Positions 1 through 40,785 of a DNA stretch of 40,785 nt are shown here, piece by piece (position 1 is the stretch's first letter; the number at the start of each line of letters is the position of its first letter). The notes below the pieces were generated by a model that made no database searches, had not been told where the DNA came from, and was given only the letters and a program-made list of their open reading frames with translations. Both the position numbers and the translations under genes were made by a program. Source of the stretch: Myxococcota bacterium (GTDB taxonomy: Bacteria > Myxococcota_A > UBA796 > GCA-2862545); contig JBLFXJ010000020.1 of assembly GCA_047609825.1 (NCBI GenBank), forward strand, positions 1 through 40,785, in the 5' to 3' direction.

Positions 1-465
1 TCGGTCCACACCGAGGCGTGGATCCGCACCCGGGACGGCGCGGTGCGGGTCCGGGGTGCGGTGCCCCTCGATCCGGTCGCGGTGGCCGAAGCCCTGCCGG
101 GTGAGGAGGCCGGTCCGTTCACCATCGTGCTCGCGCTGTCGGGTCGGTTCCGGAGCTTCTATGCCGATCGGCCGCTGCCGGAGGGCGTCGACCCCGCCGC
201 GATTCAGCTCGACGGTCGACCCGCGCGGATGGTGGTGGGTGGCTCGGCCGACCTGGTGGCGAACAACCCGGCGCTGGTGGAGAACGCGGTGGACTGGCTG
301 CTGGAGGACGCCGCCCTGGTAGACGTTCGCACCCGCGGTGGCGGCACCGCCGTGCTGCGTGCCCCCGACCCCACCACCGCCCTGTGGCTCAAGGCGGGAA
401 TCGTCGGCGCGCCGCTGGCTGTGCTGTTCCTCGTCGGCCTCGTGGCCCGCCGGAGGCGCCGGTGA
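1..465 (+). CDS. C-terminal fragment of a GldG-like ABC-transporter-associated protein; the 5' end lies outside the window
   Basis: The ORF is open from base 1 in frame 1 and ends with TGA at 463-465. It carries the motif NAVDWLLED..LVDVR followed by a C-terminal TM helix and an RRRRR tail, which is typical of GldG C-termini. The next gene is a DUF4340 protein, the canonical GldG neighbour. Confidence 0.5.
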   Translation, partial: SVHTEAWIRTRDGAVRVRGAVPLDPVAVAEALPGEEAGPFTIVLALSGRFRSFYADRPLPEGVDPAAIQLDGRPARMVVGGSADLVANNPALVENAVDWLLEDAALVDVRTRGGGTAVLRAPDPTTALWLKAGIVGAPLAVLFLVGLVARRRRR

Positions 466-1769
466 CCCGCCCGCGCACCACCTGGGTGCTGCTCGCGGTG
501 CTGTTCGCGCTCGTCTCACTGGATCTGGGCCTGCGCGCCGTGTTGGTGGTGGACGACGCGCCCGTGCCCGAGTGGGCCACTGTGCCTCGGGGCCAGGTCG
601 ACGGCGTGGTGCTCACCCGCCAGGAAGTGGTGGTGCGGCTCGCGCGGGACGATGACGGCCTGTGGACCGTCATCGAGCCGTTCTCTGACCGTGCAGATCC
701 GGCGGCCGTGGTGGCGCTGCTCGATGCGGTGACTCGCGGAGGGCTGCTCGAGGCGCGGGTGGAGGATGACCCCGAGCTGCACGACACATACGGGCTCGCG
801 GGGATCGATCCGATCCGGGTAGCGCTCACCGGGGGCGAGGAGGTGCTCGCCGAGCTGTACATCGGTCGCGATGGGCCCGGGCGCACCACTTTCGTCCGGC
901 TCCCCGGGGCCGATGACGTGTACCGCGCCCGTCTCGGTGGTCGCTCCGTGGCGGACCGTCCCCCAGGCGCGTGGCGCGATCCCACCCTGCTCGCGGTGGC
1001 CCCCGATGACGTGCTCGCCCTGACCGTCCGCGGGCGCGCCGAGCTGTCGTTCGTGCGCGCTTCGGGTCTGGACGGCGCCGGTGGCTGGCTGCTGGAGGGT
1101 CGGCCGGATCTGCCGCTGGACCTCCCCTCGGTCGAGGCCCTCGTGGCGGCGTTCGCCGAGCTGAAGGCACTGGAGGTGCTGCCCGCGCCGCCGGCCGAGC
1201 TGGAGACCCCCGACCTGGTGGTGGATGTGGTGCTCGCCTCGGGCACGGAGACCTTCCGGTTCTCCGCACTCCGGGGCCAGGCGTTCGGGATGCGTGAGCG
1301 CGACGGTCGGGCGTTCCGGGTGCGGTTCGAGCTGCTCTCGGCGCTGGCTCGACCCGTGGCCACCTGGCGCGATCGCACCTTGCTCCGGGTCGACCCCGAG
1401 CGCCTCACCGAGCTGGTGCTCCGGGATGCGGGCGGCGAGGCCGTGCTGTACCGGGAGGGCGGCGAGTGGCAGGCGCGCTCGGTGGGCGTGGATGTGGACC
1501 CTGCCCTGGTCGCGCAGGCGGCGCGGTTCCTCGCAACCCTGGCGGTCGAGGGGTGGGCGGTGGTGCCCCCCGAATCCGCCGGGTTCCCGGGCGCGGAGTC
1601 AGTGGTCCTCCGCGGCGACGGTGTGCGGGTGATCGAGATCGGCGGTCGGGTGCCCGAGCGCCCGCCGGGCCGCGAGGCGCTGTTCGTGCGCATGGCCGAT
1701 GCGCCGGACCAGGTCGGGGCGATTCCCGCCCGCACCTGGAGCGCGTTGCTGCGCGCGTGGGGGCGCTGA
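462..1769 (+). CDS. DUF4340 domain protein with an N-terminal TM anchor (the GldG partner)
   Basis: A GTG at 462 is in frame with the 384..1769 ORF and overlaps the upstream stop (GTGA). The N-terminal hydrophobic segment is WVLLAVLFALVSLDLGL, followed by a long Ala/Leu/Arg-rich soluble region as in DUF4340 proteins. The start is uncertain and could be an upstream ATG. Confidence 0.5.
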   Translation: MTRPRTTWVLLAVLFALVSLDLGLRAVLVVDDAPVPEWATVPRGQVDGVVLTRQEVVVRLARDDDGLWTVIEPFSDRADPAAVVALLDAVTRGGLLEARVEDDPELHDTYGLAGIDPIRVALTGGEEVLAELYIGRDGPGRTTFVRLPGADDVYRARLGGRSVADRPPGAWRDPTLLAVAPDDVLALTVRGRAELSFVRASGLDGAGGWLLEGRPDLPLDLPSVEALVAAFAELKALEVLPAPPAELETPDLVVDVVLASGTETFRFSALRGQAFGMRERDGRAFRVRFELLSALARPVATWRDRTLLRVDPERLTELVLRDAGGEAVLYREGGEWQARSVGVDVDPALVAQAARFLATLAVEGWAVVPPESAGFPGAESVVLRGDGVRVIEIGGRVPERPPGREALFVRMADAPDQVGAIPARTWSALLRAWGR

Positions 1770-1789
1770 AACGCGGGCGGGACGTTGAC

Positions 1790-4051
1790 GTGGGCACGTC
1801 GCCCGTGGATTCATGGCGCCGCACTACCGTCCTCTCCGGAGCGATCGTGTCTGATCCAGCTGCGCTCAGCATCCTACGGACTGCTCTCACTGTGCAAGGC
1901 GCACCCACGCTCTCGGACGACACGCTCGCCGCGTTGGCCGAGCTCGTGGTCCGGCTCGAGGTGGCCGAAGGCACCGTCCTCGCAGACCTGCACTCGGCCG
2001 GAACGTGTGTCTGGTTCGTGGAGTCGGGGGGGATTCTCGTCGATATCGCACCGCGTCCGCGCCTCGTCGGGCCCGCACAGGTGCTCGGTGAGATGGGGGT
2101 GCTGCACAACGCCAGCCGAGCGGCCCGGCTGGTGGCCGAGGCGCCGTCTGTGCTGTTGCAGGTCGACCGCGCCCAGCTCGACCCGTTGCTCCGGTCCCAC
2201 CCCGACCTGCTCGCGGCGTTCGCCGCGGTGGCGAGCGCCCGCCGGCTCGCGGTCGCGCTCGAGCTGGCCATGGCCCGAGCGTTCCCGTCGCTCGACCAGT
2301 CCTCTCGCGATCAGCTGATCGAGGGCGTCGAGTGGGTGGAACTCAAGCGGGGTGAGGTGCTGTTCGAAGAGGGGGCGGAAGCCACGTCCGGCTACCTCGT
2401 AGTGAGCGGCGGGGTGCTCGCGGTGTCGCAGCGCGGTGAGGACTGGCGCGTGTATGGCCACGCCTCCGCTGGCGAGCCGGTGGGCGAGATCGGTATCGTC
2501 TCCACTGCACCGCGCACGGCCACGGTGGTGGCGAAGGTCGACAGCTGGCTCGCCGGGTTCGCCCGCGAGTCCCTGCTCACCGTGCTGTCGCGGCGTCCGA
2601 AGGCGCTACTCGACATCGTCGACACGGTGGTCCGCCGCTTGCACACCCGCGGCCGTGACCTGCCGTCGGTGAAGAACCGGGTGGTCCTGCTCCCGCTGGA
2701 TCCCCGCGTGGACGTGCGCGCCGTCGCGGAAGGGATGGCCGCCGCGGCCGCGTCATGGGGCACGAGCCTCATCCGCGACCGGTCGGAGATGGAGCGCGAC
2801 GGGCTGGTCATCGCGGGGGCGGATCCGGAGACGCCCGGGGCTTGGGTGCGGATGAAGACGTGGCTCGACCTGCAGCGCCATGACGCGACCCATGTGTTCC
2901 TCATCGGCGATCCGGAGCCGAGCGCGTGGAACCGACGCCTGGCCGTGGACGCCGACACCGTGCTGCTGGTGGCGAGCGCCGACGGTACGCCGACGGTGTC
3001 GCCGGTGGAGGGCGCACTACCGCAGCAGATCGTCGACGCCCCGTGGCACCTCGAGCGGTCGCTGGTGTTGGTGCATCCCGCCTCGACGCCCCTGCCCAGC
3101 GGAACAGCCGCGTGGCTCGACGCCCGGCATCTCGACACTTGGTTCCATGTGCGTGCAGGCCGGTCGGATGACCTGGGGCGGGTGGCCCGGTTCCTCGCTG
3201 GGCGCTCCGTCGGGCTCGCGCTGAGCGGCGGCGCGGCCCGGAGCATCGCCCACATCGGCACCTACCAGGCACTGCGGGAGAGCGGGGTTGCGGTGGACCG
3301 GCTGTCGGGCACGTCCGCCGGCGCCATGGTGGGAGCGTTGATCGCCGAAGATGGGCCGTTGCCGGACATCCTCCCCCGAGTGGACGCCGCCATCGCGGTG
3401 TTCGGGGCGACCTGGAAGTCCCTCACGCTGCCCATCGTCAGCCTCGTGGCCAGCCAGCGCGCCGAGGGCGCGCTGAAGTCCCTGTTCGGCGAGCGCCGGA
3501 TCGAGGACCTGTGGATCCCGCTCGACGTGGTCACCACCGACTTGTCGGCCGGTCGTGCAGCCGTGCATGGAACGGGGCCGATCTGGCAGCTGGCCCTGGC
3601 GAGCGGCTCGCCACCCGGGGTGGCGCCGCCGGTGGTGCTGGATGGCCACATGCACTGCGATGGGGGTGTGGTGGACAACCTGCCGGTGGGCGCGCTGGTA
3701 AACGCTGGCTGCAGGGTGTGTCTCGCGTCGTCGGTCGGGCTCGCGCTGGACGGGGAGGTGCGCGAGGTGATCCCGGGCCCGTGGTCGGTGATCTGGCATC
3801 GCCTGCGCGGCGTGCCGCTCACCGGTGTGCCCACGTTGCCCGAGGTGGTGGTGCGGGCCATGGGAATGGCCGGCTACGCCAGCGAGGACCAATACGGCGG
3901 CGCCATCGACATCGCGTTCCATCCGCCGGTCGGCCACATCTCGGTGGTGGACTTCCACCGATCCGAGGAGCTCGTGCGCATCGGTGCGGCCCACGCGCTG
4001 GAGGTGCTGGCCGAGGGCCATCCCCTGCTCTCGGGGGGCACCCATGAGTGA
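1790..4051 (+). CDS. Patatin-like phospholipase with two N-terminal cyclic-nucleotide-binding (cNMP/CAP) domains (NTE-like)
   Basis: Two cNMP-binding signatures are present (GEMGVL...RAARLVA and GEPVGEIGIV...RTATVVA). The patatin glycine-rich loop and catalytic-dyad motifs are GLALSGGAARSIAHIG, GTSAG (G-x-S-x-G) and HCDGGVVDNLPV (the DGG Asp). The start is taken as GTG 1790, in frame just after the DUF4340 stop; the ORF is open from 1466, so the start is uncertain. Confidence 0.8.
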   Translation: MGTSPVDSWRRTTVLSGAIVSDPAALSILRTALTVQGAPTLSDDTLAALAELVVRLEVAEGTVLADLHSAGTCVWFVESGGILVDIAPRPRLVGPAQVLGEMGVLHNASRAARLVAEAPSVLLQVDRAQLDPLLRSHPDLLAAFAAVASARRLAVALELAMARAFPSLDQSSRDQLIEGVEWVELKRGEVLFEEGAEATSGYLVVSGGVLAVSQRGEDWRVYGHASAGEPVGEIGIVSTAPRTATVVAKVDSWLAGFARESLLTVLSRRPKALLDIVDTVVRRLHTRGRDLPSVKNRVVLLPLDPRVDVRAVAEGMAAAAASWGTSLIRDRSEMERDGLVIAGADPETPGAWVRMKTWLDLQRHDATHVFLIGDPEPSAWNRRLAVDADTVLLVASADGTPTVSPVEGALPQQIVDAPWHLERSLVLVHPASTPLPSGTAAWLDARHLDTWFHVRAGRSDDLGRVARFLAGRSVGLALSGGAARSIAHIGTYQALRESGVAVDRLSGTSAGAMVGALIAEDGPLPDILPRVDAAIAVFGATWKSLTLPIVSLVASQRAEGALKSLFGERRIEDLWIPLDVVTTDLSAGRAAVHGTGPIWQLALASGSPPGVAPPVVLDGHMHCDGGVVDNLPVGALVNAGCRVCLASSVGLALDGEVREVIPGPWSVIWHRLRGVPLTGVPTLPEVVVRAMGMAGYASEDQYGGAIDIAFHPPVGHISVVDFHRSEELVRIGAAHALEVLAEGHPLLSGGTHE

Positions 4052-5405
4052 CGTGCTGCAGCACGTGATCTATGCGATCTTTCGGGTGGGAGAGCGGCTC
4101 GGAGCTCCCCTGACCGCGGCCAGTCGAACGGGTGGTCCCCGCGGTGACCCTCGGTCGGAGCTGCGGTCGCAGGCCTACGATGTGGCGCACGCGGCCAGGT
4201 GCTGGCGGGCGCGGCGGATGCGGCTCGCGCCCGGTGCCGTGGACCGGGTGGGGGCGGAGCTGACCGCGACCGAACGCCTGGGCCCTGCGGACTCTCTCGA
4301 CGCGGTGCTGCCGGAGGGGTGGACCGACGGCAACGCGGTGCGGCTGCTGGCGCGGAACTCCGAGGATCAGGCGCGTCGCCTGGCGCTGATCGCGGGTGCG
4401 TCCCGGTCCATCGTGTGTGCGTTCTGGTGCATCCGCGACGACGCCGTGGGGCACGCCTTCGTCGCCGCCCTCGCCGCCCGGGTGCGTGACGGGGTGGACG
4501 TGGTGGTGGTGCTCGACGCGAACGTCCTCGACCGATTCGCGTGGATTGAACAGTCATACGGTGCGTTTGTCACGTCGTTTGCGGCGCAGGGCGTGCCCCT
4601 GGTGGCGCTGCGGCCTGCGCAGCCGTGGCTGAACACACACCGCAAGCTGTTCGCGGTGGACGGCGAGGTCGCCATCGTCGGTGGACGGAACATCGGTGTG
4701 CCCTACGCCACCGACGGTGAGGGCACCTTCCTCGATACCGATCTCGAGATCAGCGGCCCGGGCGCCCTCGCTGTGCACCACCTGGTGGATCGGCTGGCCG
4801 GTCGCCCGCTGACAGAGCTGCCCATGCCCCCGGCCGCAGGGCCGGCCCGGGTGGCGGTGGTCGACCAGCCGGCGGGGCTCGACCCAGTGGACGACGCGGT
4901 CGTGCGGGCGCTGGTCCAGGCGGTGGTGCACGCCCGCGCGTCGGTGGAGATCGCGTTCGGGTACGTGATCCTGCCCGGCGCCCTCGAGCGGGCGCTGGTG
5001 CAGGCGGCAGCACGCGGCGTCGCGGTGCGGGTGCTCACCAACTCCCGGGCCACCAATGACTACCCGTACTGGGAGGGGGCCGCGTTCGCCTCCATCGACG
5101 CCTTGGTGCGGGCAGGGGTGCCGCTGTTCCTGATGCGGGAGCAGACATTGCACGCCAAGTTCGCCGTGGTGGACGGCCGCGTGTGCACGGTGGGCAGCCA
5201 CAACCTGTGGACCCTGTCCACCCTCCACGACGCCGAGACGAATCTGGTGGTGGATGACCCCGAGATCGCCGAGGCCCTGGTGGCGCTGTTCGACGAGCTG
5301 GTGGGCCAGGCGGACCGGGTCGAGCCCGACGGGTGGCAGGTGCCGGACAACCGCTCGCTGCGGCTGGCGAATGCGCTGATCTGGGCGTGGGAGGGGCGGG
5401 GGTAG
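4044..5405 (+). CDS. Phospholipase D-family protein with two HKD motifs (cardiolipin-synthase/PLD-like; a nuclease function is not excluded)
   Basis: ATG 4044 overlaps the upstream TGA in an ATGA arrangement. HKD motif 1 is HRKLFAVDGEVAIVGGRNIG and HKD motif 2 is HAKFAVVDGRVCTVGSHNLW. There is no N-terminal TM helix. Confidence 0.8.
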   Translation: MSDVLQHVIYAIFRVGERLGAPLTAASRTGGPRGDPRSELRSQAYDVAHAARCWRARRMRLAPGAVDRVGAELTATERLGPADSLDAVLPEGWTDGNAVRLLARNSEDQARRLALIAGASRSIVCAFWCIRDDAVGHAFVAALAARVRDGVDVVVVLDANVLDRFAWIEQSYGAFVTSFAAQGVPLVALRPAQPWLNTHRKLFAVDGEVAIVGGRNIGVPYATDGEGTFLDTDLEISGPGALAVHHLVDRLAGRPLTELPMPPAAGPARVAVVDQPAGLDPVDDAVVRALVQAVVHARASVEIAFGYVILPGALERALVQAAARGVAVRVLTNSRATNDYPYWEGAAFASIDALVRAGVPLFLMREQTLHAKFAVVDGRVCTVGSHNLWTLSTLHDAETNLVVDDPEIAEALVALFDELVGQADRVEPDGWQVPDNRSLRLANALIWAWEGRG

Positions 5406-5465
5406 CGAGTCGGCCGGTCGGCACGCGCTCACGGGCTGCCTTCGGAGCCGCACTGGCTCCGACCC

Positions 5466-5924
5466 TCAGCCCTCGCCGAGCAACGGCCGCAGCATCTCCA
5501 GGTCCAGCACGCACTCCCCGGGCCGGTTCTGCTTCTGAGGCCGAAGCGCGTCGGGCAGGTCATGCTGGATGGCCTCATCGAGTGTGTTCGGGAAGAACGC
5601 CACGGGCACCCGACCGCCCGGCTTCCAGCTGCCAAACCGGTTGAGCATCCGGCTCCCGCAGCGCCCACAGAACGCGCGAGTGATCGAGCCTCCCGGCTTG
5701 TGGAACTCCACGAGCAGGTCGGCGCCGCGGGTGAGAGTGAACGTCGATTCGTCGACGCAGGCCACGTGGTACAGCGGTGCGGCGTGGGCCCGGCGGCAGC
5801 TGTCGCAGTGGCAGTACGCGGTGAAGATCGGCGCGGCGCCCTCGGGGATGTGCACGGCGTAGGCGATGCCCCCGCAGTAGCAGTGGCCGGTGACATGGAC
5901 GGCGTCGGCGGGCGTGTTTGGCAT
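5466..5924 (-). CDS. GFA-family protein (glutathione-dependent formaldehyde-activating enzyme / CENP-V-like Zn-binding)
   Basis: The Cys pattern is CYC ... CHCDSC ... CGRCG. The start is taken at the internal Met of MPNTPADAVHV (ATG 5924..5922), giving about 153 aa. The longer ORF to 6026 adds an Arg/Leu-rich N-terminus that is unlikely to be real. Confidence 0.7.
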   Translation of the reverse strand: MPNTPADAVHVTGHCYCGGIAYAVHIPEGAAPIFTAYCHCDSCRRAHAAPLYHVACVDESTFTLTRGADLLVEFHKPGGSITRAFCGRCGSRMLNRFGSWKPGGRVPVAFFPNTLDEAIQHDLPDALRPQKQNRPGECVLDLEMLRPLLGEG

Positions 5925-6040
5925 GCACGTGGGTAACCCTCCGCCGGGCAGCTGGAGCAGAGCTGGCGCCAGCCGAGATCGGAGTCGGGGCTGGCGCATC
6001 TGCACAGTCCTGCACCGAGTGGCCATCCGTCGGATGCCGG

Positions 6041-6211
6041 TCTAGATGACCTCAACGCAGCTTCCGAACCGTCCTCGCACGCCCATGCGGCCCCCTCGCG
6101 CAGGCGTCGGACCGGGCAGATATACTCGATATTCCTTGGGTCCTCACCCGCACGAGGACACCACCTGGACGCGCGATCACCGGCTCGGCATCTCCGCCGA
6201 GGTCATCTAGA
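6041..6211. repeat. 171-bp element bounded by perfect 13-bp inverted repeats (TCTAGATGACCTC / GAGGTCATCTAGA) in the divergent GFA / thioredoxin-fold intergenic region
   Basis: The inverted repeats lie at 6041-6053 and 6199-6211. The 145-bp interior is AT-enriched relative to the genome and contains nested shorter inverted repeats (GTCCTCG...CGAGGAC) and a TATACT box. Confidence 0.6.
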
Positions 6212-6238
6212 TTCCTGGCGTTCGGGTCTGGAGGCACG

Positions 6239-7096
6239 ATGCGGTGGATGGCGTCTGCGGTGCTCCTGCTGGGTTGTGGCGGCGGCGGTGATGGCACTGT
6301 GGCCTGTGGCGAGGGGTCGGTCGACGACGGCACCGGCACCTGCGTGCCGGTGGAGGACGAACGCTGTCTCGAGGGGTTCGCGCAGACCAGCGGTGGCGAC
6401 TGCATCGAGGCGCCGGGAGCGGGCGGGGGGTCACTTCCGGGTGGCTCTGGCACCGGCGGCAGCGGCACGGGCACCGGCGGTACAGGCACGGGCACCGGCG
6501 GGACCGGGACTGGCACTGGGACTGGCACTGGCAGCCCCGCCGACTGCGACTACGAGGGGGGATGGCCCTGCAACCCCGCCAAGGGCAGCCTCGCCGACCC
6601 TGGACTGGACGGGCCGGGCCTGGAGGGCGGCATGCTGCCCCGGTTCGTCGGCATCGACCAGCATGGCGACGCGGTCGAGCTGTGGGACTTCCTCGGCCAC
6701 GGCCGCCCCGTGCTCGTGCAGTTCACCACTGGCTGGGCGCCACCCAGTGTGGCGATGAGCGAGTGGCTGACCGGTGGCGACGACCTCTTTGGCTACGGCT
6801 CTGCGCTGCCGGACGCCATCGCCGAGGGTCGGCTCGAGTACGTGAACCTGCTGCAGGACAGCGGGGGCGGCCCCAGCGCGGAATGTCCCAGGCACTGCGC
6901 TGACTATGCCTCGGAATTCTTCGGCCGCAACGAGGTCGCGGTGCTCGGCGATGGGGACTTCGCGATGTTCGATTGGCTCCGCCTGGCCTACTGGCCGTCG
7001 TTCCTGATCGTGGAGTCCGACGGCACCTTGTCGTGGGTCGAGGGGCAGAGCGGTGACGGGCACGAATGGGTGAGCGAGCTCGAAGATCGGCTGTGA
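6239..7096 (+). CDS. Thioredoxin-fold (TlpA/redoxin-like) lipoprotein with both active-site Cys replaced (WAPPS in place of WCxxC) and a Gly/Thr linker
   Basis: GGAGG lies 8 nt upstream of the ATG. The lipobox is LLLGC. The linker is (GTG)n low complexity. The motif PVLVQFTTGWAPPSVAMSEW aligns to the thioredoxin-fold active-site region but lacks the CxxC. Confidence 0.55.
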   Translation: MRWMASAVLLLGCGGGGDGTVACGEGSVDDGTGTCVPVEDERCLEGFAQTSGGDCIEAPGAGGGSLPGGSGTGGSGTGTGGTGTGTGGTGTGTGTGTGSPADCDYEGGWPCNPAKGSLADPGLDGPGLEGGMLPRFVGIDQHGDAVELWDFLGHGRPVLVQFTTGWAPPSVAMSEWLTGGDDLFGYGSALPDAIAEGRLEYVNLLQDSGGGPSAECPRHCADYASEFFGRNEVAVLGDGDFAMFDWLRLAYWPSFLIVESDGTLSWVEGQSGDGHEWVSELEDRL

Positions 7097-7098
7097 TC

Positions 7099-10053
7099 CT
7101 AAGTCGCGGGGTCGGCGCGCACCGTCTCGGTGAGCTCGCGGAGGAAGGCCCAGGCCAGCGGGGGGTGGTCGTCGATCAGCTCCGTGAGCACCGCGCCGGA
7201 GAATGACAGCACCGTCGTGTCGCTGATCGCGACGACATCGGCTGAGCGGGGACCGGGCGAGAACACGTCCAGCTCGCCAAACACGGCCCCCACGGTCAGC
7301 TCGGCGAGCTGCGCGCCGCGCAGCTCCACCCGAACGCTGCCGCTGACCACCACGAACACCGGCCCGGACGGGTCGCCCGCCCGTACCAACACCGTCCCGG
7401 CAGCGACCTCCGCCACCTCGCAACGGGCGGCGAACGACACCAGCGTGCCGTCGTCCAATGCCTGGAATGGTGCAGCGCGGTGCAGCGCCAGGGCTCTCTC
7501 CCACAAGGGTAGCACAGGCGCCTCCGATTCAAGTAGCAGGGTCATGAGGGGGTCTTCGGGCCGGTCGTGGGCGGGCAACAGGGTCACCGCCAGGGCCGCA
7601 CGAAGCAGCGGGGACTGGGTGGGGTCGTCGGCCAGGCGCTGGGCAGTCGCGCGGGCGTCACCGGCCCGGGGGACGCCGTCGCCGAGCATGGCCTCTGCGA
7701 GCGGCACCAGCCACCGACGGCGCCCGGGCGGCAGGGTGGTGTCGAGCAGCTCCAGCGCCACCGCGGGATCGCCGCGCCGCGCGCCCGTGAGCACGGCGAC
7801 AGCATGCGGATCGGCCTCCGCCACGCTCCTGAGCAGGGCCGACGAGCGCACCAGCGTTCCGCGCACGGCCCGGTGCCACGCCAGCGCCGCCAGCCCGCTG
7901 AGTCCCCGTGCGGCGAGCAACGCGTCGGCACAGCGACGCTCCTGCGCGAGCAACGCCTGGAATACCGTCGCCTCTGGGGGCACCGCGCTCGGCTGCGACA
8001 GCGCGACCACCGCGCGGGTGCGCACGTCAGGGTAGGCCGCGGCCCGTACCAGCAGATCGGTGGCGTGTGCGCCCGGGCTGCGGGACGCGACCGAGATGGC
8101 GAGCGGCCGCACGATCGGGTCGTGCAGGTGGTCTGCGATGAATCGAGCGCCGCCGGCCAGCGCGAGCGCGTCCCGGACGGCCCGGCTCATCGCCGGGTCA
8201 TGCAGGGGGAGGCGCGCGGCCAGCGCTGGGGCGCCTATCGCACCCACCGCGTCCACCGCCGCCAGGCGGGTCGCGAGGTCGGGATGGCTCAGCAGCGACT
8301 CCAGGTGGGCGGCGAGGCCGACCCGCCGGCTGCCCCCGACCACGCGCGCGAGCCGCACGCCAGCCTCAGAAGCACTGAGTCGCTCGAGGGCGGCGAGTGC
8401 GGTGGGCAGGGTGCGTTCACCACCGTGGGCGAGGAGATGGGTCAGTGCGGCGTCGGTGACCGCGGGGTCGGAGTGTGTGAGGAATGGCGCCACCGAGCGG
8501 CCCTGACCCGACACGGCCAGCGCCTCGATCATCGCGATCTGGGCGTCGGCGTCGGGCTCTGCCCCGACCAGATCCTCCAGCCGTCCCACTTCAGTGGGCC
8601 CGGGTCCCAGGGTGGTCAACACCTGCGCGCTCGCAGCCCGCACCCGGGCGTCCGCGTGGATCAGACCCGCAGAGATCTCCTCGCCAACGGAGAATCGGCC
8701 GACCCGCAGGGCGAGCAGGGCGGCGTTGGCGTCGACATTGGCCAGGGACTCCGCGGGGGCGGCCAGCACGGTGTCGGACTGGAATCGGGGGGCGAGGGTG
8801 TCGCGCAGCAACACGGGGTATGCCCGGGCGACAACCAGCGCCGCACCCACCGTGCCGAGCACCAACCCGGCGGTGGCGACAAGGGCTGTGGTGCCAGATC
8901 CGCCGTACCGCGCGACCAGCAGCAGGCCGATGCCTGCCACCCCGGTGGTGAGTGGGCCCACCACGCCGTCGTACCAGGTGAGCGCGCGCACCTGATGTGT
9001 CGCGGGCAACGCGCGGACGAGCGTGCGCACGCTCGGGCCGGTGAACGCGGTGACGGACGCCTCGTTGCCGGCCTTAATCGCCACGATCATCGAGAACACG
9101 AGCAGGTCCGGAGCGCCCAGGCCCAGCCCGACCAGCGCGCCGAGCACCCCGACGGACATCGCGAGCGGGTTGCCCAACAGACCACCGCTGGGACCGGCAC
9201 GCCGCAGCACCCACGGTGAGAGTGCGGCCGTGGCCACCAGGGCCACCAGCGTCATTCCGCCCATGTAGCGGCCGAAGAACACCGCGAGGGCCTCGGGATC
9301 CGGGTACTGCCGCGCCACAGCATCCATGAACGCGAAGTCCGCCACATACGCGCTCGCGGTGGCCAGCGCGTCGTAGGCGAGCAGGGCCACGACGAATCGG
9401 CGCGCGGGGAGCGCCAGCGCAGGGGCTGACCCTCCGCTGGTGTCGCGCACTCGCCGCCCGCGGGCCGTGACCGTGGCCACAGCGGCCGCTCCACCCAGCA
9501 TCAGGGTCACCAGGGCCAGCAGGTGCACCGTGCCGAGCAGGCCCACGATCGCGTCATTGAACACGCCGTAGCTGAGCACCCCGAGCACCACTCCGAGGGT
9601 GAGCAGCGGCAGCAGCCTGCGGCTCTGGCGGAGGTCCAGCAGCGCGTTCGCCTGGCTCCACAAGGCCAGGTTGCCCAACGTCCACAGCACCCGGAACCAC
9701 ACCGGCCCGAGGAAGGTGAGGGCCGCGTCGGTCGGTGCCCGCAGCAGCCCCACCCACTGCACTGCGACCGAGCCCGCCAGCGCCACGAGGGTGCCCACAG
9801 CCACCGCGCGCAGCCCGAACGCTAGCTCTGCCGCCGAGAATGACCAGCCAAAAGCGGTGACGATGGCCGCCGCCGCCAGGTAGGTCCATGGCACGTGCGC
9901 TGAGGTCCAAACGTACAGAAAGTGGGCGTTCGCCGTAGAATAAAACGCGATCATCGCCACGCCGAGCAGCCAGGCCTGCGCGAACAGGCCGACGAACTGT
10001 CCCACCTGATCTCGCCGCAGTCCCAGGCGATCGGCGATGGGGCGTGGGATCAC
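7099..10053 (-). CDS. Multidomain membrane protein: an N-terminal MFS/TLC (ATP:ADP-antiporter-like) transporter domain of about 12 TM, central HEAT/PBS-lyase-like repeats, and a C-terminal cyclic-nucleotide-binding domain
   Basis: There are many hydrophobic helices in the first ~430 aa. Repeated A/L-rich HEAT-like segments follow (..DPAVTDAALTHLLAHGGERTLPTALAAL.. and similar). The C-terminal cNMP-binding domain is VLVRAGDPSGPVFVVVSGSVRVEL...GAVFGELDVF...RSADVVA. Confidence 0.6.
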   Translation of the reverse strand: MIPRPIADRLGLRRDQVGQFVGLFAQAWLLGVAMIAFYSTANAHFLYVWTSAHVPWTYLAAAAIVTAFGWSFSAAELAFGLRAVAVGTLVALAGSVAVQWVGLLRAPTDAALTFLGPVWFRVLWTLGNLALWSQANALLDLRQSRRLLPLLTLGVVLGVLSYGVFNDAIVGLLGTVHLLALVTLMLGGAAAVATVTARGRRVRDTSGGSAPALALPARRFVVALLAYDALATASAYVADFAFMDAVARQYPDPEALAVFFGRYMGGMTLVALVATAALSPWVLRRAGPSGGLLGNPLAMSVGVLGALVGLGLGAPDLLVFSMIVAIKAGNEASVTAFTGPSVRTLVRALPATHQVRALTWYDGVVGPLTTGVAGIGLLLVARYGGSGTTALVATAGLVLGTVGAALVVARAYPVLLRDTLAPRFQSDTVLAAPAESLANVDANAALLALRVGRFSVGEEISAGLIHADARVRAASAQVLTTLGPGPTEVGRLEDLVGAEPDADAQIAMIEALAVSGQGRSVAPFLTHSDPAVTDAALTHLLAHGGERTLPTALAALERLSASEAGVRLARVVGGSRRVGLAAHLESLLSHPDLATRLAAVDAVGAIGAPALAARLPLHDPAMSRAVRDALALAGGARFIADHLHDPIVRPLAISVASRSPGAHATDLLVRAAAYPDVRTRAVVALSQPSAVPPEATVFQALLAQERRCADALLAARGLSGLAALAWHRAVRGTLVRSSALLRSVAEADPHAVAVLTGARRGDPAVALELLDTTLPPGRRRWLVPLAEAMLGDGVPRAGDARATAQRLADDPTQSPLLRAALAVTLLPAHDRPEDPLMTLLLESEAPVLPLWERALALHRAAPFQALDDGTLVSFAARCEVAEVAAGTVLVRAGDPSGPVFVVVSGSVRVELRGAQLAELTVGAVFGELDVFSPGPRSADVVAISDTTVLSFSGAVLTELIDDHPPLAWAFLRELTETVRADPAT

Positions 10054-10242
10054 GAAGGCGGCTCGAGCGTGCGGCCGCTGGCGCGGGCGGAACCACGGGA
10101 GCAGAGCGTCACATCGTCCTCCGGAGGCGCGAGTATCGCCAGGTCACTTCCGGTGGCAACCCGGCCGGCCCATCATCGGCCGCTCCGTTGCGGGGAAGCC
10201 CACCGGGGCCTCGACCATTACCGTGGCACGACGAGGTGGCGC

Positions 10243-11742
10243 ATGTGGCTCGTGATGCTGATCCTGGTGGGATGTGCGAAGCGACCGCCCGCATCCGATG
10301 CCCTGGTGCTGGCCTCCGTGCCCGACGCCCCGCTCACCCGGCGGGTCACGCTGACCCTCGACCGCCCCGGCACCGCGGCCGTGGAGGTCGACGACGGGAT
10401 GGCGGTGTGGACGGTGACCTCGGATGCGGTGGCGCGTCGGCACGAGCTCACCCTGCTCGGCCTGCCCTCCGACTCGAAGGTCACGCTGGTGCCGGTGCTC
10501 GACGGCACCCGTGGTCAGCCGATGGTCGTGCGCATACCGCCCGTTCCCGGTGCCCCGTTCATCGAGGTTCTCGCCGATTCTGGCCCCGAAGATCGATCCG
10601 GCTGGACCTTGTTCAATGTCGAAGCGCTTGGGGGCGGTCTCCCGAGCGGCCTCGCCGTACTCGACGAGCACCTCCGGCTGGTGCACTGGCTGACCGTGGA
10701 TCCAGGATTCGGGGATGTGCAGATCGGGCCCGACGGCGACCTGGTCGGTCTCGCGGGCGGGAACATCGTGCGCATGGATCTGTGCGGACGCGAGCTCGCG
10801 CGCATCGGCCCGGCGATCGGTGCGGTGGTGCCGGTGGACCTGCCCGAGTCGCTCCACCACGAGGTGATCCCGCTGGACGACGGCAGCTTCGTGGCGCTGT
10901 CGGCCGAGTCGCGGGACGTGCCCGCCTTCCCCACCAGCTACGCCCGGCCAGATGTGCTCGCGCCGGCGACCATCCGCGACGCGTTGGTGGTGCACATCGC
11001 GCCGGACGGGAGGCTGCTGCGGCGGGTGTCGATGGCCGACCTGCTGGACACGCGGCGCATCGGGTTCGACGCCCGCAGTGACCGTGAGGGCGGCGTGTTC
11101 GACTGGGCGCACGCGAACGGCATCGCCATCGCCGACGACGGCACCTGGCTCGTGAGTCTGCGACATCAAGACGCCATCGTGGGCGTATCGCAAGATGATT
11201 CGCTGGCCTTCATCCTGTCGGATCCGGGGGGATGGGTGGCGCCTTGGACCGACGTGCTGATCGTTCCGGACGATCCCGCATACCATCAGCACGCCCCGGC
11301 GATGGATGGTAACGGTCGATTGGTTCTGTTCGACAACCATAATGACGGTGCGACCCCCTACGGTGAGACATCGAGGCGTCCGGCGTTGTCCCGCGCGCTG
11401 GCATGGGATCTGGACCTCGAGGCGGGCACCGCGATCCGGGCGTGGCAGTCCTACGAGACTGCCACTGGGCCGCTGTACGCCGACGCGGTGGGCGATGCGG
11501 ACCCGCTCCCGGGCGGCACGGTCCTGGTGACCTATGGCACGCTACGCAACGAAGAAGGGCTTTCGCCGGATGACACCCCGGGTCCATCGTGGGCGCGCAT
11601 CGTGGAAGTAGACCCCGCAACCGACGCTGTGCACATGGACGTACGGATCACGCTGCCCGGTGCTGACCGGGGCGTGCGGGTGTACCGGGCGGAGCGCATC
11701 GCGCCGCTCACTGAGCGCGACGCTGCAGCGGTGTGCCGCTAG
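10243..11742 (+). CDS. Lipoprotein, putatively an arylsulfotransferase (ASST)-like beta-propeller
   Basis: The lipoprotein signal is MWLVMLILVGC (ATG 10243), which lies internal to the longer 9922 ORF whose N-terminal extension is Arg-rich junk. The motifs FDWAHANGIA and HHEV fall in a beta-rich periplasmic domain. The family assignment is tentative. Confidence 0.5.
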   Translation: MWLVMLILVGCAKRPPASDALVLASVPDAPLTRRVTLTLDRPGTAAVEVDDGMAVWTVTSDAVARRHELTLLGLPSDSKVTLVPVLDGTRGQPMVVRIPPVPGAPFIEVLADSGPEDRSGWTLFNVEALGGGLPSGLAVLDEHLRLVHWLTVDPGFGDVQIGPDGDLVGLAGGNIVRMDLCGRELARIGPAIGAVVPVDLPESLHHEVIPLDDGSFVALSAESRDVPAFPTSYARPDVLAPATIRDALVVHIAPDGRLLRRVSMADLLDTRRIGFDARSDREGGVFDWAHANGIAIADDGTWLVSLRHQDAIVGVSQDDSLAFILSDPGGWVAPWTDVLIVPDDPAYHQHAPAMDGNGRLVLFDNHNDGATPYGETSRRPALSRALAWDLDLEAGTAIRAWQSYETATGPLYADAVGDADPLPGGTVLVTYGTLRNEEGLSPDDTPGPSWARIVEVDPATDAVHMDVRITLPGADRGVRVYRAERIAPLTERDAAAVCR

Positions 11743-12455
11743 CCGGCCGTGACCGTGCAGTGCCCCTCGCCGTCCACGTGACCCACGGTGGTGGCCGCTC
11801 GCTGCACGAAGTCCCACAGAGTGACCACATCCCCGTGGGGGCCGACGCCATACCCAGTCCCCTGAACCGGCGTTGCTTGGAGCTCCTCGGGCGTCAGCCT
11901 CCCGTCCAGGTCCGCGTCTGCGTCCATGAATGCCAGCCCACGAACCACGGCGTCCGGATCCGCCAGGTCGTCATAGAACAGGTGGTCGCCGTGCACGGTG
12001 AGCTCGGTGCGTGCCAGCTCCATGCTCAGGGTGCCGCCCAGGTCGCAGTCGTAGGACGCTGGCTCCATGAGGTCCCAGTCGAACGTCGCTGTGGCGTCAC
12101 CGCAGGTGAGCACACCGGCCACTGCGATGGAGGGTCCGTCGCCGCCGTCGACGACCACTGTCAACCGCTCCACCGCCGCCGACGGGAGGTCCGCCTGCGC
12201 GATGCGCTGGGGCTCGTCCTGCACGAGGTCGCGCCGAGTGGCCCGATCCGACGATGCGAGTGGCCCCTCCGTGCTGTCCAGCGACCACTTCGCCACCACG
12301 ACTTCGAACCGATCGAAGGTCACCGAGCAGCCATCGACGAACACGGTGTCGTCGATCCCTTCGGCGATGAACAATTCGCCCCAGGTGTCGAGGGACCAGG
12401 TTGTCTCGGCTTGGGCACAGCCGAACAGGATCATCCAAGGGGCAGAACGAAGCAT
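11739..12455 (-). CDS. Lipoprotein with a canonical EF-hand Ca-binding loop; last gene of the TonB-dependent uptake operon
   Basis: The lipobox is ILFGC. DADLDGRLTPEE matches the 12-residue EF-hand loop consensus (D-x-D-x-D-G-x-L-T-x-x-E). Its ATG overlaps the upstream stop as ATGA. The convergent stop shares CTAG with the 10243 gene. Confidence 0.5.
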   Translation of the reverse strand: MLRSAPWMILFGCAQAETTWSLDTWGELFIAEGIDDTVFVDGCSVTFDRFEVVVAKWSLDSTEGPLASSDRATRRDLVQDEPQRIAQADLPSAAVERLTVVVDGGDGPSIAVAGVLTCGDATATFDWDLMEPASYDCDLGGTLSMELARTELTVHGDHLFYDDLADPDAVVRGLAFMDADADLDGRLTPEELQATPVQGTGYGVGPHGDVVTLWDFVQRAATTVGHVDGEGHCTVTAG

Positions 12456-12994
12456 CAGTGGGCCTCCAGCATCCAGGCTCGGGTAGACACGACGCCGAAC
12501 CGCACGGCCTCGTCGGTGATCGCGTCGGGGTCGGCTTCGGAGAGCGCAGCGTCCGCCGACCAGGTGAGGGTGAGCTGCTCGGGTCCGCGGAGGCGGAGTG
12601 ACACCGGCAGCCCGGTCACGTCCTGGTCCACGTCCAGCGCCAGTGTCTCGCCGTCCCGCGTGAGCTCCACGGTGTGCACGGTGAACGACGCCTCAACATA
12701 GTGCCCGGCATAGGCAGCCAGCTCGCCCAGAGCGCGCGGCTCGTCGTCAAGCTGCCACTGTCCCAGCAGCTCCGCACCCACGTCTCCGGCGACGCCATGT
12801 CCCGGGTGTGCCCATGCAGCCGTGAGGGGTGTGAGGCCGGCAGTCGAGGGCCAGTGCAGGCGAAGGTCGGAGATCTCCACCGCAGCTGCCGACCACTGCC
12901 CGGTGTTCGCGACACCGGTCACTGGAATCTGGAGATTTACCACGGACACCGGCGCGCATCCGGCGGCGATGCCGAGCAGGAGCGCGAACTGCAT
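12455..12994 (-). CDS. Small lipoprotein (179 aa) in the TonB-dependent uptake operon
   Basis: The internal Met MQFALLLGIAAGC (a lipobox) is the true start. The long 12455..13864 ORF is an Arg-rich artefact upstream of it. ATGA overlaps occur at both ends (12992-12996 and 12453-12457). Confidence 0.55.
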   Translation of the reverse strand: MQFALLLGIAAGCAPVSVVNLQIPVTGVANTGQWSAAAVEISDLRLHWPSTAGLTPLTAAWAHPGHGVAGDVGAELLGQWQLDDEPRALGELAAYAGHYVEASFTVHTVELTRDGETLALDVDQDVTGLPVSLRLRGPEQLTLTWSADAALSEADPDAITDEAVRFGVVSTRAWMLEAH

Positions 12995-14904
12995 CACAGC
13001 CTCCAGGTGACGGTGCCGCGCACCGCCCGAGGCTGACCGGCCGCGATATGGGCCACCGGTCGGTGGGTGTCGGGGGCGTCGGGAGACTGGCGAGACGTGA
13101 ACACGAACGCCCCCTCTTGCCAGTGTCGGCCGGCCAGATTCTCGGCGGACAGACCGACCGACCACGCCGAAAAGTCGAGGGTTGCGGTGGCGTCTGCGGT
13201 GGCGACCGGCGCTGTGGCCAGGCCGAGTGGCAGCGGTCGCGGGCCGACGGCGCGGCCCCACAAGCCCGCCGTGAGGTGTCCCCGTCCGGCGTGCAGGTGG
13301 AGCAGCGACACGCCGACTCCGCCGATCCATCGGGGCGCATAGGGGACCGGCTCGCCGGTGTCCGGGCGGCGCGCGTCCACGGCGGTGAGGTCGGTGTCCA
13401 CCCGGATGGCTTCGACCGGCTGCCATGAGGCCACTGCTGCGACCCCTCGGCGCTCGGTGTCGCCCGCGGCGATGGCCCTGCCGGCGGTGTGGTCGAAGAT
13501 CGGCTCGTCGGAGACCCGGGCGCCGAACGCGGTCAGCCGGATGTCCACGGTGCCCGGTGCGACCCGGACGCCGACCTCGGCGGATGTGGACTGGGTGGGG
13601 GCGCCGGTGCCGGGCGCCTGCGCGGTTGCCGGCGCATACCCCCGGCCGGCGGATGCGAGCAGCGCGGCGTCGGATCCCAGATGCACGACGGCGCGTCCCG
13701 ACGGGCCGATGCTGTGCCCCGGGAGCGATCCTCCTGGCAGGTCGAGGGCGGTCGCCGAGGCCCGGACCCCGGGCGTGAACTCCACGGGTCCGGCGGTCGC
13801 CGCCAGCTCGGTCCACGCGGCGGCCTCGCTCGCACCCCAGCGGCTCGCGTCCGGCACTCCCCACTCGTCGCCGGAGCGGCCGACGGAGGCCTCGCGGGAG
13901 TCTCCCGAATCGTGACGCAGCTCACCGCCCGCCCGCCACCACAGCGGGTCGGCCACCCGGAGTGCCACCCGCGAGCGGGCCCCGGCGCCGACGGTGCGCT
14001 GGTCCTGGTGGGTGGCGTCGCCGCGCTTCGGGTGCACCGTGAACCCGGTGAATGACTGGTCGAGGTCCAGGTCGCGCCACCCGGCCCACGCGGTGGTGTC
14101 GGCGGTGAGCCGCTCGGTGATCAGCGTCCATCGGCTGACGCTGAGGATCTTGCGGGACAGGCCGCCGCCGGCGTGGGGATGCGCTGCGTATGGATCCGCA
14201 GCATGCTCCTCGGGCCGCAGGACGCCGGGGTTGGTGAACGCCGTGACCCCGCCGAGCACGAACGCCTGCAGCTCGCTCGGTCCCTCCGTGTGCTGCACGC
14301 CGCCGCCGCCCCGGGCGAGGTGGAACTCCCGGCCGGGTGCGCCGCCGGTCCCGCCCCCGGCCTCGGCGACGAGGAACGAGCCGGCCTCGGCCTTGCGAGG
14401 GCGCCAGGCCAGCGCCGCCTCTCCGCTCCCATCGCTCCCGCCTCCAGCGGTCAGCGCCAGCCCGCGCTGGTCGAGTCCGACGGAGTACGACGCGCTCCCG
14501 GCGATGGCGAACGCGCCGTCCATCGGGCGGGGAGTTCCGGCACGGACGGCGAGCCCCCGCACCACGGACGGCGGCAGGAAGGCCAGGTCCACGTAGCCAT
14601 TGCCGTGCAGATTGGACCATTCGTTCATCGGCGCACCTTCGATATCGACGGCGAAGGATGTGCCGTGCTCTGCGTCGAACCCGCGCACCAGGAGCTGCTG
14701 CGGCTTGCCGCGTCCGCCGTGGCTCGCGAGGTGCAGTCCAGGCGTAGCGCGTAGCCAGTCTTCGGCGCTGCGGGCTGGGCGGGCGGAGAGGTCGGTGCGG
14801 TCGAGCGTGCGCGCCGCCGCGGCGTCGATGGGCGCGTCCTCTTCGACGAGCACCTCGACGATGTCGAACTCTGGCAGTGGTGGGGGTGGAGGCGGCAGCG
14901 GCAT
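12994..14904 (-). CDS. TonB-dependent outer-membrane receptor-like protein
   Basis: The plug-domain-like motif is QQLLVRGFDAEHGTSFAVDIEGAPMNE (compare IRGF...VDGVP.ND). It has a long beta-rich C-terminal region of about 600 aa ending ..TWRL. The start is taken at MPLPPPPPPLPEFDIVEV (ATG 14904..14902, an ATGA overlap with the DUF4198 gene). There is no classical signal peptide at this start. Confidence 0.6.
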   Translation of the reverse strand: MPLPPPPPPLPEFDIVEVLVEEDAPIDAAAARTLDRTDLSARPARSAEDWLRATPGLHLASHGGRGKPQQLLVRGFDAEHGTSFAVDIEGAPMNEWSNLHGNGYVDLAFLPPSVVRGLAVRAGTPRPMDGAFAIAGSASYSVGLDQRGLALTAGGGSDGSGEAALAWRPRKAEAGSFLVAEAGGGTGGAPGREFHLARGGGGVQHTEGPSELQAFVLGGVTAFTNPGVLRPEEHAADPYAAHPHAGGGLSRKILSVSRWTLITERLTADTTAWAGWRDLDLDQSFTGFTVHPKRGDATHQDQRTVGAGARSRVALRVADPLWWRAGGELRHDSGDSREASVGRSGDEWGVPDASRWGASEAAAWTELAATAGPVEFTPGVRASATALDLPGGSLPGHSIGPSGRAVVHLGSDAALLASAGRGYAPATAQAPGTGAPTQSTSAEVGVRVAPGTVDIRLTAFGARVSDEPIFDHTAGRAIAAGDTERRGVAAVASWQPVEAIRVDTDLTAVDARRPDTGEPVPYAPRWIGGVGVSLLHLHAGRGHLTAGLWGRAVGPRPLPLGLATAPVATADATATLDFSAWSVGLSAENLAGRHWQEGAFVFTSRQSPDAPDTHRPVAHIAAGQPRAVRGTVTWRL

Positions 14905-15713
14905 CACTCGGCCTCGGGCACCTGGATGCTGAACGCGGCCCAGTGGCTGGTCCAGGCGTCGCGTCCTGCGGCCTCGGCGGTGGTCGCCCGCAGGGTCCAT
15001 CGCCCAGGGGTGAGCGTGAACGTGGCGTGTCCCTTCCGGTCGGTCTGGTCGGCCAGAACCGCAGGAGTGGCCGCCTTGCCGAGTCGCTGCACGGCCTCGA
15101 CCTTCACATTGCGCACCGGCTCACCGTCTTGAAGCACGGTGAGCCCCAGCGGCCCCGGTCCGTCGAATGGGTTCGAGTGGAGCACGATCTCCAAGGTCTG
15201 CCCGACCACCTGGCTCCACACGGTGCCGCTGCTGTCGCCGTCCACCGCGAGCAGCACCTTCAGGGAGCGGTCGAAGGTGTCGGTCTGGGGCCCGTGCACG
15301 TGGGCGTGGCCGTCGTGCTCGTGCACGAGGTGGGTCAGGCCCTCCGACTCGAGGTGATGGGCGAAGGTCTCGGGGTCGAGCACCACCTCGGCAGCGGCCC
15401 GATCCAGCGTGAGCAGCGCCAGTCCAGGTGTGGCCGGAGCGGGGGTCTGCACGGCGGGGTTCGCGCGCCGGGGGTGGTCCGGGAGAAGGTCGGCGCGCCC
15501 GGCGGCGGTCCACAGCTCCAGGCGGGGGGTGCGCTCCTTCTCGAACGGGCGGATTTGCTCGATGTCGCCGTCGTCGCCCACCAGCAGCAGCATCCGCATG
15601 TCGGAGCCGGCGTCGGGGGTGAAGGTCTTCGGGAACAGCCAGTAGTCGTGTGCAGACGCGCTGGAGGCGAGCAGGAGGGCGAGCAACATGGGGCTCCGGG
15701 TGTTGCGGGTCAT
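14904..15713 (-). CDS. DUF4198-family periplasmic protein (of the type annotated as a nickel/cobalt-uptake component and found with TonB-dependent receptors)
   Basis: The signal peptide MLLALLLASSASA is followed by HDYWLFP, the characteristic mature N-terminus of DUF4198 proteins. It is the first gene of the operon, downstream of an AT-richer divergent promoter region. Confidence 0.6.
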   Translation of the reverse strand: MTRNTRSPMLLALLLASSASAHDYWLFPKTFTPDAGSDMRMLLLVGDDGDIEQIRPFEKERTPRLELWTAAGRADLLPDHPRRANPAVQTPAPATPGLALLTLDRAAAEVVLDPETFAHHLESEGLTHLVHEHDGHAHVHGPQTDTFDRSLKVLLAVDGDSSGTVWSQVVGQTLEIVLHSNPFDGPGPLGLTVLQDGEPVRNVKVEAVQRLGKAATPAVLADQTDRKGHATFTLTPGRWTLRATTAEAAGRDAWTSHWAAFSIQVPEAE

Positions 15714-15879
15714 CAGCCCATACGGCCGTGCCCCGCCGACGGATCACCCGGCGCGCCAGAAAGAAGTTTCGATGTTTATTGGCGTGGAAGAACCGGCATA
15801 AACAAAAAAGAATGTTCAACGGGTGATCCGCGGTCGGCCACGGCCCGTAGCAGTCAGCGCAACCCACACTGGAGGCTGA

Positions 15880-17226
15880 ATGCTCCCGTTGCTGCTGGCG
15901 CTCGCCGCCCCCTCGTTCGCGTCATCTCACCGTGAGGCCCCGGCCATCACGCACGACCCCGCTGCGGACATCACCGACTTCTACATGTTCGTGTCCCCAG
16001 AGGACCCCTCCAAGCTGATCCTGATCATGAACGTCAACCCGCTCGAAGAGCCGGGTGGCGGTCCGAACTTCCACGGGTTCGACGATCTGGTGAAGTACAA
16101 CATCCACATCGACAACGAGGGCGACGGCCAGGAGGACATCACCTTCGGCTTCGTGTTCGAGTCCGAGTACCAGTACCCCGAGGAGTTCCTGTACAATCTG
16201 GGCGACATCAACGACCCGGCGTTCCTCAACCACCGCCAGCGCATGACGGCGGCGATGTGGACCGACGGCGCGCTGGATGTGCTCATCAGCGGCGGTGCCG
16301 ATGCGTTCGTCGCACCGGCCAACGTGGGCCATGTGAGCGGCGGCGACGGCGGCTACAACCCCATGTCGGCCAGCCCGGGCAGCCTCACCACCACGTACAC
16401 CCACCCCGCCGGGGAAATCCGGGTGTTCGCGGGTCCGCGCCAGGAGGGCTTCTATGTCGACCTGGGTCGCACGTTCGACCTGCTCGACCTCGCTGCCGGC
16501 GGTCACGAGAACACACTGCTCGGCAAGAACGTGCACACCATCGCGGTCGAGGTGCCCCTCGAGATGGTCACGCGCGACGGCGCGCTCCCCGATCCGGGGC
16601 TCCAGAACGAGGTGATCTCGGCGTGGGCCTCCACCACGCGTCCGCAGCAGCAGTACATCAACGACTCTGGCGTGCGCCTCACCCGCGGCCGTGAGATCCA
16701 GGTGGCGCGCCTCGGCATGCCGCTGGTGAACGAAGTCGCGATCCCGGTGGGCATGAAGGATCTGTTCAACGCCGGTCATCCCAGCGACGACGGTCGGTTC
16801 CTCAGCTACGTGACCGATCCGATCCTGCCGATCTACATGGAGGCCGTGCTCGGCGTGCCGAACCCGATCTCCCACGACGAAGGGCTGGGTATCGGCGGCC
16901 GGGAAGACCTGGTGCTGCTGTTCCTCACCGGCCACCCAGCACTGGGCACCCTGCCCGGTGGGTTCGAGCTCGGTGGGCCAATCCCCGGCGAGGTCGACAA
17001 GGTGTTCGGGGCGTTCGAGGCCCTGCGGATCAACCTGTCCACGCCGAGCGGCTTCCCGAATGGGCGACTCCCGGCCGATGATGTGGTGGACGTGGCCCTC
17101 GACGCGATGGCGGGGCTGTTGATCGACGGCACCATGATCGGCGGAGACGGCGTGGGTGCTGATGGACTTCACTACCTCGACGTGTTTCCGTTCCTCGGCG
17201 ACCCGTGGTCCGGCAACGCGGAGTAA
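15880..17226 (+). CDS. DUF4331-family secreted protein
   Basis: GGAGG lies 5 nt upstream of the ATG, and an in-frame TGA sits immediately upstream. The short signal peptide is followed by SSHREAP, the hallmark N-terminal motif of DUF4331. Confidence 0.7.
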   Translation: MLPLLLALAAPSFASSHREAPAITHDPAADITDFYMFVSPEDPSKLILIMNVNPLEEPGGGPNFHGFDDLVKYNIHIDNEGDGQEDITFGFVFESEYQYPEEFLYNLGDINDPAFLNHRQRMTAAMWTDGALDVLISGGADAFVAPANVGHVSGGDGGYNPMSASPGSLTTTYTHPAGEIRVFAGPRQEGFYVDLGRTFDLLDLAAGGHENTLLGKNVHTIAVEVPLEMVTRDGALPDPGLQNEVISAWASTTRPQQQYINDSGVRLTRGREIQVARLGMPLVNEVAIPVGMKDLFNAGHPSDDGRFLSYVTDPILPIYMEAVLGVPNPISHDEGLGIGGREDLVLLFLTGHPALGTLPGGFELGGPIPGEVDKVFGAFEALRINLSTPSGFPNGRLPADDVVDVALDAMAGLLIDGTMIGGDGVGADGLHYLDVFPFLGDPWSGNAE

Positions 17227-17297
17227 TAGAGTCGAGATCCGGCCGGGCTTCGGCGCCCGGTCGGAGTCACGGAGATCCCGGCCGGGCAGGGGGGAGC

Positions 17298-17840
17298 TTG
17301 CAGGCACACACCGAGCTCGACACACTCCTCGAGAAGGCTGGGCAGCAGCGTGATCGCGCGGCGTTCCGCTGTCTGTATGCGCAGCTTGGGCCGCGGGTGA
17401 AGGGGTGGGTGTGCCGGCGCATCGGGGTGGCTCTCGCGGATGAGGTCACCCAGGATGTGATGCTCCGAGTGTGGCATGCAGCGCCCCGGTACGACCGCTC
17501 TCGCGCCGCGGCCACCACCTGGGTGTTCGCGATCGCGCGCAACCGGGTGGTGGATGTGCTGCGACGTGAGGGACGCCCAGCTCCAGAGCCCGATGATCCT
17601 GCATACGTGGTCGGCTTGGACGACCTGGCCGATGCGCGGCGCCGAGCGGCCCGGGTCCGCGCGGCCGTCGAGGCACTCCCTCGACCCCAGAGCACCGTCA
17701 TTCGACGGGCTTATTTCGAGGCCCACCCACTCCCAGAGGTCGCACGAGGCCTGGGGATTCCACTCGGCACCGTGAAGTCACGGGTCCGGCTCGCGATGCA
17801 GAAACTGCGGGATGCGCTAGCAGCTGAGGAGGCGGCATGA
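17298..17840 (+). CDS. ECF (sigma-70 family, group 4) RNA polymerase sigma factor
   Basis: The region-2 and region-4 signatures are present (..DVMLRVWHAAPRYD.., ..LPRPQSTVIRRAYFEAHPLPEVARGLGIPLGTVKSRV..). The start is taken as the in-frame TTG at 17298. The ORF is open from 17205, where it overlaps the DUF4331 stop. Confidence 0.75.
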   Translation: MQAHTELDTLLEKAGQQRDRAAFRCLYAQLGPRVKGWVCRRIGVALADEVTQDVMLRVWHAAPRYDRSRAAATTWVFAIARNRVVDVLRREGRPAPEPDDPAYVVGLDDLADARRRAARVRAAVEALPRPQSTVIRRAYFEAHPLPEVARGLGIPLGTVKSRVRLAMQKLRDALAAEEAA

Positions 17841-18493
17841 CACCATCGCACCACAGCCCCGACACCGTGCTCGCCGAGTACGCATTGGGCACCGCCTCTC
17901 CGGCCCTGGCGTTGATGGTGGCCACGCACCTCACGTTGTGCCCCACATGTCGCGCGCGGGTCGAGGCCCTCGAGGCCATCGGCGGCCGCATGCTGGAAGA
18001 TGAGGCCGAGACCGCGCTGCAACCTGGCGAGATCGACGCCGTGATGGCGCTGCTCGACGGTCCGCCGCCGGCCGAGAAGGAGCCAGGCCCCTCCGACCCG
18101 GCTGGCGTGTTTCCGCGCCCCCTGGTGCGCTACATCGGGGGCGTGGACGCCCAGCGGTGGCAGTGGCGGCTGCCGAGTGTTCGCGCGGTCGACGTGCCGG
18201 CGGAATCGGCCGACACCCTCCCCCTCCGCGTGGTGCGGCTCAACCGGGGATACCGGCTGCCGGTGCACGACCACGCCGGCGTCGAGCGCGCGGTGATCCT
18301 TGCCGGCGGCTGGGAGGACCAGACCGGTGAGTACCACCGCGGGGACTTCTTCTACGCGGATACCGAGCTTCGCGAGCACGATCAGCGCTGTTTCCCAGAC
18401 GAGGACTGCATCCTGCTGGTGCTCAACGACGCCGCCATCGTGCCGCGCAATCCGTTCATCCGCTGGGTCCTGAAGCGCGTACCGCCCCTGTGA
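17837..18493 (+). CDS. ChrR-family zinc-binding anti-sigma factor (ZAS N-terminal domain plus C-terminal cupin)
   Basis: There is an ATGA overlap with the sigma gene. The ZAS motif is H-x3-C-x2-C (HLTLCPTC). The C-terminal cupin-like region is RLPVHDHAGVERAVILAGGWEDQTGEY. Confidence 0.8.
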   Translation: MTPSHHSPDTVLAEYALGTASPALALMVATHLTLCPTCRARVEALEAIGGRMLEDEAETALQPGEIDAVMALLDGPPPAEKEPGPSDPAGVFPRPLVRYIGGVDAQRWQWRLPSVRAVDVPAESADTLPLRVVRLNRGYRLPVHDHAGVERAVILAGGWEDQTGEYHRGDFFYADTELREHDQRCFPDEDCILLVLNDAAIVPRNPFIRWVLKRVPPL

Positions 18494-18543
18494 CCCGCCA
18501 CCGCGTGTTATTCCCGGCCGCCGGATGATTCCTGGAGGGTCCG

Positions 18544-19107
18544 ATGAAGCGGTTTGGTCTCGGTGCGGTCCTGTTGGTCACTGTGGGCATGTCGCTGGCA
18601 TGCAGCGGTCTGGGCATCGAGCTCCCTCCCGAGCTCGAGGAGCTGCTGGGCGACGTGGCCGGTGACGACGGCGAGGACGACACGGACAACGCCGACGACG
18701 GCGACGACGGCGACACGGACGACGGCGAAGACGCCGACGACACAGACGCCCCCGGGGATGATGGGGATGGCGAGGACGACACCGACGCCCCCGCCGAGGA
18801 TGGGGATGGCGAGGAGGAGGGTGGCGACGACGCCGACGAGCCCGAACCCGAGCCCGAGCCGGCTCCAGCGCCCGCCCCCCGGCCTTCAGGTGGTCAGGTC
18901 ACCTTCACCGGCGCGAACAACGTGCGGCTCGAGAAGAGCGGCAAGAAGACCCGCCTGCCAGCTCGGCTGGGCAGCGGCACCTACAAGGTGATGGCGCAGT
19001 TCGACGCGGGTGGCGGCCCAGTGGCAGCCGGCGAGGTCACGCTCCCGGGCTCGGGCAGCACGACCATCGCGTGCAACGCCCGCATGCGGCTGTGCAAGGT
19101 GCAATGA
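18544..19107 (+). CDS. Lipoprotein with an extremely acidic Asp/Glu-rich linker and a small C-terminal domain
   Basis: GGAGGG lies 7 nt upstream. The lipobox is SLAC. About 80 residues are almost all D/E/G/T/A. Confidence 0.55.
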   Translation: MKRFGLGAVLLVTVGMSLACSGLGIELPPELEELLGDVAGDDGEDDTDNADDGDDGDTDDGEDADDTDAPGDDGDGEDDTDAPAEDGDGEEEGGDDADEPEPEPEPAPAPAPRPSGGQVTFTGANNVRLEKSGKKTRLPARLGSGTYKVMAQFDAGGGPVAAGEVTLPGSGSTTIACNARMRLCKVQ

Positions 19108-19166
19108 CCCGCTGAAGGGGCACGGCGGCGCGGTGCCCCCGGGGGCCTGGACCCCCGCGGCCCCTG

Positions 19167-20116
<950 letters not shown>

Positions 20117-20117
<1 letters not shown>

Positions 20118-20938
20118 CACTTGGTCCCCAGCGCGATCCCACCGAAGGCGAGGGTGGCCGTGCCGATGCCGACCGAACCCCAATACGATGCCTGGTTGAC
20201 CGTGAGCAGCCCCTGGGCCCCGCTGCCCTTGTACGCCAGGTTCGTGGCGATGGCCGTGCCGAAGAGCGACGCGGCCGCGATGCCCGAGCCCGCCGCGAGG
20301 CCCCACCACGGCCCGCCGCCGCCGCCCGACCGGCTCTTCTTCGTGCTGCTGGCGACTGGCGCTGGGGGAGCGACGACGAACTCGGAGGACAGGCTCGAGG
20401 GCACGCCGGACCAGCCGGGGCCAGCGACGCTGGTCCACACCATATCATTGGCCGCCCGCCCGACCTGCACAACGGACGGCACATCCTCCGGACGGGTGGT
20501 GGAGGCGCTGCCGTCGACCCACACCTTGGCGCCAGCCGGTGCGGTGATCGCCGTGCGCGCTGACGCCCGAGCCGGGTCGGCTCCCTGCCACAGGCCGTCG
20601 ACCGGCCCGCCCGCGGGAGCCACGCTCTCGGGCAGATCCACCTCGCCCTGGATGGCCCGTGCCGAGACGAAGGAATCGGTGGTGGCCGCATCATCTCCTG
20701 CGAGGAACGCCCGGAGCGCGTGCACGCGGTGGACCGAGGCCGCGACGCCTGGGGACAGAACCGAGCCGAGGCACTCCACCATGCCGTCGATGCGGTTCAC
20801 CGAGGCGGTGAACCCGGTTTCATCGAGCGACGAGAACGCGTCGATGGCGGTGTTGGTCTCGGACAGGATCTGCGTGGGCGTGGCGGGCGTGTCGCAACCG
20901 GCGTGCGCGAGCGCCGAGAGGAGCAGCAGGACCATGGT
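20117..20938 (-). CDS. Lipoprotein with a C-terminal glycine-zipper (SlyB/Pcp-like) membrane segment
   Basis: The start is MVLLLLSALAHAGC (a lipobox). The C-terminus GWSGVP...GGGGGPWWGLAAGSGIAAASLFGTAIA...GIGTATLAFGGIALG is glycine-zipper-like. Confidence 0.5.
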
Positions 20939-21093
20939 CCCTCCTGGGGCATGTTCGGGGCTAACGGCCGGCGCGGACACGTACACGTACACGCAACATC
21001 CCGACACGGCGTGTGTCGTGACACCCGATGACCGGGCGCGGGGTAACTGTGGGCGAGCGTGCGGCATATCTCAGACACCACCCGAGGTATCGA

Positions 21094-21750
21094 ATGACTC
21101 ACAAGCTGCTCCCGCTGCTGTTCGCACTCGTCGCATGCGGCGACCCGTCCAGCGCCACGGCGAGCCCGGCAACCACGGCTGCCTCCACCGATCGCACCGC
21201 TGCGGCACCCGCGCTCGAAGCGGGTCAGGCAGAGGCGGTGTTCGCCGGGGGGTGCTTCTGGTGCATGGAGAAGCCGTTCGACAAGATGAAGGGCGTGGTC
21301 TCCACCACCTCTGGCTACATCGGCGGCACGATCGAGGGGCCCACCTACAAGCAGGTCTCCTCGCACGCCACCCAGCACATCGAGGCGCTGCGGGTGGTGT
21401 ACGACCCTACGATCGTGACCTACGACGCACTCCTCTCCGTGTTCTGGCACAACATCGACCCCACCCAGGCCGACGGGCAGTTCTGCGACCGCGGTCACCA
21501 GTACACCTCGGCGGTGTTCGTGGGCTCGCCGGAGGAGCGTGCCCTGGCAGAGGCGTCCAAGGCGAAGGCCGCTGCGACGCTCGGCGCTTCGGTGGTGACC
21601 GACATCCGCGACAGCGCTGTGTTCTGGGAGGCCGAGGCCTACCACCAGGACTTCTACAAGACCAACCCGTCGCACTACTCGCGCTATCGCCTCGGCTGCG
21701 GGCGCGATGCCCGGCTGAAGCAGCTGTGGGGCGATGCCGCCGGCCACTGA
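21094..21750 (+). CDS. msrA: Peptide methionine-S-sulfoxide reductase MsrA, lipoprotein form
   Basis: GAGGT lies 6-10 nt upstream of ATG 21094. The lipobox is FALVACG. The catalytic GCFWC motif and the conserved HQDFY and YRLGCG segments are present. Confidence 0.9.
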   Translation: MTHKLLPLLFALVACGDPSSATASPATTAASTDRTAAAPALEAGQAEAVFAGGCFWCMEKPFDKMKGVVSTTSGYIGGTIEGPTYKQVSSHATQHIEALRVVYDPTIVTYDALLSVFWHNIDPTQADGQFCDRGHQYTSAVFVGSPEERALAEASKAKAAATLGASVVTDIRDSAVFWEAEAYHQDFYKTNPSHYSRYRLGCGRDARLKQLWGDAAGH

Positions 21751-21881
21751 GGGGCTGGCCCTGAGGGCAGGCTGGAGAGCCTTCGAACGCGCCGAGAGTA
21801 GTGTGGGTTTCGTCAAGGTGCGGGCGACGGCGCGCGGGCGCTGCGGGGCCTCGGTACGCTGGTGACGTACCGGGAGGTTCC

Positions 21882-22232
21882 ATGCGTTTGTCCACTGTCG
21901 TCTCCACCATCGGCATCCTGGCCGCCACCGCGCTGCCCACCACCGCGAGCACCGCGCCAGCCTTCCCCATCGTCATGCCGGTCAACTACTGCATCGGTGA
22001 CTGCACCGACATGCGCGTCACCGTCCAGTCGGATGGCTCATTCGAAGACAGCGATGGTGATGGCGGATTCTGGGAGATGAACAAGCCCACCCGCGAGTTC
22101 CGCCTGACCTACGAGTACGATCGCGACGCCGTTGGCATCGTGTTCTTCGGCGAGTTCGCTCGCGGATGCTTCACCGGGGTCGTGTTCGATGATCGCGGTG
22201 ACGAGGTCGGCGACTGGGAATCCTGCATCTAA
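21882..22232 (+). CDS. Small secreted Cys-containing hypothetical protein (116 aa)
   Basis: GGGAGG lies 5 nt upstream of ATG 21882. The signal peptide is MRLSTVVSTIGILAATALPTTAS. It contains 4 Cys. Confidence 0.5.
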   Translation: MRLSTVVSTIGILAATALPTTASTAPAFPIVMPVNYCIGDCTDMRVTVQSDGSFEDSDGDGGFWEMNKPTREFRLTYEYDRDAVGIVFFGEFARGCFTGVVFDDRGDEVGDWESCI

Positions 22233-22322
22233 GCACGGATCTCCGGTTCGAACGAACAGAGCCCCGGACTGGCCGGGGCTCCTCGGGAGGCCTCACCGAG
22301 GTGAGGACTCTCCACTATGCGT

Positions 22323-22658
<336 letters not shown>

Positions 22659-22982
22659 ACTCGTATCTCGTTCTCTGTTGCGGCCGAGGCGGGCTCGATA
22701 CCGCGGATGCGTCGGACAGGAGGTCCGATCTCCGGAACGTCATGGTGACATCCCGAGTCCGGCGGCCCGCCCTCGCGCTTTCACTGCGAGGACTCCGCTC
22801 CAGACACTGCCGGGGTAACGCGGGACCGCGCTCGACGATGTTTTATCTGCGAAATCGACGCCATCGTCCCTTCTGCTGGCGTCGCGAGCGCCGGGGCGAC
22901 GGCGGGAATGGCCTGTTAGCGGTACGGCCTGGACCGAGGCCGCGCATGGCGTGGACTCTCATTCGAGAAGAGCGGAGGTGGC

Positions 22983-23390
22983 ATGGCGACGGCGATGTGG
23001 TGGCTGTGCGCAGTGGCGTTGGCCGATCCCGGCTGGGTGGGCACCTGGCAGAACGAGAGCGGATCGGCGCTCCAGATCCGATCCGTCGCGGCGGACGGTA
23101 CGTTGGTGGGCCAGTACAGCACCGAGCTCGGTGCCCCCGACGCCACTCACTGGTTTGACGTGCGCGGCTCGGCCCACGGCGATCAGCTGGCGTTCGTGGT
23201 GAACTGGGGCGAGCACGCGTCGCTCACGGCGTGGGTCGGTCAACGGATCGGATCGGGGGAGGAGGAGCGGCTTCGAACCCTGTGGCACCTCACCCGGGAT
23301 GTGCCCGAAGCGGACGAGGCCGACGCGATCTGGTCGTCGGTGATCTCGGGCTTTGCGGTGTTTCGACGGGTCACCGAAGCGCCGCGCTGA
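22983..23390 (+). CDS. Avidin/streptavidin-family (biotin-binding beta-barrel) protein, secreted
   Basis: GGAGGTGG lies immediately upstream of the ATG. The motifs GTWQNESGSALQI...DGTLVGQY, VNWGEHASLTAWVGQ and RLRTLWHLT align with the streptavidin core (GTWYNQLGSTFIV..DGALTGTY, WKNNYRNAHSATTWSGQ, RINTQWLLT), including the Trp positions. The signal peptide is short. Confidence 0.7.
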   Translation: MATAMWWLCAVALADPGWVGTWQNESGSALQIRSVAADGTLVGQYSTELGAPDATHWFDVRGSAHGDQLAFVVNWGEHASLTAWVGQRIGSGEEERLRTLWHLTRDVPEADEADAIWSSVISGFAVFRRVTEAPR

Positions 23391-24246
23391 GCGCCTCGGC
23401 GTCGGCACGCCAGGGCCGTGGCCACCGCGCCTCCAGGTAGGGCGTGGGGTCGACCCCTCGGTCGGCGGCGTCCACTGCCAGCGCCCATCGCACCTCGGGT
23501 CTGCGGGCGCCGACCGCCTGCGCGGCAGCGAGGGCCTCGGCCGAAGAGTGTCCCAGCGCCCGCTGCGCGGCGGCCACGCCCAGCCACGCGGTGGTGTGCT
23601 TTGGCTTGGCGCGAACCACAGATTCGAACACCACCAGGGCATCGGCCGGGCTGTCGGGCAGCGCGGCGCACCCCAGGGCGAGCTCCGTCTGCCAGCGGGC
23701 CGGATCGTGGGCGTTGCGGGCGGACTCCAGGTCACCGGGCGGGCATGGGGGTCGGCTCCACACCAGGCTCACCGGGAGCGCCACGTCCACCAGCAGCGCA
23801 GCGTCGCGCTCCAGGATCCACCCGCGGGCGGTGTCGGCGGCCGGCCCCCACCAGCGGTCCTCCGCGGCCGCGGTGAGCACCTCGATCCAGGCCTGCTCCG
23901 CCCGGCGCCATAGCGCCGCAGGCAGGTCGTCGTCGGAGTCGGTGAGGCGGTGGGTGTCGGCCTGTGCGCCCAGCTCGGCGAGGTGGGTCGCGATGCGGGC
24001 CGAGAGCACCCGGGCCTCGGCGGCGTCTGGTGGAGGCCCAGCGAGTGCGGGGACCACGGCCTCGTCGGCGGCGTCACGAGCGTCCATCAGCGCGCGCATC
24101 GCCATCACCCACGGGGCCGCGGCGGCCCGATCGGTGGGGTTGGGTACCGAGGGCAGCGAGTGCTGTTCGAAGGCCTCGACCGCGCGGACGGCCTCAGCGA
24201 GCTCGGGTGTTCCGGCCACAGCGAGTGCGGCCCAGAGCAGGACCAT
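23371..24246 (-). CDS. Hypothetical secreted Ala-rich helical protein
   Basis: The signal peptide is MVLLWAALAVAG. The alternative frames are Ser/Arg-rich junk. The 3' end overlaps the avidin-like gene by 20 bp in a convergent arrangement. Confidence 0.4.
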   Translation of the reverse strand: MVLLWAALAVAGTPELAEAVRAVEAFEQHSLPSVPNPTDRAAAAPWVMAMRALMDARDAADEAVVPALAGPPPDAAEARVLSARIATHLAELGAQADTHRLTDSDDDLPAALWRRAEQAWIEVLTAAAEDRWWGPAADTARGWILERDAALLVDVALPVSLVWSRPPCPPGDLESARNAHDPARWQTELALGCAALPDSPADALVVFESVVRAKPKHTTAWLGVAAAQRALGHSSAEALAAAQAVGARRPEVRWALAVDAADRGVDPTPYLEARWPRPWRADAEALSAALR

Positions 24247-24302
24247 CCCGCCTCCCTCTCAACGTGCTAACCGCACCCGTCCCTGGCCACAGCGAGACTG
24301 CC

Positions 24303-25508
24303 ATGACCCTGTTCCTTGTCGCGTCGTTGGCCCTCGGCGCACCCTCCCTCGACCGTCGACCCATCCCGGAGGCGGTGGTGCTCGGCCGCGCCGGGTGGCA
24401 GACCCTCCCCGGCGGCATGGACGGCCTGGTGCCTGGCGACCTGCTCGCACCTGTCGGCGGCGGCTACAAAGTGAAGGCGAGTGGTTGCCTGGAGGGTGAG
24501 GCGACCGAGGCCGCGGCGGCGGCCCCGCTGGTCGAGGCGCTGGGCCGCGGCGTGGTGCGGCCCCCGCCCATCGGGCGGTCATGGGCGGAGGGGCCGGTCC
24601 CGCAGACCGCGTGGAGCGATGTGATGCACACCCAGCTCCCGCGCTCGGCTCGCCTCACGGACGCCTGCGCCGAAGTGCTTCGCGCCCTCACGCCGGCCGC
24701 ACTCCAGGGCGCGGCAGTGGTCACCGGCGTGCTGCAAGCACGGGTGGCCGACGCCGGCTGCGGCAAGATGGACGTGGTGTGGAAGCCGCTGCGGGGGCGC
24801 GCGAATCCATGCGATGACCGCGTGGGCAAGGTGGAGGTGCTCGCCGCCAAGGCGCAGCCCGCCGATCCCCTGCTGCCCCCTGCGGTGGCCGGTGACAACG
24901 CCCAGCTGGCGCCGTGGCCCGTGCCCGAGGGGGCGGCGCCCGGCCTCACGGATCCAACCCTCGCCACCGAGACCGCGCCGGAGAACTTCGTCGTTCGGTT
25001 CGAGACCAGCCAGGGCGACATCGTGGTGCGGGTGCACCGCCACTGGGCCCCGAACGGTGCAGACCGATTCTACAACCTGGTGCGCCTCGGATTCTACGAC
25101 TCAGCGGCGTTCTTCCGGGTGATCGATGGGTTTATGGCCCAGGTGGGCATCAGCGCCTACCCCGATGTGACCGCCGCCTGGCTCGACGCTCGCATCGATG
25201 ATGATCCGGTCCGCGAGTCGAACAGGCGCGGCCACCTGTCGTTCGCGTCCGCCGGCCCTGATAGCCGCACCACCCAGGTCTTCGTGAACATGGTCGACAA
25301 CACCCAGCTCGACGGGATGGGCTTCTCGCCGTTCGCCGAGGTGCTCGAGGGCATGGACGTGGTGGACGCCCTGCACTCCGGGTACGGCGAGGGCGCGCCG
25401 AGCGGCGAGGGGCCGGACCAAGGCCGGGCCCAGTCGTGGGGTGGGGCCTACCTCGAGGCTGCGTTCCCGGAGCTCGACCGCATCGTGCGCGTGGAGCTGG
25501 TGGACTGA
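24303..25508 (+). CDS. Secreted cyclophilin-type peptidyl-prolyl cis-trans isomerase with an N-terminal extension domain
   Basis: The start is MTLFLVASLALGAPS (ATG 24303, in frame within the longer ORF). The C-terminal cyclophilin signatures are FFRVIDGFMAQ, GHLSFASAG and VFVNMVDNTQLDG. Confidence 0.8.
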   Translation: MTLFLVASLALGAPSLDRRPIPEAVVLGRAGWQTLPGGMDGLVPGDLLAPVGGGYKVKASGCLEGEATEAAAAAPLVEALGRGVVRPPPIGRSWAEGPVPQTAWSDVMHTQLPRSARLTDACAEVLRALTPAALQGAAVVTGVLQARVADAGCGKMDVVWKPLRGRANPCDDRVGKVEVLAAKAQPADPLLPPAVAGDNAQLAPWPVPEGAAPGLTDPTLATETAPENFVVRFETSQGDIVVRVHRHWAPNGADRFYNLVRLGFYDSAAFFRVIDGFMAQVGISAYPDVTAAWLDARIDDDPVRESNRRGHLSFASAGPDSRTTQVFVNMVDNTQLDGMGFSPFAEVLEGMDVVDALHSGYGEGAPSGEGPDQGRAQSWGGAYLEAAFPELDRIVRVELVD

Positions 25509-25991
25509 CTACGGCGTAAGCGCGACGTGGGCCACGGGGTCGCTGGCGCCATCGGCCATGGCTGTCTCGCGCGCCTCGCGGAGCATTGTCCACGACACGT
25601 CGGCGTCCTCTCCGGTGCCGCCCTTCACGCCGTCTGCGCCGCGAGACCAGAGATCCCACGACCTGGACGACTTGCGCACGTAGTGGAGCAAGTTGCCGTA
25701 GCCGTCGATGGGTGGCACGGAGAACGTGACCGCGTCGAGGGAGCGCGGGGCCTCGCCGTGGCGGCGCATGTGATTGTGCACGCGCCGGTCGAGGACCTCC
25801 ATGTTGCGCTCGGTCGCCACGTGGGGAGATGGGCCCTCAGCGTCGACGGGCTGCTGGCTGAACAACCACAGGGTGCCGCCGAGGGCGGCCGGCGCGACGA
25901 CCAACACCACCAGCAGCTCGGCGATGCGCTGGAGTACGCCTCGACTGGGCCGCTTGGCGCGAATGATGGGGTCTGGAGTGGGGGGCGACAC
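25509..25991 (-). CDS. GspG-like type II secretion pseudopilin-domain protein with a degenerate prepilin leader
   Basis: The C-terminal region DGYGNLLHYV...WDLWSRGADGVKGGTGEDADVSW matches the GspG DPWG..Y...DL.SLGADG.EGG...DAD. signature. A TM helix is present, but the G-FTLIE prepilin motif is not canonical (RG-VLQRIAE). Confidence 0.6.
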   Translation of the reverse strand: MSPPTPDPIIRAKRPSRGVLQRIAELLVVLVVAPAALGGTLWLFSQQPVDAEGPSPHVATERNMEVLDRRVHNHMRRHGEAPRSLDAVTFSVPPIDGYGNLLHYVRKSSRSWDLWSRGADGVKGGTGEDADVSWTMLREARETAMADGASDPVAHVALTP

Positions 25992-26046
25992 GAGGCTCCG
26001 GTGAACGCTGTCATCAGATCGATAGATCCATACAGCACAGTTGTGA

Positions 26047-26062
26047 TGTCATGGACATGACA
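26047..26062. promoter_or_regulatory. Perfect palindrome TGTCATG-GA-CATGACA upstream of the GspG-like gene, a candidate operator
   Basis: The arms are 7 bp with a 2-bp spacer, and the motif sits inside a wider CTGTCAT...ATGACAG symmetry in the 76-bp intergenic gap. Confidence 0.4.
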
Positions 26063-26067
26063 GAGTC

Positions 26068-28920
26068 TTACCTCTCGCGGACAAACCGGCGGTCGAGCAT
26101 CGATATCGCCGTGCTCCGGCCAGTGCCGGGAGGGGTGGGCCGGAGATGTGCCCGGCCTGCGCTCTGCACCACCAAGCGGCCGTTGTCGAGCACGCGCTGC
26201 CGGTGGAACACGCTCATGTCGGTGAGCGTGGTGGCAGCGACCTCGGCCGCGAGCTGCGGCCGGCGGTCGAAGGTGGTGACGCCCAGCTCGAGGTCACGGG
26301 CGTACCGGGCTGTCCGGTCGTACAGCGTGTCGTCCCGCTTGGAGAGCTGCGCCACCAAGCCGTCTTGGATTGTGCGGAAGCGCTCCGCAGAAGTGTCGGC
26401 GAGCTCGGCCGGGAACGCCTCGTGGAATGCGTCGATGTGTCCGAGCAGGGCCTCGGGCCCAGCCACGGGTGACTGGATGCTGCACTGGAGCCCCGGCACC
26501 GTGTCGTGCCGGTGGTACGCGGCGTTCACCGAGTAGCCGAGCTGCTTGTCGGTGCGGAGCACGCGGAAGAAGGACGTGCGCACCAACGCGCCGAGCAGGA
26601 GCCAGCGGGCGGTCTCGGACACCGACGGCTCGGCCCCCTGCCAGGTGACCACGATGCTCGAGTCGTCGTGCTCGATGTCGAGGTCGACGAGCACGCTGTG
26701 GGCGGGGATCCGGCGAACGACCCGGTCGGGGCGGTGGGGCGCCGGCCCGCTCTCGCCGAGCACGCTCTGTACGAGAGCGCCCATGGCAGCAGCACGATCG
26801 GCCGGGAGGTTCCCGTGGGCGAGGGCGTCGACGGCCACGGCGCCGAACGCGCCATCGGCGAACCGGGTGATGTCGTCGACGGTGAGGGCGGAGAGCTGTT
26901 CGGCGCCCTCGACGAACGAGAAGTCCGTGGGGTCGAGCAGCTCGTGGGTGACCCACGAGGCCTGCCGGATCGGGTAGTCCTTGCCCGCGTTCCGCCACTG
27001 CCGGAGCAGGCGGTCCCGCTCTACATCGAATCGACGGGCGGTAGGTTGGAACGAACGAATGCGCTGAAGCACGGTGTCGAGCACCACCGGCTGCTTGTCG
27101 TCATACCCGGACACCTGGAGGAACAGGCCGTCGGAGGTCGGGGCGACGCCCACGCTCAGCCCGGCGCGGCCGAGGGAGTCGGTGAGTGGGGTGATGTCGT
27201 CGCGGAGCATCGCGGCGTAGAGCACGGTGGTGACGCGAGCGCGCAGGTCGGCGGTGGCGACGGGCAGCACCACCTGGGCGCGGAATGTGGCGCGTGGCAC
27301 GCGGAAGCTGATGTCGTGGTGGTGCCACACCCGGGTGCCCGGGTCGGATGTGACCAGGCTGGGTGCGGTGGCTGGCGAGGCTAGGGGGAGCAGGTCGAAC
27401 CGCTCAGCGACGTACGGATTCGGCGCGGGCAGGGTGAGTCCGGGGTCGATGGGACCGTCGGACCACCGCGCCAGGCACGCAGGCGAGAGTGGGGTGATCG
27501 ACCACGGCGTGCCATAGCGGCGCTCCTCCCGGTCGACGGTCGCGTCGGGTGCGGCGACGAACAAGCGCGCGTTGTGGGGGACCAGCAGCGCCAGGTAGCT
27601 GTGCACGACGCGGTGGTCGTACTCGCCCCACACCCAGGGCAGGTCGAGCAGGTGCGCTTCGGGAGCATCTCGCAGGCGCGCGGCGAGCACCCGCACCGCG
27701 TTCAGCGGCGCCGGGGGCTGATGGCAGTCGAACCCAATGGCCGCCACCTGGGCCTGCTCGTCGAACCACGGCGCGAGGGTGGGCGCTTGGCGGATGCGGC
27801 GGATGTACTGGAAGATCGCGTCGACCACGTCATCGAGGTGCGCGTAGCCATCGTGCGTGAGGGCCGCCCGGATGACGAACAGCCGGTGCGCTTCGTCGCC
27901 GTCCCGCCCGGTGGACAGGCCGGTGATCCACCCGCGCTCGCGGAGCCAGGCGTGGAGCGAGCCTGCGGTCTCCTGGCCGAGCAGGGTGCTGATCAGCTCG
28001 AGGGGACGCTCGCGGTAGTGGTCCCGGTCATGGGGCGTTGGGAACTCCAGCCGGAGCGAGCGCACCTCCACCAACGGGCGGAGCTCGACCCGCACGCCGA
28101 GCTGGTCGGGCAGGTATGGGGTCGCGGGCGGCGTCGGCGTCGAGAGCCGGGCGGGCACCTCGGCGAACCGGGCGCGCACCCAGTCTTCCAGGGTGTCGAC
28201 CGGCTCCCGGCCGAGCACGCACAGCGCCATCCGGTCGGCCGAGTATTCGCGCTCCCAGAACGCTCGCAGGTCGTCCCACACGGGCTGGCCGGGCCGGTCG
28301 GCGAGGGTGTGGCTGTCGCCCACCGAGAACTTCGCGAACCCGTAGGCCGGGTTGACCGTCTGCCGGCGCACCTCGCGGAATCGGCGCCCGTCGTCTCGCA
28401 GCTTGAGGCGGTACTCCGAGTCCACCGCTTCACGCTCGCGGGTGACGTAGGCGGGGTCGAGGGTGGGGGCGCAGAAGAAGCGGGAGAAGCGGTCGAGCGC
28501 GCCCTGCAGGTGAGGGTGGTCGATGCGGAAGAAGTACCGCGTGTTCTCCTGGCCCGTGCCCGCGTTGGTGGCGCCGCCGTGGTCTTCGACGAACCGACGG
28601 TAGGCGTCAACGTCGGGGTAGCGGTCGGTGCCCATGAACAGCATGTGCTCGAGGAAGTGGGCGAGGCCTTCCCGGTCGGGCGGGTCGTGGAACTGCCCCA
28701 CGCCCACGTCGAGGGCTGCGGCCGCCATGTCGGCGGCGGGGTCGGACACGAGCAGGGCCTCAAGCCCATTGGTCAGTCGGATCCGGCGATAGTCACGAGT
28801 GTCGAGTGGGCTCTGGCGCAGGGGGAGACCTCGGTGCGAGCGGTCGCAGTAACACCAGCACGCTTCCGCGGGGTTCCGTGTAGCTCTCCGGCCGGCTACC
28901 GGACGGGCATGTCGCGCCAT
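26068..28920 (-). CDS. M16 (insulinase/pitrilysin-like) zinc metallopeptidase with tandem M16 halves
   Basis: The inverted zinc motif is HxxEH (HFLEHMLFMG), and the protein is about 900 aa as in PtrA/PqqL-type enzymes. The N-terminal 35 aa are Arg-rich and there is no signal peptide. The ATG at 28920 overlaps the divergent Mo-oxidoreductase start, so the true start is uncertain. Confidence 0.75.
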   Translation of the reverse strand: MARHARPVAGRRATRNPAEACWCYCDRSHRGLPLRQSPLDTRDYRRIRLTNGLEALLVSDPAADMAAAALDVGVGQFHDPPDREGLAHFLEHMLFMGTDRYPDVDAYRRFVEDHGGATNAGTGQENTRYFFRIDHPHLQGALDRFSRFFCAPTLDPAYVTREREAVDSEYRLKLRDDGRRFREVRRQTVNPAYGFAKFSVGDSHTLADRPGQPVWDDLRAFWEREYSADRMALCVLGREPVDTLEDWVRARFAEVPARLSTPTPPATPYLPDQLGVRVELRPLVEVRSLRLEFPTPHDRDHYRERPLELISTLLGQETAGSLHAWLRERGWITGLSTGRDGDEAHRLFVIRAALTHDGYAHLDDVVDAIFQYIRRIRQAPTLAPWFDEQAQVAAIGFDCHQPPAPLNAVRVLAARLRDAPEAHLLDLPWVWGEYDHRVVHSYLALLVPHNARLFVAAPDATVDREERRYGTPWSITPLSPACLARWSDGPIDPGLTLPAPNPYVAERFDLLPLASPATAPSLVTSDPGTRVWHHHDISFRVPRATFRAQVVLPVATADLRARVTTVLYAAMLRDDITPLTDSLGRAGLSVGVAPTSDGLFLQVSGYDDKQPVVLDTVLQRIRSFQPTARRFDVERDRLLRQWRNAGKDYPIRQASWVTHELLDPTDFSFVEGAEQLSALTVDDITRFADGAFGAVAVDALAHGNLPADRAAAMGALVQSVLGESGPAPHRPDRVVRRIPAHSVLVDLDIEHDDSSIVVTWQGAEPSVSETARWLLLGALVRTSFFRVLRTDKQLGYSVNAAYHRHDTVPGLQCSIQSPVAGPEALLGHIDAFHEAFPAELADTSAERFRTIQDGLVAQLSKRDDTLYDRTARYARDLELGVTTFDRRPQLAAEVAATTLTDMSVFHRQRVLDNGRLVVQSAGRAHLRPTPPGTGRSTAISMLDRRFVRER

Positions 28921-30822
28921 GCCACCACCTGCCGTGTGTGCGAGTCCGCGTGCGGGCTCGTGGCGGAGGTGCTGCAGGGCGAGGTGGTGTCACTCACGCC
29001 GGACCGGGACCACCCGGTGTCGCGCGGGTTTGCCTGCGTGAAGGGCACACGATTCCACACCCGGGTGCAGCGGCATGCGGACCGGGTGGTGCGGCCGCGG
29101 CTCGGCCGGGGCGTTCTCACGCCCGTGGGCTGGACTGAGGCGCTGGGCGAGCTGGGGGGGCGGATCGCGGCAATTCGCGCCGAGCATGGGCCCGACGCAG
29201 TTGCGCTGTACTCGGGCAACGCGGCGGGCCACTCCCTCGGCGCGGTCCTGGGGCTGGCCGCACTCCAGCGTGGGCTCGGTACCCAGCGGCACTATTCCTG
29301 CCTCACCCTGGACAACAGCGAGCAGTTCGTGGTCGCGGAGGAGGTGTTTGGCAGCGCGATGAGCACCTTTGTCGCGGATTATGAGGGCTCGGACGGCATC
29401 TTGCTGATCGGCACGGATCCGCTGTCGAGCCAGCCGAGCCAGTCTCAGTCGCACCCCACCGGCCCGCGCGAGCTGCGGCAGGGGGCGGCCCACCTGTGGG
29501 TGGTGGATCCGCGGCGCTCTGTCACCGCGCGCGCGGCTGCGCTTCACCTCGCACCCCGGCCGGGAACCGACGTGTTCCTGCTCGCGTGGCTCGTGCGGGA
29601 GGCGCTGGCCCAGCGCTCGGGACCGGCGGCGCTGGCGGCGGCGGTGGCTCCGTTCGACACGCCACGGGTCGTCTCCGCGACCGGCCTGTGCAGTGCGGCG
29701 TTGGTGGATCTGCGGGATCGGCTGCTCGCTGCGGACCGTCCGCTGGTGTGGTCCGGCCTCGGGGTCCTGCTCGGACCCCACGGCACTCTGGGCTGGTGGC
29801 TCACGGTGTGTCTGCAGGGCGTGCTCGTCGGCTTCGACACGCCCGGGGGCTGGCGGTGGCAGCCCGGACCGGTGGGGTTGGCCCGGCTGGCCCCATGGTT
29901 GGGGATCCGCGGTCGCGACCCTGATCTGCGGAGCTCGGACGGTCGGTTTCCGGCGGTGCTCGGGACGCTGGCGGCGGCGACTCTTCCGGGAGACATCCGG
30001 TCGGGCGCGGTGAAGGCGCTGGTGGTCGTCGGTGGGGACCCGGCCCGCGCGCTGCCCGGGAGCGACGCCTCGGCCGCACTCGCAGCGCTCGATCTGCTCG
30101 TGTGCGTCGACCTGTTCATCAACCGGACCGGGGAGCTGGCTGACGCTGTTCTGCCCGCCGCCACCTGGCTCGAGCGGGACGCCGCGGGGCTGCACACCGC
30201 GCACCAGCGCCGGCGGGGGTTCGTGCGGGTGGACCGGGCCGTCGTGCCGCCGCGGGGGGAGGCCCGCACCGACTGGCGCATCCTCGCCGACCTGTGTCGG
30301 GCGGCCGGGCGCCCGCTGTTCGGCAGCCGCGTGCTCGACCGCCTGCTGCCGGCAGATCCGGCGGCGGCACTGTCCCGCGCGGTCGCCGGCCTCCGGGGCG
30401 GTTCGTCCACTCCCGCCGGGTGGCGTGGGGTCGCTCGCCTGGACGTTCCGGAGTTCCTCTGCGCTCTTGCCGCAGTGCCCGACCCGTCGCCCGGGCTCCG
30501 CATGGTGACGAGTGTGCGGCCGCTCCGCACGATGAACCACTGGCTCCGCGACGGCAGCAGTCCAGCGACCGCTCACCCCGACACCCTGCCGGCCGGACCG
30601 TGCACCCTCGAGGGCCCTGGCGGACGCCTTCGTGTGGTGGTCGAGTCCGACCCCACCCTCGCACGGGATGTCGTCGTGGTGCCGTTCGGCGGTGATCCGA
30701 ACCCCAACGCCCTCGTCGGCACGCACTCCCTGGAAGCGTTCACCGGTCAGCCGTGGTCCAACGGGACCGTGGTGCGGGTGGTGGTAGAACGTGATCTCGC
30801 GAACATGGGCGCTCCCTCGTAG
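28909..30822 (+). CDS. Molybdopterin-dependent oxidoreductase (MopB superfamily: assimilatory nitrate reductase / formate dehydrogenase-like) with an N-terminal 4Fe-4S motif
   Basis: The N-terminus is MSRHATTCRVCESACG...GFACVKG (C-x2-C-x3-C...C). The C-terminal molybdopterin-dinucleotide-binding signature is FINRTGELADAVLPAATWLERD. No partner electron-transfer subunit is adjacent. Confidence 0.75.
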   Translation: MSRHATTCRVCESACGLVAEVLQGEVVSLTPDRDHPVSRGFACVKGTRFHTRVQRHADRVVRPRLGRGVLTPVGWTEALGELGGRIAAIRAEHGPDAVALYSGNAAGHSLGAVLGLAALQRGLGTQRHYSCLTLDNSEQFVVAEEVFGSAMSTFVADYEGSDGILLIGTDPLSSQPSQSQSHPTGPRELRQGAAHLWVVDPRRSVTARAAALHLAPRPGTDVFLLAWLVREALAQRSGPAALAAAVAPFDTPRVVSATGLCSAALVDLRDRLLAADRPLVWSGLGVLLGPHGTLGWWLTVCLQGVLVGFDTPGGWRWQPGPVGLARLAPWLGIRGRDPDLRSSDGRFPAVLGTLAAATLPGDIRSGAVKALVVVGGDPARALPGSDASAALAALDLLVCVDLFINRTGELADAVLPAATWLERDAAGLHTAHQRRRGFVRVDRAVVPPRGEARTDWRILADLCRAAGRPLFGSRVLDRLLPADPAAALSRAVAGLRGGSSTPAGWRGVARLDVPEFLCALAAVPDPSPGLRMVTSVRPLRTMNHWLRDGSSPATAHPDTLPAGPCTLEGPGGRLRVVVESDPTLARDVVVVPFGGDPNPNALVGTHSLEAFTGQPWSNGTVVRVVVERDLANMGAPS

Positions 30823-30888
30823 ATTTCTCCCCCCTGCGAGCCGCATGTCGCGTATTGTCCCGGCATCGATCCCATTTCTGGAGCCCTC

Positions 30889-31596
30889 ATGCGTCGTCCC
30901 ATCCTGCTCGCGTTCGTCCTCGCCTCCACCGGCTGCGCCATCTCGGCCGGCCAGACCGCCCGCACGAACGGTGAGGGCAATGTGCAGTTCGGCGTGGAGC
31001 CGGGCGTGCTCGGCGCTTCCACCGGCGGCTTCGTCGGGGTTGCGCCCGCGCTGAACCTGGCGGTGCGGTACGGCGTGAGCGACACGGTGGACCTCGGCGG
31101 GCGGCTGGGCACCAACGGCCTCGAGTTCCAGACAAAGTTCCAGGTCACCGGTGACGATGGCGTGATCGTCTCTCCTGCGCCGTCGCTCGAGGTGTGGTTC
31201 TTGTCGATCGGGGGCGTGGGCGGCGGCTTCGTCGGTGTGCCGCTGCCGCTCCTGATCGACGTGCCCGTCGGCGAGTCGGCACTCGTCATCGGGCCGCGCG
31301 TCCATCCCCGGTTCCTCTTCGGGGGCGGCGGTGGGGCCACCGCGAGCTCGCTCAGCATGTCGGCTGGGTCGACCCTGGGATTCGCCGCGAAGGTCAGTGA
31401 TGGCGTGAAGATCTTCCCGGAGTTCGGGTTCGAGATCCCACTGTTCGCCACCGCCTCAGGCACGACGACGACGACGACGACGGGCACGGGCACGGGCACG
31501 GGCACCACGACCACCACCACGTCCACCGCGGGCAGCGGCGTCGGCGGGATGATCTTCGACTTCAGGGTCAACATCCTGATCGGCAAGACCAAGTAG
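30889..31596 (+). CDS. Lipoprotein with a Thr/Gly low-complexity tract, possibly a beta-barrel
   Basis: There is a GGAG RBS. The lipobox is LASTGC. The tract T7(GT)4T6 is present and the C-terminus ends ..FDFRVNILIGKTK. Confidence 0.5.
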   Translation: MRRPILLAFVLASTGCAISAGQTARTNGEGNVQFGVEPGVLGASTGGFVGVAPALNLAVRYGVSDTVDLGGRLGTNGLEFQTKFQVTGDDGVIVSPAPSLEVWFLSIGGVGGGFVGVPLPLLIDVPVGESALVIGPRVHPRFLFGGGGGATASSLSMSAGSTLGFAAKVSDGVKIFPEFGFEIPLFATASGTTTTTTTGTGTGTGTTTTTTSTAGSGVGGMIFDFRVNILIGKTK

Positions 31597-31607
31597 CGCC
31601 GCGGCGT

Positions 31608-34600
31608 TCAGCCCTTGGAGCCGCTGGCCAGGTCGGCCACCGCGCTCGCCACGCTCCGCCTCAGGTCTGAGACGAAGGCGTCGTGTAGCTCGGCGGGCAG
31701 CCGCGCCTTGGCGCTGGCCGCCATGTGCACGGTGAGGATCTCCACGACGCTGAGGGCCGCCGCGAGCGTTGAGTCGTCGCCGGCATCCACTGGTCGGATG
31801 TCGTTGTTCAGCGCCCGCTGCGCCTGGCCGAGCAGCTTCTGGCGGCTCTCCGCCATGCTGCGATGCACCGGCGTGGGGCCAGGCGGGAGTGTTGCGGCTG
31901 CCGGGGCGGCCGCCCGCTCCTGGAGTGCCGTGCGCAGCCCCCGGAGCTCGTGCAGCACGTCGGTGAGCGTGGCGTCGCTGCCGCCACCGGACTGTGCCAG
32001 CGCCTGGTGGATGGCCTGCAGCGGCTCCACCATGGACTGGACGCCGGGGATCTCGCCCCGCTGAACGCCCTGGAAGTGCCGCGCGATGAACCCGATGCCG
32101 CGCTCCACCTTGTCGAGCTCCAGAGCGGGGCGTGCCTCGAGGGTGGTGGCGATGGTGGACAGCGCCGCCACGAGCCCAGCCAGCCGCTCCTCGGTGCCGG
32201 CCCCGCTGGTGAGCACCTCGCGGATGCCGGCCAGCTCCTGGGACGCGCCGCCGGTGGTGAGAGTGAGGGCGTCGCGGATGCCGGTGAGGTTGTCGTCCAG
32301 CCGGGCGAGCTGCGTGGGCACAGCATCGCCCGTGAGCTTGTCGCCCAGGTGGACGAGGTTCTGGGCCATTCCCGAGAGCACCCCGGTGACCCGGGCCACG
32401 GGGTCATCGTCGCCACCACCCATCAGCTGGCGTCGGCGGTATTCCTCACGGATCTTGCCGAGTCGCTGGGCCTCTTCGTCGGTGAGCAGGCCGCGGAGCT
32501 CGGCGAGACGGAGCAGGTTGTACTCCGCACCGGTGGTCAGCGTCTGGGCCTCGCCGCGGTAGTGGTCGGAGATGACCTCGAGCACCTCGTCCGGGGTGAG
32601 CGCAGGCACGATCTTCTCGGCGAGCTTGTTCATGTTCCGGTACGAACCCTGGAGCTGGAACCTCGGCTCGGTGCGGAACGCATCCTCCATGGCGGCGGAC
32701 CGGATGTACTCGGCGTTCACCTTCAGGAGCACATCCCGGGCGGTGAACAGGTGGGCGAAGGTGCCGCGGATCTCGTTCAGCTCTACGGCCGAGTAGTCGT
32801 GGGACAGCTCGCTCGGGCTGATCTCCTCCCCGGCTGCCATGCGGATGAGGGTGTACACATCCTTCTGGGGCCGGGCAGCCAGCGGCTGCAGGGCAGGGTT
32901 CGAGGTGAGCCCGTTCTCGAGGAATGACAGGGCGAACACGTCCTCGCGCCCGCCGAGCACATCGCCCAGGTTGTAGGTGTCGGCGCGGTTGGCGAGCATG
33001 TCGGGGATCTGGAACTTGTCGCCGGTCTCGGTGTACGGGTTGCCCGCCATCACCACGGCGAACTTCTTGCCCCGGAGGTCATAGGTGCGGGTGCGGCCAT
33101 TCCACACGCCCTCGATGCGCCGGCTGGCGTCGCACAGCGAGATGAACTTCTGGAGGAACTCGGGGTTCGTGTGCTGGATGTCGTCGAGGTAGAGCATGAC
33201 GTTGTTGCCCATCTCGAGCGCCAGGTTCACCTTCTCCACCTCCTGCCGGGCCGTGGCATTGGGGGCCTCGCTGGGGTCGAGCGACTCGACGGAGTGGCCG
33301 AGCGCGGGTCCGTTCACCTTGACGAACACCAGCCCGAGCCGGCTCGCGATGTACTCCATCAGGGTGGTCTTGCCGTAGCCGGGCGGTGAGATGAGCAGCA
33401 GCAGGCCCATCAGGTCGGTGCGCTTGCCGGCGCCGGACGCGCCCATCTGCTTGGCGAGGTTGTCGCCCACCAGGTGCAGGTACACGTCGCTGATCAGCTT
33501 GTTGCGTACGAACGCGGTCATCACCTTGGGCTGGAACTCGTCGACCCGGAGGGTGGTTCGCCAGTGCTCCACCAGCGCGGTGCGGCGCTCGCGGTAGTCC
33601 CGGAAGCCTGGCACTCGCTCATGGTCGAACCGCTGGAGCCGCTCGACGAACTCGGACAGACGCAGGTCGAGCCGGCGCTCGACCACCCGTGGATGCTGGC
33701 CGAGCAGGCCCTCCACGGTGGTGGCGCCCGTGCCGCCCGACACGTCGGCGTCGATGGTGCGCCCTACGAGCAGCATCGTGGCCGCCTCGGCGGCGACCGG
33801 AGCCAGTGCGGTGTAGCGCTCGTCGTCGGTGTTCTGCGCGAAGGTCTCGAGCCAGGCCTGCTTGATGGTGAACCGCAGGTCGAGGCGGTCGGCGAGGGGG
33901 CGCAGGGCGTCCTCGAAGCGCATGCTCCCGCCGTGGTCCTCGAGCCACCGGAGGAGCCCGTCCCGCAGCTCGGCGGCCTCCTGGCCGAACACGAACCGCA
34001 CGGGCTGGCGCGCGAGCACTTCGAACAGGTACTGGCCAGCGAGCGCGCCCTGGGCCGCCACCCACGACCCGTCGGGGTCGAAGCCAGCGTCGGCGTGCCA
34101 GGTGGTGAGCGACGCGGTGAGGTGGTCGACGAACCGGGTGAGCGCCGGCGACAGGCCCAGGGCGTCGCGCAGCTTGGCGAGGGATCGGGCCTGGGCGACC
34201 CACCCCTCTGCGGGCTTGTCCTCACAGAACGCCCAGTACAGGGTGGCGAGGGTGCGCGCTGTGCTCGGGAACCGGAGGAGGTCGGCGGTCTTGCGCAGGC
34301 CGACCAGTGCTTGGAGGATACGCACGGCGTCCGCGTCGTGGATCCCTCGGTCATACCCCTCTTCATAGCGATTGGCGGCGTAGGTGCGCACCGTCTCGAG
34401 CAGCCGCCCTTCCTGCAGCACCGCCGCTTCCAGCTCAGCGATGGACAGCCCCGCGCGCCCGGCCTCAGCATCCGAGAGCAGGCAGTAGGCGAGGTACTCC
34501 GAGCGGTACACCTCGCTCGTCTCCGAGATCACCGTCTGTGACCAATACGGACGGGTGGCGGCGAACTCCGGGTCGTCGACCGACTGGTGGAAGTCCGTGC

Positions 34601-37283
34601 CGGTGAGGTGCAGCGCCACGGCGTCGCCCTTCGGCACCAGGGTCATCTCGAGGGGCTGGGTGTTCACGCTGAACCGGTGCTTGCCGAACCGCACCAGGTT
34701 GCTGTCGCCGTCGAACAGGTCGATCTTGTCGCGCAGTCCGCGGAGCGCGTCTTGCTTCGCCGACTTCAGCTTGGATCGGAGCTCCTCGGCCTTCACCGAA
34801 TCGCCGAGCCCGTCGAGCTGGTCGCCCAGACTTCCGAGCTTGAGCACCATCGGGTCGGAGGCGAAGTAGGTGTTCAGCTCGTCTTCGGCCTTGAACGCGC
34901 GGGACCGGCGCTGCACGCCCTGGACGATGCGGTTGGCGGCCGTCATCAGGGCGTCGATGCGCCGGTTGCGCTCGTCGACCAGGGTCTGCTTGCGCCCGCT
35001 GAACGCTTGGTACACCTCGTCGCGCTTGTCGGCGAGATCGGGCAGGAACTCGTCGAAGTCGCCGAACCGCGCCTCAAGCTCCTCGAGCTGGAGCAGCAGC
35101 TTGGACAGCTGGTCGTCGCACGCCTCGGGGGAGTCGCACAGCGCGAGCGCGGACTGGACCGACTGGCCGAACAGCTTGAACTGCGCGACGAACTCGGCCC
35201 GGCCCTCGGCGGTCCTCAGCTCCTTGGTGCGGTTGGTGAGGACCGCACGCACTCGGTTGGCGTGGGAGAATACTTCGCCGATCTGGTCGAGGATCACCGT
35301 CTTTCGGGTGGGATCCTCCACCTCGATGCCGGCGACGACCTCGGCGAGCAGGTTCACGCCTCCGCTGGTGGTGTCGAGCTGCTCGGTGAGCGGCGCGAGC
35401 TCGGTGGCCTTGCTCACCGCCTCGATCTCGACGAGCAGCGCGTCGAGAGCGGTGCGCAGGGGCTCGAACGCAGCGTCACCCTCGAGGAATCCGATGGCGT
35501 CGCGGCTCACCTTGTCGAACCGCTCCACGGCCTCGGCCTCGAGGGCGTCGAGCACCTCGAGGTCGACGTACCGGGTCTCCTTCAGCGTGATCAGGTGGCC
35601 GCGGTGGGTGCGGAGCGCGGTCATCGCGCCGAGGAACTCGTCGATCCGCTTGAAGTACTCGGTGCGCACATCGGTGAGCAGCTTGGCGTGCTCGGCCTTG
35701 GCGGTCCGCAGCACCTCCTTCGCCCGGGCCTTCAGGGTCTGGACCTTGATGAACTCGTCGATGATCAGCTCGGCCGTACGCCGCACATCCTCCACGACCG
35801 CGCGGAGGTTGCCGACTCCGGCGTCCGCCGCCCAGTAGTAGGCATCGGCGAACCGGTTGCACGCGCCGACCAGCTCCTCGTACATCGCCCGCGTGGGCTC
35901 CTGGTTGCGGGTGAGACGCACCAGGGTGAACGCGTCCGAGATGCCGCGCACCAGCTCCTTGTTGCCGATCCGGCCGAGCAGGGAGTCATCGGTGGGCGCG
36001 GCCTCGTAGGCCTCGGGCGACATGAACGGCGTCTGCCACACCTGCATCGGGTGCACGCGGGTGGGCTCCGGCGTCGCGCGGAACACGACCAAGGTGCCGT
36101 CTTCGAACAGGCTGTAGCCGGAGCACTGGATGGGGGTGGCGACCTCTTTCCGGATCAGGTTGTACGGGTACAGCGCGTACTGGCCCTCGTCTCTCCGGTG
36201 GAAGACGTACATCACATCTTCGCCGTTCGGCGCGTGGATGGCGCGCACGAACTCGAGGTCGTCGATGCCCTCCTGCTCGAAGACCTTGTACTCACCGTCG
36301 CGGAGGTAGTACCCGCCAGGGAACAGGATTCCGTGGTCTTCGGGGAGCGAGACGCACGAGTGCCCGATGGTGTCGATGCGCAGCACGTGCCGGGTGTTGA
36401 TGTTGTACACCAGGTACCGGAAGGCCTCTTCCCGGTAGGGCCGGACCTTGAGCAGCACCAGGGCGCCCCGGCGGGCGTAGTGGATTGTTGCGTCGTCGAG
36501 TGACTGGTTCGGGTCGTTCACCGCCTCGGAGTAGATGCCTTCGCCATCTTCTGTGTTGTTATCGACCTTGATCGTGAGATCTCCGCCGACGGTCTCGACG
36601 AACACCAGGTCGAGTACGTTCACGTGGGGGTGGCGCCCGCGCACATGGTCTTCGCGGGTGGTAGCCGTCCATTCGAAGTCGTGGGTCGGCGGGAACACGT
36701 GGTCCCGCTCGCCGCGGCTGTCGATGTAGGTGGTGGTGCCGTCGGGGTCGACGGCCCAGCGGAGAACCTTCACATCCCGCGCGGTGGCGCCGGTCTGGAA
36801 CACGGCGAGCAGCTTGGTCTCGGTGACCCGGAGCTGGATGAGCCGGGCGTCCTTGTAGTACTGGTACAGCTCGCCGAACTCCCGCACGAAGGTGCGGTCG
36901 GTGAGGAATTCGAGCTTGGACTCCTCCTGCACCGCGTGGAAGCCGAAGCCCCCTTCGGCGCGCTCGAACTTCTGCAGGGCGAGCACGTCGGCGGCGGTGA
37001 TCTGCCGCTTCAGGCCGATGTGGACGTTGTAGCCGAACAACAGCTCGCCGCCGACCTGGACGATGTCCACCGGTACGCAGTTGTTCTCGGTGCGCACGCG
37101 CTCGTTGCCGAGGATGGCGAGTTCGGTGCTACCGAACGCACCCTCGCGGCGGTCGTTGAGGGCCGCGGTGGAGGTGTGCAGCGTGTCGCCGAGCCCGCTG
37201 AGACGGGTTCGGATCACGTCGTAGTTGCCGCCCTCGAGCGCATCTGCGGGTTGCGGTGTGGCGGGGGTCTGCGCGTCGGACAT
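31608..37283 (-). CDS. Giant (1891 aa) multidomain protein with a central MoxR/AAA_5-type AAA+ ATPase core; family unknown
   Basis: It is a single uninterrupted ORF with good codon usage. Walker A is LLISPPGYGKTT and Walker B is VMLYLDD. Sensor-1 is AVVMAGNP. A degenerate second P-loop-like GASGAGKRT lies 12 aa upstream. The N-terminal ~430 aa are beta-rich. The N-terminal third has a long coiled-coil-rich region, and the C-terminal ~350 aa are Ala/Leu-rich and helical. Confidence 0.75.
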   Translation of the reverse strand: MSDAQTPATPQPADALEGGNYDVIRTRLSGLGDTLHTSTAALNDRREGAFGSTELAILGNERVRTENNCVPVDIVQVGGELLFGYNVHIGLKRQITAADVLALQKFERAEGGFGFHAVQEESKLEFLTDRTFVREFGELYQYYKDARLIQLRVTETKLLAVFQTGATARDVKVLRWAVDPDGTTTYIDSRGERDHVFPPTHDFEWTATTREDHVRGRHPHVNVLDLVFVETVGGDLTIKVDNNTEDGEGIYSEAVNDPNQSLDDATIHYARRGALVLLKVRPYREEAFRYLVYNINTRHVLRIDTIGHSCVSLPEDHGILFPGGYYLRDGEYKVFEQEGIDDLEFVRAIHAPNGEDVMYVFHRRDEGQYALYPYNLIRKEVATPIQCSGYSLFEDGTLVVFRATPEPTRVHPMQVWQTPFMSPEAYEAAPTDDSLLGRIGNKELVRGISDAFTLVRLTRNQEPTRAMYEELVGACNRFADAYYWAADAGVGNLRAVVEDVRRTAELIIDEFIKVQTLKARAKEVLRTAKAEHAKLLTDVRTEYFKRIDEFLGAMTALRTHRGHLITLKETRYVDLEVLDALEAEAVERFDKVSRDAIGFLEGDAAFEPLRTALDALLVEIEAVSKATELAPLTEQLDTTSGGVNLLAEVVAGIEVEDPTRKTVILDQIGEVFSHANRVRAVLTNRTKELRTAEGRAEFVAQFKLFGQSVQSALALCDSPEACDDQLSKLLLQLEELEARFGDFDEFLPDLADKRDEVYQAFSGRKQTLVDERNRRIDALMTAANRIVQGVQRRSRAFKAEDELNTYFASDPMVLKLGSLGDQLDGLGDSVKAEELRSKLKSAKQDALRGLRDKIDLFDGDSNLVRFGKHRFSVNTQPLEMTLVPKGDAVALHLTGTDFHQSVDDPEFAATRPYWSQTVISETSEVYRSEYLAYCLLSDAEAGRAGLSIAELEAAVLQEGRLLETVRTYAANRYEEGYDRGIHDADAVRILQALVGLRKTADLLRFPSTARTLATLYWAFCEDKPAEGWVAQARSLAKLRDALGLSPALTRFVDHLTASLTTWHADAGFDPDGSWVAAQGALAGQYLFEVLARQPVRFVFGQEAAELRDGLLRWLEDHGGSMRFEDALRPLADRLDLRFTIKQAWLETFAQNTDDERYTALAPVAAEAATMLLVGRTIDADVSGGTGATTVEGLLGQHPRVVERRLDLRLSEFVERLQRFDHERVPGFRDYRERRTALVEHWRTTLRVDEFQPKVMTAFVRNKLISDVYLHLVGDNLAKQMGASGAGKRTDLMGLLLLISPPGYGKTTLMEYIASRLGLVFVKVNGPALGHSVESLDPSEAPNATARQEVEKVNLALEMGNNVMLYLDDIQHTNPEFLQKFISLCDASRRIEGVWNGRTRTYDLRGKKFAVVMAGNPYTETGDKFQIPDMLANRADTYNLGDVLGGREDVFALSFLENGLTSNPALQPLAARPQKDVYTLIRMAAGEEISPSELSHDYSAVELNEIRGTFAHLFTARDVLLKVNAEYIRSAAMEDAFRTEPRFQLQGSYRNMNKLAEKIVPALTPDEVLEVISDHYRGEAQTLTTGAEYNLLRLAELRGLLTDEEAQRLGKIREEYRRRQLMGGGDDDPVARVTGVLSGMAQNLVHLGDKLTGDAVPTQLARLDDNLTGIRDALTLTTGGASQELAGIREVLTSGAGTEERLAGLVAALSTIATTLEARPALELDKVERGIGFIARHFQGVQRGEIPGVQSMVEPLQAIHQALAQSGGGSDATLTDVLHELRGLRTALQERAAAPAAATLPPGPTPVHRSMAESRQKLLGQAQRALNNDIRPVDAGDDSTLAAALSVVEILTVHMAASAKARLPAELHDAFVSDLRRSVASAVADLASGSKG

Positions 37284-37363
37284 GGGTGCCCTGGGGTGGT
37301 GGCGGGCCAGACGGACGCCCCCCGCTCAGGTGAGCGAGGGGCGAGAGCGGGTGTGGGCCGGCA

Positions 37364-37382
37364 GGCGTGCGGAGCGCACGCC
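37364..37382. other. GC-rich hairpin (8-bp stem, 3-nt loop) in the 119-bp gap between the flotillin and giant ATPase genes
   Basis: The stem is GGCGTGCG gag CGCACGCC. No U-tract follows it. Confidence 0.35.
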
Positions 37383-37402
37383 CGACGGCGGAGAGCCGAG
37401 GC

Positions 37403-39538
37403 TCAGGCGTCGGTGCTGTCGGTGCTGCTGTCGCCCGCGATGCGCTTCTTCACAGCGTCGAGCACGCCCTTGGCTGCAGGGGACTCGGCGAGGAAGCCGT
37501 CCAGCGCCTTGCCCACGCTCGCCGCCTGGACCAACTTGTCGAGGAACTGGCCGTCGCCGCCCATGATCTGGATGTCGGCGTTGCCGAATGCCTCCCCGAG
37601 CACCTTGGCCTGCTCCGCCGCGACGGCCATCTGCGCCTCGATGGCAGCGAGCCGGATGGTCTGGTCGTGCTCCAGTTGGATGCGGAACTCCTCGTGCTCG
37701 CGCGCCGCGCCTTCCATGGCCTGCATCGCCTCGAGCTTGGCCTTGAGACCTGCGGCCTCGGCGGACATCCGCTCACGGATGGAGGTCGCCTCGGCCAGTC
37801 CGGCCACCTCGATCACGCGCGCGTCGGCCTCCTTGCCCTTCGCCATCGCGAGCAGCTCCTTCTCCAGCGCATCGGCGCCGGCGGACTTGCCCTCGGCCTC
37901 GGCCAGCAGCCGGGCCCGGATGGACGCGCCCGCAGCCTCGCCCTGCTTCTGCACCGCGGCCGCATCGGCTTCCTTGCCCTGCGCCTCGGCCACGGCCTTC
38001 TCACGGATGAGCTGCGTCTCGAGCTCGATCTCGCGCTGGCGCACCTTCATGCGGGCCATGCCGCGGTCTTCCTCGCCCCGGGCCTGGGCCTGGGCCTTCT
38101 CCACATGCACCCGCGCCTCGGCCACGCCCTCCTTCTCCATCGCGATGGCGTTGGCCTCGCGCACCTTCACGTCGGCCATGCCCTGGGCGGCCACCTCGGC
38201 TTGCGTACCCTCGGCGAGCCGGATCTGGGCCTTGGCTGTACGCTCTGCCGCTTCGAGGTCGGCGTTGGCGAGCACGACCTTCTCCCGGGCCTTGAACTCG
38301 GCGACCTTCTCGTCGGCCTCGGCCTCCTTGATGGTCTTCACGAGGTTCTCTTCGGCCTCACCCTGGGCGCCGATGATCGCCACGTCCTTCTTCCGGTTGG
38401 CCTCCGCATGCACGCGGAGATCCTTGATGCGCTCCTCCTCTTCGGCGACGTTCTTGTCGACGACGATGCGGCCCCGCACGACCTCGGCGATCTCCTTCCG
38501 CTTGACCTCGAGCTCCATCTCCTTGTCGATCTCCTGGCGCTCCACTTCGCGCTGGCGGGAGATCTCCTCGATCTGACGGTCGCGCTCGACCTGCTCGGAC
38601 TTGATGGCCACGACGCGCTCGCGGTCTTTGTCGGCCACCTCGACCTGGCGCTGCTTGTTCAGCTCGCCGATCTGGATCTCCTCTTCCGACTTGATCCGGG
38701 CGATCTGGGCGCGCTGGTTCTCTTCGGACTGCACCTTGGAGGTCTCGGCGGCCTCGCGTGCCTTCACGGTCTCGATCTCGCGCTGCTGCTTGGCCTCAGC
38801 GTCGGCCCGACGGCGCTCGAGCTCCAGGATCGCCTCGTCCGCCTCGAGGTTCTGCCGGGTGACCTCCTTGCGCTCGTTCTGCCGGAGCTGGTTGGTGAGC
38901 ACGTTCTGCTCGGCGGTCATCTGGGTGATCTTCCGGATGCCCTGGCTGTCGAGGATGTTGTCCTTGTCGAGCTTCTCAATCGGCGTCTGCTCGAGGTAGT
39001 CGATGGCGGCGTCTTCGAGAGCGTAGCCGTTGAGATCGCGGCCGATCACGTCGATGATCTGGTCCTTGAAGTCATCGCGCTGGGTGTACAGCTGCTCGAA
39101 CTCGAGCTGCTTGCCGACGGTCTTCAGTGCCTCGGAGAACTTGGCGACGAACAGCTGCTCCAGGGTGTCCTGGTCGCTGGCGCGCTTGCAGCCGATGGAC
39201 TGGGCCACCTTCAGCACGTCTTCCTTGGTCTTGTTCACCCGCACATAGAAGCTGACCTTGATGTCAGCGCGGATGTTGTCGTGGCAGATCAGGCCTTCGT
39301 GGCCGGACCGCGCGATCTCGATGGTCTTGACCGAGATGTCCATCACCTCGGAGCGGTGGATGATCGGCAGCACGACGGCGCCCGTGAACGTAACGTCGGG
39401 CTCGTTGCTCATCTTGTTGACGATGAGGGCATTGCCCTGGTCCACCTTGCGGTAGAACCGGGCGACCATCATCGCCCCCCCTCCGAGGATGACCAAGAGA
39501 GCGACTACGCTGGCGACAGCGAGCAAAACGATTTCCAT
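37403..39538 (-). CDS. Flotillin-family (SPFH/Band-7, YqiK/FloT-like) membrane protein with a very long E/A/K/R coiled-coil
   Basis: An N-terminal TM helix is followed by an SPFH domain (..VVLPIIHRSEVMDISVKTIEIARS...DNIRADIKVSFYVRV..) and about 450 aa of EA-repeat coiled-coil. A GGAGG RBS lies inside the 3' end of the upstream gene. Confidence 0.85.
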   Translation of the reverse strand: MEIVLLAVASVVALLVILGGGAMMVARFYRKVDQGNALIVNKMSNEPDVTFTGAVVLPIIHRSEVMDISVKTIEIARSGHEGLICHDNIRADIKVSFYVRVNKTKEDVLKVAQSIGCKRASDQDTLEQLFVAKFSEALKTVGKQLEFEQLYTQRDDFKDQIIDVIGRDLNGYALEDAAIDYLEQTPIEKLDKDNILDSQGIRKITQMTAEQNVLTNQLRQNERKEVTRQNLEADEAILELERRRADAEAKQQREIETVKAREAAETSKVQSEENQRAQIARIKSEEEIQIGELNKQRQVEVADKDRERVVAIKSEQVERDRQIEEISRQREVERQEIDKEMELEVKRKEIAEVVRGRIVVDKNVAEEEERIKDLRVHAEANRKKDVAIIGAQGEAEENLVKTIKEAEADEKVAEFKAREKVVLANADLEAAERTAKAQIRLAEGTQAEVAAQGMADVKVREANAIAMEKEGVAEARVHVEKAQAQARGEEDRGMARMKVRQREIELETQLIREKAVAEAQGKEADAAAVQKQGEAAGASIRARLLAEAEGKSAGADALEKELLAMAKGKEADARVIEVAGLAEATSIRERMSAEAAGLKAKLEAMQAMEGAAREHEEFRIQLEHDQTIRLAAIEAQMAVAAEQAKVLGEAFGNADIQIMGGDGQFLDKLVQAASVGKALDGFLAESPAAKGVLDAVKKRIAGDSSTDSTDA

Positions 39539-39543
39539 CGAGG

Positions 39544-40389
39544 CTACTCCTCCGAGAGAGACTTGTTGCGGGTTGTGGCGGCCTGGGCTGCCAGGGACTG
39601 ACCGGCACGCGCCGGGGCCCCGAGTGGAGCGGTGAGGGGCTCGATGACGAACGCCTCACGCTTGCGGTCGAACGACACGATCAGGGCGCGCTGGCCCTTT
39701 CGCAGGGTGTTGTCAGCCGTGTCGCAGCGCACCTGGAACAGCAGGTCGTCGCCGCCGACCATCGCGATGGCCTGACCGAATCGGCCGTCGACGCGGCCCG
39801 TGGTGATCTCGCACGCCTCGCCGACGAGGGAGTTGCGCTCGCGGGCGTGGGCCACCTTGAACACCGGCTCGACCGGGCGGGTGGCCACGTTTGTGAATGC
39901 GGTGGCGAGGAGCGATGCCGTGAGGAAGATCAAGGCGCCGAGCACGGCTCCATGCAGCGCGACGCTGGCCTGGAGTGCGGTCCAGGTGAGCAGGAAGCTG
40001 GTGAACCAGCCGCCGAACACGAACAGGGACAGGGTGATGGTGGCGGGCACCCGGCCGAGCCGGAGGGCGTTCGCGATGAACTTGAGCGCGCTGAAGCTCT
40101 CGGCGGAGCCGTCCATGTCGGCGTCGAGGTCGGTGTCGGCCTCCACGGCGCCGTCGATGGCATCGGCGGCGCCGTCTACGGCACCATCCATCGCTCCATC
40201 GAGCGCGCCGTCGATGGCACCGTCCATCGCGCCTTCGAGGCCCTCGCCGGCACCGTCGAGCACGCCGTCCATCAGGTCGATGTCGGCCGCGCCGAGCATC
40301 ACGGTGACCCAGTACAGCAGCACCAGGCCGAGCGAGACCGAGAACACGATCGTGGGGAAGGAGACCAGAATGTCGAAGAAACCCTGCAT
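39544..40389 (-). CDS. YqiJ/NfeD-like inner-membrane protein (the flotillin partner) with a DGAxD pentapeptide repeat tract
   Basis: TM helices flank an acidic (GAMDGAIDGALDGAMDGAVDGA..) repeat region. The C-terminal soluble domain resembles the NfeD OB-fold-like domain. It lies immediately upstream of the flotillin gene with a 5-bp gap, as in E. coli yqiJK. Confidence 0.6.
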   Translation of the reverse strand: MQGFFDILVSFPTIVFSVSLGLVLLYWVTVMLGAADIDLMDGVLDGAGEGLEGAMDGAIDGALDGAMDGAVDGAADAIDGAVEADTDLDADMDGSAESFSALKFIANALRLGRVPATITLSLFVFGGWFTSFLLTWTALQASVALHGAVLGALIFLTASLLATAFTNVATRPVEPVFKVAHARERNSLVGEACEITTGRVDGRFGQAIAMVGGDDLLFQVRCDTADNTLRKGQRALIVSFDRKREAFVIEPLTAPLGAPARAGQSLAAQAATTRNKSLSEE

Positions 40390-40733
40390 CGCCGTCCATG
40401 GTTCTCGGGAGCCGGCCGGAGTGTACGCGGATCGAGGTCACCCGGCCATCCTCTGGGCGCAGCGACCACGGCCAACGCAGACCTGAGGTCCGTGCGGCGG
40501 GGGTCGCGGCGCAGCGAAGGGCGCGAGTACAGGGACTACGGAAGCGCAACGAGAATGTTGCACCGATCGGTCGGGTTCTGTCATCGGGATCGGATTGTCG
40601 AGGTGGGGAGAGGATCTGGGTTCGGACGGTTCGGGGTGGGCGTTGGCTTGTGATGGGCCGAAGATCGTGGTTCGGACGGGATCAGGGAGAGCCGGTGCCT
40701 GCTGGCGTGGGTCCTCCCCATCCGCGGCATCGC

Positions 40734-40775
40734 GGACTCCGCGGCCGGGGACTTCGTCTCCTGGCCGCGGAGTCC
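40734..40775. other. 13-bp perfect inverted repeat (GGACTCCGCGGCC ... GGCCGCGGAGTCC) with a 16-nt loop at the window edge, upstream of the yqiJ-like operon
   Basis: Read directly from the sequence. It could be a terminator of an unseen upstream gene or a regulatory hairpin. Confidence 0.35.
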
Positions 40776-40785
40776 CCTGCTGGCG

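Follow-up and report, generated by a model that had tools for sequence, protein, structure and literature searches.

Two overlapping genes on the forward strand of the 40.8-kb stretch of Myxococcota DNA analysed here (the window) encode a patatin lipase of the neuropathy-target-esterase (NTE) type with two cyclic-nucleotide (cNMP)-binding domains, designated gene A, and a cardiolipin synthase (Cls)-like enzyme of the phospholipase D (PLD) superfamily, designated gene B. The domain content of both proteins, their intact catalytic and ligand-binding motifs, the overlap between the two genes and their conserved neighbourhood were observed directly. Individually, these are ordinary enzymes; their pairing probably serves the signal-controlled remodelling of membrane lipids. 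On balance, we favour a model in which the two genes are co-transcribed, are probably translationally coupled and form a module for cNMP-responsive phospholipid deacylation and head-group exchange, by which the turnover or remodelling of membrane phospholipids would be placed under the control of a signal.

Domain architecture of the patatin lipase

Gene A ends at position 4051 and has two possible starts. GTG 1790 gives a protein of 753 aa (coding 1790-4048, in-frame stop TGA 4049-4051), and GTG 1847, which is preceded by GGAG, gives a protein of 734 aa and is the start used in a public gene call of that length, from a Myxococcota MAG, named 'RssA/CRP-like cAMP-binding protein'. The identity of gene A to any homologue found is at most 39%. 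A Pfam search placed both genes and their domains as first annotated, with strong statistics. In gene A, cNMP_binding matches two stretches (E 3.7e-23, 81.7 bits in total), followed by NTE_Ploop (PF24179; E 5.5e-11, 43.1 bits against a cut-off of 27, a partial match covering profile positions 56-159 of 223) and Patatin (E 2e-24, 87 bits against a cut-off of 27.7). The order of cNMP-binding domains and patatin, from which an NTE-type lipase had initially been proposed, agrees with these matches, including that to the family-specific NTE_Ploop.

The first cNMP-binding domain occupies approximately residues 45-135 (1922..2194) and the second, which is the best Pfam cNMP_binding stretch, residues 183-268 (2336..2593). 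The NTE-family P-loop-like linker domain (residues 352-457; 2843..3160) is kept across the homologue alignment, its ADxVLLVA motif included, and the patatin catalytic domain (residues 476-636; 3215..3697) aligns with the solved structure of PlpD (5fqu, E 1e-21). The catalytic motifs, located by regular expression, are all intact, i.e. the oxyanion motif GGAAR (residues 480-484; 3227-3241), the nucleophile motif GTSAG (residues 507-511; 3308-3322) and the catalytic Asp motif DGG (residues 624-626; 3659-3667). GTSAG and DGG had been recognised from the outset; the GxGxxG motif noted alongside them was not recovered by regular expression, the glycine-rich patatin motif of gene A being GGAAR. A crude hydropathy scan revealed no transmembrane (TM) segment in gene A, and no signal peptide was found.

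The PLD partner belongs to a rare subfamily

Gene B (4044-5405, coding 4044-5402) encodes a soluble, ClsB-like enzyme of 453 aa with two HKD motifs, which is matched by Pfam PLDc_2 in two stretches (E 2.7e-33) and by PLDc (E 5e-8). Its start at ATG 4044 is backed by homologues, in which the N-terminus is conserved almost to residue 1. HKD motif 1, HRKLFAVDGEVAIVGGRN (residues 199-216; 4638..4691), and HKD motif 2, HAKFAVVDGRVCTVGSHN (residues 370-387; 5151..5204), were located by regular expression; in an alignment of 36 sequences H199, K201 and D206 of the former are invariant or nearly so, and H370, K372 and D377 of the latter are invariant. The hydropathy scan gave no convincing TM segment, with one borderline match inside the catalytic core, and no signal peptide was found. 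The best NCBIfam match is ClsB (NF008427), with 111.5 bits against a cut-off of 281 over residues 92-422, and bac_cardiolipin (TIGR04265) reaches 100.3 bits against a cut-off of 290. As the ClsB equivalog cut-off is missed (111 against 281 bits), cardiolipin synthesis by gene B is putative. Identity with the DISARM protein DrmC was rejected (51.8 bits against a cut-off of 133, with no DISARM genes nearby).

The initial annotation held that gene B could equally be an HKD nuclease. This was overstated at the sequence level, the ClsB, bacterial Cls and NucT models scoring 111, 100 and 20 bits, respectively, and the occurrence of distant gene B relatives in ClsB-type EEP neighbourhoods also argues against equal weight for a nuclease. 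Nuc-type HKD nucleases (Nuc, NucT, Zucchini) have a single HKD domain of ~150-200 aa and form homodimers, an organisation that gene B does not share.

The AF2 model of gene B (pLDDT 86, pTM 0.89) matches the folds of PLD, PssA and related enzymes, and the best matches include hydrolytic PLDs (7e0m, Streptomyces PLD and Pseudomonas aeruginosa PldA). These matches and the scores below the Cls equivalog cut-offs would accord with gene B being a hydrolytic phospholipase D or another phosphodiesterase, such that the pair recycles nutrients by the complete degradation of phospholipids into head group, fatty acids and glycerophosphate; the HKD chemistry of the PLD superfamily permits either hydrolysis or transphosphatidylation. 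We regard such a degradative role as distinctly improbable, as the nearest characterised models by sequence are ClsB and bacterial Cls, and neither protein has a signal peptide, which suggests that both act on the cell's own lipids. Hydrolysis by gene B is really a sub-variant of the model of deacylation and head-group exchange.

Residues 1-91 of gene B (4044..4316) form an N-terminal extension that was delimited by homologue conservation and is predicted in the AF2 model to contain two helices (residues 2-18 and 36-60). The extension, of ~90 residues, is conserved in P0002, L006, P0085 and P0086 and is absent from ordinary Cls/ClsB relatives; matches to generic Cls-like proteins begin at profile position ~90. 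When 1.84 billion representatives at 50% identity, from a library of ~15 billion proteins, were searched exhaustively with HMMER, the top scores were 782, 364 (a fragment), 354 and 282 bits, below which lies a continuum at 189 bits or less of proteins that do not carry the extension. With four or five 50%-identity representatives outscoring the generic Cls-like matches, the PLD subfamily of gene B is very rare and sharply delimited.

Overlap and conserved linkage of the two genes

Direct reading of the sequence and of the open reading frames places an 8-nt overlap, ATGAGTGA, between gene A and gene B (4044..4051). The start codon of gene B (ATG 4044-4046) sits within the closing codons of gene A, stop included (TGA 4049-4051), and a G-rich, Shine-Dalgarno-like run is present upstream at 4033-4038. 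An overlap between the stop of gene A and the ATG of the PLD gene had been noted initially, but as a 4-nt ATGA; the TGA at 4045-4047 is out of the gene A frame. The accompanying suggestion of a co-expressed lipid-remodelling pair is the best reading given the conserved neighbourhood, with the 8-nt overlap in place of ATGA coupling. In the homologous pair of locus L006, correcting the PLD start to GTG 9842, which a public call of 459 aa confirms, leaves a gap of 8 nt between the two genes.

Of five clear lineages whose context could be read, in a sample of only five or six, four have the PLD subfamily next to a cNMP-NTE_Ploop-patatin gene. The two genes are in tandem in the window (8-nt overlap) and in L006/L007 (8-nt gap), convergent and 221 nt apart in L004/L005 (42% GC), and divergent and 182 nt apart in L020 (44% GC), and host GC content spans 42-72%. 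Other flanking genes differ between the pairs, except for a membrane-protein gene that the window shares with L006. As the flanks are otherwise unshared and both orientation and GC content vary, the adjacency has outlived rearrangement and large compositional divergence, and the tandem, convergent and divergent arrangements across such hosts make the linkage look selected. The persistence of the two genes as neighbours in related sequences, on which their initial reading as a linked pair had been staked, is thereby borne out.

The linkage is one-way, in that the PLD subfamily is nearly always found with a patatin whereas most NTE-like patatins have no PLD neighbour, and the four PLD-linked patatins are not monophyletic (0 of 100 bootstraps in a small neighbour-joining tree). 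The 11.9-kb contig of one clear subfamily member, P0086 (L019), carries no patatin gene, and among ordinary ClsB-like relatives the partner is an EEP phosphatase and not a patatin. The patatins with no PLD neighbour and the one PLD with no patatin in view could indicate functionally independent housekeeping enzymes, whose adjacency and overlap stem from compact packing or inherited synteny only, and in high-GC genomes a stop codon often overlaps the next start. We consider such independence improbable, since adjacency in four of five lineages, in three orientations, with mostly unshared flanks and at 42-72% GC, is not expected of passive synteny.

The cNMP-binding domains as candidate sensors

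Each cNMP-binding domain of gene A contains a phosphate-binding cassette, GEMGVLHNASRAA in the first (2087-2125) and the canonical GEIGIVSTAPRTA in the second (2483-2521), both located by regular expression. The cassette Glu and Arg are present in both, so that the conserved residues on which the initial description of the lipase as 'cNMP-gated' depended are kept. GEIGIVSTAPRTA matches the cassette of PKA RI-alpha/beta residue for residue, GE..PR(A/T)ATV, and residues 47-156 align with the MlotiK1 CNBD and residues 38-269 with PKG. From the sequence, we infer that gene A is controlled by cAMP or cGMP.

It is conceivable, though in our view rather unlikely, that the pair acts on lipids and that the CAP-type domains are not cyclic-nucleotide sensors but serve a structural or autoinhibitory purpose, or bind a protein or a different ligand. 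The partner patatin of L004 has a single cNMP-binding (CNB) domain in which the cassette Arg is lost (R to V; EPVSAS), and in CNB-2 of the L006 partner both the Glu (E to V) and the Arg (R to Y) are replaced, which indicates that cNMP gating is not constant across the pair. The window holds no cyclase in its 40.8 kb, and the function of the CNB domains of eukaryotic NTE has been called 'still unknown' (PMC12710771). However, both cassettes in the window are canonical, as are those of L006 CNB-1 and the L020 CNB, and ~1.7 kb downstream of the pair there is a gene for another cNMP-binding protein. The more distant NTE-like patatins often have a class III cyclase gene no more than two genes away, which ties the family to cNMP signalling.

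Genomic context and a possible third component

The L004 pair is flanked by PUFA-synthase-type PKS genes and a cyclopropane-fatty-acid synthase, and the L020 pair by a PlsC-like acyltransferase and a FabD-like acyltransferase. The gene for P0087 (L021), a borderline PLD member, is flanked by those for a CHASE2 class III cyclase, an Rce1-like membrane protein that binds cNMP and a fatty-acid desaturase. The flanks of the pair in the window are housekeeping or envelope genes, and no Exo_endo_phos gene occurs in the window. A possible third component is a 984-aa membrane protein encoded on the reverse strand (7099..10053), convergent with the PLD gene. It consists of a polytopic membrane domain (residues 1-430, ~11-12 TM helices in the hydropathy scan), HEAT repeats (weak Pfam matches) and a C-terminal cNMP-binding domain (Pfam cNMP_binding, E 3.9e-16). 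The membrane domain is 50% identical to the product of the gene directly beside, and convergent with, the PLD gene in L006/L007, and a family search gave only weak matches, to the TLC / NTP-NDP exchanger family.

Nucleotide-activated patatins and cNMP-binding-domain proteins are also effectors of CBASS and Pycsar, respectively, the latter seen among the PADLOC matches; CapV is a patatin phospholipase that is switched on by a nucleotide second messenger (PMC12480259). By the same logic, the pair could be an anti-phage, abortive-infection or toxin module, in which a cyclic-nucleotide alarm causes the patatin to destroy the membrane and the PLD acts as a nuclease, as in DISARM DrmC. We hold this to be very improbable. 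CapV has a different sensor and binds cGAMP, and there is no cyclase partner or defence-island context in the window, in which no CD-NTase, PycC cyclase or other defence gene lies near the pair and the flanks have the housekeeping or envelope functions noted above. The scores fall below the cut-offs for CBASS_lipase (15.4 bits, cut-off 200) and DrmC (51.8 bits, cut-off 133), the PADLOC matches are limited to the shared generic cNMP and PLD domains, and elsewhere the contexts comprise lipid biosynthesis genes, not defence islands.

Comparison with known systems

Gene A shares with eukaryotic NTE/PNPLA6, Drosophila Swiss-cheese (SWS) and yeast Nte1 the succession of CAP-type cNMP-binding domains, NTE P-loop-like domain and patatin domain with a GxSxG/DGG dyad. 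Eukaryotic NTE enzymes deacylate PC and lyso-PC (PMC9025805), and in SWS, the fly NTE orthologue, the CNB sites are required for phospholipase function (PMC12710771). In contrast to the eukaryotic enzymes, gene A has two CNB domains and not three, lacks an N-terminal TM anchor, is about half as long and has a dedicated PLD partner gene, for which the literature searched offered no eukaryotic counterpart. A similar cNMP and patatin/NTE architecture is present in Mycobacterium tuberculosis Rv2565 and the MFS-fused Rv3728/Rv3239c, which McCue, McDonough and Lawrence, in a paper from 2000 that appears among the references of PMC2447327, reportedly predicted to be bacterial cNMP-binding NTE-like proteins. 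Database relatives of gene A at 27-36% identity include MFS fusions; gene A itself differs from the mycobacterial proteins in having no MFS fusion, and from the other family members inspected in being paired with a PLD. Bacterial proteins of this kind, such as Rv2565, are still listed as hypothetical (PMC10865251), and the literature searched yielded no biochemical data or experimentally established function for them.

Gene B resembles Escherichia coli ClsB (ybhO), a soluble two-HKD enzyme of the Cls type without the N-terminal TM helices of ClsA, but falls far under the equivalog cut-off of 281 and has the additional conserved N-terminal extension. The ybhP-clsB neighbourhood combines an HKD cardiolipin synthase with an EEP/synaptojanin-like phosphatase (PMC12419801). 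Gene B relatives at 31-34% identity (L016, L018) likewise adjoin an EEP/Exo_endo_phos gene, whereas beside gene B the NTE-like patatin takes the place of this neighbour. ClsB performs head-group exchange, and the output of ClsC is raised by the adjacent gene ymdB (PMC8027125). ClsC-YmdB thus provides a precedent, in which a PLD-type Cls relies for its output on a neighbouring gene product, although the partner there is a macrodomain protein and not a lipase.

Proposed model and its implications

For the pair, we infer gating by cNMP, action on lipids, cooperation (physical or functional) and a physiological role as follows. Gene A would be a cytoplasmic or peripheral serine lipase of the NTE/PNPLA6 type with Ser509 and Asp624 as its dyad, acting as a lysophospholipase or phospholipase A/B, and the binding of cAMP or cGMP to its two N-terminal CAP-type domains would control its activity. 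Gene B would be a soluble, ClsB-like two-HKD phosphatidyltransferase that shares the lipid pool of gene A and performs head-group exchange, condensation or hydrolysis, for instance converting PG/PE to cardiolipin or PG, or releasing phosphatidate, and might dock to the lipase or the membrane via its subfamily-specific N-terminal helical extension. Physiologically, the pair could help the membrane to adapt, possibly through its unsaturated or PUFA-containing lipids.

A more speculative proposal, which we rate as rather unlikely, is that the N-terminally extended Cls-like PLD is the obligate partner of bacterial NTE-type lipases, in a complex that is docked via the helical extension and turns a cAMP/cGMP signal into a defined change of membrane lipids. 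Its outputs could be, e.g., lyso- or remodelled cardiolipin, or the turnover of PUFA-containing phospholipids, and the polytopic membrane protein with a cNMP domain might act as a lipid transporter or anchor. If true, this would provide the first function for bacterial NTE homologues and a simple two-protein system for CNB control of NTE/PNPLA6 catalysis.

In humans, NTE/PNPLA6 is a disease gene, for whose cyclic-nucleotide-binding domains no role is yet agreed (PMC9025805, PMC12710771). A compact bacterial NTE with canonical cassettes and a dedicated PLD gene linked to it would make the control of a patatin lipase by cNMP amenable to study. Without functional coupling, the two enzymes would be no more than their routine annotation suggests. 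As a coupled module, the pair would add a third arrangement of a Cls with a partner gene to ClsB-YbhP and ClsC-YmdB, and would point to cAMP/cGMP acting directly on the lipid composition of bacterial membranes and not via transcription.

Architecture of the lipase-PLD gene pair

The window (40,785 bp, approximately 72% GC) derives from a metagenome-assembled Myxococcota bacterium and encodes an NTE-like patatin lipase (1790-4051, +), followed directly on the same strand by a two-HKD, ClsB-like protein of the PLD family (4044-5405, +). The initial annotation had read the lipase as two cNMP-binding domains preceding a patatin domain, and Pfam confirms this order at the same place, with two cNMP_binding stretches (E 3.7e-23), an NTE-family P-loop-like domain (NTE_Ploop, PF24179; 43 bits against a cut-off of 27) and a Patatin domain (E 2e-24). 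Of the catalytic motifs, GTSAG (residues 507-511) and DGG (624-626) are present as claimed; GxGxxG is absent, and the glycine-rich motif is instead GGAAR (480-484). On alignment, the phosphate-binding cassettes of both cNMP-binding domains, GEMGVLHNASRAA at residues 100-112 and GEIGIVSTAPRTA at residues 232-244, retain the Glu that binds ribose and the Arg that binds phosphate, and the second lines up position by position with the cassette of PKA RI. Translation could begin at GTG 1790 or at GTG 1847; the latter is preceded by GGAG, is used in the public gene call and may be the true start. The same organism has been assembled a second time (L001; JGI 3300054698, 8.8-kb contig), and there the lipase gene carries a 1-nt deletion at 2483-2485 (approximately 2508 in the window), inside the cassette of the second cNMP-binding domain. 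This deletion, possibly an assembly artefact and possibly a genuine variant, shifts the frame and thereby yields a 508-aa public call devoid of cNMP domains (MFT5459748.1).

The lipase and PLD genes overlap by 8 nt (ATGAGTGA), and the in-frame stop of the lipase is the second TGA (4049-4051), rather than the ATGA stop-start junction previously proposed. Homologues of the PLD keep the N-terminus almost from residue 1, in support of the start at 4044. Together with an SD-like run of G at the junction, the overlap suggests that the genes are co-transcribed and probably coupled in translation. A promoter and terminator consensus scan of positions 1-7200 found neither, which carries no information at 72% GC, and no tandem repeat in the window bears on the pair. 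No convincing TM helix or signal peptide is seen in either protein. At the level of domains, our reading agrees with the existing automated entries for the lipase (MFT4622226.1, ‘putative acylesterase/phospholipase RssA/CRP-like cAMP-binding protein’) and the PLD (MFT4622227.1, ‘cardiolipin synthase’). The earlier observation is correct save for small details.

A rare subfamily of Cls-like PLD proteins

The PLD comprises two PLDc_2 stretches (E 2.7e-33) with both HKD motifs intact, and the catalytic H, K and D are invariant or nearly so in an alignment of 36 sequences. By sequence profile, its nearest model is ClsB (111 bits over residues 92-422), followed by the bacterial cardiolipin-synthase model (100 bits), with DrmC (52 bits), PssA (21 bits) and NucT (20 bits) well behind; all of these scores are far below the equivalog cut-offs, and by score the protein is not a ClsB orthologue. 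The suggestion that it could equally be an HKD nuclease is thus disfavoured by the profiles, although a fold search does not tell lipid enzymes apart from PLD4, an exonuclease with two HKD motifs, and we therefore dropped the structural argument against a nuclease and kept the one from sequence profiles. That the PLD is purely hydrolytic, which would be a variant of the main model and not an alternative to it, we regard as highly improbable.

When 1.84 billion representatives at 50% identity were searched exhaustively with a profile of the PLD, the top scores were 782, 364 (a fragment), 354 (P0085) and 282 bits (P0086), followed by a sharp break. The borderline relative P0087 scored 189 bits, and from there the matches grade continuously into generic Cls-like proteins, whose alignments start only at profile position ~90. 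The score break and this late alignment place the PLD in a very small subfamily whose hallmark is an additional conserved N-terminal extension of ~90 residues, for which a structure model predicts two helices. Two other relatives (P0005 and P0013, 31-34% identical to the PLD) are adjoined by an Exo_endo_phos gene and belong to ordinary ClsB-type loci, with the ybhP-clsB-type neighbourhood in which an HKD-Cls accompanies a synaptojanin-like phosphatase (PMC12419801).

Conservation of the pair

The initial annotation had tied its pairing to whether the two genes remain neighbours in relatives. Among all members of the PLD subfamily with a readable contig, patatin and PLD are adjacent in four of the five clear lineages, the window included, in three different orientations. 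In L006/L007 (one organism, 100% nucleotide identity, 72% GC), a PLD 56% identical to that of the window lies immediately downstream, on the same strand, of a cNMP-NTE_Ploop-patatin 39% identical to the window lipase; the gap is 8 nt once the PLD start in L006 is corrected to GTG 9842, as confirmed by the public 459-aa gene call. In L004/L005 (42% GC), the PLD is 50% identical and the patatin, with one cNMP-binding domain and 28% identity, is convergent at a distance of 221 nt. In L020 (Tara Oceans, 44% GC), the PLD is 35% identical and a cNMP-NTE_Ploop-patatin is divergent, 182 nt away. The fifth lineage (L019, the locus of P0086; 38% GC) has a PLD 29% identical and no patatin on its 11.9-kb contig, where the upstream view spans only 1.2 kb. 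A scan of metagenome contigs with the subfamily alignment detected no relative and one of genome contigs detected only L007 and one distant Cls-like locus, so that the census rests on five or six lineages. The MAG containing L007 (CAYZVO010000102.1), and with it the PLD most closely related to that of the window, is labelled ‘uncultured Enterobacterales bacterium’; the locus has 72% GC and shares a membrane protein (50% identical) with the Myxococcota window, and the label looks unreliable.

Coincidental adjacency of the two genes is hard to square with the three orientations and the spread in GC content, and we consider it very unlikely. The PLDs of L006 (72% GC) and L004 (42% GC) are 57% identical, and of the window genes tested beside the pair elsewhere, only the membrane-protein gene is shared. 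The orientations, the unshared flanks and the GC spread point to selection for linkage, as read from these sequences, rather than residual synteny, and the pair has possibly been transferred jointly. The association is one-way, as three NTE-like patatins of greater distance (P0058, P0059 and P0065, 33-36% identity) have no PLD neighbour. In a small NJ tree, the PLD-linked patatins fall into two groups (window and L006, 100% bootstrap; L004 and L020, 56%; all four, 0%). This tree does not unite them in a single clade, and we therefore make no claim of strict co-evolution.

Genomic surroundings

The remaining genes of the window are of the chromosomal housekeeping or envelope type. A GldG-like C-terminus and a DUF4340 protein are encoded upstream of the lipase; elsewhere are a TonB-dependent receptor, MsrA, an M16 peptidase and a DUF3686 giant ATPase of 1,890 aa (31608-40389, -; DUF3686, ‘ATPase involved in DNA repair’, E 5e-200; DUF7902; AAA_5). 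The latter forms an apparent operon with two same-strand upstream genes (710 and 280 aa), which have no Pfam or PADLOC match. A near-perfect hexamer repeat, (GGTGTC)x14 (19827-19910, 98% matches), sits among overlapping high-GC ORFs without a family match. Rfam and tRNA scans of the window were negative, and it contains no integrase, transposase, defence gene or nucleotide cyclase. A defence or toxin module, suggested by PADLOC matches to generic domains alone, lacks a cyclase, model-level scores and a defence-island context; we rejected this identity as most improbable.

At 1.7 kb downstream of the pair lies a 984-aa protein (7099-10053, -) that combines a membrane domain of ~11-12 TM helices with HEAT repeats and, at the C-terminus, a cNMP-binding domain. 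In L006/L007, the PLD is abutted convergently by a stand-alone membrane protein of 467 aa (11196-12599, - in L006) that shares 50% identity with this membrane domain. The 984-aa protein may be a third component of the module, or the resemblance may reflect synteny between two related Myxococcota-like genomes. The membrane domain has only sub-threshold Pfam and NCBIfam matches to the TLC / NTP-NDP exchanger family and no match in a profile search against PDB sequences, and its single-sequence AF2 model has a pLDDT of 45. Compared with the L006 order, the window has two additional genes separating the PLD from the membrane protein, a GFA-family gene (5466-6026, -) and a predicted lipoprotein gene (6239-7096, +; lipobox LLLGC, no family match). 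The Gly/Thr-rich linker of the lipoprotein arises from a 21-nt tandem repeat at 6449-6516.

Proposed role of the pair

The domains, motifs, gene overlap and conserved adjacency are established by the sequences themselves; for the gating, substrates, cooperation and physiological role of the pair, we infer the following model. The lipase would be an NTE-type Ser-Asp acyl hydrolase that deacylates phospholipids or lysophospholipids, by analogy with PNPLA6, SWS and Nte1 (PMC9025805). Control by cAMP or cGMP is plausible in view of its two canonical CAP-type domains, and in fly SWS the cNMP-binding sites are needed for phospholipase function (PMC12710771). That these domains do not sense cyclic nucleotides is unlikely in our judgement, and would again be a variant of the main model and not an alternative; the L004 partner patatin and the second cNMP-binding domain of the L006 partner have lost the cassette Arg. 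The window itself is without a cyclase. Ties to cNMP signalling appear repeatedly: the window encodes the 984-aa protein with its cNMP-binding domain, and a class III cyclase lies within two genes of two of the three unpaired NTE-like patatins. One cNMP patatin without a PLD is near an FHA-GAF-cyclase (L009, 1248-5782), at a locus that also encodes a PPDK_N and cNMP-binding protein and phosphatidylserine decarboxylase; another is near a cyclase-AAA_16-TPR protein (L014, 1-3426). The borderline PLD relative P0087 (L021, 2030-8088; 32% identical) is surrounded by a CHASE2 class III cyclase, transcribed divergently, a cNMP-binding Rce1-like/CPBP membrane protein and a fatty-acid desaturase, which makes a further neighbourhood of cNMP and lipid genes, with no patatin in it.

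The PLD would be soluble and, like ClsB, a phosphatidyltransferase; ClsB of E. coli makes cardiolipin from PG by condensation and replaces the head group of PE with glycerol (PMC8027125). The output of E. coli ClsC is raised by the adjacent gene ymdB (PMC8027125), a precedent for a PLD-type enzyme working with an operon partner. The N-terminal helices of the subfamily are a candidate docking element. In this proposal, a cyclic-nucleotide signal would prompt the pair to remodel or turn over the membrane phospholipids of its own cell. Lipid genes flank the pair in L004, with PUFA-synthase-type megasynthases (KS-AT-ACP-KR; KS-CLF-FabA-FabA) and a cyclopropane-fatty-acid synthase (1-9293 and 13597-14757), and in L020, with PlsC-like and FabD-like acyltransferases (3089-4667).

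The literature searched contained no description of the pair (patatin, cardiolipin synthase and operon; PUFA synthase and patatin) and no biochemistry for the bacterial cNMP-NTE proteins, of which M. tuberculosis Rv2565 and Rv3728 continue to be given as hypothetical (PMC10865251). What is new is that a rare, N-terminally extended subfamily of Cls-like PLDs stands in conserved partnership with NTE-like cNMP-binding patatins. An obligate cNMP-responsive lipase-PLD complex is a doubtful extension of this partnership; if true, it would provide a function for bacterial NTE homologues.

What the first reader, a model, noticed from the sequence alone, without database searches (positions are those of the whole stretch)
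22983..23390. Bacterial avidin/streptavidin-like gene
The 135-aa secreted protein aligns motif-for-motif with the streptavidin core, including the GTW.N..GS start of strand 1, DG.L.G.Y, and the W-containing strands. Avidin-like proteins in bacteria are sporadic (streptavidin, rhizavidin, tamavidin-like). A new member would be of biotechnological interest and is a possible antimicrobial biotin scavenger.
Basis: partly seen in the sequence, partly recalled or inferred. Interest (0 to 1): 0.6.

Follow-up and report, generated by a model that had tools for sequence, protein, structure and literature searches.

The report
Avidin-family biotin-binding gene, uncultured myxobacterium
The gene is a genuine but ordinary member of the avidin/streptavidin family of biotin-binding proteins, from an uncultured Myxococcota genome. 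It keeps all but one of the classic biotin-contact residues: the streptavidin Asp128 position is Ala.

Summary
The 135-aa ORF at 22983..23390 (+) is real and is an avidin.

- **Family match:** Pfam Avidin PF01382 scores 74.4 bits against a cutoff of 24, E = 1.3e-20.
- **Coding evidence:** GC3 is 0.85, a GGAGG sits 4 nt before the ATG, and dN/dS is 0.13 against a close relative.
- **Biotin contacts:** The exception is Asp128, which is Ala125 here and in its three full-length relatives of about 70% identity. All 12 verified avidins aligned have Asp or Asn there. D128A costs streptavidin 4.4 kcal/mol, so I infer tight but sub-streptavidin binding.
- **Export:** only plausible. The pre-sequence is 14 hydrophobic residues with no basic residue.
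- **Role:** no biotin or antibiotic genes are nearby and the context is not conserved, so a scavenger role is untested.
- **Novelty:** the exact protein is in NCBI as a Myxococcota MAG "hypothetical protein". It groups with uncharacterised putative avidins already catalogued in 2021 (Hellea, Kiloniella, M. thermoresistibile). The nearest verified avidin is streptavidin at 33% identity.

Verdict: a new member of a known kind, of modest interest.

The parts
22983..23390 (+). Complete coding sequence of the avidin-family protein (135 aa plus TGA)
   Evidence: ORF list and sequence. Pfam PF01382 at 74.4 bits. GC3 0.85 against 0.63-0.73 for the overlapping ORFs. The same gene call appears in JGI contigs. 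dN/dS is 0.13 against L027.
22974..22978 (+). Shine-Dalgarno-like GGAGG, 4 nt upstream of the ATG
   Evidence: Read directly from the sequence. The relatives L001 and L021 also carry GGAGG 5 nt upstream of their ATG.
22659..22982 (.). 324-bp divergent intergenic region between the RRM RNA-binding gene (minus strand) and the avidin gene. It presumably holds the avidin promoter, which was not identified.
   Evidence: Gene positions. No sigma-70-type consensus was found, so the promoter is inferred, not shown.
22983..23024 (+). Residues 1-14, MATAMWWLCAVALA: a short hydrophobic pre-sequence ending in Ala-Leu-Ala before Asp15. A possible minimal Sec signal peptide.
   Evidence: The 8-residue Kyte-Doolittle maximum is 2.35, with no Lys or Arg. 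The core MWWLxAxALA[DE]PGW is conserved in P0002, P0003 and P0005, whose genes start at MWWL behind their own SD. pLDDT is only about 65 for residues 1-10. No signal-peptide predictor was available.
23025..23387 (+). Residues 15-135: the predicted mature eight-stranded avidin beta-barrel. Strands are 20-23, 29-35, 40-46, 58-65, 68-74, 80-89, 96-105 and 120-130.
23295..23330 (+). Residues 105-116, RDVPEADEADAI: an acidic loop between strands 7 and 8, 4 residues longer than in streptavidin. It is predicted partly helical (109-115) and ends at Trp117, the Trp120 equivalent.
   Evidence: Alignment with verified and putative avidins. DSSP on the model. The same acidic insertion is seen in the Hellea, Kiloniella, M. 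thermoresistibile and Flagellimonas sequences.
23355..23357 (+). Codon GCG for Ala125, at the position of streptavidin Asp128 and avidin Asn118. This is the one missing biotin contact.
   Evidence: phmmer alignments to streptavidin and MAFFT alignments. Across 100 family members this column is D 72, S 12, A 7, N 5.

Best explanation
The gene encodes a small avidin-family protein of an uncultured Myxococcota bacterium. After probable removal of a very short signal peptide (cleavage after Ala14), the roughly 121-residue mature chain folds into the eight-stranded avidin barrel. It binds D-biotin in the canonical pocket.

**Predicted pocket**
- Asn24, Ser28 and Tyr45 hold the ureido oxygen.
- Thr47 takes one ureido NH.
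- Ser80 and Thr82 contact the valeryl carboxylate and the thiophene.
- Trp75, Trp84 and Trp101 line the pocket.
- Trp117, on the loop between strands 7 and 8, caps it, probably from a neighbouring subunit as in tetrameric (strept)avidin.

The second ureido-NH acceptor (streptavidin Asp128) is Ala. By analogy with the streptavidin D128A mutant, I expect affinity about a thousand-fold below streptavidin and faster release, but still very tight.

**Likely role.** The protein probably captures free biotin in the periplasm or outside the cell, either withholding it from competitors or hoarding it for the producer.

**Shown:** the gene is real and under purifying selection; family membership; the predicted fold; the residue pattern.

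**Inferred:** biotin binding and its strength; export; oligomeric state; ecological role.
For: **Family and fold**
- Pfam Avidin at 74.4 bits, E = 1.3e-20.
- PDB sequence hits are exclusively streptavidin, avidin or hybrids.
- AlphaFold model with pLDDT 91.4 and eight strands.

**Pocket conservation**
- 10 of 11 listed contacts are conserved on concordant alignments.
- The same positions are the most conserved columns across 100 family members: N 94%, S 97%, W84 99%, W101 96%, W117 95%.
- Both Trp residues whose replacement abolishes binding in fibropellin-like avidin mutants (avidin W70 and W110; PMC8033661 discussion) are kept, as W75 and W117.

**A functional gene**
- Coding-frame signature and SD.
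- dN/dS is 0.13, and none of the 7 substitutions falls at a contact residue.

**Affinity estimate**
- D128A costs 4.4 kcal/mol by ITC (Hyre et al. values quoted in PMC4888747).

**Export**
- A hydrophobic pre-sequence with an AXA site immediately before the barrel is conserved in the subclade.
- More distant relatives carry ordinary signal or lipoprotein-type leaders, for example P0008 and P0023.
Against: - No binding experiment exists for this protein or, as far as the searched literature shows, for any member of its subgroup. The nearest verified avidin is only 33% identical.
- Ala125 removes a hydrogen bond that all 12 verified avidins aligned keep as Asp or Asn.
- The avidin contacts Phe72 and Ser73 are Glu77 and His78 here.
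- The pre-sequence is shorter than typical Sec signals and has no basic residue. About half of the related proteins have no hydrophobic leader at all.
- Gene context gives no functional support. The neighbours are MsrA, an RRM protein, cyclophilin, a pseudopilin-like protein and an M16 peptidase. There are no biotin-pathway or biosynthetic-cluster genes, and no neighbour is conserved beside homologues elsewhere.
Confidence: 0.72

Rival explanations
1. It is an avidin-fold protein with weakened or shifted specificity. The Asp-to-Ala change, together with Phe124, Glu77 and His78, makes it a moderate-affinity, reversible binder of biotin. Alternatively it binds a biotin-related metabolite such as desthiobiotin, a biotin antimetabolite or biotinylated peptides. 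It would then act as a carrier or buffer, not as an irreversible sequestering agent.
For: - Ala125 replaces a contact that is invariant as D or N in 12 verified avidins.
- The position is variable (S, N, A, D) specifically in this branch.
- The change is fixed together with Phe124 (GFAVF) in the query and all three full-length relatives of about 70% identity.
- D128A costs streptavidin 4.4 kcal/mol.
- Streptavidin itself has recently been shown to bind a second natural ligand, acidomycin (PMC13336041 abstract).
- Many relatives lack any leader and so would sit in the cytoplasm, where femtomolar biotin binding would be harmful. That last point is inference.
Against: - All four pocket Trp residues and the Asn/Ser/Tyr oxyanion triad are intact.
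- A single D128A change still leaves streptavidin a roughly picomolar binder. This is arithmetic and the Kd of about 1e-14 M quoted in PMC13338456.
- Nothing in the window points to another ligand.
Confidence: 0.2
2. It is a cytoplasmic avidin. The hydrophobic N-terminus is not a signal peptide, and the protein stays inside the cell as a biotin store or regulator.
For: - The pre-sequence is 10-14 residues with no Lys or Arg, which is atypical for Sec substrates.
- Of 103 related proteins, 28 have fewer than 12 residues before strand 1, and a further 49 have a longer pre-sequence that is neither hydrophobic nor lipobox-bearing.
- About half of the bacterial avidins in the 2021 survey also lack a predicted signal peptide (PMC8033661).
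Against: - The segment is strongly hydrophobic, with a Kyte-Doolittle maximum of 2.35.
- It ends in Ala-x-Ala exactly 5 residues before the barrel.
- It is conserved as MWWLxAxALA[DE]PGW although it lies outside the fold. The model gives it low confidence, so it is not part of the barrel.
Confidence: 0.25
3. It is a chance ORF or decaying pseudogene in a 70% GC genome, where long spurious ORFs are common.
For: - Dozens of overlapping ORFs exist in all frames here.
- A 93.5%-identical copy in other metagenomes loses homology after codon 118 and is truncated.
Against: - HMM E-value of 1e-20.
- The correct-frame GC3 signature is unique to this frame.
- SD present.
- dN/dS is 0.13.
- A confident avidin fold.
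- Identical intact copies lie on four independent contigs.
Confidence: 0.02

Closest known systems
Uncharacterised putative avidins in the 2021 survey (PMC8033661): Mycobacterium thermoresistibile WP_003924221.1, Hellea balneolensis WP_084169061.1, Kiloniella spongiae WP_047765324.1, Flagellimonas sp. WP_136465220.1. Homologues in Litorimonas, Algimonas and Hellea genomes also belong here.
   Same: - These are the best matches among the catalogued sequences I compared (32 of the catalogue): 44.5, 41.6, 39.7 and 36.0% identity. Genome homologues are 40-50% identical.
- The L5,6 loop has the same short, avidin-like length.
- They share a 'VG.P(D/E)' motif in L3,4.
- They share the 4-residue-longer acidic L7,8 loop (DxxDxDExxxLW).
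- The Asp128 position is likewise relaxed, to S or N.
   Different: - The query subclade has Ala at the Asp128 position, preceded by Phe (GFAVF).
- It keeps Trp rather than Phe at the streptavidin W79 position.
- It has the unusual MWWL pre-sequence.
- It comes from high-GC Myxococcota-type metagenomic genomes, a phylum absent from that survey.
- None of these relatives has been tested biochemically in the literature searched.
Streptavidin (Streptomyces avidinii), core residues 13-139
   Same: - These contacts are conserved: N23, S27, Y43, S45 (Thr here), W79, S88, T90, W92, W108 and W120.
   Different: - Not an orthologue: the NCBIfam streptavidin equivalog scores 44.8 bits against a cutoff of 300.
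- Asp128 is Ala and His127 is Phe.
- L5,6 is 4 residues shorter and L7,8 is 4 residues longer.
- There is no C-terminal extension.
- It is not embedded in a biotin-antimetabolite gene-cluster region as streptavidin genes are (PMC13336041).
Streptavidin D128A mutant (PDB 1SWS/1SWT)
   Same: The engineered mutant has the same Ala at the ureido-NH acceptor position. It is among the best PDB sequence matches (1sws_A).
   Different: The mutant is a laboratory construct used to study dissociation, with a loss of 4.4 kcal/mol. Here the Ala is natural and fixed in a subclade, in a different sequence background. Its effect may therefore be compensated.
Chicken avidin, BBP-A and xenavidin (animal avidins)
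   Same: - The L5,6 loop has the same length: W70-x4-S75 against W75-x4-S80.
- Thr sits at the S45 position.
   Different: - Only 28% identity.
- The animal proteins have Asn118, Phe72 and Ser73 contacts and a disulfide.
- The mature query has no Cys, and has Ala125, Glu77 and His78.
Dimeric bacterial avidins (rhizavidin, shwanavidin, hoefavidin, bradavidin II)
   Different: The dimeric group has a Cys pair bridging L3,4 and L5,6, and lacks the Trp120-type lid (established knowledge; sequences). The query has no Cys after residue 9 and keeps Trp117. Identity is about 31% over partial alignments.

Membership tests
Avidin family (Pfam PF01382) | Sequence matches the family HMM above the curated gathering score over essentially the whole domain | tested here: met
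   74.4 bits against a cutoff of 24, E = 1.3e-20. Residues 20-127 match profile positions 4-115 of 116.
Avidin family (Pfam PF01382) | Eight-stranded antiparallel up-and-down beta-barrel | tested here: met
   [not shown]
Avidin family (Pfam PF01382) | Aromatic pocket: four Trp/Phe positions (streptavidin W79, W92, W108, W120; avidin W70, F79, W97, W110) | tested here: met
   W75, W84, W101 and W117. Over 100 relatives these columns are F/W, W 99%, W 96% and W 95%.
Avidin family (Pfam PF01382) | Ureido-oxygen triad Asn/Ser/Tyr (streptavidin N23, S27, Y43) | tested here: met
   N24, S28 and Y45.
Avidin family (Pfam PF01382) | Ureido-NH acceptors: Ser/Thr (S45/T35) and Asp/Asn (D128/N118) | tested here: not met
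   Thr47 is present, but the Asp/Asn position is Ala125 in three concordant alignments. This is a binding-strength feature. It is not a criterion for fold or family membership.
Avidin family (Pfam PF01382) | Ser and Thr on strand 6 contacting the carboxylate and thiophene (S88, T90) | tested here: met
   S80 and T82.
Avidin family (Pfam PF01382) | High-affinity binding of D-biotin | not testable with these tools
   This needs purified protein. It is only inferred from the residue pattern and the D128A literature.
Avidin family (Pfam PF01382) | Dimer or tetramer assembly, with a Trp lid donated across the 1-2 interface in tetrameric members | not testable with these tools
   Only a single chain could be modelled. 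The presence of Trp117 is compatible with the tetrameric type.
Streptavidin proper (NCBIfam NF047623 equivalog) | Score above the equivalog cutoff | tested here: not met
   44.8 bits against a cutoff of 300, and 33% identity. It is streptavidin-like, not a streptavidin.
Dimeric avidins (rhizavidin type) | Disulfide between L3,4 and L5,6, and absence of the Trp120-type lid | tested here: not met
   The mature region has no Cys and Trp117 is present.
Secreted avidins | Cleavable N-terminal Sec or lipoprotein signal peptide | tested here: inconclusive
   The 14-residue leader is hydrophobic and has an AXA site but no basic residue. No SignalP-type tool was available.
Streptavidin-type biotin-antimetabolite network | Avidin gene adjacent to biosynthetic clusters for biotin-pathway inhibitors (stravidin, acidomycin and others; PMC13336041) | tested here: not met
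   No such genes were found among the ORFs scanned across the window or in the JGI domain calls. Only 40.8 kb of the genome is visible.

The most novel reading that the evidence does not exclude
The query and its metagenomic relatives of about 70% identity would form a natural 'D128A-type' avidin lineage in uncultured Myxococcota. The lineage would have a fixed GFAVF motif, a helical acidic lid loop and a minimal 10-14-residue leader. It would have evolved fast-release or altered-ligand binding, for example of a biotin precursor or antimetabolite. It would then act as a periplasmic vitamin shuttle or buffer, not as an irreversible sequestering toxin. That would also make it a ready-made natural scaffold for reversible biotin capture.
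Probability: 0.18. Interest if true: 0.45.

Novelty: new member of a known kind. Interest (0 to 1): 0.27.

Why it matters
Avidins are workhorse reagents, and every divergent natural member offers new properties such as affinity, off-rate, oligomeric state and stability.

This protein belongs to a branch of the family with no solved structure and no biochemical data in the libraries searched. It also carries a natural version of a mutation (D128A) known to loosen streptavidin's grip, so it could be a starting point for reversible-binding tools.

Biologically, it adds Myxococcota, predatory and antibiotic-rich bacteria, to the phyla that carry avidin genes. That fits, but does not prove, the idea that biotin withholding is a weapon in microbial competition.

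It also corrects a database annotation: NCBI lists the protein as 'hypothetical protein'.

None of this changes what is known about how avidins work.

Tried and rejected
1. **Gene context as a clue to function.**
   - Pfam scans of 20 surrounding ORFs and the JGI domain calls found housekeeping or unknown genes only.
   - tblastn of nine window genes (the avidin and its eight neighbours) against 20 homologue loci found only the avidin itself conserved.
   - In Litorimonas-type genomes the homologue sits between an Na+/H+-antiporter-family gene and dnaJ, which is also uninformative.
2. **Defence-system membership.** PADLOC gave no hit for the avidin or its unknown neighbours.
3. **Regulatory RNA, promoter, terminator and repeats.** No Rfam match in the window. 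No sigma-70 consensus or intrinsic terminator in 22600-23500. Only chance-level repeats.
4. **A gapless phmmer alignment was rejected.** It pairs streptavidin W79 with query F71. The query has the short avidin-type L5,6 loop, and with a 4-residue gap W79 and W70 align with W75.
5. **Sample origin.** I tried to learn the habitat or lineage from the related 'Deltapro3' MAG name in the literature. The hits were irrelevant.
6. **AlphaFold-database fold search.** The afdb50 library was unavailable.
7. **Spurious-ORF hypothesis.** Rejected on frame statistics, SD, dN/dS and fold.
8. **Recent horizontal acquisition.** Not supported: gene GC is 0.689 against 0.704 for the window, and GC3 is like the neighbours.

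Full report
**1.

- An ATG-to-TGA ORF of 135 codons occupies 22983..23390 on the + strand.
- An in-frame stop lies 24 codons upstream with no alternative start between, so the N-terminus is fixed. GGAGG lies 4 nt before the ATG.
- In this 70% GC window almost every stretch carries overlapping ORFs, but only this frame has the coding signature of the genome. GC1/GC2/GC3 are 0.67/0.55/0.85, against GC3 of 0.63-0.73 for the overlapping ORFs and 0.82-0.88 for neighbouring real genes.
- JGI gene calls on four independent contigs carrying the identical protein give the same 135-aa gene.
- Against a 93.5%-identical copy from another metagenome, dN = 0.027 and dS = 0.211, a ratio of 0.13. The seven amino-acid differences all lie away from the ligand contacts.
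- The gene is real and under purifying selection.

**2. What it is**

- Pfam's Avidin model (PF01382) matches residues 20-127 to profile positions 4-115 of 116. The score is 74.4 bits against a gathering score of 24, E = 1.3e-20, and no other family matches.
- A sequence search of the PDB returns only streptavidins, avidin and streptavidin/rhizavidin hybrids, E from 2e-15 to about 4e-8 among the 60 matches shown.
- An AlphaFold2 model was built on 100 homologues. It has mean pLDDT 91.4 and pTM 0.81, eight beta-strands, and one short helix in the loop between strands 7 and 8.
- It is not streptavidin itself. The NCBIfam streptavidin equivalog scores 44.8 bits against a cutoff of 300, and identity to streptavidin is 33%.

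**3. The biotin pocket, residue by residue**

The MAFFT alignments agree with the phmmer alignments everywhere except the loop between strands 5 and 6. There the gapless phmmer alignment is wrong. The query has the short, avidin-type loop, and streptavidin W79 and avidin W70 correspond to query W75.

| Streptavidin | Avidin | Query |
|---|---|---|
| N23 | N12 | N24 |
| S27 | S16 | S28 |
| Y43 | Y33 | Y45 |
| S45 | T35 | T47 |
| W79 | W70 | W75 |
| S88 | S75 | S80 |
| T90 | T77 | T82 |
| W92 | F79 | W84 |
| W108 | W97 | W101 |
| W120 | W110 | W117 |
| D128 | N118 | **A125** |

The eleventh is Ala.
- Further differences are Glu77 and His78 at avidin's Phe72 and Ser73, and Phe124 at streptavidin His127.
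- Across 100 family members the pocket positions are the most conserved columns: N24 94%, S28 97%, W84 99%, W101 96%, W117 95%. The Asp128 column is D 72, S 12, A 7, N 5.
- All 12 experimentally verified avidins in the 2021 survey's sequence file have Asp or Asn there.
- The Ala, together with the preceding Phe (GFAVF), is fixed in the query and in the three full-length relatives of about 70% identity.
- In streptavidin, D128A lowers the binding free energy by 4.4 kcal/mol (ITC values of Hyre et al. as quoted in PMC4888747). That is roughly a thousand-fold.
- By analogy only, I expect tight binding, around 1e-11 M if all else were equal to streptavidin's roughly 1e-14 M, with faster release.
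- The two Trp residues whose replacement destroys binding in fibropellin-like mutants (avidin W70 and W110; PMC8033661) are intact.

**4. Export**

- The pre-sequence is MATAMWWLCAVALA, followed by DPGW and then strand 1.
- It is strongly hydrophobic (8-residue Kyte-Doolittle maximum 2.35) and ends in Ala-Leu-Ala five residues before the barrel.
- Its core, MWWLxAxALA[DE]PGW, is conserved in the subclade. The relatives' genes start at MWWL, directly behind their own GGAGG.
- It is only 10-14 residues long with no Lys or Arg, and no predictor was available.
- Among 103 related proteins, about a quarter have clear signal or lipoprotein leaders, and at least half have no hydrophobic leader. This echoes the roughly 50% reported in the survey (PMC8033661).
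- I rate export to the periplasm or beyond as likely but unproven, at about 0.6.

**5. Where it comes from and who its relatives are**

- The exact sequence is in NCBI as MFT4622245.1 and MFT5456989.1, 'MAG: hypothetical protein ACI8PZ_000901 [Myxococcota bacterium]'. Its longest contig is 40,785 bp, which is this window.
- A word-indexed search of 5.8 billion proteins found only five close relatives (70-94% identity), all metagenomic.
- An exhaustive HMMER scan of 1.84 billion cluster representatives found 438 with E <= 1e-3 and 91 with E <= 1e-10.
- In species-representative genomes the best match is a 'Deltapro3' MAG at 72%. Next come Litorimonas, Algimonas, Hellea and other Caulobacterales at 40-50%.
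- Against 32 sequences taken from the 2021 catalogue (PMC8033661), the nearest are the putative avidins of M. thermoresistibile (44.5%), Hellea balneolensis (41.6%), Kiloniella spongiae (39.7%) and Flagellimonas (36.0%). The nearest verified avidin is streptavidin at 33%.
- These neighbours share the long acidic loop before the lid Trp and a relaxed Asp128 position.
- I found no biochemical or structural study of this subgroup. No closer PDB entry exists either.
- The survey lists no Myxococcota or deltaproteobacterial avidin.

**6. Context and role**

- The flanking genes are:
  - an unknown gene
  - msrA
  - a small unknown secreted-looking ORF
  - a glycine-rich RRM RNA-binding protein, divergent from the avidin gene across a 324-bp spacer
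  - then the avidin gene
  - a convergent unknown 291-aa gene that overlaps the avidin stop by 20 bp
  - a cyclophilin
  - a pseudopilin-like gene
  - an M16 peptidase
  - a molybdopterin oxidoreductase
- Further out are a TonB-dependent receptor, DUF4331, a PLD-like protein and others.
- No biotin-synthesis, transport or antimetabolite genes were seen.
- None of the neighbours accompanies the homologues in 20 other loci.
- This contrasts with streptavidin genes, which bracket a region of biotin-antimetabolite clusters (PMC13336041).
- The gene's base composition matches the window, so there is no sign of recent transfer.
- The scavenger or competition role is therefore a family-level hypothesis (PMC8033661), not something this locus supports on its own. 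I put it at about 0.3-0.4. The alternatives are hoarding or shuttling of biotin for the producer.

**7. Verdict**

- The finding is a new, unannotated member of a well-known family. It sits in a branch already catalogued but never characterised.
- It is modestly interesting for biotechnology, as a natural loosened-contact variant from a divergent branch. It is also modestly interesting for the taxonomic spread of avidins. It is not surprising to a specialist.

Noticed in passing
L027:476-884 and L028:299-708 (ENA assemblies ERZ24794645 and ERZ24794642): A copy 93.5% identical at the nucleotide level is collinear with the window gene for 354 nt. It then loses all similarity right after codon 118 (…AIWS) and hits a stop, which deletes strand 8. 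This is either a rearranged, disrupted allele in a sister population or a shared assembly chimera. The upstream flank is also unrelated to the window's.
   Followed up: partly
window 19827-19910: A near-perfect (98% matching) hexanucleotide array, (GGTGTC) x 14, lies inside the 423-aa minus-strand ORF 19167..20438, which has no Pfam match. On that strand it would encode an (Asp-Thr)14 run. More GC-rich short-period repeats follow at 19922-20019.
   Followed up: no
window 22323-22658 (-): The divergent neighbour is a 111-aa RRM-domain RNA-binding protein (PF00076, E = 2e-20). Its Gly-rich C-terminal tail is encoded by a CCG/GGC trinucleotide run at 22336-22411. This is the bacterial glycine-rich RBP type.
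   Followed up: partly
window 23371-24246 (-): A 291-aa ORF with a strong coding signature (GC3 0.87) has no Pfam or PADLOC match. It converges on the avidin gene and overlaps its last 20 nt. It is not found next to avidin homologues in other genomes.
   Followed up: partly
window 31608-40389 (-): A 1891-aa gene (DUF3686, DUF7902 and weak AAA hits in the JGI calls) lies in tandem on the same strand with two ORFs of 711 and 281 aa that match no Pfam or PADLOC family. This may be an uncharacterised three-gene module.
   Followed up: no
window 21801-22232 (+): A small ORF (143 aa as listed, 116 aa in the JGI call) has a hydrophobic leader, several Cys and no family match. It lies between msrA and the RRM gene.
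   Followed up: no
L003:5220-11420 and L025:380-3479: In Litorimonas sp. WD9-15 and in an unrelated metagenomic contig, the 47-49%-identical avidin homologue lies between an Na+/H+-antiporter-family gene and dnaJ, with a carboxylesterase in between in Litorimonas. This is a lineage-specific synteny with no obvious link to biotin.
   Followed up: partly
P0007-P0058 (representatives): Close family members differ in predicted location. Some have lipobox or signal leaders (for example P0008 with LSGC, P0023 with AAGC), while many begin only 4-15 residues before strand 1 with no hydrophobic segment. The Asp128 position varies (D, S, A, N) in the same branch. Whether leaderless members systematically have weakened pockets was not examined.
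   Followed up: no
window 22983-23390: NCBI lists this protein (MFT4622245.1, MFT5456989.1) as 'hypothetical protein', although it passes the Pfam Avidin threshold three-fold. JGI's precomputed domains do flag PF01382.
   Followed up: yes

Follow-up and report, generated by a model that had tools for sequence, protein, structure and literature searches.

A giant MoxR-class AAA+ protein encoded with a YqiJ-like protein and a flotillin in Myxococcota: a further member of a published, experimentally uncharacterised system

What could a soluble AAA+ protein of 1891 residues do that is encoded directly behind a flotillin? The function of bacterial flotillins is still debated and, to our knowledge, an energy-consuming partner has never been defined for them. 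In the window, as the whole contig of 40,785 nt analysed here is called, a YqiJ-like gene, a flotillin gene and the gene of the giant ATPase follow each other in this order on the minus strand (Table 1). An earlier note on this DNA had proposed a three-gene minus-strand module at 31608-40389, and the open reading frames match these positions exactly. GC3 is 0.88-0.92 in all three, as expected of genuine genes in a contig of 70% GC. The stop codon of the YqiJ-like gene (TAG, 39546-39544) and the start codon of the flotillin gene (ATG at 39538) leave 5 bp between them; this spacing and the position of the ribosome binding site inside the yqiJ-like 3' end, both pointed out before, can be read directly in the sequence. 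The giant gene is the final gene of the unit, and the neighbouring open reading frame (30889..31596, plus strand, GC3 0.88) is convergent. The three genes form one operon.

Table 1. Position, strand and basis of assignment of the features of the operon (window coordinates; residue numbers refer to the respective protein).
Feature	Position	Strand	Basis or remark
YqiJ/YuaF-like (DUF1449-type) 3-TM inner-membrane protein, 281 residues	39544..40389	-	ORF, hydropathy, profile comparison
Flotillin ribosome binding site GGAGG	39549..39553	-	direct reading; within yqiJ-like 3' end, 10 nt before ATG
YqiK-type flotillin, 711 residues	37403..39538	-	Band_7, YqiK BLASTP, TM/composition
Intergenic spacer, 119 nt	37284..37402	-	two GC-rich hairpins, ~37357-37389 and ~37316-37343
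Giant soluble AAA+ protein, 1891 residues, DUF3686 family	31608..37283	-	Pfam
DUF3686 domain of giant, residues 35-483	35835..37181	-	AlphaFold2, Foldseek
Helical-bundle rod of giant, residues 484-857	34713..35834	-	helices start at residue 441
DUF7902 in rod, residues 605-688	35220-35471	-	Pfam
Conserved middle region of giant, residues 858-1289	33417..34712	-	AlphaFold2, alignments
Single AAA+ module of giant, residues 1290-1620	32424..33416	-	motifs, AlphaFold2, fold search
Variable helical C-terminal tail of giant, residues 1621-1891	31611..32423	-	AlphaFold2, alignment

The spacer between the flotillin and giant genes has the length given in the earlier note, which had described a single hairpin in it, where there are in fact two strong GC hairpins (RNA fold of the spacer: dG -63.4 kcal/mol, z -3.73, with 0 of 200 shuffled sequences equally stable). 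Two such stable hairpins could terminate transcription and give the giant separate expression, which speaks against a machine produced from a single operon. A terminator-like T-tract or U-tract and a promoter-like site were sought on the minus strand of the spacer and neither was found, nor did an Rfam search of the spacer return a family; in related loci the gap between the two genes has a median of about 70 bp and is often about 0. The spacer may act as an intra-operon attenuator or mRNA stabiliser that sets the ratio of flotillin to ATPase, in which case, owing to the two hairpins, the ATPase would probably be expressed less strongly than the structural proteins.

How widely is this arrangement conserved? 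Among loci from Myxococcota, Actinomycetota, Gamma- and Betaproteobacteria and Planctomycetota, the flotillin gene lies directly upstream of the giant gene on the same strand in all 79 informative loci, that is, those with upstream DNA, and the conservation across phyla that the earlier note had suggested checking is thus found. A flotillin orthologue directly precedes the giant in 80 of 81 loci and a YqiJ-like orthologue precedes the flotillin in 75 of the 81, most of the other six being cut off upstream. Plasmids of Bacteroidota, Deinococcota, Streptomyces and Pseudomonas carry the genes in the same order. Around the giant the examined loci have no further conserved gene family. The proteins are unusually well conserved, with 45-57% identity across phyla, and the distance matrices of giant and flotillin correlate with r = 0.93, a value as high as which was reached in 0 of 999 permutations. 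The 1891-residue protein is a dedicated, co-inherited partner of the flotillin/YqiJ-like pair.

In other lineages the gene string that holds the triad also includes PspA/IM30, a chaperone of CesT/Tir type, polyamine genes of yjf type and an HKD phospholipase D. In Gammaproteobacteria and Bacteroidota the triad is joined by PspA, by a gene that is CesT/Tir-like (DUF2170 or 'Tir chaperone') and sometimes by the HKD phospholipase D; in Gammaproteobacteria DUF2170/YjfI and PspA_IM30 (E 6e-53) are found upstream and PLDc_2 downstream. The string on pQBR103 reads PspA, rhomboid, DUF2491, DUF350, DUF1190, GspS, yqiJ, SPFH, giant, and that on a Hymenobacter plasmid Tir chaperone, PspA, DUF1449, flotillin, giant. 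Searches of the 40.8-kb window by tblastn for PspA and DUF2170 gave no match (best E > 1), only about 400 bp of contig being present upstream of yqiJ, so that such a gene could still lie shortly past the end of the contig. Since the contig carries neither a PspA nor a CesT/Tir gene, the link to stress rests here on the other lineages.

Operons of this kind were described in silico, in one paragraph, by Ravi et al. (2024; mSystems, PMC11237479). Their long form combines CesT/Tir-PspA with YqiJ/YuaF, a band-7/flotillin protein and a beta-propeller/coiled-coil AAA+ ATPase, sometimes with an HKD PLD, and the abbreviated form, also included there, is the more widespread; the association and a role in sub-membrane dynamics were independently predicted in that study (PMC11237479). 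The system, which the earlier note did not recognise as a described one, is thus already on record. The window operon is the abbreviated form, an ordinary member of a published, experimentally uncharacterised system, with the same three proteins, domain architectures and order and with nothing essential that differs. This copy from a Myxococcota metagenome-assembled genome is without the linked PspA/CesT/Tir or PLD, unlike the long form, which was recovered independently in Pseudomonas, other Gammaproteobacteria and Hymenobacter. The Hymenobacter operon has the architecture of the Dokdonia example of PMC11237479, and the window giant is 42% identical to the Hymenobacter protein over 86% of its length. 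Added here to that description are the DUF3686/DUF7902 identity, the placement of the AAA+ module in the MoxR/dynein class, the likeness of the rod to spectrin, the motif that is invariant in the middle domain and figures for the linkage. A search of the literature for experimental work on any member found none.

The first two genes encode what appears to be the usual SPFH/NfeD-type membrane pair, a YqiJ-like protein and a YqiK-type flotillin, and the likeness to E. coli yqiJ-yqiK recognised earlier is confirmed for both partners. A profile of 33 orthologues of the YqiJ-like protein aligns with E. coli YqiJ over 130 columns, the C-terminal soluble part included (hhalign 94%, E 1.4e-7). By hydropathy its TM helices lie at residues 7-25, 116-134 and 143-161; it also has an acidic (D-G-A-x)n loop at residues 35-98 and a soluble C-terminal domain at about residues 170-250. 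E. coli YqiJ is detectable kin, but the window protein is too diverged for recognition by Pfam: the YqiJ_N match is weak (E 0.047), and one of the 33 orthologues reaches 8.8e-5. The Hymenobacter orthologue carries a DUF1449 annotation. Pfam NfeD matches neither the window protein nor the 33 orthologues, and no NfeD structure was returned by a profile search of the PDB. The flotillin consists of a TM anchor (residues 3-21), the SPFH/Band_7 domain (residues 31-175; PF01145, E 9e-12 on residues 1-246), an E/A/K/R-rich coiled coil (about residues 200-650) and a short conserved C-terminal segment; the Pfam 'Flot' domain was not detected in it. BLASTP aligns it with E. coli YqiK at 29% identity over 420 residues (E 4e-41). 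E. coli yqiJ-yqiK and B. subtilis yuaF-floT likewise encode a small multi-TM protein followed by an N-terminally anchored flotillin with SPFH domain and coiled coil. In E. coli, however, sibD/ibsD and no giant ATPase follows yqiK, and the window flotillin is about 130-160 residues longer. Giant-linked flotillins are uniformly long, with 620-753 residues as compared to 553 for E. coli YqiK.

What is the third protein? It had been taken for a giant of unknown family but is a textbook DUF3686/DUF7902/AAA member (Pfam: DUF3686 E 5.3e-200, DUF7902 E 4.5e-23, AAA_5 E 3.5e-7), with more than 5,741 homologues under the NCBI family name 'DNA repair ATPase'. This architecture is common to all 120 homologues listed, and lengths in the family range from 1,569 to 2,125 residues. 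Hydropathy gave no convincing TM segment in the giant. According to AlphaFold2 and fold searches the protein begins with a beta-propeller, continues as a helical rod of spectrin-like kind and a conserved middle domain, and ends with one AAA+ module and a helical tail that is variable. On the basis of Pfam, AlphaFold2 and the fold searches, the beta-rich N-terminal domain, long helical region, single AAA_5-type core and helical C-terminus discerned earlier stand. In the DUF3686 region an N-terminal helix (residues 19-50) precedes about 28 beta strands (residues 56-417; pLDDT about 85-95), which are predicted to form the propeller, and its Foldseek matches are WD40/propeller proteins: DCAF1 (probability 1.0), prolyl oligopeptidases, the clathrin terminal domain and IFT-A. 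Among 744 cluster representatives DUF3686 is confined to the N-terminus of proteins of 1,600-2,000 residues. In the fold search the rod resembles spectrin-type three-helix bundles and not an alpha-solenoid. Clathrin heavy chain, IFT-A subunits and ROD share the order of propeller and then helical rod (Foldseek E 3e-7 to 1e-3), but the TM-scores are low, and the resemblance is architectural only, nothing pointing to a shared origin or to the formation of a coat.

The middle region, for which neither a Pfam family nor a fold assignment was obtained, is modelled with a pLDDT above 90 over most of its length and comprises a small beta domain (residues 863-901), a helical domain, a small beta sheet (residues 1179-1208) and long linker helices. 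Its helical domain carries the invariant motif R-Y-x-E-G-Y-x-R-G-x-H-D-x-D (residues 972-985, within nt 34326-34370), the invariant columns being taken from alignments of 20 and 61 sequences. The tail, in contrast to these parts variable, is poorly conserved and has a pLDDT of mostly 40-70; its last 60 or so residues are moderately conserved.

The AAA+ module contains a Walker A motif (SPPGYGKTT, residues 1299-1307, nt 33363-33389), a Walker B motif (LYLDD, residues 1364-1368, nt 33180-33194), a beta-hairpin insert ahead of sensor 1 (residues 1388-1403; the hairpin of the AlphaFold2 model spans residues 1389-1402), sensor 1 (AGNP, residues 1413-1416, nt 33036-33047) and a MoxR-like 'IPDMLANRAD' with R1433, followed by the lid and a helical domain. 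LYLDD and AGNP are as previously read, whereas Walker A does not begin with the G of the GPPGYGKTT then given. At the position of the helix-2 insert (beta2-alpha2) there is a conserved loop and no clear hairpin in the DSSP string of the model. The MoxR/AAA_5 type ascribed to the core before is upheld by Pfam AAA_5 (30.7 bits against a cut-off of 22) and by the nearest structural neighbours, which belong to the MoxR/dynein/midasin clade, the MoxR maturases CbbQ and NorQ being closest. As compared to MoxR proteins (CbbQ, NorQ, RavA) and dynein/midasin AAA_5, the giant has one module and about 1,290 unrelated N-terminal residues, and its sequence similarity to solved AAA+ proteins is limited to the P-loop. 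Walker B ends in DD, not in the canonical hhhhDE with the catalytic glutamate, and D1367 and D1368 are invariant in 20 sequences; with DD instead of the usual DE the enzyme may hydrolyse ATP slowly or have a regulatory role. MoxR-class ATPases usually act with a VWA/MIDAS partner. The examined loci show no third gene family conserved next to the triad, and Pfam finds no VWA match in the giant.

How might the three proteins work together? SPFH proteins form cage-like oligomers, QmcA and YbbJ for instance a cage built from 26 heterodimers, and their oligomerisation is promoted by NfeD partners (PMC13086221). By analogy with solved SPFH-NfeD complexes, flotillin and YqiJ-like protein would oligomerise at the inner membrane, on its cytoplasmic side; the giant could dock on this assembly via propeller and rod and oligomerise via its AAA+ domain. 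The energy of ATP hydrolysis would then go into building, opening or recycling the scaffold that flotillin forms, or into loading or extracting its clients. This would serve a response to envelope stress or the repair of the membrane, with which a PspA homologue, its gene lying elsewhere in the genome, may cooperate. We consider it probable, though far from certain, that the triad encodes a membrane-proximal machine in which the giant, driven by ATP, remodels flotillin assemblies or acts as their chaperone in membrane stress; the earlier note's guess of an ATP-driven scaffold or remodelling machine working with flotillin is a reasonable but unproven idea. Besides the stable hairpins of the spacer and the lack of a PspA or CesT/Tir gene in the contig, the DD of Walker B and the missing VWA/MIDAS partner weigh against this reading. 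The same logic, an SPFH scaffold coupled to a membrane AAA+ protein, is seen in HflK/C-FtsH (for the HflK/C cage see references in PMC13086221) and prohibitin-m-AAA protease, but as compared to FtsH the giant is without protease domain or TM anchor, belongs to another AAA+ clade (MoxR/dynein-like) and adds propeller and rod, making this an analogy and not a homology of systems. In ESCRT-III/PspA/Vipp1 and Vps4 a self-assembling membrane scaffold is likewise genetically coupled to an AAA+ protein, PspA being physically linked to the triad in several lineages, and the comparison to Vps4 was drawn for AAA+-linked PspA/Snf7 operons in general (PMC11237479). Here, however, the scaffold is an SPFH protein, and the ATPase is not Vps4-like, is without MIT domain and comes from a different clade.

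It could also be imagined that flotillin and YqiJ are a mere docking platform, on which the giant as a MoxR-type assembly chaperone matures, inserts or extracts other membrane-protein clients without any remodelling of the scaffold. The closeness of the AAA+ module to CbbQ and NorQ would fit, as would the reports that flotillin-NfeD complexes stabilise unfolded proteins in membrane microdomains (PMC13086221) and the chaperone-like roles proposed for band-7 and AAA+ partners of PspA (PMC11237479). Nevertheless, this is rather unlikely, as the triad has no conserved client gene or VWA/MIDAS adaptor, and the strict 1:1 co-inheritance together with the uniformly lengthened flotillin point to flotillin as partner or substrate. 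A conflict or anti-phage system of the abortive-infection type, in which flotillin and giant sense membrane perturbation and pass the signal on to effectors, the HKD enzyme for example, might be suspected from the patchy distribution within genera (present on pQBR103 and in some Pseudomonas, absent from the SPFH loci of P. aeruginosa PA14 listed in PMC13086221), from the occurrence on megaplasmids and from the HKD/PLD-superfamily gene linked in some Proteobacteria. Such a role seems very unlikely: PADLOC gave only P-loop-level matches for the giant (mad8 3.9e-4, IetA 2.6e-3) and none for the other two proteins, phage-encoded homologues were sought and none found, the flanking genes are not defence genes, the recurrent partners are PspA and polyamine stress genes, and the identity across phyla is unlike that of fast-evolving conflict systems. 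That the giant is a DNA-repair ATPase with a merely incidental flotillin neighbour, as the database name and the Pfam text for DUF3686 ('ATPase involved in DNA repair') and weak RuvB_N and RuvB matches would have it, is hardly credible, since these matches cover about 45 residues around Walker A and stay far below their cut-offs (21.9 against 27 and 22 against 282 bits), DNA-binding, nuclease and helicase domains were sought in the giant and literature linking the family to DNA repair was sought, all without result, and the sole conserved neighbours in the 79 loci are two membrane proteins; the label is probably misleading.

Returning to the remodeller acting on flotillin assemblies, a more elaborate and distinctly doubtful version would have the giant form a hexamer of about 1.25 MDa whose six propeller-tipped, spectrin-like arms grip flotillin cages, an ATP-driven sub-membrane coat or skeleton that opens, moves or recycles flotillin domes in membrane repair. 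If true, prokaryotes would possess a functional equivalent of systems that combine a scaffold with its uncoating, ESCRT-III/Vps4 among them, and a partner that consumes energy would for the first time be defined for bacterial flotillins.

As the association is already published, the worth of the window is that of one more clean example and not of a discovery. The module strictly couples flotillin and YqiJ to a very large and strongly conserved ATPase of the MoxR class and is co-inherited in at least six phyla, and in several lineages it adjoins PspA, a bacterial ESCRT-III-like membrane-repair protein. It thus offers a genetic handle on the building, opening and recycling of flotillin assemblies.

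The yqiJ-like, flotillin and giant AAA+ genes on the minus strand of the window form a co-inherited three-gene unit, which encodes two SPFH/YqiJ-type inner-membrane proteins and a soluble protein with a predicted propeller-rod-AAA+ architecture, and this unit is recurrently linked physically to PspA-type membrane-stress genes. The contig has a length of 40.8 kb and a GC content of ~70%, and the three reading frames lie exactly where the earlier note had placed them, with a GC3 of 0.88-0.92 each, as in real genes of this genome. The 5-bp spacing between the yqiJ-like and the flotillin gene, given at first reading, can be read in the sequence, as can a GGAGG within the 3' end of the yqiJ-like gene, where the same reading had placed the flotillin RBS. 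The spacer between the flotillin and the giant gene does measure the 119 bp originally given, but instead of a single hairpin folding yields two GC-rich ones (dG -63.4 kcal/mol, z = -3.7). On the minus strand of this spacer neither a T-tract or canonical terminator nor a sigma-70-like promoter was detected, and the hairpins could be dismissed as a known RNA element for want of a credible Rfam match. The giant gene is the last of the unit, because the downstream ORF with coding-type GC3 is found on the opposite strand. For this convergent ORF immediately 3' of the giant gene neither a Pfam match nor, among the 80 related loci, a homologue was detected. The minus-strand ORF that overlaps it, equally devoid of homologues in the retrieved loci, is probably a shadow.

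Features of the contig (forward-strand coordinates)
Feature	Position	Strand	Remarks
NTE-like gene	1466-4051	+	cNMP-binding, NTE P-loop and patatin phospholipase domains
PLD-like gene	3825-5405	+	HKD protein, adjoins NTE-like gene
HEAT + cNMP-binding protein gene	7099-10053	-	984 aa
DUF4198 protein gene	14904-15713	-	
DUF4331 protein gene	15880-17226	+	
M16 peptidase gene	26068-28920	-	insulinase/PqqF-like
Molybdopterin oxidoreductase gene	~28900-30822	+	divergent from M16 peptidase gene
ORF overlapping the oxidoreductase gene	28990-31305	-	771 aa
ORF downstream of giant gene	30747-31592	-	
Convergent ORF 3' of giant gene	30889-31596	+	235 aa, GC3 0.88
Giant gene	31608-37283	-	1891 aa, ORF
Invariant motif of giant	34326-34370	-	spans giant aa 972-986
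Flotillin gene	37403-39538	-	711 aa, ORF
yqiJ-like gene	39544-40389	-	281 aa, ORF
TM1-TM2 loop of YqiJ-like protein	40096-40287	-	~60 residues
12/36-nt tandem repeat	40161-40254		encodes part of the acidic loop

The 711-aa protein, in which a single N-terminal TM helix is followed by a charged, alanine-rich stretch of ~450 residues, is a YqiK-type flotillin. Searched at full length against Pfam nothing was reported for it, residues 1-246 match Band_7/SPFH with an E of 9e-12, and the protein shares 29% identity with E. coli YqiK over 420 residues (E 4e-41). Three TM segments and an acidic (D-G-A-x)n loop characterize the 281-aa protein, which Pfam and PDB profiles barely recognize, so that its identification by these failed. 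Only profile-profile comparison succeeded in linking it to E. coli YqiJ, as a profile of 33 orthologues matches the latter with an hhalign probability of 94% (E 1.4e-7), and the label 'YqiJ-like' proposed at first reading is therefore supported; 'NfeD-like' is a tentative label as far as the OB-fold is concerned. The acidic D-G-A-x repeats (GAMDGAIDGALDGAMDGAVDGA...) of the TM1-TM2 loop, in part encoded by a tandem repeat, could bind cations or differ in length from strain to strain.

To which family does the giant belong? The earlier note had considered the family unknown, which turned out to be wrong: Pfam assigns DUF3686 to aa 35-483 (E 5e-200), DUF7902 to aa 605-688 and AAA_5/AAA to aa 1295-1418. 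This architecture is common to more than 5,700 homologues, many of which are named 'DNA repair ATPase' by NCBI, and among 744 representatives (50% clustering) DUF3686 occurs solely as the N-terminal domain of such proteins of 1,600-2,000 aa. The database record of the giant gives a Myxococcota MAG as its source. For the N-terminal region moderate Foldseek scores suggest a propeller. The middle region is highly conserved and contains the invariant motif R-Y-x-E-G-Y-x-R-G-x-H-D-x-D at aa 972-985, within a confidently modelled helical domain. The fold search yielded no fold assignment for this region and the helical domain has no family match; judged from its His, Asp, Arg and Tyr residues, the motif looks like a putative binding or catalytic site rather than a purely structural element. 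The P-loop reads SPPGYGKTT and not GPPGYGKTT as first transcribed, the C-terminal ~270 residues form a variable tail of low model confidence, and no TM segment was found in the giant. In its DD Walker B, and in having no VWA partner, the ATPase departs from typical MoxR proteins.

In a pattern scan that took one genome from each GTDB species, at least 561 genomes proved to encode a relative, and in 79 of the best 80 loci retrieved from these a flotillin orthologue is found by tblastn directly upstream on the same strand, the lone locus without it having no upstream DNA. Unsupervised clustering of all ORFs of the 80 loci and the window showed conservation around the giant for two families alone, the flotillin (80 of 81 loci, window included) and the YqiJ-like protein (75 of 81, most of the remaining six being truncated upstream), which bears out the linkage proposed originally. 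The same all-versus-all clustering ruled out a fourth conserved operon gene, as only lineage-specific PspA, DUF2170 and PLD genes emerged. The order is always yqiJ, flotillin, giant, and the gap between the latter two has a median of ~70 bp, with many near zero. In a single locus (L011, Myxococcales bacterium 68-20, ~3446-10001) flotillin and giant are not adjacent but ~6.4 kb apart, presumably due to an insertion. The retrieved loci belong to Myxococcota, Actinomycetota, Gamma- and Betaproteobacteria and Planctomycetota, and the arrangement is also present on a Hymenobacter (Bacteroidota) plasmid, a Deinococcus megaplasmid, Streptomyces linear plasmids and pQBR103 of P. fluorescens. Moreover, pairwise distances of giants and flotillins correlate with r = 0.93 (Mantel, 0/999 permutations), indicating that the two genes travel and diverge together. 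The giant-linked flotillins consistently comprise 620-753 aa, whereas E. coli YqiK, which lacks a giant-type neighbour, has only 553 aa.

In 11-14 gammaproteobacterial loci the three genes are preceded by genes for DUF2170/YjfI and PspA/IM30 (E 6e-53), and in nine retrieved loci (eight gammaproteobacterial and Aquabacterium L076) a gene of the HKD phospholipase D family follows 3'. The Hymenobacter order is Tir-like chaperone, PspA, DUF1449, flotillin, giant. On pQBR103 (P. fluorescens SBW25, locus L082, record 85112-97641) the triad and a complete yjf-type PspA/polyamine cluster are fused into one string, in the order PspA/IM30, rhomboid protease, DUF2491, DUF350, DUF1190, glutathionylspermidine-synthase-like, yqiJ-like, SPFH and 'DNA repair ATPase'. 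PspA and CesT/Tir genes are absent from the 40.8-kb window. A linked PLD could be ruled out as well, since the sole PLD-like gene of the window lies 26 kb off, outside the operon. Together with the NTE-like gene it forms a lipid-acting pair that other genomes do not link to the flotillin module; since the longest ORFs of the two share ~230 nt, the start of the PLD-like gene is probably further downstream. The 771-aa ORF, which Pfam does not recognize, appears to be a high-GC shadow ORF, and the HEAT + cNMP-binding, DUF4331 and DUF4198 genes seem unrelated to the module.

How could such a unit work? In the picture that we hold, with some reserve, to be the probable one, flotillin and YqiJ would form an oligomeric assembly at the cytoplasmic face of the membrane, like solved SPFH-NfeD complexes, of which the QmcA-YbbJ cage is an example cited in PMC13086221. 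The giant would dock on this assembly via propeller and rod and oligomerize via its AAA+ domain, and ATP turnover might then drive assembly, opening or recycling of the scaffold, or client handling, under envelope stress. The intergenic hairpins would probably set the ATPase at sub-stoichiometric levels. We are far more certain of the partnership of flotillin and giant, and far less so of what exactly the giant does to the scaffold. The original intuition of an ATP-driven scaffold or remodelling machine at flotillin membrane microdomains is reasonable. Alternatively, the giant could be a MoxR-like client chaperone merely docked on the flotillin, which we regard as unlikely though worth keeping in mind. 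A role in conflict or defence is quite improbable given the very high conservation across phyla, the negative PADLOC result and a phage search that returned no homologues; on the last two grounds a known defence system was rejected. Hardly any credence is due to the literal 'DNA repair' reading, as neither domains nor context speak for it, and PDB sequence searches yielded nothing beyond RuvB and RFC matches. As these are confined to the P-loop and lie far under the cut-offs, a DNA repair, helicase or SMC-like reading of the giant was rejected.

The earlier note had also taken the system to be undescribed, which does not hold. Ravi, Anantharaman, Aravind, Gennaro and colleagues (mSystems 2024, PMC11237479) describe the flotillin/YqiJ/giant-AAA+ operon, list a Dokdonia example with its architecture in Table S3, and report that abbreviated operons without PspA have the wider distribution and may act with PspA encoded elsewhere. 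The window thus adds a new Myxococcota case to a system that had been noted in silico before. A literature search (DUF3686, 'DNA repair ATPase' with flotillin, SPFH with MoxR) found no experimental work on the system, and no paper that mentions DUF3686 or ties 'DNA repair ATPase' to flotillin. With this window the published and widespread flotillin/YqiJ/giant-AAA+ module, experimentally untouched as it is, gains a clean new member, and pQBR103, a well-studied megaplasmid, offers a handy experimental entry point for the triad.
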